64,000 nt of DNA from contig JAGIQG010000001.1 of assembly GCA_024679065.1 (NCBI GenBank), positions 151,404,001 through 151,468,000 on the forward strand. The letters are read 5' to 3'. Below the pieces are notes generated by a model, which saw nothing but the letters and a program-made list of their open reading frames with translations, ran no database searches and was not told the DNA's origin. Source of the stretch: Sphyrna mokarran (taxonomy: Eukaryota). Positions 1 to 64,000 of the stretch are shown here, in pieces. The position numbers and the translations under genes were made by a program. Every line of letters starts with the position of its first letter. Within the stretch, counting starts at the first letter, position 1.

Positions 1-1299
1 AATGACTTTAAAACAAAGCTTGGACGCTAAAGAGTACATACTTCATTTTGTGACTTGCATTAAAGTGAAACAATGTAAAAATGCAGTATAAATGGGGACT
101 TAGTGTGAATATTTTAAATAGCATCAATGGAAATTCCTGTTTATTGTTATTTCAGTCATTCTTCAAAAACATTCATTCAGCTTCACCAAGCATGACCTAT
201 CCTAAAAATTTTCCAGATGTTCAGTTACTCCATTCTTAGTTGTACACTCTAGTAATTCCCTGAAAATGGATGTTAAGGTAACCTGATTTCCTTCTCTCAC
301 CTTGTTACATAGCATAGTGTCATATAGTTTTCAAATCTAAAAGACTGATTCCTGAATTGAGAATTTTAGGAAAAGGCAAAATAATTGCCGGAGCTAGCAA
401 TCAAGAATGAAAAATGCAGGAAACACTTGGTCAGGCACCCTTTATGGAAAAAGTGTTGGGGTTGACAGGCTAATGTTAATTTCTTTCTCGCTGCACGGGT
501 GTCTGTATCTCCAGTACTTACTGTTATTTTTGAAGATTACAATGAAGGCATCTAAAATGTTCTCACCTTTTTCCTTTTAAAACATGCTGATAATAAATGG
601 CCTTGGAGGTTTTTCTCTCTCGTGTGCCTTTTTTTCATTATTGTTAACTTGCTCACGGTAACTCTGGACAGCCCCATCCTTGATTCAATATACATTTCTT
701 TAGGGTATCTCACATGCTACTCTCTCTCTTTACCGCACTTCATTGGGCACTGTCCAATCTCACTTAATTTTCTTCTGGAGGTGTTGCTGGATCCACTGCA
801 GCTTTGGCCACGATGATGAGGAATTGGTGCACATACGAGCATAGAACAGTTAAGGCACAGAAAGCCATTTGTCCTTTCTTTCTATACTGTCTCTTCAATT
901 CATCCAGTGCCATTCTCTTGCCTTTTCCCAATATCCTGATGATTTGTTTTCTCTCCAGAAAATAATCCAGTTCTGCTTTGAAAGCCACAACTGAATTTTG
1001 TCTGTTATTCTCTCGGGCAATGTATCATATAGTACACTTGAGCCTATGTACAAAAGATGCTATCTCAATTATTGAATCTCCTCTCACTACCACATTAGAT
1101 TTTCCTTCTGTTAAGACAGTGTCTTGCTCCCGGGTGCCAAAATCTGCATTCTCGCTGCTCTTTCAGCAGTAAATAGAAAGGATCTTGTAGGATCTTATCT
1201 CATCTAAGTTACCTTTACTTGGTAGGCTATCAGGACTCCTCTGGAAGGCCACTGCCCTTGATGGGGCACATATGCCCAAGCCATCAGGAGGTGCATTAA

Positions 1300-1614
1300 C
1301 ACCAGATTCATCAGCTGCACCCACAAGACAGCCCCGAACATTACCCAAGCACAACACTCTCAAGGCCAACCATAACATTGTCATCAACCAGCAGACAAAG
1401 AAGGGGCCATAGTCATACTGAACAGAACGGATTACTTCAAAGAAGTGTACCAACAACTAAATAATGAGGAACACTACAGACGGTTACGTGCAAATCCGAC
1501 CAAAGAACAACTCAACACCCTGATCAAGACCATTGATTTGAACCTTCAGGATACTCTCCGTGCTTTCATTCCACGTATTTCCCGTGTTGGAGATCTCTGC
1601 TGCCTCCCAAAGAT
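1300..1614 (+). mobile_element. Penelope-like element RT N-terminal fragment (degenerate)
   Basis: translates across frameshifts to NIVI.PADKEGAIVILNRTDYFKEVYQQLNNEEHY...LPKI: the PLE DKG motif and the LPKIHK-like motif. Confidence 0.8.
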
Positions 1615-1634
1615 CGGACAATGGGACTCTGCAA

Positions 1635-2131
1635 GAACCAGAAGCATCAAATTGGATGATTTCAATCTTAGTGACAAAAATAGTCCATAAGCTCATCGTG
1701 CAGAGAGAAGTTTATTTTCAGATTCTTGTTAGCTTTTAGTAAATCAAACACTTAGTCATTTAAAAATACTAAAATAATGACTGTTAAACCACTGTTTAAA
1801 TCTGCAACTCTGTAGCTTGCTTTTGCATAAACATCGGAACATCAGAATTAAAGGCAAAAAAAACCTCCCTTCTGCACCAAATTTCTACACATCAAATTCC
1901 AAACTTACTACCCTGTTGCCAATGCCGTCTGTTAAAGTTGCACCCTTTTGCACTCTGTGCTTTAGTTTTGGGGTTCCTTTGAAAAAAGTGTAAGAATTCA
2001 CTTCTTAAAATTTGTGTTCTGTTGGACTGATGGCTTGTTTGCTTCAGCATCATAAACTTCTCTCTGCATGTCACTAAGATTGTCACTATTTTTGTCATTA
2101 AGATTGAAATCCAATTTGATGCTTTTGGTTC
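1635..2131. repeat. Imperfect ~80-bp inverted repeat (arms 1635-1715 and 2052-2131)
   Basis: GAACCAGAAGCATCAAATTGGATGATTTCAATCTTAGTGACAAAAATAGT...GCAGAGAGAAGTTTAT recurs in reverse complement. Confidence 0.85.
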
Positions 2132-4179
2132 ACTGAACTAAGCTTCTTATAAAAGTTAACCTTGCCCTAATCCTGAACTTGAATCTTCCTTTCTTCCTGC
2201 CCACCTTCATGTCCTCATTAAGCTAAATTTGTTCACCTGCAGTTCCCTAAACTGCTAGCAGTCCAACTTCCCTTCCTGCCCTTTACATTAGTTGATATTG
2301 GTTCTCTTTGGTCCCTTTTCTTTGCTCTGAACTTGCAAATTTGTACCCCATTTCCAATTCCTCAGAACTCTTCAAAATAAGCAATTTCTAAATCATGGAC
2401 ATTTTTCCTGGAGCTCTCTTTTAAATGTCTAAATAAGCCACGTTACTGAAATGACTTTTAAGTTTCCATTGAAATCTTGTGACTTGTGTAATTAATCCCT
2501 TCTCAACACATCTGCAGCTTTTGTCACAGTTGACAACACAATGCCTCTAGTTTTAGAAGACTATTAAATAAGGTGAGAGAAGAAACCAGTTACCCAAACA
2601 TCCATTTGCCATCCTCATTATCCAGCTGGATGTAACTTCTCTCACTAGTCTCATTTTTATTTGTTGTCATAGCCAGAGAATAACTTACTGGTTTCTGTTT
2701 CTACATTAGCATTCATACCTCCATTGTCCCCTAAGCATCTTTCCTTGGTCCCCACCTCTTTGCCACCAACGAATTGCCAGTTGCCATTATCCAAAGAAAC
2801 ATAGTGCTGGTTCTCACTTCTCAGTATAGTGTCCTAATTCCAACCATCTTCAGCTACTTCAAGGTAAATAACATATCTTGAAGTGGACGTTATTTGGAAT
2901 GAGTTGCTTTACTTTTGGATAGGAAAAAAATTACAAAGTACTAATAAAACTATTACAAAATAATACTGAAAAGGTCATGCAGAGCGTATGAATATCAATA
3001 CATAGCATTATTGGTGTTTAAAGTCTCTTTAGAATGGTTTTGATGTCTGCTTTATTTGAGAAGACAGCATGTGACGTCTGGGAATATAGATTCATCAGTC
3101 TTAGATGTCTTAATTTATCTGTAGATATCAGTACACCCTGTAGAACTTGATTAAAACAAACACTAATCGATACGTTTTAATTGAGAAACTCCTTTGCCTT
3201 GATATGTTTTTATTATATCTGTCAATGCTTGATACAAGTCGATTTAAAAATGCAGAATAGTTTTGCAAAACTTGCAAAGTTGCATGGATTACAAGTTTGT
3301 ACAAAATGCATATAAGATCAGTGCTTTGAAGGTGATTGTGTTAAATATAATAACAATTTCAACGAATATATATTCTTAAGTCATAAATATTTTTTAAAAA
3401 TTAGTCACTAAAGCTAATTACAGAACTTTTATTTCTAAACTTAAAAAATCAAAAATGGTTACATACTGTGAAACAAAGTAGCTCTTGTAAACATCACGAG
3501 TTAAACTGCACCAATTTAGTGCACAAGGCTAATATTTTAACAGCTTTTTTTCTTTGCACAATAGTTCTTTCAATTTAGAGATCACAACTGAAGTTTTAAT
3601 TGCTAAGGAGGTGGATAGTTCACACCGGTGTTGGTCAACATTGACATCTTGCATCACTGGTTTAAGAGCCAAGTGCTTTTTCTGTCTTGTCAAATGTGTG
3701 TGTGATGTTAACAAAGATCACGTCGTGTGTTAAGCTACTGTCCCAGAATTCAGCAGAAAATCATATTAGGTTGGCATACTTTGATTATTTCTCTAATGCC
3801 TATAATTAAATTACAAACTAATTTTATCAAACAGCTTTTCTACAAATGGTCTCCACATTGGTGAGTATTGAATAAGGGATGTAAATATAACATAACCACT
3901 AGTTGCTCCAGCAAAACACCCACCTTATTCTTACAACTATCAAAAAAAAAACTTGCCAGAAGGGATGGCATGGCTGAGGCAGGTAGCATTGTCACAGTTT
4001 AAGCTTATTGTTTGCTTGAGGGAGCCAGGAACAGAAAGATATGGAAGATGTGTAGAGGTAATTAAAAAGTGGTGTATAATGCTTTTATAGTTTAGTTGCG
4101 CCAAGTAGCCCATTTGTAGTCTGTGGATTATGTGGCATGAAGCATTATTGTAAAATATTTTGTCTTTTGTGACTTTCAG

Positions 4180-4352
4180 AGTCTGCTCCAAGTTCTCCTA
4201 GGGTGGGAAGTCCTGTTGATGCCAAAAAAAATGTTGAAACCAATAATCTTCAGACAATGTCTAAGGGACTTTCTACAAGTTTGCCTGATCTGGAATCTGA
4301 TCCTTGGATAGAAGTGAAAAAGAGACACCGTCCATCACAACTCAATCCAAAG
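4180..4352 (+). CDS. LARP1B: LARP1B internal coding exon (first exon visible in window; upstream La-motif exons lie outside)
   Basis: ttttgtgactttcAG acceptor (4178-4179) and AAG|GTgcat donor; encodes (E)SAPSSPRVGSPVDAKKNVETNNLQTMSKGLSTSLPDLESDPWIEVKKRHRPSQLNPK, matching the LARP1/1B GLSxSLPDL..WIEVKKR segment; 173 nt, phase 1 to 0. Confidence 0.93.
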
Positions 4353-4407
4353 GTGCATATGCATTTTGCCTCCCCTATAAATGGTGTACTTGGTTTTGAT
4401 TTGACTT

Positions 4408-4705
4408 TTTTATTGGAACGTGTATTAGTATATAGTGAAAAGTATTGTTTCTTGCACGCTATACAGACAAACATACTATACTTGGAGAAGGAAATGAGAG
4501 CGTGCGGAATGTAGTGTTACAATCATAGCTAGGATGTAAAGAAAGATCAACTGATGCAAGGTAGGTCCGTTCAAAAGTCTGATGGCAGCAGAGAAGAAGC
4601 TTTTCTTAAGTTGGTTGGTACACGTCCACAGGCGTTTGTACCTATTTCCTGATGGAAGAAGGATGAAGAGAGTATGTCCGGAATGTGTGGGGTCCTTTAT
4701 TATGA
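4408..4705 (-). mobile_element. Rex1/Babar-like LINE 3' fragment
   Basis: ttcaaaagtctgatggcagcagagaagaagct...cctgatggaag pattern recalled from Rex1 3' ends; minus-strand tail ttttcactatatactaatacacg..aataaa. Confidence 0.6.
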
Positions 4706-5002
4706 CATAAGGCCAGATCCCTTGGTGCCAAAACTGTTATGACATCAATGTGCTATTTATTGAAGAATATATTGTGAAGTGCTGTGGGGTCTGTACCAAA
4801 TGTAAACTTACTTCTTAGACAAAACAGGTAATATTCCATCTAGGCTTGACTTCCTGTCTTCTAATATACAATCTTAGAGACTTTTTGGCTTGTTGCCTAG
4901 ACTAATGTCTGCAGTTAGAGTGCAGAGTGTATTGAGGAGATGAAGCATAGTTTAAAGTGTAACCAGAAATTTGTTGAATGAAAAAGCATTTTTGTATGTA
5001 AG

Positions 5003-5671
5003 TGCAGCAGGTGATTAAGAAGGTGAATGCAGTGTTGGCCTTTATAGCTAGGGGGATAGAATATAAAAATAGGGAGGTACTGTTTGCAGCTGTATAGGGT
5101 ACTGGTGAGGCTGCAGCTGGAGTACTGTGTGCAGTTTTGGTCGCCGCATTCGAGGAAGGATATATTGGCCTTGGAGGGGGTGCAGAGTAGGTTTATTAGG
5201 CTGATACTGGAGATGAGAGTGTTGGATTATGGGGAGAGACTGAATAGGCTAGATTTGTACTCTTTGGAGTTTAGAAGGTTGAGAAGGGGATCTTATTGAG
5301 ATGTATAAGATAATGAAGTGAATGGATAGGGTAGAGGTTGAGAGACTGTTCCCACTTAGCAAAGATAGCAGGACTAGAGGGCACAGTCTCAAGATTGGAG
5401 GGGCGATTCAGATCGGAGTTGCAGAGGGGTTTCTTCACGCCGAGGGTGGTGAATCTTTGGAATTCTCTGCCTGATGAGGTGGTGAGGCTTCCTCACTGAA
5501 TATGTTCAAGTCAAGAGTGGATAGGTTTTTAATTGACAAGGGAATTAAGGGTTACAGGGAGAAAGCGGGAAGTGGTACTGAACCACTACAGATCAGCCAT
5601 GATCTTATTGAATGGTGGGGCAGGCTCGAGGGGCTGTATGGCCTACTGTTGCTCCTATTTCTTATGTTATG
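5003..5671 (+). mobile_element. CR1-clade LINE 3' fragment
   Basis: LQLYRVLVRLQLEYCVQFWSP...LYSLEFRRLR (ORF 5084), short 3'UTR cagatcagccatgatcttattgaatgg...ttcttatgttatgt. Confidence 0.92.
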
Positions 5672-7009
5672 TAAGCAGCTAACTTGTCCAGTAATCGAAT
5701 CGATGTTGAATAGTTGGGGATAGCTTTCCATTTCTGTCAGTATCAAATACACTGATATACTCAATGTAATATTTTGTATTTACAATTCTCAATCTTGTCA
5801 AAAGGTGCACAATTAGTGGTAGCTTATGTTTTAGGTTAGTTTTCATTGAAACTATCTGATTTCAAGTAGAAATCCTTACCATTTATTGAGAGAAGACTTT
5901 TTCATCCTAACAACCTATTGTGTGCACACTTTGTGCTCCAGGGGTTAAATTATGTTTCTGTTCTTACATTTTAAATAAATTTTCCTTTTAATCTTGAGCT
6001 GCTTTTAGCTTAGCAATTCTGTAATGTTTATGGTATATATTGCATTATTTAATCTACTTGATAACATTTGTCAGTTAAATAAAACACTGGTTTAGAACTT
6101 CAAAAGACTTCAATTCATTGCTATAAAGCGGTGCCAATCTTGGTTAAACCAATGGGCCAGATCAGTCCGTCACAAATTAGAGTGGACTAGAGTTAAGAAA
6201 CTTGATGACAACAATGTCCCAACCTTTATGGAATCCTTGGTGGACATCATTTCTGAACAATCACCATTAAATTGCACACACACACATATCAGAGAGAGCA
6301 AGTGAGAGCACATTCGTTCACACTCACTCGCTCTCGTGCACGTGCTCTCGATCACTCTCTGTGGTTTGCATGTATGCGCAATTTAATGAGTGTCCATCAT
6401 TGGCTGTGTGACCACAAATTTCTATACGCTTGTATTGGCTGTTTGCTATCCAATTAGTTCCAGCTCCTTCCTCCTACCCCTTCATTTCTCCTTTTCACGT
6501 CTTGTCCAAGCCCCTTTTGAAAATTATTGTTAAATCTGCTTATACCACTGTTTCAGACAGTGTATTGCTGCAGCATCAGTCGTAATTTGCTGCATCAGAA
6601 ATTTTTTACCACTCCATCTCTTGCTCATTTGCTATTAGTTTAACGTGAAGCACCTTTGGTTAACAATCCTTCCGTTAGTGGGGAACAAACCTTTTGTGAT
6701 TTTGGTCATCTCTATTATATCTGAATTTAATCTTCCCTTGTGTAAGGAGAGCAATCCCAGGTTTTCTACTGTCTTCATTTAACTCTCAACCCTTGTTACC
6801 ATCTTAAATTCCTGCATCCTATGCAAAATTGTGCAGCAGCATTACATGGTCAATCTCATTTCTGAAATATTAATTAAGCAATGAGCTGCCCAGACAAAAG
6901 CATTTAAGATTCTCTTAGCTTTTCGAACAGAGTTAGATTATCTTGATAAGTCTATAGTTTATAACTACATTGCGTGCTACATCAAAGGTTACAATGTAAA
7001 ATAAGAGAT

Positions 7010-9050
7010 CTTGTTATCGAGAGTAACACTTGCATGGGCAGGAGATTGGTTAGCTAATAATAAGAAAAAGTATAAGTGGTTGTTTTCAGGTTGGCAAAAT
7101 ATGACAAGTGGAGTGACACAAGGATCAATGTTGGGGTATAAACTTTTTACAAATTATATAAATCGCTTGGATGAAGGCACCAAATATATGGTTGCTAAAC
7201 TGGCTAACGCCACAGTTAGGTAGAAAAGTAAGTTGGAAAGATGACAATAATACGGAACTTGCAAAGGTTAAGTAGGTAAACAAACAATCCTTTTGAGTAT
7301 AATGTGGGAAAATATGAACTTGTCCACTGGCAGAAAGAATAAAGAATCCGTATATTATTTAGAGACAAGATTGCAGAACTCAGTTGTACAGAGGGCCATT
7401 GTTGTGCTGGTACATGAATCTCAAAGTTGGTGTGTAGGTACAGCAAATAATTAGACAAATGGAATGTTATTGCTTATTGTAAGAGAATTGGAATGTAAAG
7501 GTTGGGGTTTTTTGCCACAGTTATAATATTGGTGAGACCTAGTTCATTTTATAACTGGGCAGGGAAGATTCCGTAACTTTTTATTAAAAAGTCAAGCAAT
7601 AGAGTCACAGGATCACTAATTAGTTTTAACAGTAAGGAAAAACTGGATTGCAGCACAAACTCCTTTGTCCCCTCCCCTTTTAAGTTGCACAGATTTTAAG
7701 ACTAACATGGATTATTAAGATATCTTAAGCTGTAATGGTTTTAATAATACAATGTCTCTTCAAATACACAATATGACTGTAATCAGATACACTCTGAACC
7801 TCAAGTGAAATGCAATAAATGCAGTGACCCTCAAGTGAAATGTTTTAAAAATATTCCTTCATACTAAAAGCAGCTTGTATTCCAAATCAGTCCAGACTTT
7901 ACAAATGGCTCTAAAGCTTCTGCTTTACTTTTAACAGTGAATTCAATATCCAAGTTTTACACTATTCCTTTAGGATTTCTTTGTCAGGACTGCTGTATAA
8001 ACTATTCACGGTTGTTTTAACACTTGATTTCGTCAAACTTTTGATTTATCTCTGGAGTCTGTTTTCCCACTTTAAATCGGGTTATTTTAATTGTCTCTTT
8101 TAAATAAGAATACTTAGTTTACTCTTCCTTGAATCTTTCTGGATCAATATCTTGGTCTCTATTCCTTTAACTTCATGTCATCTGAAGACGTTCTTTCTGT
8201 CCCAATTCCCAGACTATCTGGATAGTAACCTCTTTTGGGAAGCTTGCCTGTTTGCAGCTCCCATCCTGTTTAGACTTCTGATAGAGTTGAAAGTTGTGCA
8301 CTTCTTGGTGTCCTCCTTCAACTGCCAGCTTTTGTTCTCTTAAAAGGATAATGGCTGCATAATTCTGCTGGCCTATTTATTCTTCACACCATAGCTCCCT
8401 CTAAGCATAATAGAAACACAATTGCATTTAACCAACCCCACCTAAAAACACCTTTGTCCAGCATGAATATAACTATAGGTTTTATCTTTCCACAGAAACA
8501 TGAAATTAAACCCACTCAAAATTTATCTTACTTCTAATGTTTACCAATGCATCTCTTAAAACTGCCTTTATTTTCCTAACACCATATCTGGAATACCATG
8601 CACAGTTTTAATTTCCTCCTTTAAGAAAGAATATAAATGCATTAGAAACAGTTCGGTGGGCTATCTGAAAGTTGGATTGACAGAGGTTGGATCCATCAGA
8701 GTGAAGAATGAAAGGTAATCTTATTGAAACGTACTGGATCTTGAGGTGACTTGACAGATTGGATGTTGAAAAGATTTTCACCTTGGGAGAAATGAACTAG
8801 GAATACAGCTTAAAAATGAGTTTCCCATTTAAAACTGAAGTGAGAAATTATTTCCAAGGACTGAAAGTCTTTAACACACTCTTTCCCAGAGAGTAGTGAA
8901 GGCAGGCATGGCCTTTGAATATTTTTATGGCAGAGGTAGCTAGATTAATGGCTAACAAGGAGTTGAAGGTTACTGGGGTAAGCAGGAATGTGGAGTTGGA
9001 TCAGATGTGATCTTATTGACTGTCAAGAAGTCAAGTGGGTATTCTTAATT
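7010..9050 (+). mobile_element. Old CR1 LINE split by a ~1 kb insert (7540-8581)
   Basis: SGVTQGSMLG..FTNYIN.LDEG (ORF 7011); ggtgagacc at ~7539 resumes as ccatatctggaatac at ~8582; CR1 3'UTR remnant at ~9000-9050. Confidence 0.75.
7540..8581 (-). mobile_element. Probable solo LTR
   Basis: non-coding ~1.04 kb insert interrupting a CR1; begins TGTTAGG on the minus strand; internal direct repeat cctcaagtgaaatg; other terminus not a clean CA. Confidence 0.4.
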
Positions 9051-9093
9051 TGTTTGTATAAAATAATGAAAATCTAATTTTGTTTATTTGTAG

Positions 9094-9450
9094 GAAAATG
9101 AGTCGTCCAAACCTCAACAAGCTCTCAAAGTGGAGCAAGAAGAGCAAGAGGAATTGGATTTCATGTTTGATGAAGAAATGGAACAGATGGAAGGACGCAA
9201 GAATACCTTCACTGATTGGTCAGATGATGACTCAGACTATGAAATTGATGATCGTGATGTGAACAAGATCCTGATTGTAACTCAGACCCCTCCACACATG
9301 CGCAAACATCCGGGTGGCGACCGTACTGGAAATCATGTTTCACGAGCAAAAATTACAACAGAGTTGGCAAAAGCTATTAATGATGGCTTATACTACTACG
9401 AACAAGACCTTTGGATGGAAGAAAATGGGCCAGAATATTCAACAATAAAG
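9094..9450 (+). CDS. LARP1B: LARP1B coding exon (EELDFMFDEEMEQ...DYEIDDRDVNKILIVTQTP...HPGGDRTG...INDGLYYYEQDLW)
   Basis: tttatttgtAG acceptor, AAG|GTgaat donor, 357 nt = 119 codons; strongly conserved LARP1-family motifs; overlaps ORF 9130..9489. Confidence 0.96.
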
Positions 9451-10329
9451 GTGAATTACATGCTGGCTATGGATTATGAATCTTTTTAATTTGTAGCTAT
9501 ATCAAATGCAATTGTTTTGAATAATGAGGTGTCTCTGATAAAGGGATCATCAAATGTATGTGCCAAATTTTATTACACCTTAAATCAAATATTCTGTTAA
9601 GTCCTATCCGTGATGGTGTACTCAGCATACCATAAGATATTTTTTGTAAAAACCCAACCTTTCAAAATGATGTATGGTGTACTGACCTACATATGAGTAT
9701 GACCTGTTTCTCCCTTTCTATTTTTAATTTTGTTGGAATTCAACCCAGTCTTCTGGAGCGAAGACATATGTATCTCATTATTTGAAACTTGTCGGATGAA
9801 ATATTGTCACTAGAACTAACTATTACATTACAGGCTTTGTATAATGTATAAATAATGCTTACATTGAAAACAGGCAGCATATAAAAGAACGAAAAATGTT
9901 AAAATATAATTTAGCCTTGTACTCATCCATCTTTAATACAGAAGAAATACTTAGTTCTGAATGGGAAGATGGGAAATATAAATTGGGGAAATATAAGTAT
10001 CAGTGCCCCAAAATTTGAGCATTATTGAGCCTTTATCTTTTCTGCACTTGAAGTTTACTTGCAGTTGGGAATGGATGTAATGCCTGGAGTGAAACACCTG
10101 AAATGAATTCTCAATTTGAAGTTGGTATCTATAATTTACTGTCTCTTCAATTGGGTGTCTCTTCACATGAAGAGTGCTGCTTTGTTAAATTTGATCTTTT
10201 AAGTGAGGCCTCATCTAAAGCAGGAAGGGTCCAAATGCCTTGACCATTTTTTCCCCTCCTTACATAACACCAAAATCAAACCACTTATTCACCTCGTTTG
10301 GTTACTTACATTACCCTGTGTCCCATGTG

Positions 10330-10525
10330 CATTTGCTACTTTACAAGTCTCCCATGTGACACCTTGTCAAAAACGCTGTTGAAATTCATATAAGCTACAT
10401 CGACTGCACTACCCTCACGTACACACTTGGTCACCTCAAAAAATTCAGTCCAATTTGTTAGGCATGACATCCCTCTGATGAAGCCATGCTGACTATCCCT
10501 GATCAAACTTTGCCTCTCCAAGTGG
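10330..10525 (-). mobile_element. CR1 RT fragment
   Basis: LIRDSQHGFIRGMSCLTN...AVDVAYMNFNSVFDKVSHGRL (ORF 10336..10590). Confidence 0.88.
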
Positions 10526-11327
10526 AAGTTTGGTAACAGTGGCCACCATATTTGACTATTAAAAGTTGTTTCACTACAAAGTAATTTCATGTAAAAGCAC
10601 TTGGAATTTTTGCGGTTTGATTTTAAAAAGTGCTTCTTGTGGCATGCTTTGAGTAGAATGGCTCTAGATTGACTCCTATGTCAGTCCTAAAATTATTTTC
10701 ATTGAAATATCATGTAAATAAAATGAATCGTATCACTGTCAACCACCCACTCTGATAAAACAAGATCAGCTCCTTGGGAAGGAGATCAAATGTGGAGTTG
10801 TAAACCTAATTTAAGGCAACAGTTTGGAGGCCTAATTTTTTTCATAAGCTGTTTTAGCATTGTGTGGCTTTCTCACCCTGCTTTTTTGCCAATAGTTGAG
10901 TTCTAACAGCAGGGTAGAATTCACATTACTAAATTTTATTGGCCAAAGTTATTCAGTGTCATTGCTTGTTTTACTCTTTAATTCTGCTGAAATATGCTGC
11001 ATTGCATTTCGTTGTAAATGCTAATGCCAGAGGAATACATAACCACTTTACTTGCATAACAGTTCATGGGAAATATCCATATCTAACTTGGAAATTTTAA
11101 TTATAATGTTGATCCTCATAATGAAAAAAGAAATTGTGTTCACTTGGTTTCTCCACCACCACCACCACCCCCAACCAAACCAGGAGAATGAAAGTCGATG
11201 CCTGTGGTCAGTCAGGTCACAACGGAGAGAGGCTCAGAAGAGGTGTAATGCAAGAGTTGCCATGATTGTTATAAAGAAAACTAAAATGGTCTTATTGATT
11301 TTTTTGCGGTGCTCTCTGATAACCAAC

Positions 11328-11625
11328 ATGGTGGCATAGTATTTGGTGCTGTTACCTCAATGCTGGGGACCCAGGTTTGATTCCTGGCTTGGGTCACTGT
11401 CTGTGTGGAGTCTACACATTCTCCACGTGGGTTTTCTCCATGTGCTCCAGTTTCCTCCCATGGTGCGAAAGATGTGCTGGCTAAGTCCATTGGCCGTGCT
11501 AAATTTTCCCAGTGTACCTGAACAGACGCTGGAGTGTGACGACTAGGGGATTTTCACAGTAACTTCATAGCAGTGTTAACGTAAGCCTATTTGTGACACC
11601 AGTAGATAAGCTTAGAAACTTTAAA
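11328..11625 (+). mobile_element. tRNA-derived V-domain SINE
   Basis: A-box-like tggcatagtatttgg, B-box-like ggtttgattcc, V-domain ctgtgtggagtctacacattctccacgtgg..ctccagtttcctccca, tail ttttcacagtaacttcatagcagtgttaacgtaagcctatttgtgac. Confidence 0.85.
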
Positions 11626-11817
11626 CAGATTGTTTAGAATGTGGTTGCTACGGACCAGTCTGATCAGTATGCATAAAATACATAATTACAACCTGAAAAC
11701 TGGCTATTTGACTCATTTTTAATCCTAGTAGGCTTTTGACCTCCATGTAAGCAAATAAACCGCCACTCAATTGAACATTTTCCCAATATAACGTGTGTTT
11801 TTCTGCTTATGGTATAG

Positions 11818-11941
11818 CAAGAAATTGAGAATTTTAAGAAGTTGAATGTGATCAGTAAAGAACATTTTGATACCCTCGCACCTGAACCGCCAGTTGACCC
11901 AAACCAGGAGGTGCCACCTGCACCACCAAAGGTCCAACAAG
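11818..11941 (+). CDS. LARP1B: LARP1B coding exon (QEIENFKKLNVISKEHFDTLAPEPPVDPNQEVPPAPPKVQQ)
   Basis: ggtatAG acceptor, CAAG|GTaaga donor, 124 nt, phase 0 to 1. Confidence 0.95.
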
Positions 11942-12489
11942 GTAAGATCAATCTAGCCTCTAGCAAGCATCAGTTTCTTAAGAAGAGAATGTGTGATTCC
12001 TGTTTCCTCTTCGTGATTTCAAGAGCAAGTTCATTAGTTCAATTTAAATGCACAAGAAGTGATGGATGACATGTACTTTAAATTCTGTGAGTTTACTTGC
12101 ACTTGATCACAGCTCCTGCATTGTATCTATAATGTAAATTGATCGCTTCCATGTTTATGGTTTTAACAAAAATGGATCAAATATCTAATATATTTATTTC
12201 ATCAATGTTTGTTTGGCATGCTGGCAGAAACTGAAACTTTTTGATTGTATAAGGATCTATGAAGCAATAAATAACGTAGGATTGCAGTAATATTATTGAG
12301 ATGCTGCGTTAGTGATTCAGAGAACACAATCAAAATTGCACAGTTTATAAATTTGAATTGAATTTAAATAAAACCTAAGTAAGCTTGGAATAAAATGTTG
12401 GTTTTTGTAAAACGCCCATTCGTTGGCTTGGCCATTATTTGACAGTAATCTCGGCATCAAAATTTGGATACAACAATCCTGAGTTATCC

Positions 12490-14145
12490 TCACCAACATC
12501 TTGGTGTCTGGGGCTAAAGTGGGGATGGTTATTAACAGACTGTTCGAGTAATAAACTGACATTGGTATACTTTTCTAAGTATGACTGTCAGTCAGTGCCT
12601 AACATCCTTTGGTATGCCCTGGCCAGTGTCAGGACTGACGTAGTGGTGGTGTGAACAGTCAGGTGAATGTGATTCTGGAAGTCCTTGATGCTCAGACCCT
12701 TGAAATTTCATGGCTTCCGGTAAACCATTGATATGGCAGTTTCCTACTGATAACCATTTATCACTCTCTGTCAACCACTTCACAGCTACTCCATGTTGAA
12801 CACCACGTGGGGCAAAATATATATTCTGGAGACTTCAGTGTAGCATTTTTGCCAGTTTAGGTACATGGGCCTTTTAGATTCTTTATGGCCATGTGTGTCC
12901 CACAGTTTAAAGGGACCAGTTTATGCACTGCAAGTTTTGGGTTGCTCCGTGGCCATGCGACTTAGAGGGAATGTTGGTCCCTACTGTCATTGATTCCAAT
13001 CTTCAGACAAAATCAGTTCACTAAAGTAATCTCTCAAGTGCCTGAATGTGTTGTATATAGCAATTGGAATAGATGAGTACTGGCAACATCCAAACTATGC
13101 TGTTGCAAACAGTGCTCTGGATTTAGCAACAGTTTCCTGCCATTCTGCTTTAAAACAGCTTCAGCAGTCCCTGAAATGAAGCAAACTGTGCAAGTATGTC
13201 CTGTCCACAAAAACCAAGACCAATCCAACCTGATAAATTACTATCTCTTCAGTCTACTATCAATCAGCACAGCAATGGAAGGAATCATTAACAGTGTTAG
13301 CAAGCATCACTTGCTCAGTGTGCCTAGTTTGTTTTCTGCCAATACTTTGCTCCAGATCTCGTTACAACTTTTGTGCAAACATGGACAAAGGAGTTGAATT
13401 TCAGAAATGAGACCAGAGTGATTGTCTTTGACATCAAGGCAGCTGGGTTTAGAACCAAGGAATCAAAGAAAACTCTCCAGTGGTTGGAATCACCCTTAAC
13501 ACAAAGGAAGATGTAGCAGCTTCCAGGATGCTGCAGAAGTTTCTTAGAATAGTAACCTAGGCCCAATCATCATCAACTTTAATAACTTTATGCCAGCATA
13601 TGGTCAGAAATGAGACTATTTACTGTTGATAACAATGATCGGTTCCATTTTTCAAATAATGAAGCAATCCAAACAACATTCAGGCTTTGACTGATGAAGT
13701 TTAAAACACCATTCAAGCCACACAAGTGCCAGGCAAATGACCAACAAAAACAGGAAAGTTATTTTAATGGAAGACTTCAATCAAGCTAAAATAAATTTCT
13801 CAGTAAAGTGGTCCACCTACACGTAAAAGCATTCCCACTTGGGCTAATAAGTGCCAAGTTCAGTATGTACTGAATAAGTGCCACGTAGTGACTGTATCCC
13901 ACACTCATCTCCTTTCACAATCAAATGTGTTACAATCCCTAAATCCCTTAATATCAGCATTTAAGGCCATCATTGATTACAATTTCAATGCCATTATTAC
14001 AACAGGGATACGGCTGGCTATTCTGTCATAAAACTCTCAACCTGACTCCCCAGTACCCTACTCTCCAAAATGCCTATTGAGCTGTCCTATTCAACAGGAA
14101 TTAGATGCTGATCTTGTCAGCAACACCCACATCCCATGAAAGAAT
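12490..14145 (+). mobile_element. Degenerate LINE (CR1 clade, distinct family)
   Basis: VQVCPVHKNQDQSNLINYYLFSLLS...MEGIINS (PVHKK..NYRPISLL-like; ORF 13176); 3' tail gccagcaacacccacatcccatgaa-like at ~14115-14140. Confidence 0.7.
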
Positions 14146-14555
14146 ACATTGTAAGCAGAGCGTAAACAAGATCGTTGGTTTTGTAAACAGAGGCATAAGA
14201 ATACAAAATTCCTTCTCCACGTGCTGGATTTTGTATCTGGGCACTACATTTTAGGAAAGATGTAAGGGCTTTAAAGTGGGCGCAGGAAAGATTAAATGAA
14301 AATGGTTGCAGTGATGAGGGTCATTTTTGGAGAAGAACGGATTGAGAAAATTCGTGGAGATGTTTGAGATTATGAAGGGTCCAAACAAAGTGCATGGAGG
14401 AAACTATTCCCTTACACAGAGGGGTCGTATTTGAGATAATTAGCAGAATTGTTGATGATGCAAAACTCTTTACGCAAATGGTTGAGAGTTTGGGAATGGA
14501 ACACCTGAGAAGACGTGGAGGCAAATTCAATCCAAGTTTCCAAAAAGAAATTGAC

Positions 14556-14945
14556 ATGGTGATTAACACTGCTGTCCCTCAGCACCAGGGACCCAGGTTC
14601 AATTCCTGGCTTGGGTCACTGTCTATGCAGAGTCTGCATGTTCTCCCCATGTCTGTATGAGTTTCCTTCCACAGTCCAAAACACATGCTGGTATGGTGCA
14701 TTGACCATGCTAAATTCTCCCTCAGTATATTCGAATAGGTACTGGAGTGTAGCAACTAGGGGATTAATGTGGTTATTTATTAGTCACAAGTAGACTTGCA
14801 TCTTCACTGCAATGAAAGCACTGTGAAAATCCCCTAATCGCCACACTGTAGGGCCTGTTCAGGTACACTGAAGGAAAATTTTTAGCACAGAAACTTCAGT
14901 GCAGTGTTAATATAGGCCTATTTGTGACGTTGATAAATTAACTTT
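14556..14945 (+). mobile_element. V-domain SINE with an antisense copy of its own tail inserted (about 14775-14887)
   Basis: head gggacccaggttcaattcctggcttgggtcactgtc, V-domain, tail interrupted by reverse-complement tail sequence. Confidence 0.8.
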
Positions 14946-15327
14946 TAAAAAAAATATGTCCATGGATCTGTGTGCTTCAAAAGCTTTCTCAAATTTCCTG
15001 TCACTCAAATGTATTCATACAGATCAGGGCATAGACAGATTTCGACCAATCCTATTGGCAATTGTCAATTGTCACATGGTTTCTTGTTATCCTTGTACCC
15101 TCTATTTTACTGCAAGTAAAATCTAACTGGAAATTGCATAAGTGTGGTGAAACACAAGTATACTAAAACAAAAAACTTTTGCTTTGAGAAGAGCAGTATC
15201 AGAATATGAGCAAAGGCTGGTATTTAAATGGTCAATTTTTTTTCCATATTACAGAGAACCTTTGTTATTATTTAAACCAAAACCATTTGCTTACAGAAAG
15301 AAATCTTGAATTGCTTGTGTCTGACAG

Positions 15328-15536
15328 ATTATGCTGAAGAGTTAGCTAACAAGCTGTTTGGTGTTGCCGAAGCCCCACCATCGAACCTAGCCCGTTCTTT
15401 GCCGACAACTGTACCAGAATCTCCAGTATGTCCTGCCAGAACCCCAAGGACTCCACGTACACCTAGGCTACAGGATCCCAATAAAACACCACGGTTCTAC
15501 CCTGTTGTCAAAGAAGGACGGCCCTTGGACATTGAG
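15328..15536 (+). CDS. LARP1B: LARP1B coding exon (DYAEELANKLFG...RSLPTTVPESP...RTPRTPRTPRLQDPNKTPRFYPVVKEGRPLDIE)
   Basis: ctgacAG acceptor, GAG|GTatta donor, 209 nt, phase 1 to 0; LQDPNKTPRFYPVVKE is LARP1B-type. Confidence 0.95.
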
Positions 15537-16371
15537 GTATTACTGTTTTTATTTTTAAGAGAAATAAAATGATGTGTAAAGATTTTACCTGATGTTATTT
15601 TGGCCAAATTCTGAATGTACTTAAACTGTACTAGGTAATGCCATGTCCCAATTGGCAACTATGCTTTGTAAGATGTGCTCATTTTATTATTATCTTTTAG
15701 TCGAATCTTATTTGCTTATTGAATGATTTTAAAAACTATATATGTAAAATTTTGGTCAGAATTTCCTGTGGATGCTAACCCAACTGTATCATTGCTCAGG
15801 AGTGTGGAATGAGAAAATACTGGTTGTTATATCGTGATTTGGATGCTATCCTTTAAGTGTGGTGGCCATTTGCTTTTCTTTCCTTGTGTCTTTCTTTCTC
15901 GTATTTTTCTCTAACTTAAATCATGTGTTTATAATATAAGTTCCTAAAACATTATTTTACAAAATGTTATTTTCTGTTAGAAAATGAATGGCTTCCCAGG
16001 AAATACAGAAAAGATGACCCTCATTCAATTGGTGATTAGGAAATTTCCATAAAATAGAACGTAAATTTTAAAACTTGAATTAGCAATGCTAAGCCATTTA
16101 GTATTTTCTGACTTTACCTGTGAATTTGTGCTGTAAACTCATGAATTCGAAGCAAGATGTGTTTCATTACTATCATATTCATTTTATACAATACCAGTTT
16201 TGCAATATATCCCTATTTAACCTCATAATCTCTCTACCTCAGGCCCTTTCTGACCTCACAGTAACTTGGCCCAAATACACGATGTGAATGTGTGCACTAG
16301 GCTAAAGTTAATTTACTGAGGCAGAAGCTAAGTTATTGGTAGTTTTTAATTCCAGGTGATTTTTATTGCAG

Positions 16372-16478
16372 ACACCAAGGAAAAGAAAAACAAGGCATAG
16401 TTCAAATCCACCACTTGAGTGTCATATTGGTTGGGTTATGGACTCAAAAGAACATAGACCAAGAACATCATCTGTTAG
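16372..16478 (+). CDS. LARP1B: LARP1B coding exon (TPRKRKTRHSSNPPLECHIGWVMDSKEHRPRTSSVS)
   Basis: ttttattgcAG acceptor, TTAG|GTgaat donor, 107 nt, phase 0 to 2; not in ORF track, translated by hand. Confidence 0.95.
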
Positions 16479-16744
16479 GTGAATACTTTTATTTATAGTA
16501 TTTATTAATACTGCATTATTTTTGTTTATAAAATGTAGAAACCCAATGCAATTATAAACCAATATTATGATACTTGCACCATTATATCAATTTTACAAAT
16601 ATCATTTATTGATGAATATCAAATGCATAAGGCATTTCCATTAGCTTTCCATGAAAATAGAAAATACAACCATATGTACAATAATTGTAATATTTGTAAT
16701 TGATAATTGTAATTGCATAATCATTGACTCAAGTGAACACAAAT

Positions 16745-19700
16745 CAGTACAAATGGGTATGATCTAGTGGCCCTTACAGAAATGTGGTTGCAGGGTGACT
16801 GGGAATTAAATATCCAGGGGTATCAGACACTTCGGAAGGATAGACAGGAAGGAAAAGGAGGTGGGGTAGCTCTGTTAATAAAAGAATGACATCAGGGCGA
16901 TAGTAAGTGACGATATAGGCTCTAAGAAGCAAAATGTGGCATCGTTGTGGATAGAGATAAGGAGTAGTAAGGGGAGAAATTCACTGGCGGGTGTGGTCTA
17001 TAGGCCCCCAAATAATAACTTTGAGATGGAGCAGGGTTAAAACATGCAAATAATGGATGCGTACAAAAATGTAACAGCAATAATCATGGGGGATTTTAAC
17101 CTGCATATTGATTGGTTGACTCAAGTCGGACATGGTGGACTTGAAGAGTTCTTAGACTGCTGTCAGAATAGTTTCCTCGAACAGTATGTTACAGAACCTA
17201 TGAGGGAGCAAGTTGTCTTGGATCTGGTCTTGTGTAATGAGACAGGTAGAATTAAAGATCTTTTGTGAGGAATCCTCTTGGGATGAGTGATCACAGTATA
17301 GTTGAATTTCTAATACAGATGGATGGTGAGAAAGTAAGGTCCCAAACCAGTGTCCTCTGCTTGAACAGAGGGGAGTACAATAGGATGAGGGTGGAACTGG
17401 CTAATGTAGACTGGGAGTGCAGACTAGTTGGTAGGACAACTGAGGAACAGTAGAGGACTTTTAAGGAGATTTTTGTCAGTACTCAGCAAAAATATATTCC
17501 AGTGATAAAGAAGGAATGTAAGAAAAGGGATAACCAGCCGTGGTTATTGAAGGAAATAAAGGAGATTATTAAATTAAAAACCGATACTTAGAGTGCCAAA
17601 ACTATTGGGGAATTGAAAGATTAGGAAAGCTTTAAAAAAAAACAAAGAATGACTAAGAAAACGATAAAGAAAGGAAAGATAGATTATGAAACTAAATTAG
17701 CGCAAAATATAAAAACTGATTCTTGAAAGTTTTTACAAATATCTAGAAAGGAAGAGAATGGCTAAAGTAAATGTTGGACTCTTAGAAGACAGGAAGGGGA
17801 ATTTAATAATGGGAAACAAGGAATTGCCGTAGGCTTTGAATAAGGTTTTCATGTCAGTCTTCATGGTAGAAGACGCAAATAGCTTACCGAACATAGGACT
17901 GTAGGGGGTGAGGTCCTTTTTAAAATGATTACTATTACTAAAGAGAGTGTGCTTGGTAGACTAATGTGATTAAAGGTAGACAAGTCCCCAAGCCCAGCTG
18001 GAATGCATCCCAGGATACGGAAAGAAATGGCGGAAGTAGTAGCAGATGCGTTAGTAATTTATCAAAATTCGCTGGACTCTGGGGAAGTGCCGGCTGATTG
18101 GAAAATAGTTAATGTTACGCCGCTGTTTAAAAAAGTAGACAAAATGTGGGTAACTACAGGCCAGTTAGCTTAACATCGTAATTGGGAAAATGCTGGAATC
18201 CATCATTAAAGAAGAAATAGCAGGATACCTGGAAAAAAATGGTTCGATCAAGCAGACGCAGCATGCATTCATGAAGGAGAGTCGTGTTTGACGAATTTAC
18301 TGGATTTTTATGAAGATGTAATGAGTGCAGTTGACAGAGGGAAACCAGTGGATATGGTGTTTTTAGATTTCCAGAAAGCATTCGATAAGGTGTCTCACAA
18401 AAGGTTGCTGTGGAAGATTAAGGTACATAGAATTGGGGGTAAAGTGTTAGCGTGGATTGAGGATTGGCTGTCTAACAGGAAGCAGAGAATTGGAATTAAT
18501 GGGTGTTTTTCTGGTTGGCAGTTGGTGACTAGTGGCATGCTGTAGGGATTGGTGCAGAAGCCTTATCTGTTTACCACATACATATACAATCTGGAGTGGG
18601 GGACCAAGTGTAGGGTAACAAAATTTGCCGATGACACACAGATGAGTGGGAAAGCGAATTGTGTGGAGGGGCGCAGAAAGTCTGCAGAGAGATTTGGATA
18701 CGCTGAGTGAGAGGGTGAAGATCTGGCAGATAAAGTATAATGTTGGCAAGTGTGAGGTTATCCACTTTAGAAGAAATAATAGTAAAATGGACTATTATTT
18801 AAATGATGAAAAACTACAACATGCTACTGTGCAGAGGGACTTGCGGGTCCTTGTGCATGAATCACAAAAACTCAGTCTGCAAGTGATCAAGAAGGCAAAT
18901 GGAATGTTGGCCTTTATTGCGAGGGGGGATGGAATATAAAAGCAGGGAGGTCTTGCTGCAGTTGCACAAGGTAATGGTGAGGCCACAACTAGAGTACTGT
19001 GTGCAATTTTGGTCCTCTTATTTGCAAAAGAATACGTTGGTCTTGGAGGAAACACAGAGAATGTTCACCAGATTGATATCAGAGATGAGGGGGGTTAGCT
19101 TATGAGGAGAGATTGAGTAGATTGGGCCTGTACTCGTTGGAGTTTAGAAGGCTGAGGGGGATCTTATAGAGACATATAAGATAACGAAGGGCCAGACAGG
19201 GTAAAAGCAGAGAGATTCTTTCCACTTCGAAAGGAAACAAGAACTAGAGGACACAGCCTGAATATAAGAGGGAGCCAATTTAGAACAGTTGAGGAAGAAC
19301 AAAGAACAAAACAGCACGGGAAACAGGCCCTTCGGTCCAACGTGTCCGTGCCGCCACCCCGATGTTCCCACCTCTACCCATGATCCCTGTCAATGTTTAT
19401 AGATCTATGGATTAAAAACCAAATTTGGGGGAATTTGTTTTGCCAATTAGCATAAGAGCACATCTTTGGGATATGGGAGGAAACCGGAGCACCCGGAGAA
19501 AACCCACGCAAGCATGGGGAGAATGCGCAAACTCCCACAGACACAGCCCAAATCCATGTATCTGCACTGCACAGCGATAATCACTGAGCTGTTGTGTTGC
19601 CCATCAAATGGTCCAGGTCAAGCATACACTAACGACATGAAGCACTAGGATACTCTCAAAAAAAAATCCAAAAGCTGTCCTCTCATGACCCATCGTGTGT

Positions 19701-20637
19701 ATGCCTCTTGTTAGACAACAAGGCGGACCAAAGCACTTGTAGGATAAAAACAAATACATTGATATCATCGTCTATTTACACACTTCCCAGGGACTTCCAA
19801 GGCTCATGATCCCTATTTTAAATCAGTTTTCTATACCCCTCCATTCCCATTCTGTTCATGTGCCCATCTAAGTATCTCTTAGATAACTCCAGAGCACCTG
19901 CCTCCACCTCTTGGCAGTGCATTCCATACCCCCACCACCCTCTGTGAAAAAACTCCCTCTAGCATCCAAATTATATCTTACCTCCCTCACCCTGAGCCTG
20001 TTACTCCTCGTGCTATTTGAATCCATCCTAGGAAAAAGCTTAACCCTGTTTACTGTATCTGTACCCCTCATAATCTTGTACACCTCTATTAGATCTCCTC
20101 TAAGTCTACGTCTTTCTACGAAAAACAGCCCCAATTTGCCTAACATCTCCTCATAACTCAGACCTTTCACCTGTAAGGGTCAGGTTCCCCATTCTTAGGC
20201 TCTAGGTCCACCACCTTACTAAGCCTCCTTCCATTATTGCCTTGTTCTCCCTGACTAAAAATGCACCTTCCAATTGCAGCTCTAGTTGCTTGACCCAAGC
20301 CCTCAGATGCTGCACCTCCAAACACTTGATGCATATGTGGACTTTCGGGAGACGTTTCGCCTCCAGGAACTCCCACATATGACACCGTACACAGGTGAGG
20401 CATCTCTCTGAGGATACTGAATCTCAGAAGTTCTCTGTCCATTGAAGCAGTGGAGACTACCTCGTTGAATATGTTTAAGTCACAGGTAGATTTCTGATCA
20501 ATGAGGGAGTTAAGGGTTATGGGAAGCAGGTGGGTAAGTGGAGCTGAACCACTTTCAGATCAGCCATGATCTTATTGAATGGCAGGACAGGCTCGAGGGG
20601 CTATCTGGCCTACCCCTGCTCCTATCTGTTATGCTGT
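16745..20637 (+). mobile_element. CR1 LINE ORF2 (APE endonuclease + RT), degenerate, interrupted at 19297-20400
   Basis: IIMGDFNLHIDW, LGMSDHSIVEF, TNLLDFYE..VDMVFLDFQKAFDKVSH, VRPQLEYCVQFWS (ORFs 17044-19105); 3'UTR resumes at ~20402 and ends ~20637. Confidence 0.93.
19297..20400 (-). mobile_element. CR1 subfamily A with long composite 3'UTR; internally deleted (ORF1 start fused to ORF2 C-terminus)
   Basis: 20167-20400 matches ORF1 start of the copy at 32694; 19868-20166 GLSYEEMLGKLGLF..RRRLRGDLIEVYKI; 19297-19820 composite 3'UTR ending in (TTCTTTG)n. Confidence 0.9.
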
Positions 20638-20764
20638 ATGACTCAACATTGATGTATTAAATCTCAGGAGATCCCATCATAGGGTGATTATGCTGAGTTC
20701 ATAAATATTCAGTTATGCTACAAGTATTATTGATGAATAATAAAAATGTGTAATTCATACATAA

Positions 20765-20900
20765 TGTAGAGATGCTGGTGTTGAACTGGGGTAAACACAG
20801 TAAGCAGTCTCACAACACCAGGTTAAAAGTCCAACCAGTTTATTTGTTAATCCTGCGTAAACTTTTGGAAATGCTGTTCCTTCGTTAGCCGTGTGGAAAG
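20765..20900 (-). mobile_element. Penelope pseudo-LTR fragment with decayed hammerhead
   Basis: same family as 48862-49204 and 63503-63726 (cacagtaag..gtctcacaacaccaggtta..gtccaaccagtttattt). Confidence 0.75.
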
Positions 20901-20905
20901 TTCCA

Positions 20906-21051
20906 GTGCAGGTTAGGTTGATTGGCTATACTCAATTGCCTCTTAGTGTCAGGGAGATCAGCAAGGGGTTATGGGGATAGGGCTTGAGTGGGACTGTTGT
21001 CGGTACAGCTTGATGGGCTAATGGCCCCTTTCTGCACTTGAGATTCTATGA
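20906..21051 (+). mobile_element. HE1-like SINE 3' fragment with CR1-type tail
   Basis: gtgcaggttaggttgattggc...gatgggctaatggcccctttctgcac..gattctatga. Confidence 0.65.
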
Positions 21052-21329
21052 CAAGGAGCTAGAAGTTATACTCCAGTTATATAAAGCCCTGGAGCATTGT
21101 AAGCCATTCTGGAGAAGGAACACCACAAAGAGATAAAAGTTTAAGATATTGTGGAAACCAAATTAGATAGTTCAGAGAAACTATTTCTACTGGTTGGCTC
21201 TTCTATTCATCTACAAGGTGGTAGAAGTCAAGAACTGTTCCACTATCAGCAGTTATTGCCAAATCAGTGGTTAATTTCAAATCTAAGATCAATAGATTTT
21301 TGTTTACCTAAGTTATGAAGGGATATGAC

Positions 21330-22368
21330 ATGGGATACAAGGGGCCTTGTGGATCCAGAACTGGCTTGCCTGCAGAAGGCAGAGAGTGGTTGTAGATGGG
21401 TCTTTTTCTGCATGGCGGTCGATCACCAGTGGAGTGCCCCAGGGATCTGTTCTGGGACCCTTACTGTTTATAATTTTCATAAATGACCTGGATGAGGAAG
21501 TGGAGGGATGGGTTAATAAGTTTGCTGATGACACGAAGGTTGGTGGTATTGTAGATAGTTTGGAGGGATTGTCGGATAGTCAGAAGTTGCAGCATGACAT
21601 AGAGGATGCAAGGCTGGGCGGAGAAGTGGCAGATAGACTTCAACACGGATAAATGTGTAGTGGTCCATTTTGGCAGGTCAAATGGGATGAAGGAGTATAA
21701 TATCAAGGGTAAGACTCTTAGCAGTGTAGAGGATCAGAAGGATTTGGGGTTCGGGTCCATACCACTCTTAAATCGGCCTTGCAGGTAGAAGATGTGGTTA
21801 AGAAGGCGTACAGTGTACTGGCCTTCATCAGTAGAGAGATTGAGTTTAGGAGTCGAGAGATAATGCTGCAGCTTTATAAGACCCTGGTCAAACCCTTTGA
21901 GTACTATGCTCAGTTCTGGTCTACTCATTACAGGTGGGATGTGGAAGCTATTGAAAGGGTGTGGAGGAGATTTACAAGGATGTTGCCTGGATTGGGTGGC
22001 ATTCCTTATGAGCACAGGTTGAGGGAGCTCGGTCTTTGACCTGATTGAAGTGTATAAGGTATTGAGAGGTATAGATCAGGTGGATTTTCAGAGGCTATTC
22101 CCCAGGGCTGGAATGATTGCTACAAGAGGACACAGATTTAAGATGCTGGGGAGTAGGTACTGAGGAGATATCAGGGGCAAGTTTTTCACTGAGTAGTGAG
22201 TGAATGGAATCGGCTGCTATTGGTAGTGTTGGAGGCAAATTCGATAGGGTCTTTTAAGAGACTTCTGGATGAGTACATGGGACTTAATAGAATTGAGATT
22301 ATAGGTTTGGATGTGATCGGTGCAACTTGTGGGCCAAAGGGCTTCTTTGTGCTGTACTTTTTTATGCC
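21330..22368 (+). mobile_element. CR1 LINE RT 3' portion
   Basis: [45 protein letters not shown] (ORF 21347); tail gggccaaagggcttctttgtgctgtac. Confidence 0.93.
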
Positions 22369-22998
22369 CTAAAGAAGGGTGCATAGAATTAGTTACAGTT
22401 TGCCCATGACCTGATTGAAACCAGAATAGGCTTGAGATGTAAATTGACCTACTCCCATTCTTATATTTCTAAAATCAAAATTTTTAATCAGTATCTAGTC
22501 CACCACTTATGGTTAACCTATTTTTTAATGACTGAAAATGTACAGAACCATTTACAAGTTAAGGTTTCTTCATAAATAAAAAACCATTTAAAAACTTTTA
22601 AATTGCATTTATTGGCGACATTCTGTCTTTTTAATTTTATGCTTCCTTGAAGGCCTATGAATGGTTCCAATTAGTGGTAACCTATGGAGAAAATTTTGAT
22701 CTATGGGTGTTGTCGGTTTTGTAGGTGAGACCAACTTCTGGTATAAAATTTTTTAAGCTGGCACACAAGGTGGTATTGAATGTACTTCACATGTAAAACT
22801 CTGCGAATGTGTGCAGGTTTGTTTAGTTTGATAAATTTTGCTAAGGAAACCAGCACAAACTGGAAATCTCCTGCCTGTAAATTGGAGAAATTACAAACCA
22901 GATTCAGCATTTGATTTGCAAGAAGCATAATTAGAGACAATGTTGTGGGGAAAATAAAATTAAATTCCTAGTTTTGACATTGCTTTCATCTTTTTCAG

Positions 22999-23159
22999 TA
23001 GTTCCAATGCCAGCCCTTCAGAAGGCACACCATTTGTTGGAAGTTATGGCTGTACACCAAACTCTCTACCCAAATTCCAGCATCCCTCCCATGAGCTTTT
23101 AAGAGAAAATGGCTTCACCCAACAAGTTTACCACAAATATCGTCGAAGGTGTTTAAATG
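22999..23159 (+). CDS. LARP1B: LARP1B coding exon (SSNASPSEGTPFVGSYGCTPNSLPKFQHPSHELLRENGFTQQVYHKYRRRCLN), start of DM15 region
   Basis: tctttttcAG acceptor (tandem CAG/TAG), AATG|GTgagc donor, 161 nt, phase 2 to 1. Confidence 0.95.
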
Positions 23160-23539
23160 GTGAGCCTGTTTCCTTGTTTTAAGTGAAGGTGGGATCGTCT
23201 GACCATAACACACTCAGGACATTCATCAAACATAGTAACGGTTCTACTAGAGTTTAGGCAATGTTTTTCATTTCCAGATATCAGCTTTAAAAGAAATTAT
23301 GTAATGTTTTTTCCACAATGTACAATTGAAGAAAATATCTTAATCTGACAAGTTGTCACAAAATAGATATTTTTCACTGATGTTGCAAGTAAAAACAAAT
23401 GCTGCTGATATTCGTGGCACCTGTGTTGTAATCCAATAAAAACTGCTTTTCTTGATTTAAGGCTGCTATATTAAATTTTTAGCTGTGACTTTTTACAGGT
23501 AAGAAAGACTAAATTGGCAGTATCCCACAGATCATGAAG

Positions 23540-23815
23540 GCAACACAATCATTGGCACTGTTGTTGCAGTGCCAGGGACCTACGTTCAAATCTGCAGCTT
23601 GGACCACTGTCCATGCAGAGTCTGTATAGTTCCCCCATGTCTTTGGATTTCCTCCCACAGTCCAAAGATGTGCAGGTTAGGTTGATTGGCCATGCTAAAT
23701 TTTTCTTCAGTTTACTGGAAGAGATGCTGGCATGTGACAACTTGGTGATTTTTACAGTAACTTAATAGCACTGTTAATGTAAGCCTGCTTGTGACACAAA
23801 TAAGTAAATGAATAA
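23540..23815 (+). mobile_element. V-domain SINE
   Basis: gccagggacctacgttcaaatc head, ttcctcccacagtccaaagatgtgcaggttagg core, same tail as the 11328 copy. Confidence 0.8.
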
Positions 23816-23834
23816 GATATTAATATTCAAATTG

Positions 23835-25235
23835 TTGGAGTTGTGGACTGATAAATCCTGGATCCTAATAGAATTCATTCCAGGGTCTTAAAGGAGGTGG
23901 CCAGTGAAGAAGTTGATGCATTTTAATTTTCCCAAATTCCCTAATGGTTCCATTAGATTGGAAAATGGCAAAAATGGCATCAAAAAAGGAAACAAAAGCA
24001 GGAAACTACAGGCCAGCTAGCTTAATGTTTGCTGAAGGGAAAATGTAATGAAATACCTTATTAAAGCATTTGGGGGGGGGGGGGATCAAGATAATTAGGT
24101 AGTCAATGGTGTTTTAAGAGAGGTCATTCATGTTCAACCAATTATTAGCACTCTTTGTAGAAGTGCCATGTGTTGTGGATAACGGGGAACTTGAGGATGT
24201 ATTATCCTTAAATTTCTAAAACACATTTGATAAGGTAGTATTTAAGCATGAAGAGAAGATTGACTAGTTAACAGGCAGCAGAGAGGACGTTGTTTTCTGG
24301 CTATCAAGATGTAACAAGTGTGTGCCATAGGGATTAGTGTTGGGGCCTCAGCATTTTACAGTTTATATCAATTACTTGGATGAAAGGACTGAAATTCGTT
24401 GATACAAAAATAGCGAAATAAGTTGTGAAGGGGGCATAAGGATACTGAATCTTTATTTGATAAAGAGAGCGAGACAGAAAGGGACGTAGATACATTGGGT
24501 AAAGATCTGGCAAATGGAGCTCAACATGAGAAAATGTGAAATTGTCCATTTTAGCAGGTATAATATAAAAAGTATACTATCCACATAGTAAGAGATTGCA
24601 GAACTCAGGTGTCTGTGTATCCTAGTGCATGAATCACAAAAGGTCAGTGTGCAAGTGCAGCCAATAATGTATTGGTTATTGTGAGGGGAATTCAATACAA
24701 AAGGTAGAGCTATTACCCTCCTGTTATGAAAGCATTGGTGAGACCATTTCTGGAATACTGCCTACAATATTGGTCTCATTTTTTTTAGGAAAGAACGTAT
24801 TGCAATGGAAGAATTTGGGTAATGTTTACCAGACTAATACCTAGAATGGTTGAATAGGTTAGACTTGTGTCTGCTGGAGTTTGAAAGAGTGTGGCTTGAT
24901 TGAAACATAAGATTGTGAGGGATCTTGACAGAGGAGAAATGGAAAGGCTGTTTCATCTTGTGGGAGAATCTAGAACCAGAAATCACTATAAAAATAAGGG
25001 GTTATTATTTTAAGACAGGTGAGTAATATTGAAGGTCAATATTATCTTTTGTACATTCTTCCTAAAAAGGCATTGGGAATGGAGTCTTGAATATTTTTAA
25101 GACAAAGCTATGGAGGTTCTTGATGAGCAATGGTCTGAAAGCTATAGGTTGGAAAGTGGAGCTGAGGTGGCAATCAGATCAGCCATGGTTTAATTGAATG
25201 GCAGAGCAGGCTTGAGGGGCCAAGTGGCCGCCGCC
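23835..25235 (+). mobile_element. Old degenerate CR1 LINE
   Basis: gataaatcctgga..attcattccagggtcttaaagg (DKSPGPDGIHPRVLK-like), aactacaggccagctagctta (NYRPVSL-like), 3'UTR cagatcagccatg..gaatggcagagcaggcttgagggg. Confidence 0.8.
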
Positions 25236-25604
25236 TCTAAGTCTGATCACAGCACTTCCCATTGGGCCATTTTTGTGGTAATTATGATCAATATCATCAG
25301 CTTGTGCAATTTAACTACTGAAAACATGCAATGTCAAATAAGAGTAAAACAATAAGGAAATCTGGAAATATGGGTGGTTGTAAACAGTTTTGTTTACTGA
25401 CTATAATCTTTAATCAGCTACATCATTAGTTAATTTATGTGCAATTTTTAATATACTTCGTTTAAAATTGTTTTGTAAAAAAGACTACACAATTTGAATC
25501 ACAACAACTCTGATTCTAGCATTTATTTTCTAGGCTCTTTCAAGCTCACTTTAAAAGGATATTGGCAATGCAACAGATTTAATTGCATTATCTTCACTTT
25601 TCAG

Positions 25605-25749
25605 AGAGGAAGAGGTTAGGAATTGGACAGTCCCAGGAAATGAATACGCTGTTCCGTTTCTGGTCCTTCTTTCTCAGAGATCACTTCAACAGGAAAATGT
25701 ATGAAGAATTTAAACAACTGTCGCTTGAGGATGCAAAAGACAATTACAG
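25605..25749 (+). CDS. LARP1B: LARP1B DM15 exon ([49 protein letters not shown])
   Basis: cacttttcAG acceptor, CAG|GTacaa donor, 145 nt, phase 1 to 2. Confidence 0.97.
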
Positions 25750-26117
25750 GTACAATAATCAGTTGTAGTTGAATATGAAAAAGCAAAGTATAGAACAAGA
25801 AACCACAATTGTTGATATAGATCAAATTGGTCCTCCTGTAACAAAAAATGCACGCATAAAAAACATTCCAGAGTGTATCATTGGTGCTGCTTAAAACAGA
25901 ATGTGACATTGTAATATAATATTAGAACAGGTTTTCAGAAGCTTAATCAAATTAACATATTGAGGAAAACGAAGTGGGGACAGAGTTAAGGGGGAGGCAA
26001 AATTGAAGAAATTGGTAGATGAAGGCACAACGATGGAGCAGTGAAGATCAGATGCTTCTTTTACTTCAGTAAATTAATAACTAGTTAAATCAAATCAAAT
26101 AGGAGTGGCAGACATAT

Positions 26118-26670
26118 CAGGGAAGTGGTGTAATAGTAGTCACTAGACTTGGAATCCAGAGAATCAGGGTAATGATCTAGGGACTAAGTTCAAATCCCAT
26201 CATGGCAAATGGTGGAATTTGAACTCAAATCTGGAATTAGAAGTCTAATGATGACCATGAAATGGTGGTTGTACAATTTGGTTGCAGGTACAATTTTATC
26301 TTTTTAAAATTCACTTAGATGGATACATAGATACAATGTGTGTAGAGGGATGTAAGCCAAATGTGGATAATAGAGATTAGTTTAGCGGTTTTTTAAAAAG
26401 GGATGGGGGGGGGCAGCATGGACAAGTTGGGCCAAAAGGCCTGTTTTCATGCTGTAAACTTCTATGACTCTGTGATTTACCAATGTCTTTTAAGAAAGTA
26501 AATCTGCTGTCCTTAACCTGGTCAGGTCTAAATATGACTCCAGATTATTAGCAATGTGGTTGACTCTTAAAATGCTCTCTGAAATAGCCCAGAAAGCCTT
26601 CCAGTTGGGGGGGCAATTAAGGATGGGAATAAATACTGACTCAGCCAGCAATGCCCACATCGAATGAGTA
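26118..26670 (+). mobile_element. tRNA-derived SINE (non-V family), interrupted by a CR1 3' fragment (about 26315-26475)
   Basis: B-box aagttcaaatccc; tail aataaatactgactcagccagcaatgcccacatc shared with the 12490-14145 LINE; related pieces at 45050-45128 (-) and 54760-54920 (-). Confidence 0.7.
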
Positions 26671-26699
26671 GAAGTGGTAGTGTGGCATGACAGCAACAT

Positions 26700-28570
26700 G
26701 TAGAAGTATTTTGATATTGGACAACCACATCTACAACGAGATCTATTGTTCAACTTTGGCAAAGAGTTGGAATACATGCTGCAAATGTTGCGAAGCATTG
26801 GGAAGGCTGAGATTAGCTGAACATTGTCCCAGGAAGCAGTTCTTTTAGAATTTATCAGTGATTGTGATTGGAAGTAGGGTAAGTACAATTTGGTGAGCTT
26901 TGGCTTTAATGAGCAGATACAAGGTACTTGTTACCTCTGTAGATGAAGATAAGAACTGCAGAGGAGCTGGTAAATGGATCATAGCACCATATGGCTGAAA
27001 GCCATTCGGTAGAGAGCGTGTAAAGGAATTTCTCAGTGATATGGGACAATGGGGTAGATGCAGTTTTCTGCTGTTTAGACTAGGAGTTCAGAAGATTATG
27101 TTGCCTCCTTCGTGTCCAAGTTAGGGACATCTTTTTACAGATAGAGAGGAATTTGGTGTGAGGATCTAGTTGTTCTAATCTATGTAAGAACTAAAAATGA
27201 TTTACTCAGAGTTTGAGAAGTTAGAATCTAAATTAAAGCAGAACCTCAGATGGTGATAATCTTGGGACATTTTGAGTTATCCATCCCTTGGCATACGATT
27301 GAGCAGATTAGGGAATTTAAACATGTGGATCACTGGCACCATCACTAGGGGAGCTTTTCTGTTGGGATGGACTGCATTCAAACCTTTAAGATAAGTGCTC
27401 TGGCAAATCCAACAGGTATGTGGATTGAATTTTAAATGGAAGCATGGGGATGGTTCAAGTGAAGTGAAATTTAGAAATCTAAGATGACAATGTGGTTACA
27501 AGGTGACCAAAGTAAGCATTCCAGGAAACACATCTCAAAAAGAGAGACTACTAATGGAAGAGGAGTAGTCAGAGTAAAGGATGACATAAGGACATTAGTG
27601 AGAGAGGATTTTGGCTGAGATCAGGAAGTAGAATTGATATTAGAGATTAGGGAAAACAACGTTCAAAAACCACTTGTGGGAATACTTTCTGCCACCTCCA
27701 CACCCCGCTAGTTGGACAGAGTATTAAAAATAATTGAAGTTTGTAACAAAGGTATAATCTTTAATCTTTTAGGTCTTTAATCATACAGACTGAACCAATC
27801 AAATTAGCAAAGATGATCTGGAAGATGAATTTGTAGAATGTTTTTGTGATAGTTTTGAAAAGGTTTGGTAGAATCAATTAAGGATAAAGTTATCTTAGAT
27901 CTGGTATTGTACAACGAAGGAAATTTAATTAGTTTCATAGAAAAGATTTTCTGGGCTTAAAAAGTTGTGATTTTTCTAAAATTTCCTGGATTCTGCAACA
28001 GTCCCAGCAGATTGGAAGTTAGCAAAAGCAGTAGCACCACCATTAAAGGAGAGAGAACACAACAACAAGCTTGTTAATCTGGTCATTGGAAACATGCTGG
28101 ATTCTATTATGGATGTCCTGACAGTGCACTTTGAAAATAATAGTATAATCAATCAAAGTCAACGTTGTTTTATGAAAGGGAAATGATGTTTGACAAATAC
28201 ATCCTCAAAAGATTTCAATGTATCTTATAGGAGAATCAGTTGTTGTGTATTTATTTCCAAAGGTATTAAATAAGGTGCCGCTCACAAGGTTAGTAAGCAA
28301 GACAAGGGCTTATAGAATTGGGCTAATATTAGTGTGGATAGAGGATTGGTTAACAGATAAGAAACAGAGTAGGGATAAACAGAGCATTTTTTCAGGTTTA
28401 GTGAGTGGACAGCAACATTGCAAATGGACAACAATGAGGGAGACTATTCACTTTGGTCATTAGAATGGAAAAGTAGAGCTTTTTTAATGGAGCGTGAAAC
28501 TTTTAAGTATTGATCTTTAGAACTTTGGTTTATTCAGAGAACACATCGTCATTAGGCAAGCACAGCTAGG
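26700..28570 (+). mobile_element. Very degenerate CR1 (ORF1 esterase to RT remnants)
   Basis: tgttgcctcct (CCLP-like), gggatggactgcattcaaac (DGLHLN-like), cttagatctggtattgtacaacga (LDLVLCNE-like), aagtcaacgttgttttatgaaagggaaatgatgtttgacaaat (SQHGFMKGKSCLTN-like). Confidence 0.65.
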
Positions 28571-29806
28571 AAGGCTTTCCTGCAACATTCTTTCAAAATA
28601 TCCTCTATCCTCTGTAGTCCTTGTAATGCATTGAGTGATTTAAATCATCTAGCTGTGGCCTAACTAGTGTTGTATACTGTTCTAGTTTTATCTCCCTGCT
28701 CTGTACTCTATGCCAGGCGCCCTGTTCGCCACCTTAATTACCTATTGTGTAACGTTCAGGGATCTAAAATGTGTGTTTTCAAGCTCTTCTACTCTTAAGA
28801 CATTAGTATACAATCTTAAACTGTTTTGTACCTCAAGTTTGAGTTTTACCAAATTTCGTAAAACACGGTATAAAGATTTTTGTTATCTATATTTCATTTA
28901 ATTCACTGATGTGAGAAGAGCACTTGATCTTCAAAAATTCAAGCATTACTTTCTTTGGAATATTTGTTGTTTCTGTTGCTCTGGGTAACTAATGAAAGAC
29001 AAGCTATGAAAACATTACCTGACTACTACTGACCTAGATATCCCTTCTGTGGGATTAATTGTGAATGTTGACATTTCAAAGAATTATAATATTGCTGTTT
29101 ATTTAATCTTGCTTTGTGCAAATTGGCTGTTGTATTTCATGCATGACAAGAGTGTCTCGATTTAAAATACTTTATTGACTATAAAGTGCATTGGCACACC
29201 CTGAGGTCAGTCTGACTTGCTGGAAAATAATGATCAGGCCAAATCACTTTGAAGCCTCTGAAGTAATGAGAAGCATATCTTTTTTCCCCCCTTTTGGTGT
29301 TAATTGTCTGGGTAAAATCTAAATAGGTACCTAGAAAAGTTGTAAATTGTTATGGTTGAAGAATCTGAGCAAATTGCATGCATTTAGAAATGACTTTAAT
29401 TGTACAAAATAAATGCTAGGGTTTCTAACTGACTTGCTTACTGAATCCCATCAGAAAAATTTGTTTTGGCGGCAAATCTCTGCTAATTATATCATGGAAC
29501 TTATGGTCCAGATCTGGAGGTGTCAACGTTCACAAGAAATTGTGGTAGTACATAGAACAATGGGTTTTGTCCTACTTTCTTTTACTTTGTCCCCACAACT
29601 TTTAATAGACCCACATTAGATCAAATACAAGTTCAACTTAATTATACTATGTACAGTTTGCATATTTGATTCATACAAGTCTGGCACTTCCAGCAGTTAC
29701 TACCAGAATGACTACAATTTAAATTCTAACTTTTTTCATTTGCATTGCATTTAGAATAGTTGACATTCTTCCTTTTATTCCCCCCTGCCCCCCACTTTTT
29801 TGTTAG

Positions 29807-29916
29807 ATATGGGTTGGAGTGCCTGTTTAGATTTTACAGTTATGGATTGGAGAGAAGATTTCGTCATGACATATTTAAGGACTTCCAAGAGGAAACTGTA
29901 AAAGACTACGAAGCAG
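29807..29916 (+). CDS. LARP1B: LARP1B DM15 exon ([37 protein letters not shown])
   Basis: long polypyrimidine tract then ttAG, GCAG|GTaacc donor, 110 nt, phase 2 to 1. Confidence 0.97.
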
Positions 29917-30154
29917 GTAACCATCATTCCAAAGCACGGAAAAGCAGCTAGTTGTATAGCAGTTTGTACGAGATAGAGTCTGTAGTTACAACACAGAAAA
30001 AATGTTACTTTTATAAATAATTGCAAATATGATGGCAACAGGAATAAAAGATAAATTGATGACATATAAAAGTAATCAACCTTGGGGTTCTAAATTTATA
30101 AAGAAATTAATAAATTGACTATTTTTTAAAACTAAAATGCTGCCTTCATTTCAG

Positions 30155-30282
30155 GACAACTCTATGGTTTGGAAAAATTTTGGGCTTTTCTCAAGTACAC
30201 TCAAACCAAGAATTTGCCAATTGATCCCAAATTGCAAGAATACCTTAGCAAGTTCAAGCGTCTTGAAGACTTCAGAGTCGAT
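30155..30282 (+). CDS. LARP1B: LARP1B DM15 exon (QLYGLEKFWAFLKYTQTKNLPIDPKLQEYLSKFKRLEDFRVD)
   Basis: ttcatttcAG acceptor, GAT|GTgagt donor, 128 nt, phase 1 to 0. Confidence 0.97.
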
Positions 30283-31194
30283 GTGAGTAAATTTTGCATT
30301 TTGTTCTTTATTTGTGACAGAGGATTTCTTCAGTTACTTGGGAATGATTTAGAGTTTACTTGGGTCTGCAGCTGTAATTAGCTGATGTATTCATCATTTG
30401 TGTGGCTTATTAAAAATAAATAAGTTATAATTATTGAATTGGGAAAGGATTGAATTGCCCAGGAATGTTTTTCTGGGAATGTTTACCCATTTTGATGGAT
30501 CTCACTCCACTCCTACAATATACAAGACCTTGACCTATGGCACCAGAGCATTCAAAATGACAGGCTGTGAACATTACAGCCAGAAATGTATCTAGCACTA
30601 TATGGATCTGGTGTTAAAATATTGTCTAACGTCTATACCTGAAACTGGCATTGAACCTTTACATATGCAAGTAGTGTGAAACCTACTGCCTACTTTACCA
30701 AATTGATTTGCCCTGATGGTTGCCAATCTGTGTGTAGCCAACAGACTTTAGAGGCCACCACCAAATAGGTAGGTCTTTAAAAGAGACTTGGCTCAATGTG
30801 GAACTGGACAAGGTACAAGAATGTCGCTTGCTGTTGATGGCCACTGCATTCCCCTCTGTGCACATTGCAGGCTCAGTCTCCCTCTTGACTCTCCAGAGCC
30901 ATATTTGAGGGCCAGTGCCAGCAACGTAATGGCCTGTAGTTGAAACCATTTTTGCCAGTCTGATGTAAATATAAAACTTAGATTCAGAGAATACAGACAG
31001 CTAAGGTAGACACTTATTTGAGTAATTTAACATTGTTTATTAAGTTTGTTCAGATATGATGCATTAATCAATTAGACAGAAAAACCAGTTTCAGATCCCA
31101 GAGGCTGAAAAGACGTTTGACACTGTTGACCTCAGTAGTTTGTATTCTGCTCTGCAGTAAACTCTTCCTGTTCCATCTAAAGAAAGTGACTACT

Positions 31195-31255
31195 CTCATG
31201 AGCTCATGAGCATGTAATGAGCTCATTACATGCTCATAATGTAATGAGCATTACA
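31195..31255. repeat. Cluster of overlapping palindromes incl. a perfect 32-bp palindrome
   Basis: ATGAGCATGTAATGAG|CTCATTACATGCTCAT at 31206-31237; CTCATGAGCTCATGAG at 31195-31210; TGTAATG-AG-CATTACA at 31240-31255. Confidence 0.95.
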
Positions 31256-31829
31256 ACTTCCCAGGACTGCTCCCCACTCTTAGAACATTTGTAAATATGT
31301 GCTTTTTATGGGGGCTGGTAGCTTACCTAGTGTCAGTTCCCTCTTCAAATCCTTCTCAACAATCTGTTACCTCCTCTCTTGATGGTCACCATGCCCGAGG
31401 TCAGCCTTTTAGTTTGCATCATGCTGAGGGTCAGTTCCTGGTGCTTTCCAAATACATAAATATATGGAATAAAGCTGACAGTATGGATACAGAATTGGTT
31501 GAGTTGAACTTTGAGGAGCACTGTGTAGAACTTGAGGATAAAGCAAGTTGGTGGAATGGGCAGATACGCGGCAAAGGAAGTGTGGCAAAGTGCAAGGTCA
31601 TGCATTTTGGTAAGTTTCCATTTAATATTTGGAAACCGGTATTTGGAAAGGGTCAGGATGTAATACTCTAAACCAACTTAATAAATTACGTTAAATTATT
31701 CACATAGTTAGCTGCCTATTTTAGATGTCTATTTTTACAATTACATCAGACTGGCAAAAATGGCTTCAACAGACTAGTATAGCATGACATAAACTTGAAA
31801 TGCTGACCTCTGGCTTAGATAAAATGATA

Positions 31830-32410
31830 AAATGTGCAGTATCCTGAGTTTTATTAATAGGGGCATAGAGCACAAGCACAAGAAGGTTATACTGAACTTA
31901 TGCAGGGCATTAGTCACGTCTCAACTGGAGTATTGTGTATAATTCTGGGCACCACATGATGGGAAGAATGTAAACACATTGGTGAGAATGCAGAAGTAGT
32001 TTCCAAGGATGAGAAACTTTAGTTATGAGGATAGATTGGAAAAGTTGGGACTGTTCTCCTTTGAAGAGGAGGAGGCCAAGAGAAGATTTGATAGAGGTGC
32101 TCAAAATTGAGGGTCTGGATTGAGTAGATATGGAGAAACTTGCTCATTAAAAGGCCATGACAAAAGGGCACAAAGTTAATGTGATCTACAAAAGAAGCAA
32201 ATGTGATATGAGAAAAATCATTTTCACACAGTGATTCAGGTCTGGAATGCACTGCCTGGAAGGTGTTGATGGAGGCAGATTCAAGAGGGCCTTAGTTGTA
32301 CAATATTTCTATTCAAATGATCAAGGATGCAGGGAAAAGTATAATGCTCATTTAGCGAGCTGGTGCATTCACAGTGGATCATATGGTAGCCTTCCATGAT
32401 GTGAAATTCT
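31830..32410 (+). mobile_element. Old CR1 3' fragment
   Basis: tcaactggagtattgtgtataattctgggcacca (QLEYCVQFWAP-like), agttatgaggatagattggaaaagttgggactgttctcc (SYEDRLEKLGLFS). Confidence 0.8.
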
Positions 32411-32693
32411 GTAACTTTGATAAAGGTTACACAAGATGCCATCCTACCAACTTAGGAATGTCAACGTGGCAGTCTGAGCCAAGTGACTAACTGACTCTTT
32501 CAGGGTCTAATTGTTGCCTGTTTAAAAATTTGTCTTTCGAGAGAAACTAATGCTGTTTAATTCATCTGAGTTCTATACTAAGCAGAAAATGCTGGGTTTT
32601 TTAACCCAATTTCTTAAATAATAAAGGCTCAATGGGACCAACTCCATTCTGTGGGAGAAATGATTTCTAAGTTCTTGTTCTGAAGTATTTTAG

Positions 32694-35605
32694 ATGAAGA
32701 ACATTGCCTATTGTCAGTGTCATATGTGGGAGTTCCTGGAGGCAAGATGTCTCTCGAAAGCCCACATACGCGTCAAGTGTTTGGAGCTGCAGCATGTGAG
32801 GGCTTCGCTCAAGCAACTAGAGCGGCGATTGGAAGATGTATTTTTAGTCAGGGAGAATGAGGCAGTAATGGAAGGAAGGCATAGTAAGGTGGGTGGACCC
32901 AGAGTCAGAGGGGAATCTGACCCTTACAGGTGGGTTACTATAAGGAAGGGGAAAAAGGAGCGGGGCAACAGTCCAAAAACTTCCCCAGTGGCAGTCCCCC
33001 AAAACATTGAAGGTGGAGAAGTAAAAAAGGTAAGGCAGGAGGACCAGAGTACCTCAGAGGGGATGAAGGAGGCTAGAAAGAGATAGTGGTGGGGGATGGG
33101 AGGATTAAAGGAATAGATAGGCGGTTCTGTAGTCAAAGGCGGGACTCCAGGATGGTAGTTTGCTTCCCGGAGCAGAGGTGCAAGATGCCTCTGACAGGGT
33201 AGAGCGCATTTTGAAGGGTAAGGGGACCCAGGCAGGTGTATTTGTTCACATAGGAGAGAAGGATGTAGGAAGGAAGAGCAGGGAGGATATACGAAGACAG
33301 TTTAGGGAGTTGGGTGGATAGGCTGAACAGCAAGACGTCCAGGGTGGTGATCTTAGGGTGCTACCAGGGCCAGGAGAAATGAGATCCTACTGCTGAATGC
33401 ATGGCTGAAGGATTGGTATAGGGCAGAGGGTTTCATATGGGAAGTATATACTGGGAAGTATTTGTGAAAGAAGGGCACCTGTATAGCAGGGATGGGGAAC
33501 GCTTGAATGGGAAGGGCATGAATATCTTACCTGGGAGGTTACCTGGAGTGTTTTGACAAAGTTTAAACTAATAGGGAGGTGGGGAGGGGATGAGACCAAT
33601 AGCTGGTTAGGGAGTGAGGTGGGAGATAGAGTAAGCTTGGATGAGAGGAAATACACCAGGGAGAAGGAGGTTCTGAGTGGGCTTGGAGGTCTGGAATGCA
33701 TCTGTTTCAATGTGAGGAGCATAACAGGAAAAACGGGAGAAGGAGGTTACGAGTGGGCTTGGAGGTCTGGAGTGCGTCTGTTTCAATATAAGGAGCATAA
33801 CAGGAAAAACAGATGAACTTAGGGCCTAAGTGTTTGCGAGGAACTTGGATGTGGTTGCCATGACAGAGACATGGTTAAAGGAAGGGAAGAAGTGGCAGCT
33901 GAATATTCCTGGGTATAAGTGTTTCAGGCGTGACAGAGGAGAGGGTCCAGAAGAGGTGGGGGGAGTGGTGTTGTTAGTTAGGGACAGCATCACAGCAGTG
34001 CAGAGGGAGAACAATATAGAGGAGTTAGGAGTGGAGTTGAAGAATAGAAAAGGAGTGATTACTATGCTAGGGTGTATTTTAAGCTACTCAACAGCTCGCG
34101 GGTAGTTGAAGAAGGCATGTCTAAAGACATTTTGGATAGGTGCAGAAAGAACAGAATCGTTATAGTGGGAGATTTTAATCTCCCTGAGGTGGATTGGAAA
34201 GTACCTAGAGCTGAGGGTTCAGATGGGGAGGAATTTATAAAATGTGTACTGGAAGGATCGTTGGAGCAGTATGTAGCTAGTCTGACTAGAGAGGGGGCTA
34301 CATTGGGTTTAGTTCAGAGTAATGAGCCAGGGCAGGTGGTTGATGATGTAGTAGGGGAACATGTGGCTAACAGTGACCACAATTCTGCCTATTTTAGGAT
34401 ACAGATGGAAAAGGATGCTTGTTGCCCTAGGGGGAGAATGCTGAATTGGGGGAAGGTTAACTACAGTCAGATTAGGCAGGAACTTATGGAAACTGATTGG
34501 GAACGGTTGTTCAAGGGTATGTCCACGCTAGCCATGTGGGATTCTTGCAAGGGAATACTGAAAATGTTGCAAGAAAGATATGTGCCAGCTAAGAAGGATG
34601 GGAAAGGGTAGGATTAGAGAGCCATGGATTATTAGGGATCCAGTTCTGGTCGCCTTACTACCGGAAGGACATGGAGACTCTGGAGAGAGTGTAGAGGAAG
34701 TTTACCAGGGTGCTGCCTGGTATGGAAGGTCTGAGTTACGAGGAGAAGTTAGGCAAATTGGGACCGTTTTCCTTAGAAAGACGTAGACTTAGAGGAGATC
34801 TAATAGACGTGTGCAAGATTGAGGGGTATAGATAAACAGGGTTAAGCTTTTTCCTAGGATGGACTCGAATAGCAGGAGGGGTCACGGGCTTAAGATGAGG
34901 GGGGTACGGTATAATTTGGATGCTAGAGGGAGTTTTTTCACACAGAGGGTGGTGGGGGTATGGAATGTGCTGCCAAGTAAAGTGGTGGAGGCAGGCACTA
35001 TGGTATTATTTAAGAAATACTTAGATGGGCACATGAACAGAATAGGAATGGAGGGGTATAGAAAACTGATTTAAAATAGGGATCATGAGCCTTGGGAGTC
35101 CCTGGGAAGTGTGCAAATAGATGATGATATTGATGTATTTATTTTTATCCCACAGGTGCTTTGGTCCACCTTGTTGTCTAACAAGGGGCATACACGCGAT
35201 GGGTCGTGAGAGGGCTGCTCTTGGATTTTTTTTCAAGAGTATCCTAGTGTTTCATGACATTAGTGTACACTTGACCTGAACCATTTGATGGGCAACACGA
35301 CAGCTCAGTGACTATCGCTGTGCTGTGCAGATGCATGGATTTGGGCCTATGTCTGTGGGAGTTTGCGCATTCTCCCTGTGCTTGCGTGGGTTTTCTTCGG
35401 GTGCTCCAGTTTCCCCCCTCATCCCAAAGATGTGCTCTTAGGCTGATTGGCAGAACAAATTCTCCCTAAATTGTCTCAAATTTGTTTTTTTAATCCATAG
35501 ATCTATAAACATAGACAGGGATCATGGGTAGGAGTGGGAATATCGAGGTGGCAGCGCAGGTTCGTTGGGCCGAAGGGCCTGTTTCCCGTGCTGTTTTGTT
35601 CTTTG
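32694..35605 (+). mobile_element. CR1 subfamily A: ORF1 + endonuclease, RT core deleted, composite 3'UTR
   Basis: ORF1 CQCHMWE...KCLELQ..L.QLERRL (zinc finger/leucine zipper), EN VAMTETW, IVGDFNLP, NSDHN; jumps at ~34640 to QFWSP; 3'UTR 35075-35605. Confidence 0.92.
33659..33810 (+). repeat. 76-bp tandem duplication at the ORF2 start of the CR1
   Basis: units 33659-33734 and 33735-33810 (gggagaaggaggtt..gagtgggcttggaggtctgga..ataacaggaaaaac). Confidence 0.92.
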
Positions 35606-36011
35606 TACATTGTAATGAAAATTGACAGCATTTCTTACAGCCAGTCTTTGAAGGATTTCTCCTTGCTCCTTACAAAGAAAGCTCCTCTTCGCATGATTAT
35701 TGGCGAATAAGAAAGATCATGCATAGCTTTTACAAGGCACAATTACAATAGAATAAGAGTATTGGTGTATCAAAATTTTGAATCAATAGTTATTATTAAT
35801 ACTGCAGGATTTTTTGACTGCTCCATCATTGTCTTTGTACACTGCGAGTAAGTAGGTGATAACCATTTGAAGTGTTGTCCAACATAGAAAATGACTATTA
35901 AACCCTGCAATTAATTCCACAGTATGGTCAAGCAAAACTGCTAAGTAATTTTACATCTTTGCCATTCAGCCCTGATTCTGAAATTGTCACAGAAACACAA
36001 ACACACAACCT

Positions 36012-36185
36012 GCAAAATACTGTAGATGCTGGAAATCTCAAATTAAAATAGAAAATGCTGTTAAAAACTCAGGCCTGGCAGCTTTTTTTTTTGAAGACTC
36101 ATAGAGACTTGAAAAATTAGCTGCTTTTTCTCCACAGACACTGTCAGATCTGTCCAATCTTTCTTGCATTTTCTACTCGTATTTT
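36012..36185. mobile_element. Old Penelope-type inverted terminal remnant (second family; related pieces at ~400-530 and ~41625-41740)
   Basis: aaaatactgtagatgctggaaatct..aaaatagaaaatgctg with partial inverted copy tctccacagacactgtcagatctg..gcattttcta. Confidence 0.5.
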
Positions 36186-36476
36186 ATTGCAAATTGTCAT
36201 GTCCGTCTGATCTTTTAAGCCTGATCCCAGGCAGATAATTATTGTGCTATATTTGTACAAGTGTCTGTTTTGTTGGTAGATAGCCACTACTATCTTGAAG
36301 CTACTAATCAGTTTTATACTTTCTGATCTAATCATATGATCTGCTTACATGCTTCAGCATTTTAAAAATAATATATTTTGCTCAGAAATGTTCTTTGTGC
36401 TCTGCTTAGCAGCGTAGATATAGTTATGCTTCTGACTTTTGTTTGTTGAAATGTGCTAATAATTTTTATTTCTTAG

Positions 36477-36725
36477 CCTCCATTTGGTGATGAGGTTGGT
36501 CGAAAGAGACGTTCTTCTGGAGCTGATGACAGTGGTCATAGAAGACATCTATCGAACTCCTCTACTAGTAAACCAGTAACTGCTGCTAAGCCCTTACTCA
36601 CCAATAAGCCTCAGGTCTCAACAAATCCTTCCAAAAGGAATGCGTCATCTGGGAAATCTGAGGAGAACATGAGCCAGAATACTGCTGCCATGACTACCAC
36701 TGAAACTGAAACACCTGAGAAGTAG
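36477..36725 (+). CDS. LARP1B: LARP1B terminal coding exon (PPFGDEVGRKRRSSGADDSGHRRHLSNSSTSKPVTAAKP...TETETPEK*)
   Basis: tttttatttcttAG acceptor; 83 codons incl. TAG at 36723-36725; resembles the recalled human LARP1B tail (PPISDEFGRKRHSS...STKPPNAAKP); missed by ORF track. Confidence 0.92.
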   Translation, partial: PPFGDEVGRKRRSSGADDSGHRRHLSNSSTSKPVTAAKPLLTNKPQVSTNPSKRNASSGKSEENMSQNTAAMTTTETETPEK

Positions 36726-39455
36726 ACTTTCTGCATCATGTCTCCCTGCTTATACAAATCGCATCAGTATTTTAAGCTCAAGGACCTTGTCCAGTTTTTA
36801 GACACTGCCTCAATGAAAGAAAAAACTTGAAAATATTCATCTTACTTTCAGTTTTGGGGGTGGGAAAACTTACCAAGTCCAAGTTTTGAGCTTTCAGCCA
36901 GCTGTTTGAGGAGGGGAGCTTGAAATCTAATCAATTTGTCGTACCCCTCATTTTGATTTTCAAGAGTACCTTGAGCTACTGTTTACAGAAACGCATTCCT
37001 GCACAATATGCAAAAATTACACATTTGAATTTGGGATGCCTTACATTTCAATGAGGATTTCTCATACTTCTTAAAGAAGAAAATTTATTTTTTAGTCCAT
37101 TACCATAGTGCTTTTGCAGCCAGTTCCTCCTATTGTTAATTATTAATTATATATACCTATATCAGAGTACATAAATTTATTTCTGGGAAGTGTACAATTG
37201 AAATTACTTGGGTAGGGAGAGAATAAAATCTGGAAAGAAAATCTATTACATCCAAGATGATATAACCAAGATTGCAACATAATTGAATGAATAACTTAAT
37301 TAACAGTGTGTTGAAAATGGTTGTGCATCATCCTGGATGCAGAGTGTTTTAGGTTTAAAGCAGTTGGTTATATAGTTATTGACAATTTAATGGAGATTGT
37401 TACAGAATGACTTGCATAGATGGTATGGTTTGGGCTTGAATGAAAGTAAAACTGAAGAAGATTGTGCAGTTTTTTAAAAATGGTCTTCTGAATCACTAAT
37501 ATCTTGCACTGCTTTAAGTTATCTGCAACTTATTATGCAGATAAAGATAAAATAACAAATTATTCTCACTTCAGGAGGTACTGGTGGGGTCTGGTTTTGT
37601 TTCATTATTTTATGCTTATAGTGTGCTTTCAGTAAAGCACTACAATTGATTTGTAATTTTTTAATGCCATTATATTGTTGTAAAATGTTAATTTTTGTGG
37701 AAAATTCACAAAAAAACTTAAGTGCTCATTTGCTGAAGTGATTTTGTTTAATTTTGCTCTTGGGAATTATTAAGACTGTCATTTATTTTAAATTATACTT
37801 AGCAAAAGGTGGGTGGGTTGCTGGTTTATTTCGGAAGGTTGTATTCACGTTTGTGAAAATTACTGGAAAAAGTTCAATCAGACACATTTATTCTATTTAA
37901 ATATATGCTACTAAGAGTAGTATCCTAATGCAACCAGTGAAAACAATCTATTGGTCTTCCTATCTGTTCAGACTTGAATGTAGGAAAGTCTGGGCAGTAA
38001 CATGAATTACTGCTGGTAATCAGAGGGCTAGAAAGAACAGTAGCAGTGTGGAATCCACATAACTACCATTATAAATATGCTGCAGCTGTACATGATTTAA
38101 TTTGCTGAAATAACATGCATATAATACCTTAATGTATAATCCAGGCTTAAACTCAACTGAACGAAGCAATTGTAAAATACTTGGATGAAAGATTGTATAT
38201 ACCATTTAAAGTAATCAGTTTAGAATATTTACCCTAATTTTTTCATCTAATGAAATAAGTGTGCATATCTAGCATTAGCGTGTGTAATTTGTGGCAATCT
38301 TCTCAACTTTTATAAAAATGCATATAAAAACATACAAAATCAATCAGAAAATGTAACTGGTTGCACTGTGATTCTTTGGAGACTCATCTTGCTAGGGGAA
38401 AACTTGACTCTCACTATGGTGGCTATTGTGTGCCAAGTTTTAAAATTCTTAAATGAATGTACCACCCTTGCATTATGTATTTAAATTGAATTTTACGATT
38501 GTCATAAGTTTTTGGTCTCATTGTTCATGTGACCTGTTTCTTACGCATCTGCCAAAATGGTTTCTGCGCTAGACACAGGTAGGTATGGAAAATCTGACTT
38601 GTGTGCCATGGTTTCTGATTTTTTTTTTGTTGTTCTGTGGGAGAGTGCCTTGCCTCTGTTACTGTGCTAACAAAAGTTGTAGGTTTCAAAAACTCTTTCT
38701 GCTCAGTATATGGAATCTGAAAAACTGTAGCATTTCAAATTTATTTAACTACAGAAATTACAATGTTCTTCATAACTATATAGGACTGGATAACTCTCCA
38801 GTATAATATTTTGTATTCCTGTTGGTTTAAAATGAGATGAATTGTGTATATATTGTGATTTCTGGTATTTAAATGAAAAGATCAGAGGTGGAAGAGCAAT
38901 GTATACAATCCGGCAAAAAAAATTGCTCAGTGTTTAATCACTTAAATTTATCAAGGTACTGTAATTTATCAATGTAAGCATGTACCTCTGAGCAGTTAAA
39001 GCTAAATGTATACATTTGTAAATACATTTGAACACATGACAAGTCATATACATGATATAATGTATTTTTGCACCAGTTTTTATGTAACTAGCATTTTGCA
39101 AATTCATAATATTTGCAATGTCCATCTGGATCTGCACAAATCCACTGCACCAAGTTACTTTAACTTGAGTACAGTAAATTTACTTTACTCCTACCACTTA
39201 ATAGCTCCCACACATCTTACTTGAAAAATAATTGTATTTTGAAAATATCATCTATAGCATTGCTCTTGTCTGAGGTGTCCCAAGCTTTTGTCTTGATGGA
39301 TTGCACAGGCTATGTATGATTTTTTTATGATTCAAATCATCTTTAAATCTGTTATTAATTGGCATACAACTGAGTTGCCAATAAATCCTAAATTAAAACT
39401 GAACAATTAATTATCTTCCAATTGGATCCAATAAAATCCATTGTTTTCAAACCTC
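36726..39455 (+). other. LARP1B: Putative LARP1B 3'UTR
   Basis: AT-rich and free of the interspersed repeats seen everywhere else; ends at a cluster of poly(A) signals; true end inferred. Confidence 0.6.
39380..39435 (+). promoter_or_regulatory. Candidate polyadenylation signal cluster
   Basis: AATAAA 39380-39385, ATTAAA 39392-39397, AATAAA 39430-39435 followed by TTGTTTT; a proximal AATAAA also at 37222-37227. Confidence 0.5.
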
Positions 39456-40569
39456 CAAGCCCACAGAATTCAAACATGACAAACTAAAAATTAGTCAGCT
39501 GCTTCAAGAGTGAATTAGCAATGAATATTTTGGACATCCTGGGATTTTGTGACTGTTTCTACTCTTGCACTGTCTAAATGACATCAATGTGACATTAACC
39601 ATGCCTGATGCATTATCTGTTTTAAGAATAAGTTCAATTTCTGAATCTGATTTGAAATAGTCTGGAGGCTTCTAAAATTTAAGAAATGTTACTGAACCTC
39701 TGTTTTCGACTTCAAAATTTTATTTGACTTAATTACAATTGGGGAACACCTTCAAATTTTTAAAACACAGGTATAGCATTTTAAAGAGCAGGTATAACAC
39801 AACTTTTAAAAACTGGCTATTCTTGAGGCCCTATAATATATGCAAGCTCATATTGGGTTTATGACTAGTCATATTGCCAATTGACATTCTTTATGCAACT
39901 TCCACATTTTAAGTTGAGGTAGATTTCTCCAGTGTATTGGAGAAAGCAAGTGGGGATTCTAACTCCAATGCCAATATTGAATATTTTGAAAGGACAAAAT
40001 CTCAAAGCACTTCCATTTTCAAATAGAAGTGACTTAGTTACAAAATGCACCAATAATAGAATTTCTACCTGTCAGTTATTCAGTTGCAAATAGTCCAGGG
40101 ATGGCATGGTAGCACAGGAACATTGTTTCTATTCAAATAATCAAAATTGAGCAATTAATAAAGAATGTGTCTGACTCCCACCCATTCCCAGGATGCTCAC
40201 TCGTTCATCATCGCCCTGTTTGTGTGTGTCTGTGTCTGTTGATATGTGAGAATGAGGGCAAGTGAACATTTTGACACTGAGTGAAGCACACCTACTCACT
40301 CTGCTGTTGCTTCTCCAATCACAAACTGTTAGATGGCTCTGATACACATTGAATAGGAGTTGTTCCAGACAGAATCCTGCAGGTCACACTATCTGCTAAC
40401 CACTATGAAAAAATACCTAATTTCTGCTATTGTCCTCACTTTGTTTTTATCTGAAATTGCTACTCCTTCCTTAAGTTATATGCCTTATCTTCCTCCAATA
40501 GTGTCTTTTTTCACCAATTTTTATAAGCTTTCTGAAAGCTCAAGTCCACTGTGGTTTCTCCCTCAATCC

Positions 40570-40695
40570 ATGCCAATGCACTGGGAGGAAACAGAAGCAC
40601 CCAAAGGAAACCCACACAGACACTGCGAGAATATGCAAACTCCTCACAATCATCCAAGCCAGGAATAGAACCTGGCACTGAGAGGCAGCAGTACT
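40570..40695 (-). mobile_element. V-domain SINE fragment
   Basis: tgggaggaaacagaagcacccaaaggaaacccacacagacactgcgagaatatgcaaactcc = reverse V-domain; ccaagccaggaatagaacc = reverse B-box. Confidence 0.8.
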
Positions 40696-42724
40696 CTTTT
40701 CGAAGAACAGTATTAGGTTTATGAAGTAATATTAGTTTCTAAGATCCTTGTTAACTGCTTATGATGATTTTTCCATACATCTCAATGTTTAGTAGTTTCA
40801 TTCATTTTCCCTATCACAGATGTTAAATTGACCTGCTCAGCCATTGTGAATCAGCTCCATCTAACCTTTGAAAAAGTATTATTTAGCTACCCTGTAACAC
40901 ATTTAATCCTAATAGAACCATGTGGTATAATTTGTAGAATTTATTTCCCATTCTCTCAGCATACTTGTATTCTATGCCATAAATTCCAGCAATCTATCCT
41001 CCTATAGCTAATTAACTTTTGCTCATTAGAATGACTTGTCATTAGAAAGGGATACAGGTGACTGAGGACGCCAGTTTAGCATTGACAATAATGGAATGAT
41101 TTCATTCAGTTGCACCTGAGCTGACAGATGGATATTTAGTTGTAGTAGTGTTAGTGTCTTGTTTTTAAATAATTCATTATTGATTTGTTCACCCATATCC
41201 TCTTTTATATCTCAGATGAAGTACTGGACAAATATCCTACCAATTCCAGTTTATCATTTACTTATTCCGTCCTCAAGGATACGTACATTTTAACAATTCT
41301 GTTTTACAAAATACTTTTTCAGATCATTCATTACTTTTCCTCTTTCATTGGCATTTCTTAATTTATTTTTCTTGTATTCTATATTTTTATCTCTAAGTCA
41401 CATGCTTCCTCAAATTAGTCTATTGTTGCTTTGTTTTCATATTTAGAAACTTGAAGTCTTTATAAATGGTATATTTCCTTTTTAAAATAACATCCTAATC
41501 TAGTGCTGCTAATTTATCATTCCACATTCTCATCTAAACTTGCTTACAGATAAGCAAATATAGTCTTATTTGAATCAGAAGTCCTTTCGTACTTCTGATT
41601 TGGACTTTAAAACATTACAAAATAAAGTACTGAAGATCTGAAATACAAGCAGAAAATGCTGGAAATTTTCAGCACGTCAGGCAACATATGTGGAGAGTAC
41701 AGGGTGCTCCAAGCCCACAGACCTAAAATGTTAACCCCATGTCTGGTCATGTATCTTTAACTCGACTATCGGATCTTTTCTATTTACTCCTCTTTCCCAA
41801 TGAATGGGTGTGTATTTAAAATCTAGAACAATTTGTTTTCAATCTACCTAATTTGCCATTCTTAAATACCCCTTGTAATTCTGTGTGCATGTACAATTGT
41901 TCCTTAAGTTGTTGCTTTTTAACTTCTAACCCATCTCAACAGATTGAGTTAATAAAATTGGCAGAAAATTAATGATTAATACAAATCAGAGACTTTTCTG
42001 ACAAAAGAGAACTAAATGTTTCAAAGTCTGTATTTAGCCCACAATTTTAGTTCTAATTGCTAATTAACGTGATTTGAATTAGCCAGGAGATACTGAGCCA
42101 GAATCCTCCAGGTTTCAAACTCAGGTATTAATTAGATGCTATTTTCATGGAGCACTACATGTAGGCTCCATATGCCCATTTCCATTGAAGGAGTAGAGTG
42201 CATTGACTGGTATGTTGTGTTAATGGCCCAGAGACAGAAGAGAGGGCTCAGACCAGTAGTAGAGATCCTGGTGGAAGAGGGATATCCTTTTCATAGTTCC
42301 AGCACCAAGAGACTATAAAATAGTGGCAATCACTTCTGGTAGAGTTTGAAATATGTTACAAATACTGCGTTTGGCTCTAAATTGCTGGTTACCATTCAAA
42401 AAAAATAAGGATAAATACTAGCTCCAAAAATGCTGTGTATCCTCCTTAATAAATGCAAGAAATTAGCCCCTTTTTGAGACACTGGGTTATTGTTCCTAGT
42501 GCAAGCTTGGACTCCTTTAGCATGATGACATTAAGCTAATCCAATATTTCAGCTCTACCACATTAGAGTTGCATTTAGGCCAGACCAGGTAAGAATAGCA
42601 GAATTTCTATCCATAAAAGGCATTTATATCTCAGATTGTAAATTGTTATTTACAATAACAATGTTTCAGGAATATAAGTTGAAATTACAATCATGATCTT
42701 CATTGAATGGTGGAGCAGACACAA

Positions 42725-45030
42725 CAACAAAGAACAAAACAGCACAGGAAACAGGCCCTTCAGCCTAATGAGCCCATGTCGCCACCCCGCTGTTCTCACC
42801 TCTACCCGTGATCCCTACCAATGTTTATAGATCTATGGATTAAATAACCAAATTTGAGACCACTTAGGGAGATTTTGTTTTGCAAATTAGCCTAAGAGTA
42901 CATCTTTGGGATGTGGGAGGAAACTGGAGCACCTGGAGAAAACCCACGCAAGCATGGGGAGAATGTGCAAACTCCCACAGACACAGGCCTAAATCCATGC
43001 ATCTGCACAGCACAGCAATAGTCAGAGCTCTTGTGTTGCCCATCAAATGGTCCAGGTCAAGCATACACTAACAACGTGAAGCACTAGGATACTCTCAAAA
43101 AAAATCCAAGAGAAGCCCTCTCATGACCCATTGTGTGTATGCCCCTTGTTAGACAACAAGGTGGACCAAAGCACCTGTAGGATAAAAACAAGTACATCAA
43201 TATCATTGTCTATTTACACACTTCCCAGGGACTCCCAAGGCTCGTGATCCCTATTTTAAATCAGTTTTCTATACCCCTCCATTCCTGTTCTGTTCATGTA
43301 CCCATCTAAGTATTTCTTAAATAACTCCAGAGTACCTACCTCCACCACTTGGCAGTGCATTCCATATCCCCTCTGTGAAAAAACTCACTCTAACATCCAA
43401 ATTATACCTTACCCACCGCCCCCACCCCCAGCCTGAGCCCATGACCCCTTGTGCTATTCAAGTTCATTATAGGAAAAAGCTTAACCCTGTTCACTCTATC
43501 TATACCCCTCATAATCTTGTACACCTCTATTAGATCTCCTCTTTCTAAGGAAAACAGCCCCAATTTGCCTAACCTCTCCTCGTAACTCAGACCTTCCATA
43601 CCAGGCAGCATCATGGTACACCTCCTCTGCACTCTTTCCAGAGTCTCCACATTCTTCTGGTAGTAAGGCGACCAGAACTGGACACAGTATTCCAAATGAG
43701 GTCTAACCAATGTTTTATACAACTGCAACATTAAAGACCAGCTCTTGTACTCTAGACCTCTTCCTATAAAGGCTAGCGTACCATATGCTTTCTTCACAAC
43801 CTTCTCCACTTGCTCTGCCACCTTCAAAGATTTGTGCACCTGCACCCCCAGGTCTCTCTGCATTTCTATCTTCTTAGTAGGTCTACCCTTTATCATATAC
43901 CTCCCCCCTACATTCTTTCTCCCGAAATGCATCATCTCACATTTATCAGGATTGAATTCCATCTGCCATCTATCTGCCCAAGCTACCAACCTATCTATGT
44001 CCTGCTGCATCGCCTGACAATGCTCCTTGCTATCCACAAGTCCAGCCATCTTTGTATTTTCTGCAAACTTGCTGATCACTCCACTTACTCCCTCTTCCAA
44101 GTCATTTATATATAACAAATAGAAGAGGTCCCAGTACCGAACCCTGCAGCACACCACTAGTGACCAACCTCCAGCTAGAAAAACATCCTTCCACTATTAC
44201 TCTCTGTCTCCTATTACCAAGCCAGTTACTTATGCATCTAGCTACCTGTCCATGTATCCCATGAGCCTTGACATTTTCAACTAATCTCCTATGAGGGACT
44301 TTGTCAAACGCCTTACTGAAATCCACATAGACGACATCAACGGCTCGCCCTTCGTCGACTGTTTTCATCACCACCTAAAAAAATTCTACCAGATTTGTAA
44401 GGCAAGACCTCCCCTTAACAAAGCCATGCTGCATATCCCTAATCAGATCGCAATGCTCTTAAGTACCAGTACATCCTATCTCTAAGAATTCCCTCCAACA
44501 GCTTCCCTACCACTGATGTCAAACTCACTGGCCTATAATTTATCTCTACTACCCTTTTTAAACAACGATACAACATTAGCTATTCTCCAGTCCTCTGGGA
44601 TCTCACCTGTGTCCAAAGAAGAGATAAAGATTTGCATCAGAGGCCCAGCAATTTCACCTTGCACCTCCCTAAGCAGCCTGGGATAAATGCCATCAGGCCC
44701 TGGAGATTTATCAGTTTTAATGCTACCTAGAAGATCTAACACTTCCTCGGTATGGATATTTCCCTCAACTGGTCCACAGCTCCCTCAGAGACAGGAGTTG
44801 TCAACAAGCCCCTCTCCTTCGTGAATACCGATGTAAAGTATTCATTCAGGATCTCCACCATTCCCTCGGGCTCTAAGCACAGTTCCCCTCCTCTGTCCCT
44901 AAGAAGTTCAGTTTTCCCTCTAACCACCCTTTTGTTCCTAACATAGGAGTAAAAAGCCTTTGGATTTTCCTTAATCCTATCTGCCAAAACCATTTCATGC
45001 CCCCTTTTTGCCCTAAGGGACTGCTTTGTC
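42725..45030 (-). mobile_element. CR1 subfamily A, 5'-truncated, with composite 3'UTR
   Basis: ORFs 43402..44157, 44102..44374, 44533..44742, 44736..44993 ([35 protein letters not shown]); 3'UTR 42725-43260. Confidence 0.95.
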
Positions 45031-45312
45031 TGCTTCTAATTTGTATGTTCACGATCTGCTGTGGTGGGATACGAATCCTGGTCTTCAGCATTGTTCTGGG
45101 TCTCTGGATTATTAGTCTAGTCACAATACCTCTACTTTTTTAGTACAAAGCTATCTGAATTTTAATTTTTAAAAGTTTAAACATTAAATTAGACCAAACC
45201 CTATATATCTTGCAGTGTTATTTCCCATGTTCTGTACCATGTTCAATTCTCAAATTGAATTTTGGGAACTTTTTGTATATAAACGAAGTGCATGTATACT
45301 ATTCCTGTCAAT

Positions 45313-46287
45313 CATAGAACATAGAACATTACAGCGCAGAACAGGCCCTTCGGCCTTCGATGTAGCGCCGACCAATTAGGAAAAAGGAATGACCCTCTAA
45401 CCTAAACCATTCTCTTTTCGTCCATAAACTTATCTACTAATCTCTTAAATGCCACCAAACTTGACGCATCTGCAACTGCAGCAGGCAGGGCATTCCATAC
45501 CCTTACTACCCTCTGGGTAAAGAACCTACCTCTGACATCCGTCCTATAACTACCACCCCTTAATTTAAAGCTACGTCCTCTCGTGCTAGCTTTCTCCATC
45601 CTAGGAAAAAGGCTATCACTGTCCATCCTATCTAAACCTCTAATCATCTTATATGTTTTCAATAAAGTCTCCTCTTAGCTGCCTTCTTTCTAACAAAAAC
45701 AACCTCAAATCCCTCAGCCTCTCTTCATAAGACCTGCCCTCCATACCAGGCAACATCCTGGTAAACCTCCTCTGTACCTCTCCAATGCCTCCACATCTTT
45801 CTTATAATGTGGGGACCAGAACTGTACACAATACGCCAAGTGCGGCCGCACTAGAGTTTTGTACAGTTGCAACATGACGTTGCGGCTCCGAAATTCAATC
45901 CCCCTACCAATAAAAGCTAAGACTCCATATGCCTTCTTAACAACCTTATCGACTTGATTACCAACTTTCAGGGATCTATTAACATATACACCAAGATTCC
46001 TCTGTTCATCAACACTATTGAGAGTCCTACCATTAGCCCTATACTCTACACATTTGTTATTCCTGCAAAAGTGAATTACCTCACACTTTTCCACATTAAA
46101 CTCCATTTGCCACCTCTCGGCCCAGCTCTGCAACTTGTCCAAGTCTCTCTGCAAACTATAACACCCCTCTTCACTATCTACCACTCCTCCGACTTTGGTG
46201 TCATCCGCAAGTTTACTAATCCATCCTTCAGTACCCTCATCCAGATCACTTATAAAAATTACAAACAGCAGGGGCCCCAAAACAGAT
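45313..46287 (-). mobile_element. CR1 LINE with short conventional 3'UTR and (TTCTATG)n tail
   Basis: ORFs 45714..46280 and 45402..45662; tail ggccgaagggcctgttctgcgctgtaatgttctatgttctatg. Confidence 0.94.
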
Positions 46288-47260
46288 CATATGTGTAATT
46301 TACTGTTATAATATCTAGGGAAGCGTAAATTAAAATAATGATCTCCAAATGAATATATTCCTAACAAGGTTCCACTCTTTGTAGCTTTCATTTGAACACA
46401 TTTTATTTGAATTATCTTTAGTTCATGTTTAAAGGTAAGTTTCACTTTAAATTGCCAATACAATAAAGGTATATCTTGCACATCACTCACCATGTAAATG
46501 TGATGCAATGTAGTATACTGTGGAACTATGCAGCTTTTCTTTATTCATGCAGTATTGAGTTTCACGAATGTGATCATCATCAAGGTACACTGGTATAAAT
46601 TCTCTTGACTTCAGGTTAGGATAGTGCTGAAGTGGTAACCTTCCAGAGTTCGTTTTCATCTGACCACCCAATAACATCTGTCGAGGAGCGAGCCCCTTGT
46701 GGGGGGAGACATTAGGCTGAAGTGCATGAAACCAGAGGTTAAGTTTGAGACTAAAGGCCAAGTAGTAATACATTGCTTACACATGTGCATAGTTTATTCA
46801 TTACAATGATTAATTTACTTAGTCACTAAACTTAGTGGTTGCTAATCCCTTGAGATGCCACATTGGCATTAAGACTCAATGGGAGCAACTTCAAATTGAC
46901 ACAAAGAAAGATGGAGCAGTTCTTAGGTGGAAGTCCTTCAAGCCAGGTCCATTCAGGAATCAGAAAATTGGAGTACTTTGATCTGAATTTGGAAGTTGAG
47001 GCTCAATATGTTGGAACACTTGCAATATTTTTTCAAAGCAAATACAGTGGGGAAGGGCAAGTGGGGAGACAGAGAGAGGGGAAGAGGAGGGTTATGCTGC
47101 TAACAGCTTGCCTTACTGAAACCTAAAGAGCTTGTCCAAGCATCCCGGACTCAAACTTCTGAAGAAGTAGTGAATTGGTAATTGTGTAGAGATAGATATT
47201 CAACTCAAAGTTAGAGTTCCTGGGGAATAATAACAGCTTTCATGGCTACATTGAGGCACG

Positions 47261-47650
47261 TAAGAAGTCTCACAACATCAGGTTAAAGTCCAAGTTCATT
47301 TGGTAGCAAAAGCACTAGTTTTTGGAGTGCTGCCCCTTCATCGGGTAAGTGGGAGTTTTATTGGCAAATAGGGCATATAAAGACACAAACTCAATTTACA
47401 AAATAATCATTAGAATGCGAGTCTTTACAGGTAATCAAGTCTCAAAAATACAGACAATGTGAGTGGAGAGAGTGTTAAAGAGATGTGTATTGTCTCCAGA
47501 CAGAACAGTTAGTGAGATTTTGCAAGCCCAGACAAGTCATGGGCATTATAAATAGTGTGACATGAACCCAAGATCCTGGTTGAGGCTGTCTTTGTGTGCA
47601 GAACTTGGCTATTAGTCTGCCTAGTGATTCTCTGTTATGTGTTGAAGTTG
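47261..47650 (-). mobile_element. Penelope element 3' end (GIY-YIG C-terminus + pLTR with decayed hammerhead)
   Basis: RLIAKF..(GLNRDLGFM-like across a frameshift) in ORF 47475..47741; reverse ccgatgaaggggcagcactccaaaaactagtg. Confidence 0.8.
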
Positions 47651-48861
47651 TTAGAGCATGCAGAGTTTGATGAGCAAAAAAATACAGAGCGTAAGAGAGT
47701 GCAGAGATTTGGTCAAAAACCAAGATTTGTGAAAAGTGCAATCAGCGTGGGGGAAACTAACCCTACGAGAAGTGTAGGTTCAAGGAAACTGTGTAATACC
47801 CATAGCACAAAAGGTATGTGAGAAGCAAATGTAGGGGAAAGCAGGGCTAAGATTCTAGCTCAGTGCACATCATGGAGAGTAATTCTGAAGGAAGAGCTAA
47901 TAATAATATTAAGGAAGGCAAAGTAGCCCCTTTCTCAATCATACTGATGGTCAACAGTCATCATGCAAAAGGGCATATAGAGGAGTCTGCAGCACAGTTG
48001 TGGGAGAGCAAACAAGTGATATCTCAGGGAATGCCCAAAAGATTTGAAAAAAACACTGGCTGTGTGCATGGATGAGGCTATACAGATCTTGGGGAACAAT
48101 CTCTATGTTAGAGATAACAATCTGCCTTTAATTGTAGTTGCAGGCCGAGGATCAAGCTTGGTGGGTTGAGATTGGTTTCAGGAAATTAAACTGAATTGGC
48201 TAGAATTTTTTTAATTAATGAAGGGAGCCTAGATGAAAGCCTTAAAATACCAGAGGCTATTTTGAGATGAACTGGGCAAAATTCAAGTTGATGCTGAAGC
48301 TACACCAAAATTCTATTAAGTTAAATCTGTGCCTTATTGCATGAGAAGGTAAAGATGGAACCCAGACAAATAGAAGATTTGGGCATCACAAGATCTGTGC
48401 AATTTCTGAAATGAGCAGCTCTCATTATGCCAGTAGTCAAACCCAATAAGACCATGTTGATATGCAGAGATTACAAGGTAATAGTAAACCATGTAGCAAA
48501 ATTAGACAGGTACCCTATACCTAAAATAGAGGACTTATACACAAAGTTGGCTGGGGGTCTAACATGCATCAAGTTAGTCATGCATACTAACAGTTGAAAC
48601 TGGATGATGCTTCCAGAGAATTCATCACTACTGATTCACACAAGGGCCTGTACCAGTACGCCAGATTGCCATTTGGAATCTAGTTGGTTTGTACAACCTC
48701 TCAACACACAATGAAGAGTTTGAGTGCGATTCTCCCATTCCAACCTGCAAATTTTTTGGTGGGTTGGGTCAGGACATGCACATGTGCCAATTTGCAAGTT
48801 TCACGCGTGCGTTTCTGATTGTCAGCATGTCCTAGCAAGGGAAATCTGGCATGGTCAGGAT

Positions 48862-49204
48862 GTGAGGTAGAAATGCTGGTGTTGTTGGACTGAGGTAAAC
48901 ACAGTAAGAGGTCTCACAACACCAGGTTAGAGTCCAACCAGTTTTTTGATAGTAATTCCACAAGCTTTCGGGAACAGTGTTCATCAACTTGCATTGTCTG
49001 CATCTTTAAGACTTGAATTGCAGGTTAGCTGTAAAGACTTGCATTCTCATCAATATTCTGTAAACTGTGTGTGACTTTATATGCCCTCTCTGATCAGAAT
49101 CTTCCACGTACCTGACGAAGGAACACAGTTGCCGAAAGCTTGTGGGATTAGCATCAAATAAATTGGTTGGACTCTAACCTGGTGTTGTGAGACTTCTTAC
49201 TGTG
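48862..49204. mobile_element. Penelope remnant with inverted pLTR pair
   Basis: cacagtaagaggtctcacaacaccaggttagagtccaacca...caagctttcgg inverted as ccgaaagcttgtg...tggttggactctaacctggtgttgtgagacttcttactgtg. Confidence 0.88.
49109..49144 (+). ncRNA. Minimal type-I hammerhead ribozyme motif (Penelope-associated)
   Basis: TAC-CTGACGA-A-GGAAC ACA GTTGCC-GAAA-GCTT-GTG. Confidence 0.65.
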
Positions 49205-49987
49205 GTTGTGACTATGCAGGAAACTGGTGCAAACACCAGATAAGTAACTTTAATCTATTTTCAATATTATTTAAATGTCATTGTCAAGCCCGGAACTGAA
49301 TTCTCCTACCCCACCAGTACAAATTCACTCTGGTGTGGTTTAGAGTAGCTCCCCGTTTTTGGTGAACTTTCAGACACCCTACTGGAGTGAAGGGGCAGCA
49401 ATTGGGGTCCCCCAGGGAGTCAGGTGGGTGACACCCTAGGCATAGACACCCTGGCAATGCCCAAGGGACAAAGTGTCATGCCTGGCAGCATCTTGGCACT
49501 GGGCAATGCCAAGGGGCAGGGCCAAGACGGTGATTGTGCACTCACTCTAAATAGGTCACCTCATTCACATGAAAGCTACGCTTAACTCTCATTAGTTTAC
49601 CTCCAGCTTTCGGGTATCGTTTTGAAACCTCCAGGTTAGTTAGGTGCACCTGTTTTGTAGTTTTGCTGGGAGAGGTCCCATTGCCAGTCTGCATTCGGAT
49701 TGATCAGGACTGGAAGGAGGCCAACAAGCGGGGCTGGCTCAGGAGAATGGTCTGGTGAGGTTGGGGTCTACCTCCCATAGGGGTCAGCTAGGGTGAGATG
49801 ATCATCATTGCTGGGGGTGGGGGGATCAGTCGGGGCTGGCTAGGAATAGTTGTGAGGGCTGTGATTGGACAATGGGGGCAGGCGATGCAGGGGCAGCACT
49901 GCAGGGTTCCTAGGCTGGCCAGCAAACTGCAAACTGACAGTCCAGGGCCACTATGCGTGCACAGAGTTCTGGAACTGTCAGATTCAA

Positions 49988-50470
49988 AGAACAAAGAACA
50001 AAACAGCACGGGAAACAGGCCCTTCGGCCCAATGAACCCATGCCGCCACCCCAATGTTCCGACCTCTATCCGTGATCCCTATCAATGTTTATAGATCTAT
50101 GGATTAAATAACCAAATTTGAGACAATTTAGGGAGAATTTGTTTTGCCAATTAGCCTAAGAGCACATCTTTGGGATGTGGGAGGAAACCGGAGCTCCCGG
50201 AGAAAACCCACGCAAGCAGGGGGAGAATGCGCAAACTCCCACAGACACAGGCCCAAATCCATGTATCTGCACAGCACAGCGATAGTCACTGAGCTGTCGT
50301 GTTGCCCATCAAATGGTCCAGGTCAAGCATACACTAACAATGTGAAGCACTAGGATACTCTCGAAAAAGATCCAAGAGCAGCCCTCTCATGACCCATTGC
50401 GTGTATGCCCCTTGTTAGACAACAAGGTGGACCAAAGCACCTGTAGGATAAAAACAAATACATCAATATT
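49988..50470 (-). mobile_element. Solo composite 3'UTR of CR1 subfamily A (no ORF2 sequence)
   Basis: near-identical to 42725-43205; 5'-truncated just upstream of the structured domain. Confidence 0.93.
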
Positions 50471-52268
50471 CCAGTGTGAATATGTCTTGCCCCACCCTGC
50501 CCTCCCCTGCGCTTTTAATGAGATTCACAATTGTGACCTCTGCATTCCACAGTGTGTGGGAGATTTGAGTCTGAACTCTCATTTAAAAAACAATTGCGAT
50601 TTACACCATTTTTCCTGTGAATTCAGTGCTTAGAATTTTTTGGGAGAATCATACCCTTCATTGCAAGATTTGCCTAAAGGAATAGTTCATTTAGGTGATG
50701 TGCTTGCTAATCACAGGAACCATAAGAGGAGTATCTATCTAACCTGGAAGTTTCAAAACGTTACCAGAAAGCTGGAGTAAGACTAAAAGGAGTGAAGTGT
50801 ATCTTTCTGGTGAATGAGGTGACTTATTTGGTTTTATTTAATAGAGTGAATGCACAAGGATAGCATCGATGGAATTGACAAAACACCAGCTCTGAAGAAT
50901 ACATCTAAGCTAAAGTTGTTCCCTGGAATCGTATGTTATTATGAGATTCATTCCAAACTTATTTTTGGTGCTAGCACCTCTGCATGAGTTATAGAAAAAA
51001 AACTATCAAAGATGCTACTGGAAGACACAGCAAAAAGAAACCTTCAAACAAGGAAGGAAGCACTGGGCTGTAAAGATGATGCCTTTCTGTGGCGAGTAAG
51101 GAGGATCACCCATTCCTGGCAGTGAGTTGTTACTTGAAGAATTATAGTGCATCTACCCAGCTGTCTCCAAAATGCAAATATTGGCTCACTGCTATGTTTA
51201 GTGACCAAATAGTGTGACCAATGCCAGGTGCAACAAAAGTTACCATCTGCATGCCAGTTGCACTCTTGGGAATGGTCAAGTCAACCATGGGTGAGACCAT
51301 GGATTTTATCAGCCCATTTATGGCTATAATATTTCTATTTATAATGGTTGCACACTCAAAATAGTTGGATATTTATGGAATGAAGGCCACAACTTATTTT
51401 GCAACAGTGGAAAATTTAAAGCAAAGCTTTGCTACCCATGGGTTGCCAGAAATATTGGCTTCAGACAACAGAACAGCATTTACTAGTAAGAGGTTCCAAC
51501 ATTTCATGTTGTCAAATGGCATCAAACATATACGTATTGCACCTTATCACCCCTCATAGAATAGATTCAGTAAGAGAACTGTACAAATCTTCACAACAGC
51601 CATGAAAAAGCAATCATCAACATTCCTGCAAATAAAATTAACATGTTTTCGCATTAGTTATAGAACCACAAATGACCACAGAAGTAAATACTGCCATGTT
51701 GCTGATGGTTAGGCTTATGAGGACCAGATTGGACCTGCTGTTTCCCAATTTGGCAGGGAAGGTGGAGTCAAAGCAAAGTGTTCAAAGAAGAATTATGACT
51801 CAACAAAGATTGAGAGGACGTTTGAAATGGATGATCTATATGTCAAAAACTTCGGGACTGTTCCAAGTTGGATCCCAGGTGTTGTCATGGCCAGAATTTT
51901 TAAGATATTATTACTATCTCTTGTTTTCTAACTTCTTGACAGGCATCTTTAACCTCATTGTTTTTGCAAACATTAGTGTGAATTGCTACATCAAACTCTA
52001 CCAAAACAGGCACAGCATGTGTGAGGTGGAAGTTCAACATAAAATCCTGATGATTTGAGAACAAGGGAGTCACATAGAGAATGAATGGGGCACTCAGCTC
52101 TAATTATACTTGCCAGTAATATTGTTCTGAGTGAAGGAAGTATAGGACCAAATCAACCTGAAAGGCTATGGAATGTTCTTGCAAGAACTAAAGAACTAAT
52201 AAACTCAGATGTATCTTTTGTAAGTTGAATCCAATTATTGAAAGTCAAACCTGTGATACCTCTGCTGT

Positions 52269-54243
52269 GAACAAAGAACAAAGAACAACACAGCACCGGA
52301 AACAGGCCCTTCGGCCCAACGAGCCCGCGCCGCCGTCCTAACGTCTTAATGTCGTATAGGGACCAATTTGTTACCCAATCAGCCTAAGAGCACATTTTTG
52401 GGTTGTGGGAGGAAACCGGAGCACCCGGAGAAAACCCACGCAACCACGGGGAGAACGCGCAAACTCCCGCAGACACAGGCCCAAATTCATGTGTCTGCAC
52501 AGCAACAGCGATAGTCTCTGAGCTGTCATGGTGCCCATCAGTTGGTCCAGTTTAAGCATACACTGACGACGTGAAGCACTAGGCCACTCCTGAAGTAACA
52601 TCCAGGAGCTGCCCTCGCACGACCTGCCAAATACATGGACCTTGTTGGTCAACAAGGTGGACCGAACATCCTGTGGAAACAAACAGGATATTTAAACAGT
52701 CCTACTATATCCCTCTATCTGCAGACCGCTCATGTGGCTGTCCAAGAGACCCTTAAACAACCCTAGCGTGCCTGCTCCCACCACCTTACTCGGTAGTGCA
52801 TTCCACACCCCCACTACCCTTTGTGTGAAAAACTGCCCTTTAATATTTGTCTTATACATAGCCCCCCTCACCCTAAAGCCATGACCCCTCGTTCTGTCCT
52901 TTTGTAATGGTGGAAAAAGCTTACCACCATTTACTCTATCTATACCCCTCATAATCTTATATACCTCTAATAGATCCCCTCTCAGCCAACGTCTTTCAAG
53001 GGAAAACAACCCTAGTGCGTTCAATCTTTCCTCGTAAGACAGCCTTTCCATACCAGGCAGCATCCTGGTAAATCTCCTCTGCACTCTCTCCAGGGCCTCC
53101 ACATCCTTCCGGTGGTAAGGCGACTAGAACTGGATGCAGTATTCCAAGTGAGGCCTAACCAACGTTCTATACACTTGCAACATTAGACTCCTACTCTTGT
53201 ATTCTATACCTCTTCCTATGAAGGCTAACATACCATACGCTTTCTTTATCACATTCTCCACCTGTACTGACGCCTTTAGAGACTTGTCAACCTGCACCCC
53301 CAGGTCTCTCTGCATCTCTATACTCCGGATAGTTTTACCTTTTATCCTATAACTCCCCTCTACATTATTCCGGCCAAAATGCATCACCTTGCATTTATCC
53401 GGATTAAATTCCATTTGCCATCTATCTGCCCAATCTACCAGCCTATCTATGTCCTGTTGTATTGCCTGGCACTGCTCCTCAGTTCCTGCCAATCCAAGCA
53501 TCTTAGTGTCATCAACAAATTTGCTGATCACACCATCTACCCCCTCTTCCAAGTCATTTATATAAACCACAAATAGAAGAGGTCCTAGTACTGAGCCCTG
53601 TGGCACACCACTAGTGACACACCTCCAGTTGGAAAAAGAGCCTTCCACTACTACCCACTGTCTCCTCCTCCCAAGCCAGTTCTCAACCCATCTACATACC
53701 TGGCCCTGTATACCATGCGCCTTCACCTTTTCTATCAGCCTACCATGAGGAACCTTGTCAAACGCCTTACTGAAATCCATATAGATGACATCAACGGCTT
53801 GTCTTTCATCAACCGTTTTTGTCACCTCTTCAAAAAATTCCACTAGATTCGTAAGGCACGACCTCCCCTTAACGAAGCCATGCTGCGTATCCCTGATCAG
53901 ATCGCAGCGCTCCAGATGCTCATACATCCTGTCCCTGAGGATCCCCTCCATTAGCTTACCTATAACTGAAGTCAAGCTCACCGGCCTATAGTTCCCTGGG
54001 TTATCCCTCTGACCCTTTTTAAACAATGGTACCACATTTGCTATCCTCCAATCCTCTGGGACCACACCTGTGTCCAAAGAAGAGACAAAGATTTGCGTCA
54101 GAGGATCAGCAATGTCATCTCTCACCTCCCTTAGCAGTCTGGGGTAAATGCCATCAGGCCCTGGAGCTTTATAAGGCTTTATGCTGCCTAAAAGCCCCAA
54201 CACTTCTTCCCTTGTAATGGATATTTCCTTTAACGGGTCCTCA
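52269..54243 (-). mobile_element. CR1 subfamily B, young 5'-truncated copy with composite 3'UTR
   Basis: ORF 53124..54203 (359 aa RT) continues in the same frame into 52692..53102 after a single TAG at a Trp position; 3'UTR 52269-52691. Confidence 0.96.
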
Positions 54244-56294
54244 AATTCCTCAAAGCCGTGAAGACACCACTTGCTGAATTACATCACTCCCAGAAGAAAA
54301 GTTCCTGACAGAGTAAGCTTATGATGGATTGTGTTAAAGTACTTGTTTAATTGTAAATAGCTTGATGTTTATTTGTATATGATAGTAAAGGACTTATGGT
54401 GTGAGGATGTAATAGCGAGCTACTTTTCAGGTTGGTTCCAGGGTTATGTGACCCGGTTGACTAATCGGACTGCTGCATTCAAACTTTGGGACTGGGTGTG
54501 GGCTTTCCCAATCACTCTGACTCTGCAGTTGAAGTGGTCAGTAGCACATTTCTTGTACTTGTAGTTTATTCATCACAATAAATTGTTAATTACTAAACAT
54601 GGTGGTCGTCAATCCCTTGAGATATCACAATCCCAGTTCAGTTTGAACCCTTCTCGTAAAATACCCTGCTCTATAATATCTCTTAAGTTATTCAATTTTC
54701 TAGGTTTTAGACTTTTTTTTAACCTATTGCCTGAAGAGTTCCTGCAGCTTTTCATATTCGTGGGATATGGTGGCGCTGATGGCCAGCATTTCGTGCCCAT
54801 TCCTGTTGCTGTTGTTCGGAGGGCAGTTGAGAGTCAACCACATTGCTATAGCTGTAGAGTCACTTTTACGCCAGACCAAGTAAGGCATGCAGATTTGTTT
54901 CCTTAAAGGACATTAGTGAGCTGCTTGCTGATCTCCTGCTTTCATCTGTCCTTCTTGTCTGCCGGCCAACGAGATTTCATATCTTAACTTTACTGTTGGT
55001 ACTGCTTCCAGGTCAAATGGAATTCTAATGCTCGTCATTACCCTTTTACAATTGAAACAATCTCTTTAACTTTTCAGTGTTAAAGCCAATTACAGATTCC
55101 TGAGACATTTTAAAGAAATATTGTACTGCTGCTGGTCAAAGATAGACATATGGCACCCCATCCTAGAAAAAATAAAACTTTACTGTGATAACATTTTCTT
55201 TGCAACAAATGTTTGAAAGACACAAAGTTTTTAATATCATAAACACTTTAACAACCAACATTTTACATGTTGCACAGGTAACATTTTTACAAAACAAGCT
55301 TCATTACAAAAATACAAATATTATTTTACAATTTTAATAAACTCCATTAATTGAACGTATTCAAGATATTGCTACCATATCTTCCTTTTGATGGGGCAGC
55401 TTTAACTATATTGTTTTTGCATACATTAGTGTGAATTGCTACATCAAATTCCAATGAAACAGTCTTTAAATCTAGGTTAAAATGTCGTATATTGATTTTT
55501 GCATTCTTTGTGTTTTTTAAACGATCTGTATTGGATTGTGTACAGTTTGAATCCTGAGAGCGATTTTGTAGTCAGCCCAAAGTTTTACAATTTGTTTGGT
55601 TTAGTTTCTGGTGGCTCGTAGCTGTCAATATGAGTCCAAGGTGAATTTCTCGGTCATATTGCTTTTTACCTTCTGGCTACCCTCTTTTAATCTTTTTTAA
55701 AATTAGACTTTAAGTTGTGATCAGTGTTTTTGAAATACACAATGGACCACTCTGCTCAGTTTTTTAACTTTTGAACTGTATTTTGATCCACGTCTGTATG
55801 TTCTTTTAATGTCCAAGTCTTGGGAAAGAAGTTTGAATTAACCAAACATTGAATCATTCTTCATAATTGAAATGACCCCAATCTACTAAAATCCATGACT
55901 ATTTTCAACAATAAACGCCACTCATCCTGAGAGGAGTCATGTCCATTGTTTAAAAAATAGACCTATTCAATTCAGGAATGTCTTCAGATGGCCACAGGAT
56001 GTGTGTAGTGGTACCTTTTCATGAGGGATGTACCTTTTTTTTCCTCTGTTAACAATGAGTGTTTTTGAATACACAAGCTAGGTCAGTTGACCCTCAGTGG
56101 TCATTTGTGCATTAGTACATTGAAATGAAAATTTTATTTTAAAAAGAATTAAGAATCCACATGGAATAAAGTTTGTATCTCAAAGGTTATGAACATAATA
56201 TGCCTTCGTGGAGCATGACAATGCTTTGTAGTACATTATTATCGAGCAATCCTGTAATATTCAACATTGTTTCAGATCTTCATATGAATATGCA

Positions 56295-57240
56295 AATTAG
56301 GAGCAAGGGTAGGCCACTCAAGCCTGGTCTGCCATTCAATAAGATCATTGATGATCAGACTGTAACCTCAACCCCACACTCCTGATACCCTGATAACCTT
56401 TCACCCCCATCTTAACTAAGGATCTGTCTAACTCTGCCTAAAAATGTATTTAAAATCTCTGCTTCCACTATCTTTTGAGGAAGAGAGTTCCAAAGACTCC
56501 CAACCCTGTGAGAGAAAGAAATTCTCTCTATTCCTTTCTTAAAATGAGCATCCCCTTATTTTTAAACAGTGACCCCTTTTTATAAATTCTCCATAAGAGA
56601 AAATATCCTTTCTAATCCACCCTGTCAAGACAACTCAGGATCATAAAATATTTCAATCAACTCGCCTCACACTCTTATAAATTCTAGTGGATAAAAGCTT
56701 AGCCTGCCCAACCTTTTCTCAAAAGATAACCTGCCTATTATGAGTATTGATCTAGCAAACCTTCTCTGAACTTCTAATACATTTATATTCTTCTGTAAAT
56801 AAGGAGACCAATACAGTACACTGTACACCAAAGGTGGTCTCACCAGTGCCCTGTAGAACTGAAGCATAACCTCCCTACAATGACATTCTATTAACTTTCC
56901 TAATTATTTGCTATACTTGCTATACTTGATCCATGCACGAGTATGCCCAGGTCCCTCTGCATCTGAACTTTGCAATCTCTCATCAGATAATATGCTTTTC
57001 TTCTCATGCCAAATGAACAATTTCACTTTTGCACATACCACCCCATTTGCAAGATTCTTGCCCTTTCATTTAACCCTTTGTAGCTTCCTTATGTCCCCTT
57101 CACAATTTACTTTTACACCTATCTTTTGAGTCCTCAACAAAGTTAGCAACCATACCTTTGATATCTTCATGTAAATAATTTATCTGAATTATAATAGGAT
57201 GAGGCTCCAGCATTGATTCACATGGCACGCCACCCATCAC
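56295..57240 (-). mobile_element. Old CR1 3' portion
   Basis: MLQFYRALVRPPLVYSVLYWSPYLQK (ORF 56667..56867); reverse 3'UTR taggccactcaagcc..gccattcaataagatcat. Confidence 0.85.
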
Positions 57241-58026
57241 ATTCTAACAACTTCAAATCAATTAAGAATTCTATGATTCCCAACTAATTTTAATCTTTTA
57301 ATCACTTGAACTACTTATATATCATTAATGTAACAAATCATTACATTTTCTTTCTTTCATTAGCTGTTTAATTTCTTTTTGTGGGTTTTGTGCTCTTATT
57401 TTGTCTCATTTATCTCCATCAGTTTATGATCCACATATCCTCTGCTTTAATATATTTTTCCTTTGTCATCTTGTCCAGTTCAATATATTGAAAGTCATTT
57501 TATCTTTGCTGTAAATGAAAATTTCCTCCATCATGTGATGTATTTTCCTTCCTTGGTCCTTCCTTGATAATGCTTTTGCTGTTTTAACATTGTTCCATTG
57601 TACCTGTCTTCAGGTACTGTATTCATACTCCTCAAATACATTATTTCTGCAGCAAATTTCTTGTGCATTCCTTTCTTCATTAAAACCATCAATGTTCATA
57701 ATCAATGAATAAGTGCTCTTGCTGGCTATCTTGAGCAAGTTTCTTATCTTTAATGGCATCGAGTGCATTGTAGAAACAACAAAACAAGGTTGTAGCAGAA
57801 TTAGACTCTGCAAATTAGCATTGTTTTCATGTTTCCAATCAAACTAAATACCACAAACTAATAGGTCAGATATAAATTATCTTCCAAAACACAATTTAGA
57901 ATCTCAGAAGTACTTATTTCCCATAATTCTCATTAGCTTTCTTACTAGGTAAAAACAATCCATCCAAATTTATCACTTGTAGAATCAAATTGACTCACTC
58001 CATCTTCAGGCACCATATCCTAAAAG

Positions 58027-58989
58027 ACTACCGGAAGGACATGGAGACTGGAGAGAGTGCAGAGGAGGTTTACCAGGATGCTACCTGGTATGGAAGGTCT
58101 GAGTTACGAGGAGAGGTTAGGCAAATTGGGACTGTTTTCCTTGGAAAGACGTAGACTTAGAGAGATCTAAAAGAGGTATACAAGATTATGAGGGGTATAG
58201 ATAGAGTGAACAGGGTTAAGCTTTTTCCTAGGATGGACTCGAATAGCAGGAGGGGTCACGGGCTTAAGATGAGGGGGGTACGGTATAATTTGGATCTAGA
58301 GGGAGTTTTTTCACACAGAGGGTGGTGGGGGTATGGAATGCGCTGCCAAGTAAAGTGGTGGAGGCAGGTACTCGAGTTATTTAAGAAATACTTAGATGGG
58401 CACATGAACAGAATGGGAATGGAGGGGTATAGAAAACTGATTTAAAAATAGGGATCGTGAGCCTTGGGAGTCCCTGGGAAGTGTGTAAATAGATGATGAT
58501 ATTGATGTACTTGTTTTTATCCTACAAGTGCTTTGGTCCACCTTGTTGTCTAACAAGGGGCATACACGCGATGGTCGTGAGAGGCCTGCTCTTGGATTTT
58601 TTTTCGAGAGTATCCTAGTGCTTCACGTCGTTAGTGTACGCTTGACCTGGACCATTTGATGGGCAACATGACAGCTCAGTGACTATCGCTGTGCTGTGCA
58701 GATACATGGATTTGGGCCTGTGTCTGTGGGAGTTTGCGCATTCTCCCCGTGCTTGCGTGGGTTTTCTCCGGGTGCTCCGGTTTCCTCCCACATCCCAAAG
58801 ATGTGCTCTTAGGCTAATTGGCAAAACAAATTCTCCCTAAATTGTCTCAAATTTGGTTTTTTAATCCATAGATCTATAAACATAGACAGGGATCACGGGT
58901 AGAGATGGGAACATCGGGGTGGCAGTGCGGGGTTGTTGGGCCGAAGGGCCTGTTTCCCGTGCTGTTTTGTTCTTTGTCCTTTGTTCTTT
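58027..58989 (+). mobile_element. CR1 subfamily A 3' end with composite 3'UTR
   Basis: [24 protein letters not shown]; 3'UTR 58445-58989 ending ttttgttctttgtcctttgttcttt. Confidence 0.95.
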
Positions 58990-59067
58990 ATAGTACTGGC
59001 AATCATGGATTTCCTTATGTTTGGCCGTGGTTATGTACATTCCTATTCTTGTATTGTGGCCTTCTCA

Positions 59068-59970
59068 ACATGAATGCTAACATTGCATTTGCCTTCCCAA
59101 CTGCTGACTGAACCTGCACATTAATCTTAATAGAATCTTGAAAAAGAACTCCCAAGTCCCTTTGTGCTTCTGATTTCCTAAGTACTTCCCCATTTAAGAA
59201 ATAGTCTATACCTCCATTTCTCTGCCAAAGTGCATAACCTCACACATTTTCACATTGTATTCCATCTGCCACTTCATTGCCCACCTCCTAGCCTGTCCAA
59301 GTCCTTCTGCAGTTCCTCAATACTATCTCTCCCTCTACAAATCTTTGTGTCATCTGCAAACTTAGCAACAGTGCCTTCAGTTCCTTCTTTCAAATTGTTA
59401 ATGTATATTGTGAAAAGTTGTGATTCCTGCGCTGATTCCTGAGGCACACCATTAGTCACTAGCTGCTATCCCAAAAAAGATTCCTTTGGCAGAAGGCACA
59501 GAATGGGGCTAATCAGCTAATCCTCTATCAATGCCAAGATCTTACCCCTAACACTATGGGCTCTTAACTTATTTAGCTATCTCCTGTGCGGCGCTTTGTC
59601 AAAGGCCTTCTAGAAATCTAAATAAATCATATCCACTGGTTCTCCTTTATCTAACTTCCTTGTGACCTCTTCAAAGAACTCTAATAGATTTGTCAGACAT
59701 GACCTCTTCTTGACAAAGCCATGCCGATTCAGTCCAATTTTGTCATGCACTTCCAAGTAATCTGCAATTTCATCTTTAATAGTAGACTCTAAAATCTTGG
59801 CAATGACCAAAGTAAGGCTAACCAACCTATAATTTCCTGTCTGCTGCCTCCCTCCCTTCTTAATCAGTGGTGTTGCATTAGCTACTTTCCAGTCCTCTGG
59901 GATCTCGCTGTCTCCAGTGCTTTCTGCAGGATCATCACCAATGTCTCCACATTTTCCTCAGCTATCCCTT
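59068..59970 (-). mobile_element. CR1 RT fragment
   Basis: ORFs 59610..59825 (HGFVKKRSCLTNLLEFFEE) and 59274..59459 (KFADDTK). Confidence 0.9.
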
Positions 59971-60739
59971 TTAGCAGCATTGTTGTCTAAACCAAGCTTT
60001 ATTCACTGTCCTAATATCTCAAGTTACACATGTCAAACCTTATTTTGATTACACCCCTGTGAAGTATTTTGGGCTGTTTTGCTACATAGAGACATTACAT
60101 AAATCCAAGATGTTGTTGAGGCATTATGACCCCCCCTAATAAAATTATTAGGAAATATATCTAACGTTGTTTACAAAAATATATGACAACTGTCAGAAAA
60201 ATATCACTATGCTGCTCCTTTGTATTCCCCATCATCATTGCTCAAGAAATTTCAGGAGCTGAGCCCCCATTCTTGTAAATCATTGCCTCATCTTCAGCCT
60301 CTCTTTCCTCGCCAAACTCCTTGAATGCGTTGCCCACTCCCAAACATATGACCACCTTTCTCAATCTGTTGACCAAGCTCTTGATCATCTGCATTAATAC
60401 ATCCTTGTGTAATATTTTGTTTCATAATGCCTTGGGAAATAAGCTGGGATATTTTAAAGCTGCTATATAATTACAAGTTGTTATAGTTTGGTCAACAAAG
60501 TGAGGCACGGGTCCTCTTGGCTCTTTCTAGTCCAACAGTGGACCAGCAAGTGCAAGATACATTTTAGGGGTTAGATTCAGATTCAAAAATGAGACTTGTC
60601 ATCAACCCCTTTAGAAAATGTGTCATATATGAACAAAAGTAAACAAAATAGGTCAATCTGCTTTCTTAGTTTTGCTGCCCTGCACTTGATATAAATCAAC
60701 GAGGTTGCACAGAAGCTTCATTTGAAGCATTTTTCAAAA

Positions 60740-60934
60740 ATGGCATCTCGGCCTTTTGGCTAAGATGCAAATGAGATCAGGCCCTGCAGGAACTGCTCCA
60801 ATCAGTTTGCATCATGCACATCAAGCTCAACACAGGAAGAGACCAGCCTGTCTTGTCAACTTGGATCTGGAATGTGTCACTTGTGTGACTTTGAATTGGA
60901 CTTTGATTGGATTGAATTAGATATAGCAAAAAAA
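60740..60934 (+). mobile_element. Element with U2 snRNA-derived 5' head, unrelated body and A7 tail (candidate snRNA-headed SINE or U2/Tx1 chimera)
   Basis: ATGGCATCTCGGCCTTTTGGCTAAGATGCAAATG vs U2 ATCGCTTCTCGGCCTTTTGGCTAAGATCAAGTG (21-nt exact core); no further U2 similarity; A7 at 60928-60934. Confidence 0.6.
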
Positions 60935-61364
60935 TTAAGTAGTTTTAAATAAGTATTGCAAATCAACTTGCCAGTAACATTTCTCTTCTTGCCATCGTGT
61001 ATATAGATCTTATCAGTTTCCTTATTACATACTACTCCTCCTTCATGTCTGCCATAATTTATATGTTTATCTGGTGATCTGTGCTCAAAACCTGTCTGCC
61101 ACTGCCTTTTATTCTACAATTTTTTGAAATCCTGATTTTTCTCCTTCCCTTCCTTTTCATGATTTAGTTATTCACATTTGTCACCGGAAGTTGTTGAGTG
61201 TGGGTGTCACCAACTCATCTCTCCTGAATCAGATTTTTTTCCCAAAGGATTCCCATATATGAATGTAGCAATGCTATATTCCCACAAGCTGGCAATCACT
61301 CTTTTATTTCCACAGATTTTCAAGAATCCTTTCTTTTCCCAAATACTGTTTTGTACCAGAGAAC

Positions 61365-61522
61365 ATGATGTGGAGTTGCCTGCATTGGACTGGGGTGGGC
61401 ACAGTAAGTAGTCTCACAACATCAGTGTGGGGCACCTGATGAAGAGGCAGTGCTCTGAAAGCTTGTGCTACCAAATAAATCTGTTGGACTTTAATCTGAT
61501 ATGGTGAAACTACTCACTGTGC
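61365..61522. mobile_element. Penelope mini-element with short inverted pLTR
   Basis: gcacagtaagtagtctcacaacatcag inverted as ctgatatggtgaaactactcactgtgc. Confidence 0.8.
61433..61467 (+). ncRNA. Minimal type-I hammerhead ribozyme motif (best preserved copy)
   Basis: CAC-CTGATGA-AGAG GCAGTG CTCT-GAAA-GCTT-GTG: stem I CAC/GTG, core CUGAUGA, stem II AGAG/CUCU, GAAA, palindromic AAGCTT in place of stem III. Confidence 0.75.
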
Positions 61523-62384
61523 ATAATTGTTAATCCTCTATCCTTGAGCTTTTGAGCCAATTCTCATGTATATTTTTTTTAGGTCCCTATGTTTTTGAAA
61601 TCTCTCTTATTCTTACAAGGACTGCTCCCACTGGATCCCTATCTGGGTCCTTCAGCATTCCTTCTAACCATCAATGTGTGCTGTGCTACCTTCAGTCAGA
61701 CACTTACCTTTCTTCAGATATAGTTTTTATAGCACACATCATTCACTGGGCATGAATCACTTAAGATGATATTCTCCCACTGAGTTGGAAAAGCTAGTTC
61801 AAAGACAGTGGCAGCCTAGTAAAATCATAGTATTCAGGGCCCTCTTCTTCTGGTTTTCTGATTAACTTTTCTTCTGAAACCTTAAAATTTTCCACAGGTT
61901 GGACAGTATTTGGTAAATGTTCGTTAACAAGATCTCTTATGTAGCTTCACATTGGCTCACTTTATCATTTTGCTTACTTTATCAATTTTTTATACTGTAT
62001 CATCTTCTTGGTTTCCTCCAGCACTTTGCTAAAGCAACACTGCTCTCAGCTCCTATCCCTGAATGTTGCTTTGAATGCTAGCCTGTCCTAATCACTTACC
62101 TGAGGGAACTTACTTACTGCATCACCCACATTCGACAACTTCTTTTGTCTGCCCACCTAAGTTACTGTGTGCTTGTCTGTCAACGTTTTGATTTTATTTG
62201 TATTTGATGCTTAATTTTAATTTTACCTCCCTTTTATCTTTGTTTTACTGTTCACCTCCTTTACTTATATCTCAGACATTCTCTAATATATTTGGTTTTC
62301 CTTTTTTGATAAACTTTCCCTTAATTCTGCTGTTTCTACATATATTTACCTGGCCACTAAACAAGACTGCTTTACCCTTTTTGG

Positions 62385-62658
62385 GGACACGGTGGCACAG
62401 TGGTTAGCAGGGATCACGGTTCAATTCCTGGCTTGGGTCACTGTGCAGAGTCTGCATGTTCTCCCCTGTGTGTGTGTGTGTGTGTTTCCTCCAGATGCTC
62501 CAGTTTACTCCCATAGTCTGAAAGACATGCTGGTTAGATGCATTGGCCATGCTAAATTCTCCCTGGCAATGAAGTGTGGTGACTAGGGCTTCACAGTAAC
62601 TTCACTACAGTGTTAATATAAGCCTACTTGTGAATTAATAAATAAACTTAAACTTAAA
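62385..62658 (+). mobile_element. V-domain SINE with (GT)n expansion in the V-domain
   Basis: A-box tggcacagtgg, B-box ggttcaattcc, (TG)9 at 62467-62484, tail cacagtaacttcactacagtgttaatataagcctacttgtga..aataaataaacttaaactt. Confidence 0.88.
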
Positions 62659-62869
62659 ATTCTTGAACAGTTTGTCATTCTTAGCAACAAAACAAGGCTA
62701 AATATTCAAGGGATTTGCCTCAGATCCCACTGTTAAGGAACCTTGTCCCCAGAAACTAATACACAGTGTTCTTGTCTTCCTTGAGCTCTTGTAACCATTA
62801 CTAGAAACTTTGCCATTTTAAAGCACAAAATGTTGCTTTTTTACATTTTTAGTGTTAGTATATCTCCTT

Positions 62870-63320
62870 TAGAATCATACAATTCCTGCGGCGATGGAGG
62901 CCATTTGGCCTATTGAGTCTGTACTCACTCTGACAATCTTACCAACCTCCATCCCCATAACCCCATATATTTACCACATTAATCTTCCTAATGTACACAT
63001 CTTGGGACAACAAAAAGTCTAACACCAGGTTCAAATCCAACAGATTTATTTCATAGCACGAGCTTTCAGAGCGCTGCCCCTTCATCAACTGAGGGGCAGT
63101 GCTCTGAAAGTTCATGCTACCAATAAACCTGTTGGACTTTAACCCAGTGTTATACGACTTCTTACTGTGCCCACCCCAGTCCAACACTTGCATCTCCACA
63201 TCATCTTGGGACACTAAGGGACAATTTAACACAGCCAATCAATCTAACCTGCGTGTCTTTGGACTGTGAGAGGAAACCAGAGCACCTGGACGAAACCCAT
63301 GCAAGGGAGAACATGCAAAC
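62870..63320 (-). mobile_element. HE1-like V-SINE with CR1-type tail, interrupted by a Penelope mini-element
   Basis: tagaatcatacaattcc..ggaggccatttggcc (reverse tail); gtctttggactgtgagaggaaaccagagcacc (reverse V-domain). Confidence 0.85.
63010..63201. mobile_element. Penelope mini-element, inverted pLTRs, 12-bp TSD CATCTTGGGACA
   Basis: TSD at 62998-63009 and 63202-63213; agctttcagagcgctgcccct inverted as aggggcagtgctctgaaagtt. Confidence 0.88.
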
Positions 63321-63502
63321 CCGCCTCAAAGTCCAGGCACCCCACAGTCAAAAGTGCATTTATCTCGGGCCTATAGGTGCAGCTTATAGGCATGGAACTG
63401 GAACTGCTTCCATGTTCTGTTGGCTAACGCACTGTTTCGACCACACCGGCGTACATTTTCCATTACTCAGGTCTGGAATTGAACCCTGGTCCCTTGTGCT
63501 GT

Positions 63503-63726
63503 AAGAAGTCTCACAACACCAGGTTAGCATCCAACCAGTTTATTTGATAGTCATCTCACAAGCTTTCGGAAATGGTTCAAACCTTCCACACACCTGACGA
63601 AGGAAAACTGTTTCAGAAAGCTTGTGAGATGACTATCAAATAAACTGGTTGAACTCTAACCTGGTGTTGTGAAACTTCTTACTGTGTTTACCCCAGTCCA
63701 ATGCTGGCATCTCTACATCACGACTA
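63503..63726. mobile_element. Penelope mini-element, ~67-bp inverted arms, hammerhead core, 12-bp TSD CCCTTGTGCTGT
   Basis: arms 63501-63567 and 63616-63682; CAC-CTGACGA (63594-63600)...GAAAGCTT-GTG; TSD at 63491-63502 and 63727-63738 inside a minus-strand tRNA-like SINE head. Confidence 0.9.
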
Positions 63727-64000
63727 CCCTTGTGCTGTGAGGCAGCAGTGCTAAATATACTGAAATAGATTTTAAATTAATAAAGTGTGGGGAATGAACT
63801 AGTCCACCAATAAAATTAGGTCAAAAGATTACATGTTCATCTAAAATATCTGTCTACTAAATGTATGATTATATGATTTTGGGTAATATCATATATTACC
63901 AATTTGTAATAATTGGTAATACAATTATTACCAATTATAATTGGTATATAATTTGTTTTGAATGCATTAAAAACGTTTTAAGCATTCCCGTGTTCGTAAC

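What the first reader, a model, noticed from the sequence alone, without database searches (positions are those of the whole stretch)
58661..58989. Autonomous LINE appears to have captured a whole V-SINE as its own 3' end
Seen: right after the structured domain, GGGCAACA(C/T)GACAGCTCAGTGACTATCGCTG aligns with the SINE head seen locally (62385 GGACACGGTGGCACAGTGGTTAGC). The A box is degenerate and the GTTC B box is missing. Next comes a well-preserved V-domain (TGTCTGTGGGAGTTTGCGCATTCTCCCCGTGCTTGCGTGGGTTTTCTCCGGGTGCTCCGGTTTCCTCCCACATCCCAAAGA), then the CR1-type terminus GGGCCGAAGGGCCTGTTTCC + (TTCTTTG)n. The arrangement is the same in six copies and two subfamilies, collinear with ORF2 in five, so it moved as one unit. 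The CR1 at 45313-46287 lacks it. Known: SINEs normally borrow LINE tails (HE1/HER1 in sharks), and the function of the V-domain is unresolved. Inference: the reverse happened, and the LINE kept the V-domain while the Pol III promoter decayed, suggesting the V-domain benefits the RNA in cis.
Basis: partly seen in the sequence, partly recalled or inferred. Interest (0 to 1): 0.7.

Follow-up and report, generated by a model that had tools for sequence, protein, structure and literature searches.

The report
LINE carrying a captured V-SINE module
A CR1 retrotransposon, likely from a shark, carries the promoter-less head and the intact V-domain of a V-SINE in its 3' untranslated end; six copies share this unit and it changes far more slowly than silent sites, which likely means the unexplained V-domain does a job for the RNA that carries it.

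Summary
Six retroposed CR1 copies (five of subfamily A, one of B) share one 3' module: structured domain, SINE-head remnant with the B box deleted, V-domain, linker, CR1 stem-loop and microsatellite. A and B form one RT clade (SH-aLRT 99); 0 of 6 other CR1 ends in the window carry V. Between A and B, silent sites differ at 43% (144/336) but the V core at 6% (5/82), so the V-domain is likely under selection inside the LINE. Two corrections. (1) The head is not simply decaying: it differs at only 8% (5/59) and folds into two hairpins, so a 208-nt block, not V alone, is constrained. (2) 'Whole SINE as 3' end' is unproven: the tail resembles that of sister LINEs more than the local HE1-like SINE tail, so only head plus V is shown to be SINE-derived. 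Head homology is real but weak (profile test p about 0.002; simpler tests failed). A recent swap of the block between subfamilies is the main rival. A 2016 paper says no such domains were found in LINEs; Repbase and Dfam could not be checked.

The parts
58027..58445 (+). 3' end of CR1 ORF2 (5'-truncated subfamily A copy), up to the stop
   Evidence: the matching piece of copy B hits bird CR1-type RT proteins
58446..58507 (+). Spacer after the stop, present only in subfamily A
   Evidence: 60 gap columns in B
58534..58653 (+). Structured domain of unknown origin; predicted closing helix, short hairpin and long rod
   Evidence: fold z -4.4 (A copy) and -2.7 (B); no Rfam match here at E<=1; absent from sister CR1 ends
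58661..58719 (+). Remnant of a tRNA-derived V-SINE head: A box with 2 mismatches, B box removed by an 18-nt deletion near 58708; predicted to fold as two tandem hairpins, the second pairing with the start of V
58720..58801 (+). V-domain core; the 40-nt subdomain 58753-58792 is identical in A majority and B and is predicted to form a hairpin with an internal loop
58802..58840 (+). 3' extension of the V-SINE body; first 20 nt conserved (1/20), last 19 nt at the silent-site rate (8/19)
58841..58918 (+). Linker; 78 nt in A, 19 nt in B; only weak likeness to a CR1 ORF2 end and to the HE1-like SINE linker
58919..58989 (+). CR1-type 3' stem-loop and (TTCTTTG)n-like microsatellite
32694..35613 (+). 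Subfamily A copy with ORF1-like region, endonuclease, an internal deletion of the RT domain near 34635, ORF2 end and the full module
   Evidence: (PF14529 E 1.3e-8)
19296..20408 (-). Subfamily A copy (ORF1-like piece joined to ORF2 end plus module) inserted into an older V-less CR1, with a 6-bp target duplication
42724..44790 (-). Subfamily A copy with RT domain (frameshifted) and module
49985..50469 (-). Subfamily A copy truncated in the UTR about 160 nt upstream of the head
52269..54255 (-). Only subfamily B copy: 528 codons of ORF2 with one internal stop, then the module
   Evidence: PF00078 E 2.8e-35

Best explanation
An ancestral CR1 LINE likely took up a V-SINE once into its 3' UTR, lost the SINE's B box, and has since kept the V-domain, the remodelled head and a neighbouring structured domain as one RNA module that likely helps the LINE transcript retrotranspose in cis. 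Shown: the shared module, one RT clade, movement as a unit, the B-box deletion, and conservation far above silent sites. Inferred: capture by template switch or insertion beginning at the SINE's natural 5' end; selection acting on RNA structure; a benefit through RNA stability or ribonucleoprotein handling rather than Pol III transcription; and loss of the B box being favoured because an intact promoter would make short transcripts with the LINE's own tail that compete for its reverse transcriptase. Whether the tail came from the SINE or is the LINE's own is open.
For: Same junctions and deletion in 6 of 6 copies; unrelated flanks; 6-bp target duplication around one whole copy. V-bearing copies are one clade, SH-aLRT 99.3, sister to V-less CR1s. 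A vs B: silent sites 144/336, non-synonymous 170/1156, V core 5/82, head 5/59, 47 nt upstream 5/47, tail 5/45. Three conserved islands (58534-58557, 58614-58821, tail) alternate with four stretches at the silent rate (11/26, 21/57, 8/19, 10/19), and the first island is predicted to pair with the second across a diverged stretch; one swap does not give this. With the structure folded from A alone, B's 51 changes break 12-13 pairs against 20-22 expected (p 0.003-0.006). V core is 65/74 identical to the majority of local free SINEs and, counted by eye, 67/78 to the frog V-SINE Racla in the supplement of PMC5804259, although A and B alone are 0.64-0.74 silent changes per site apart.
Against: Subfamily B is a single copy, so rates rest on one comparison. 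Island borders were drawn after seeing the data. The structure test is only borderline inside the block (p 0.05-0.09), absent for head plus second hairpin (p 0.69) and weak for V core (p 0.04-0.24); only 1 pair in the structured domain changes on both sides between A and B. The block is more conserved than non-synonymous RT sites, which a recent swap would also give. The donor SINE family is unknown, so the head's distance from local heads may overstate its decay. No functional data.
Confidence: 0.6

Rival explanations
1. Module swap: the head-plus-V block was passed recently between subfamilies A and B by template switching or gene conversion, so its low divergence reflects young age; V may be a passenger or a recombination hot spot.
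For: One contiguous 208-nt block with 16 changes against 43 of 126 in its flanks; head and V equally conserved; conserved domains as recombination hot spots is a standing hypothesis (PMC5804259).
Against: Two further conserved islands outside the block; deficit of pair-breaking changes over the whole module; V core still 86-88% like free V-SINEs while carrying LINE-specific states shared by A and B.
Confidence: 0.22
2. The module is constrained but acts as DNA (a factor-binding or chromatin element that helps the master copy be transcribed), not as RNA.
For: Primary sequence, not just pairing, is conserved in the block; other conserved SINE domains became enhancers (PMC4824008).
Against: Fold scores favour the sense strand for the structured domain (z -5.5 vs -2.9 in A, -2.3 vs -1.4 in B) and pairs are preserved over the module; for head-to-V the strand signal is mixed.
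Confidence: 0.12
3. Reverse direction: this LINE UTR is the source of the V-domain.
For: LINE UTRs did give rise to some SINE bodies (PMC5786205).
Against: A tRNA-type head remnant precedes V; sister and outgroup CR1s lack V; V-SINEs reach from vertebrates to cnidarians (PMC4824008), far older than this clade.
Confidence: 0.03
4. Independent SINE insertions next to LINE copies, or segmental duplication of one locus.
For: V-SINEs and CR1s are both common here.
Against: Identical junction and deletion in 6 of 6 copies, different 5' ends, unrelated flanks, a target duplication around one whole copy.
Confidence: 0.01

Closest known systems
V-SINEs, including shark HE1 with its partner LINE HER1 (pairing listed in PMC3747384)
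   Same: Head, about 80-bp V-domain, LINE-type tail in this order; 40-nt V subdomain predicted as a hairpin with an internal loop, as described in PMC4758252.
   Different: No B box; 0 of 6 copies begin at the head; the unit sits downstream of ORF2 and moves with it. HE1 and HER1 sequences themselves were not available for comparison.
Vertebrate CR1 LINEs; nearest named proteins are from Scyliorhinus torazame and Hemiscyllium ocellatum (64% identity)
   Same: Endonuclease plus RT ORF2, 3' stem-loop and microsatellite, frequent 5' truncation.
   Different: 3' UTR of about 420-540 nt holding a structured domain and a SINE-derived block; the sister CR1 at 45313-46287 has a UTR of about 100 nt.
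MER6 MITE (PMC6887750)
   Same: Another mobile element that spread a captured V-SINE segment.
   Different: MER6 is a non-autonomous DNA transposon, lacks the SINE head, and the paper reports neutral-like rates for its copies; here an RNA-based coding lineage keeps V between diverged subfamilies.
LINEs with SINE-like or small-RNA-like pieces: Ingi-3_AC, RTE-1_DAn (PMC5786205), Tx1 sharing U1/U2 ends with SINEU (PMC4758252); BovB with SINE-derived ends (recalled, not confirmed)
   Same: SINE-related sequence inside a LINE untranslated region.
   Different: The cases read here are 5' UTR or tRNA-like pieces, not a conserved SINE central domain next to the 3' recognition site.

Membership tests
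V-SINE | About 80-bp V central domain | tested here: met
   65/74 to local free SINE majority; 67/78 by eye to Racla
V-SINE | tRNA-derived head | tested here: met
   Weak remnant: p 0.0013-0.0033 by position matrix; simpler tests negative
V-SINE | Intact Pol III A and B boxes | tested here: not met
   B box deleted in 6 of 6; A box 2 or more mismatches (box consensus recalled)
V-SINE | Short independent unit starting at the head, no ORF | tested here: not met
   0 of 6 copies start at the head; 5 of 6 run into ORF2
HE1/HER1 pair | Identity to published HE1 and HER1 sequences | not testable with these tools
   The 2002 V-SINE paper is not held; Repbase and Dfam are not available
CR1 clade LINE | RT domain grouping with vertebrate CR1 | tested here: met
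   PF00078; hits and tree
CR1 clade LINE | Apurinic-type endonuclease ahead of RT | tested here: met
   PF14529 at 34048-34608 in a copy ending in the module
CR1 clade LINE | ORF1 (esterase type in vertebrates, PMC13343379) | tested here: inconclusive
   An ORF1-like region lies at 32694-33500 (likeness recalled); 0 of 2 pieces scanned matched Pfam; the broken middle piece was not scanned
CR1 clade LINE | 3' stem-loop and microsatellite, no poly(A) | tested here: met
CR1 clade LINE | Intact autonomous copy | tested here: inconclusive
   No intact copy in the window; purifying selection on ORF2 between A and B (dN 0.16-0.22, dS 0.64-0.74)

The most novel reading that the evidence does not exclude
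The V-domain is a portable RNA module that boosts retrotransposition in cis without Pol III, and this CR1 lineage is an autonomous LINE that came to depend on a SINE's conserved domain, refolding the dead promoter into part of the same structure. It would be the first LINE known to carry a SINE highly conserved domain and would give a self-contained assay for what the domain does.
Probability: 0.35. Interest if true: 0.8.

Novelty: new variant of a known kind. Interest (0 to 1): 0.62.

Why it matters
Why SINE central domains stay conserved for hundreds of millions of years is an open question. [quoted passage not shown] A coding LINE lineage that keeps V after the Pol III promoter is gone separates the domain from SINE transcription and supplies an internal clock (silent sites) against which its constraint can be measured. 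It also puts V next to its own reverse transcriptase, so deletion and compensatory mutants can be tested directly.

Tried and rejected
Rfam scan of the window: 5 matches at E<=1, all below gathering score, none in the module. Head homology by HMM, pairwise and majority tests: mostly negative; the 3' half of the head matrix alone is not significant (p 0.19-0.24). A relic of an older CR1 tail upstream of the head, which a read-through capture would leave: 1 of 18 tests at p<0.05, and not at the site I suspected; rejected. Linker as a second ORF2 end (would favour whole-SINE capture): p 0.04 against the HE1-like linker and p 0.012 against 1 of 6 ORF2 ends, uncorrected; an earlier scoring gave p 0.14; left as a hint. 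A conserved ORF in the UTR: B has 106 open codons after the stop but A is shifted by 1 nt; rejected. Using that frame to look for the module in other organisms: 0 of 4 candidates and 13 weak hits, best V-type score 38.6 bits, none close enough to be A or B; these unnamed hits were not examined, so they stay unchecked. Scan of bacterial and archaeal genomes for the V core: 2 loci, both plain SINE-like elements, no LINE module seen in the 551 bases read of each. First RT tree with 15 of 16 window fragments left A plus B weakly resolved (60% with a tailless fragment); the second (10 of 16 fragments plus 8 named references, 500 of 529 columns) resolved it. Target duplications: convincing in 1 of 6 copies.

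Full report
Setting. The window is animal DNA: an exon at 9094-9486 matches LARP1 (E 7e-56) and the introns are rich in CR1 and SINE copies. The nearest named relatives of the element's RT are shark proteins (Scyliorhinus torazame and Hemiscyllium ocellatum, 64%), so a shark source is likely but inferred.

Observation. The described sequence is at the stated place. Six copies share it: five of subfamily A (2.0-6.7% from their majority) and one of B. Order in all six: structured domain, head-like segment, V-domain, linker, CR1 stem-loop, microsatellite; five continue upstream into ORF2, one is truncated in the UTR. The 3' flanks are unrelated. One copy (19296-20408) sits inside an older CR1 whose sequence resumes on the other side, with a 6-bp target duplication, so the unit was retroposed whole. 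Another (32694-35613) links the module to an ORF1-like region and an endonuclease domain (PF14529) across an internal deletion of RT. None of 6 other CR1 3' ends in the window has a V hit.

Is the upstream segment a SINE head? Six free V-SINEs lie in the window. Aligned to five of them, the copies are collinear from the head start into V, with an 18-nt gap over the B box. Significance depends on the test. A head HMM gave no hit, 1 of 12 pairwise tests reached p<0.05, and 0 of 6 tests against a crude majority did. A 48-column position matrix from free SINE rows only peaked at the claimed start in 5 of 6 copies, above all 123,510 background positions in 4 of 6; against 3000 dinucleotide shuffles p was 0.0013-0.0033, 0.004-0.017 without the best-preserved SINE, and not significant for the 3' half alone (3 of 6 copies tested). 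A hairpin that I drew from these sequences is kept in 78% of cells across 6 free heads and 4 of the 6 copies, with two-sided changes at 4 of 10 pairs (related rows, so not a probability). I read this as a real but much altered head.

History. In an RT tree of 10 of 16 window fragments and 8 named references, the V-bearing copies form one clade (SH-aLRT 99.3), sister to V-less CR1s with the same tail type (the row labelled e18_3pcut is in fact V-less). One capture on the stem of A plus B is the simplest reading. ORF2 was under purifying selection between A and B (dN 0.16-0.22, dS 0.64-0.74), so the masters were coding elements, though no intact copy is in the window.

Rates. With anatomical segments, A majority vs B differ at 111/448 in the ORF2 end, 40/154 in the structured domain, 5/59 in the head, 5/82 in V core, 9/39 in the V extension, 10/19 plus a 59-nt gap in the linker and 5/45 in the tail. 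V is slower than the structured domain (p 1e-4) but not slower than the head (p 0.74). Against silent sites (144/336), three islands are conserved and four intervening stretches run at the silent rate (borders chosen after seeing the data). The best conserved block is 58614-58821 (16/208 vs 43/126). The 40-nt V subdomain is identical in A majority and B and 35/39 identical to a SINE-like element from a bacterial assembly contig. So the refuting condition 'V diverges as fast as the linker' is not met, but the idea that the promoter is merely decaying is not supported either.

Structure. Predicted folds are stable for the structured domain (z -4.4 and -2.7) and for the head's two hairpins (z -4.0 and -2.6), the second of which forms across the B-box deletion and pairs with the first bases of V. 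With the fold taken from A alone, B's 51 changes break 12-13 pairs against 20-22 expected (p 0.003-0.006); within the block alone p is 0.05-0.09 and within the head 0.69. RNA-level selection is therefore supported for the module as a whole, not for each part.

Whose tail? The tail scores 43-62 against three V-less LINE tails and 35-36 against the local HE1-like SINE tail. It may be the LINE's own, with head plus V inserted ahead of it; a donor SINE partnered with this lineage would have had the same tail, so sequence alone cannot decide. No relic of a second tail was found and the linker evidence is weak. The title's 'whole V-SINE' stays open.

Mechanism. Most likely (0.6): one capture, loss of the B box, then selection on head remnant, V and the structured domain as an RNA module that raises the LINE's own retrotransposition, probably through stability or particle assembly. 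The capture route, the benefit and the reason for B-box loss are inferred. Main rival (0.22): recent exchange of the block between subfamilies. With one B copy this cannot be excluded.

Literature seen. Nine searches listed no paper on a LINE carrying a V-domain; the library lacks most subscription papers. PMC5804259 (passages and one supplement passage) states that no such domains had been found in LINEs. PMC5786205 (parts 1-4 of 5) compared Repbase SINEs with LINEs and reports only RTE and Vingi links to SINE bodies. PMC6887750 (parts 1-3 of 5) describes V-SINE capture by MER6. PMC13343379 (passages; supplement searched for 3 motifs with 0 hits) covers shark CR1s, but its consensus set is on Zenodo and was not seen; it may hold this family. 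Passages only: PMC4824008, PMC3747384, PMC5499810, PMC11481361, PMC4758252, PMC7245038, PMC10468316, bioRxiv 2025.02.02.635956 (supplements closed). PMC13295347 gave no passage for my terms. The original HE1 and V-SINE papers were not seen. BovB with SINE-derived ends is recalled only.

Verdict. A real chimeric CR1 lineage with a SINE-derived, constrained 3' UTR block: a CR1 member, not a V-SINE member, and a new variant of a known kind unless already sitting in a repeat library. Interest 0.62.

Noticed in passing
window 9094-9486 +: Exon matching LARP1 (E 7e-56); the element copies probably lie in this gene's introns or near it, 2 on + and 4 on -.
   Followed up: partly
window 19296-20408 - and 32694-35613 +: Two of six copies are internally deleted (ORF1-like part joined to the ORF2 end, different breakpoints) yet keep the full 3' module; possible non-autonomous derivatives.
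   Followed up: partly
window near 19915 - and 43355 -: Two A copies share the same 5-nt frameshifting deletion near the ORF2 end: a broken master mobilised in trans, or repeated slippage.
   Followed up: no
window 58508-58528 + and 52670-52690 -: Both subfamilies keep a pyrimidine tract ending in CAG-G just ahead of the structured domain although the letters differ at 11 of 26 sites; looks like a splice acceptor (recalled pattern; 2 of 5 A copies have lost the AG-G). Not tested.
   Followed up: no
window 58534-58653 +: The structured domain has no counterpart in sister CR1 ends and no Rfam match; a second acquisition of unknown origin.
   Followed up: partly
window 11326-11625, 14556-14950, 23540-23810, 62384-62660, all +: A free V-SINE family with a non-CR1 tail; the copy at 14556 has an inverted piece of its own tail inserted.
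   Followed up: partly
window 62872-63760 -: HE1-like V-SINE (name recalled) with a CR1-type tail, interrupted by two palindromic repeats with duplicated flanks and a third insert.
   Followed up: partly
window 61436+, 63088-, 63594+: The palindromic repeats hold hammerhead-like core motifs, as recalled for Penelope-type repeats; their Rfam hits are chance miRNA-hairpin matches below gathering score.
   Followed up: no
L001 2440-2650 - and L002 2385-2620 +: Animal-type V-SINE-like elements inside contigs of bacterial metagenome-assembled genomes titled Sedimenticola; likely host DNA in the assembly.
   Followed up: partly
protein listing P0110: A CR1-like RT 66-67% identical to copy B is labelled Klebsiella pneumoniae in NCBI; likely vertebrate contamination. 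Not examined.
   Followed up: no

Follow-up and report, generated by a model that had tools for sequence, protein, structure and literature searches.

A compact three-way-junction RNA fold of 121 nt, lying between the ORF2 stop codon and the canonical tail of a CR1 LINE lineage in Sphyrna mokarran, was identified as a real and probably selected accessory RNA structure. It was studied in a window of 64,000 nt (the whole stretch of contig JAGIQG010000001.1 that was analyzed) and in further copies sampled across the genome. For CR1 and L2 elements, a small terminal stem-loop is generally considered sufficient. A function of the fold in RNA stability, export, or RNP formation, as put forward in a sequence-only reading of this DNA, is plausible; in the form favored here, the fold may be a cis-acting, shape-recognized stability and packaging element for full-length CR1 RNA, to which we assign a probability of about 0.5.

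The main copy of the window is a 5′-truncated subfamily A element on the forward strand. Self-alignment and alignment to other copies placed the 3′ end of its ORF2 at 58027 to 58445, with the stop codon at 58443 to 58445. Reading 5′ to 3′, this is followed by a remnant of the post-stop spacer (58446 to 58500), a 3′ splice-site-like signal comprising branch-like bases, a pyrimidine tract, and CAG/G (58501 to 58528), the fold (58534 to 58654), the decayed tRNA-derived head of an HE1-type V-SINE (58661 to 58720), a V-domain (58721 to 58792; 1 to 6 differences per 72 nt between subfamilies), a short conserved block and variable spacer (58793 to 58920), and the canonical CR1 terminal stem-loop with its microsatellite tail (58921 to 58989). 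An ordinary V-SINE copy found in the genome sample (locus L090) formed part of the basis for identifying the SINE head, along with the old copies and the published pair named below, which we take to be HE1, as we take the adjoining block to be a V-domain. The HE1/HER1 pair is tabulated in PMC3747384, and a V-domain length of ∼80 bp is given in PMC4824008. The B-box region of the SINE head survives only in the oldest subfamily (160 old copies hold it). The SINE head and V-domain (58661 to 58790) also form predicted hairpins in all subfamilies, and an 18-nt deletion of the B-box shortened a hairpin without abolishing it.

As had been read from the sequence, the terminal stem-loop and microsatellite are separate from the fold; they are present and nearly invariant (0 to 4 differences in 48 positions), and the three-way junction lies ∼270 to 400 nt upstream of this tail. 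UTRs carrying the module are about 430 to 750 nt in length, and the other CR1 ends listed from the sample mostly have short UTRs of roughly 60 to 100 nt. Copies of the youngest subfamily, C (98 to 99% alike; L121 to L127), end mostly in a short A run, not a microsatellite. The features of a CR1-type LINE were all found, namely, ORF1, ORF2 with a reverse transcriptase, a 5′ truncation series, and a terminal stem-loop followed by a short repeat. The reverse transcriptase domain matched RVT_1 (E value, 2.8e−35) in a sister copy at 53127 to 54278, the 5′ ends of two subfamily C copies coincided at a point 4.6 kb upstream, and among 25 additional 5′ ends, 24 ran on into ORF1. We presume the CR1 clade name from familiar features of ORF2 and the tail, the ORF2 tree being one without a named reference.

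The predicted fold comprises a closing stem of 6 to 7 bp, a hairpin of 7 bp, and a long arm of ∼30 bp. Its closing stem pairs 58534 to 58540 with 58648 to 58654, and both the coordinates and the stems agreed with those given in the sequence-only reading. The three-way shape was likewise borne out, the 121-nt RNA having a minimum free energy (MFE) of −49.5 kcal/mol (z = −4.52) that none of 200 shuffled sequences equaled. In the consensus sequences of all five subfamilies the sense strand folded far better than the antisense strand (z of −1.3 to −6.1 versus −0.3 to −2.8), although the oldest majority consensus by itself folds weakly (z, −1.3). Mean pair probabilities were 0.88 to 0.99 for the closing stem and arm tip versus 0.51 to 0.89 in the mid-arm, where the register is uncertain. 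The previously described U-A to C-G change at the arm tip was confirmed, though only for a B sub-lineage, which reached it via U.G, the B majority state (tallies: UA, 13; UG, 5; CG, 3). Some of the G-U pairs quoted for the B copy of the window rest on letters that deviate from the B consensus. The direction proposed for the change in the arm loop has to be reversed, as the B loop is near the ancestral one and the T-run is a derived state in A. The pyrimidine tract and CAG/G immediately 5′ of the fold, which are kept, had been overlooked; in the main copy itself AA replaces AG.

All six composite UTRs of the window contain the domain, as had been claimed, on the evidence of alignment and covariance-model matches. 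Beside the main copy (model match at 58524 to 58660, forward strand), subfamily A copies of the fold were found at 19603 to 19740 on the reverse strand (124.9 bits), 35152 to 35289 on the forward strand (129.6 bits), and 43042 to 43178 on the reverse strand (135.5 bits), with a further A copy truncated within the UTR at 50308 to 50444 on the reverse strand (alignment and model match) and a subfamily B copy at 52537 to 52674 on the reverse strand (135.8 bits). Genome-wide, the arm motif had at least 22,377 exact matches and a control motif had none; seven copies in 60 evenly spaced 10-kb stretches scale to roughly 30,000. Five subfamilies within one CR1 clade, designated P, O, A, B, and C, carry the fold, and A is the commonest; their consensus sequences were built from 145 copies, a biased sample mostly chosen by similarity search. 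The module also lies on contigs of the coded organisms A, H, and J, the letters in J being of the older or B type; the RNA status of these runs is a guess. Across 679 kb, the covariance model matched only the 13 known copies, which argues against a structural homolog in other families. A pattern search of viral contigs gave five matches, all attributable to chance, a search of metagenomes gave none, and a protein scan recovered five distant CR1s, all without the module.

Several other features were observed around the copies. An open frame at 9094 to 9486 of the window (forward strand) had no Pfam match but looks like what we take to be a LARP1-type exon, so the copies probably lie within introns. 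A 180-nt self-inverted, MITE-like repeat is found at 63501 to 63682, with related copies near 20764 to 20902 and 48867 to 49207. At two sampled loci (L168 and L170, about 2340 to 3450), several near-identical repeats of a small contig (C1082) place a subfamily B copy beside a tandem zinc-finger array.

To assess selection on the shape, the predicted energies of the subfamilies were compared with those obtained after placing the same substitutions randomly. From an O-type ancestor at −49.9 kcal/mol, subfamilies A, B, and C stand at −50.6, −56.7, and −50.9 kcal/mol after 13, 13, and 25 substitutions, respectively, versus −38.0, −39.3, and −34.6 kcal/mol with random placement, and the observed values were reached in 1, 0, and 0 of 500 trials; the branches of B and C are partly shared, and the A string retained one minor letter. 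Random placement between A and B matched the observed stability in 0 of 200 trials in the direction A to B and in 2 of 200 from B to A, and among 10 control tests on ORF2, one equaled the fold in one direction (1/200). Two-sided changes included those from C-G through U.G to U-A, from G-C to A-U, and from U-A through U.G to C-G, although only three to four such events are independent. Among 26 natural copies, 93% of cells pair, and 22 two-sided cells were counted versus 10.5 after shuffling (0/500), a count inflated by kinship and made on a structure derived from the same families. A pair-breaking variant at columns 63/94 recurs in 6 of the 26 aligned copies. Subfamily C has lost 3 nt of the hairpin and is predicted to re-form a shorter one.

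The expectation that stems would be more conserved than loops did not hold, since variation was seen in 25 of the 92 paired columns and in 12 of the 30 unpaired ones, a difference that is not significant (p = 0.25). Divergence of the fold between A and B is 21/122, with 15/51 at four-fold ORF2 sites; between B and C it is 18/119 versus 33/540 in ORF2 (p = 0.002) and 1/72 in the V-domain. Both the V-domain and the tail are better conserved than the fold, which makes hitch-hiking of the fold possible. Given a fold that stays stable under change, stems that evolve no more slowly than loops, and a sequence that on one branch changes faster than ORF2, it appears that the shape is kept and not the letters. 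Stability retained on three branches relative to random placement, together with a block that survived deletion and replacement of its flanks, supports the earlier suggestion of an additional selected RNA module, and on these predicted structures selection acting on the shape of the fold is quite probable.

The module was probably gained once. An ORF2 tree of 48 rows (A, B, and C reduced to four rows each) grouped P, O, A, and B plus C together with four label changes, the minimum possible; two apparently short rows inside the module-bearing clade are copies cut by a locus edge. Module swapping between CR1 lineages was rejected, as the tree fits one origin. The nearest short-tailed relative, family S (527 exact matches; 30 copies aligned, L295 to L324), aligns with P continuously to just past the stop codon and again from the tail, from which it follows that ∼285 nt (spacer, tract, and arms) and the V-SINE were added between these points. 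As this short-tailed sister has no module, the module is an acquired accessory. A 9-nt block of S corresponds to the 3′ strand of the closing stem in P (E value of 0.98 when taken alone, but colinear) and in S closes a 6-bp hairpin across the stop codon; S is likely to represent the pre-insertion state. An insert of ∼285 nt entered a short-UTR ancestor, behind its ORF2 stop and ahead of its tail, and was then inherited vertically. No intermediates with the insert alone or the V-SINE alone were found, and the ancestral insert matched nothing in sampled loci outside the lineage beyond short tail-like or self-palindromic stretches. In its ancestral form the short hairpin is a perfect palindrome of 18 nt, suggestive of an origin by fold-back. 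An antisense CR1 tail was also considered as the origin and rejected; its strong match to C rests on derived changes and is therefore only a weak lead. Later deletions shortened the distance from stop codon to AG from ∼170 nt in P to 81 nt in A, 21 nt in B, and 20 nt in C and removed the B-box, and the downstream spacer was replaced. About 150 nt upstream and parts downstream were lost in all, the deletions halted at the tract, and the tract, AG, and fold were spared.

The tract has 13 to 15 pyrimidines in 17 positions in every subfamily, and the AG is kept, with AA in its position in only 1 of the first 100 listed subfamily A copies. In the MFE folds of O, B, and C the acceptor is paired with bases beyond the closing stem. 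A strong donor is present in the 5′ UTR of full-length subfamily C, and a direct probe found no genomic copies in which it is joined to the fold. The acceptor was preceded by foreign sequence in 63 matches versus 17,534 with the normal tract. At 32 junction loci (the first 12 listed and 20 picked by hand), three junctions join ORF2 to the acceptor, only one of them at a GT (L283); this join of a donor-like ORF2 site exactly to the acceptor could equally be a microhomology deletion. Short inverted, fold-back copies of the 5′ part of the fold precede the junction in 4 of the 32 inspected loci (L267, L275, L278, and L279). No joint or loose end fell at the acceptor among 18 of 264 loose ends listed, which come from contigs only and whose RNA status is guessed. 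A spliced non-autonomous derivative was sought and rejected, with none in 25 full-length 5′ ends (a query biased toward unspliced copies), none in the first 100 junctions of a list of 191, and none by direct probe. Spliced copies are lacking or, at most, very rare. The 5′ UTR of full-length subfamily C may hold an intron of 53 nt that genomic copies retain (L156:2636 to 2688); a strong donor is followed there by a branch-like motif and a pyrimidine tract, with an AG just before the ORF1 start.

The fold had also been suggested to be an unrecognized ribozyme, and this was not supported. Rfam 15 gave no matches in the window at the gathering threshold, and at E values of ≤10 and ≤5 none overlapped the fold in A, P, B, and C copies. 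A hammerhead core consists of CUGANGA and GAAA around a three-way junction; the CUGANGA-type heptamer is absent from both strands of all five consensus sequences. HDV-like ribozymes are nested double pseudoknots with a 3-bp P3, a P1.1, and a catalytic C in J4/2. On inspection, the consensus sequences had only 2 bp for P3, no P1.1, and a joining strand without the C. The twister-sister-like ribozyme described in PMC11620745 has 5-nt and 6-nt internal loops and a C-A cleavage site between P1 and P2, and a change of the A12C type leaves it nearly inactive. One strand agrees with this core in P, O, B, and C but in no other subfamily; its partner strand carries an additional U together with the A12C-type change, and P1 is missing. 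No hairpin-ribozyme core letters are in place in the consensus sequences, and the letters of K-turn, SECIS, IRE, Sm, and CTE motifs were absent or not conserved in place on inspection. A kissing-loop dimer was rejected, as a palindromic loop occurs in P only. Of 60 sampled copies (taken from the first 61 listed on contig C1, chosen by the arm motif, with one likely duplicate skipped), 51 reach >110 nt upstream of the fold, which makes self-cleavage unlikely. Independent 5′ ends at positions 0 to 10 of the fold numbered 4 versus 0.9 expected (post hoc P = 0.013). Genome-wide, breakpoint probes matched 63 times at the acceptor, 150 times at the stem foot, and 26 times at a single upstream control; ∼38, ∼48 (32 of the first 100 listed), and ∼13 of these, respectively, were judged by eye to be true breakpoints, the rest being small indels. 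The excess at the fold foot is mild, roughly threefold on a single control and far below 1% of copies per site, and is not a cleavage-defined end.

If the fold is a stability and packaging element, selection would act on the RNA of source elements. The tract near the stop and the compact fold would bind PTBP1- or U2AF-like host proteins or ORF1p and so protect from UPF1-type decay a UTR that the captured V-SINE has made longer, like the stability element of Rous sarcoma virus. An extended closing stem is predicted to bury the AG in part, and splicing there would be rare. This reading is supported by a predicted fold that outlasted 13 to 25 substitutions per branch and a 3-nt deletion; tract and fold lie within 20 to 170 nt of the stop, and their move toward it over time would suit a stability element. 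Against it, short-UTR CR1 families amplify without the module, the tract is single where the viral element has as many as eleven CU clusters, and the UTR, at about 430 to 750 nt, is small beside the viral one. The same tract and CAG/G, kept in five subfamilies while the tract letters changed, could instead mean that the fold lies over a genuine 3′ splice site and regulates the frequency of splicing there, in element RNA or in a read-through host transcript. The constant spacing from AG to stem, the pairing of the acceptor past the closing stem, the strong donor in C, and the L283 junction (1 of 32) are in keeping with such control, but the donor of C is linked to the fold in no genomic copy, the two other ORF2-acceptor joins are without GT, and the foreign-sequence matches and listed loose ends at the acceptor are as few as given above, so that splicing control is improbable. 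A broader and rather unlikely scenario is that the LINE made an RNA motif from scratch, with fold-back hairpins that entered the loop of a small stop-codon hairpin and became established as a three-way junction. With its buried acceptor, the motif would then recruit host splicing or decay factors and shield the mRNA, as the first element of a non-LTR retrotransposon resembling that of Rous sarcoma virus, and letters would outpace the protein code while the shape stays, as if escaping sequence-specific host silencing.

A functionless relic, in which hairpins formed by fold-back during reverse transcription were carried along with a selected V-domain and tail, is also improbable. The palindromic ancestral hairpin, the fold-back junctions at the hairpin in 4 of 32 loci, the loss of other hairpins of the same insert, the rapid B-C divergence, and the lack of a significant difference between stems and loops would all be expected of it; random placement of substitutions, however, costs 11 to 16 kcal/mol where the real branches lose none, the flanking deletions stopped at the tract, and the fold relies on G.U pairs and is specific to the sense strand. 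The 5′ edge of the fold resembles the reverse complement of CR1 tails, and an edge-to-tail duplex reaches −22.2 kcal/mol, so that the 5′ strand of the closing stem might swap to the terminal stem-loop ∼400 nt downstream and switch tail recognition by ORF2p on and off. Such a switch is very unlikely, given that the local alternative is lower (−11.8 kcal/mol for the closing duplex plus −18.5 kcal/mol for the tail hairpin), that the long-range pair appears in no whole-UTR MFE structure, that the tail shows no changes to match the variation of the three middle bases, and that the ancestral match covers only 12 of 16 bases. The partial likeness of loop letters in P, O, B, and C to the twister-sister-like core of PMC11620745, with the mild enrichment of 5′ ends, would suit a slow or conditional self-cleaving ribozyme, new or twister-sister-like, that releases a SINE-like 3′ fragment. 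The core is broken in A, the commonest subfamily, and cleavage would part ORF2 from its tail; with the Rfam, core, and upstream-extension results described above, a ribozyme is hardly to be expected. The stability and packaging reading thus remains our preferred one.

The lineage forms a datable series (the short-tailed sister, followed by P, O, A, B, and C) in which an extra RNA structure was gained and kept by shape amid sequence drift, next to a promoter-less V-domain, and it supplies natural variants for probing the accessory UTR structure of a vertebrate LINE. A functionless fold would be a commonplace detail of a repeat. A search of openly accessible literature found no paper on this fold.

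Among known systems, the retrotransposon ribozymes (HDV-like at the 5′ ends of R2, RTE, and Ingi; twister-sister-like in human L1 and OR4K15) resemble it as compact folds in LINE RNA with, in part, the same loop letters, but the present fold lies in the 3′ UTR, has none of the complete cores, and leaves no cleavage-defined 5′ end. The stringent LINE tails (ZfL2-1, ZfL2-2, and UnaL2, with CR1 HER1 and V-SINE HE1 of sharks and rays) are of the same clade type and share the terminal stem-loop and microsatellite, the stem-loop being bound by ORF2p according to PMC4176376. In contrast, the fold lies ∼270 to 400 nt upstream, is absent from the sampled short-UTR CR1 families, and was added rather than required. 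R2Bm and SART1 offer a likeness in their multi-stem non-LTR 3′ UTRs used in cis; R2Bm binding is described as dependent on two stem-loops (PMC11194090), and the SART1 UTR as recognized in trans (PMC7265360). Those structures are template-recognition signals, whereas the CR1 copies use a separate canonical tail, and no similarity is expected. The stability element of Rous sarcoma virus serves as a model of how the fold may work, as it lies directly behind a stop codon, is pyrimidine rich, and gives position-dependent protection from decay (PMC4764554 and PMC5580461); it is reported to work only near the stop codon, through pyrimidine-rich PTBP1 sites (PMC4764554). The viral element is 400 nt long, with up to eleven CU clusters and a 7-kb UTR, compared with one tract, 120 nt, and 0.4 to 0.7 kb here, and the two are not homologous. 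The SINE central domains (V, CORE, Deu, and Meta) and LINE-derived SINE bodies are likewise conserved non-coding retroposon blocks, for which RNA stability is among the roles proposed in PMC4824008, and a V-domain adjoins the fold. The fold sits upstream of the SINE head and outside it, and here it was the LINE that took SINE parts, the opposite of the flow described in PMC5786205.
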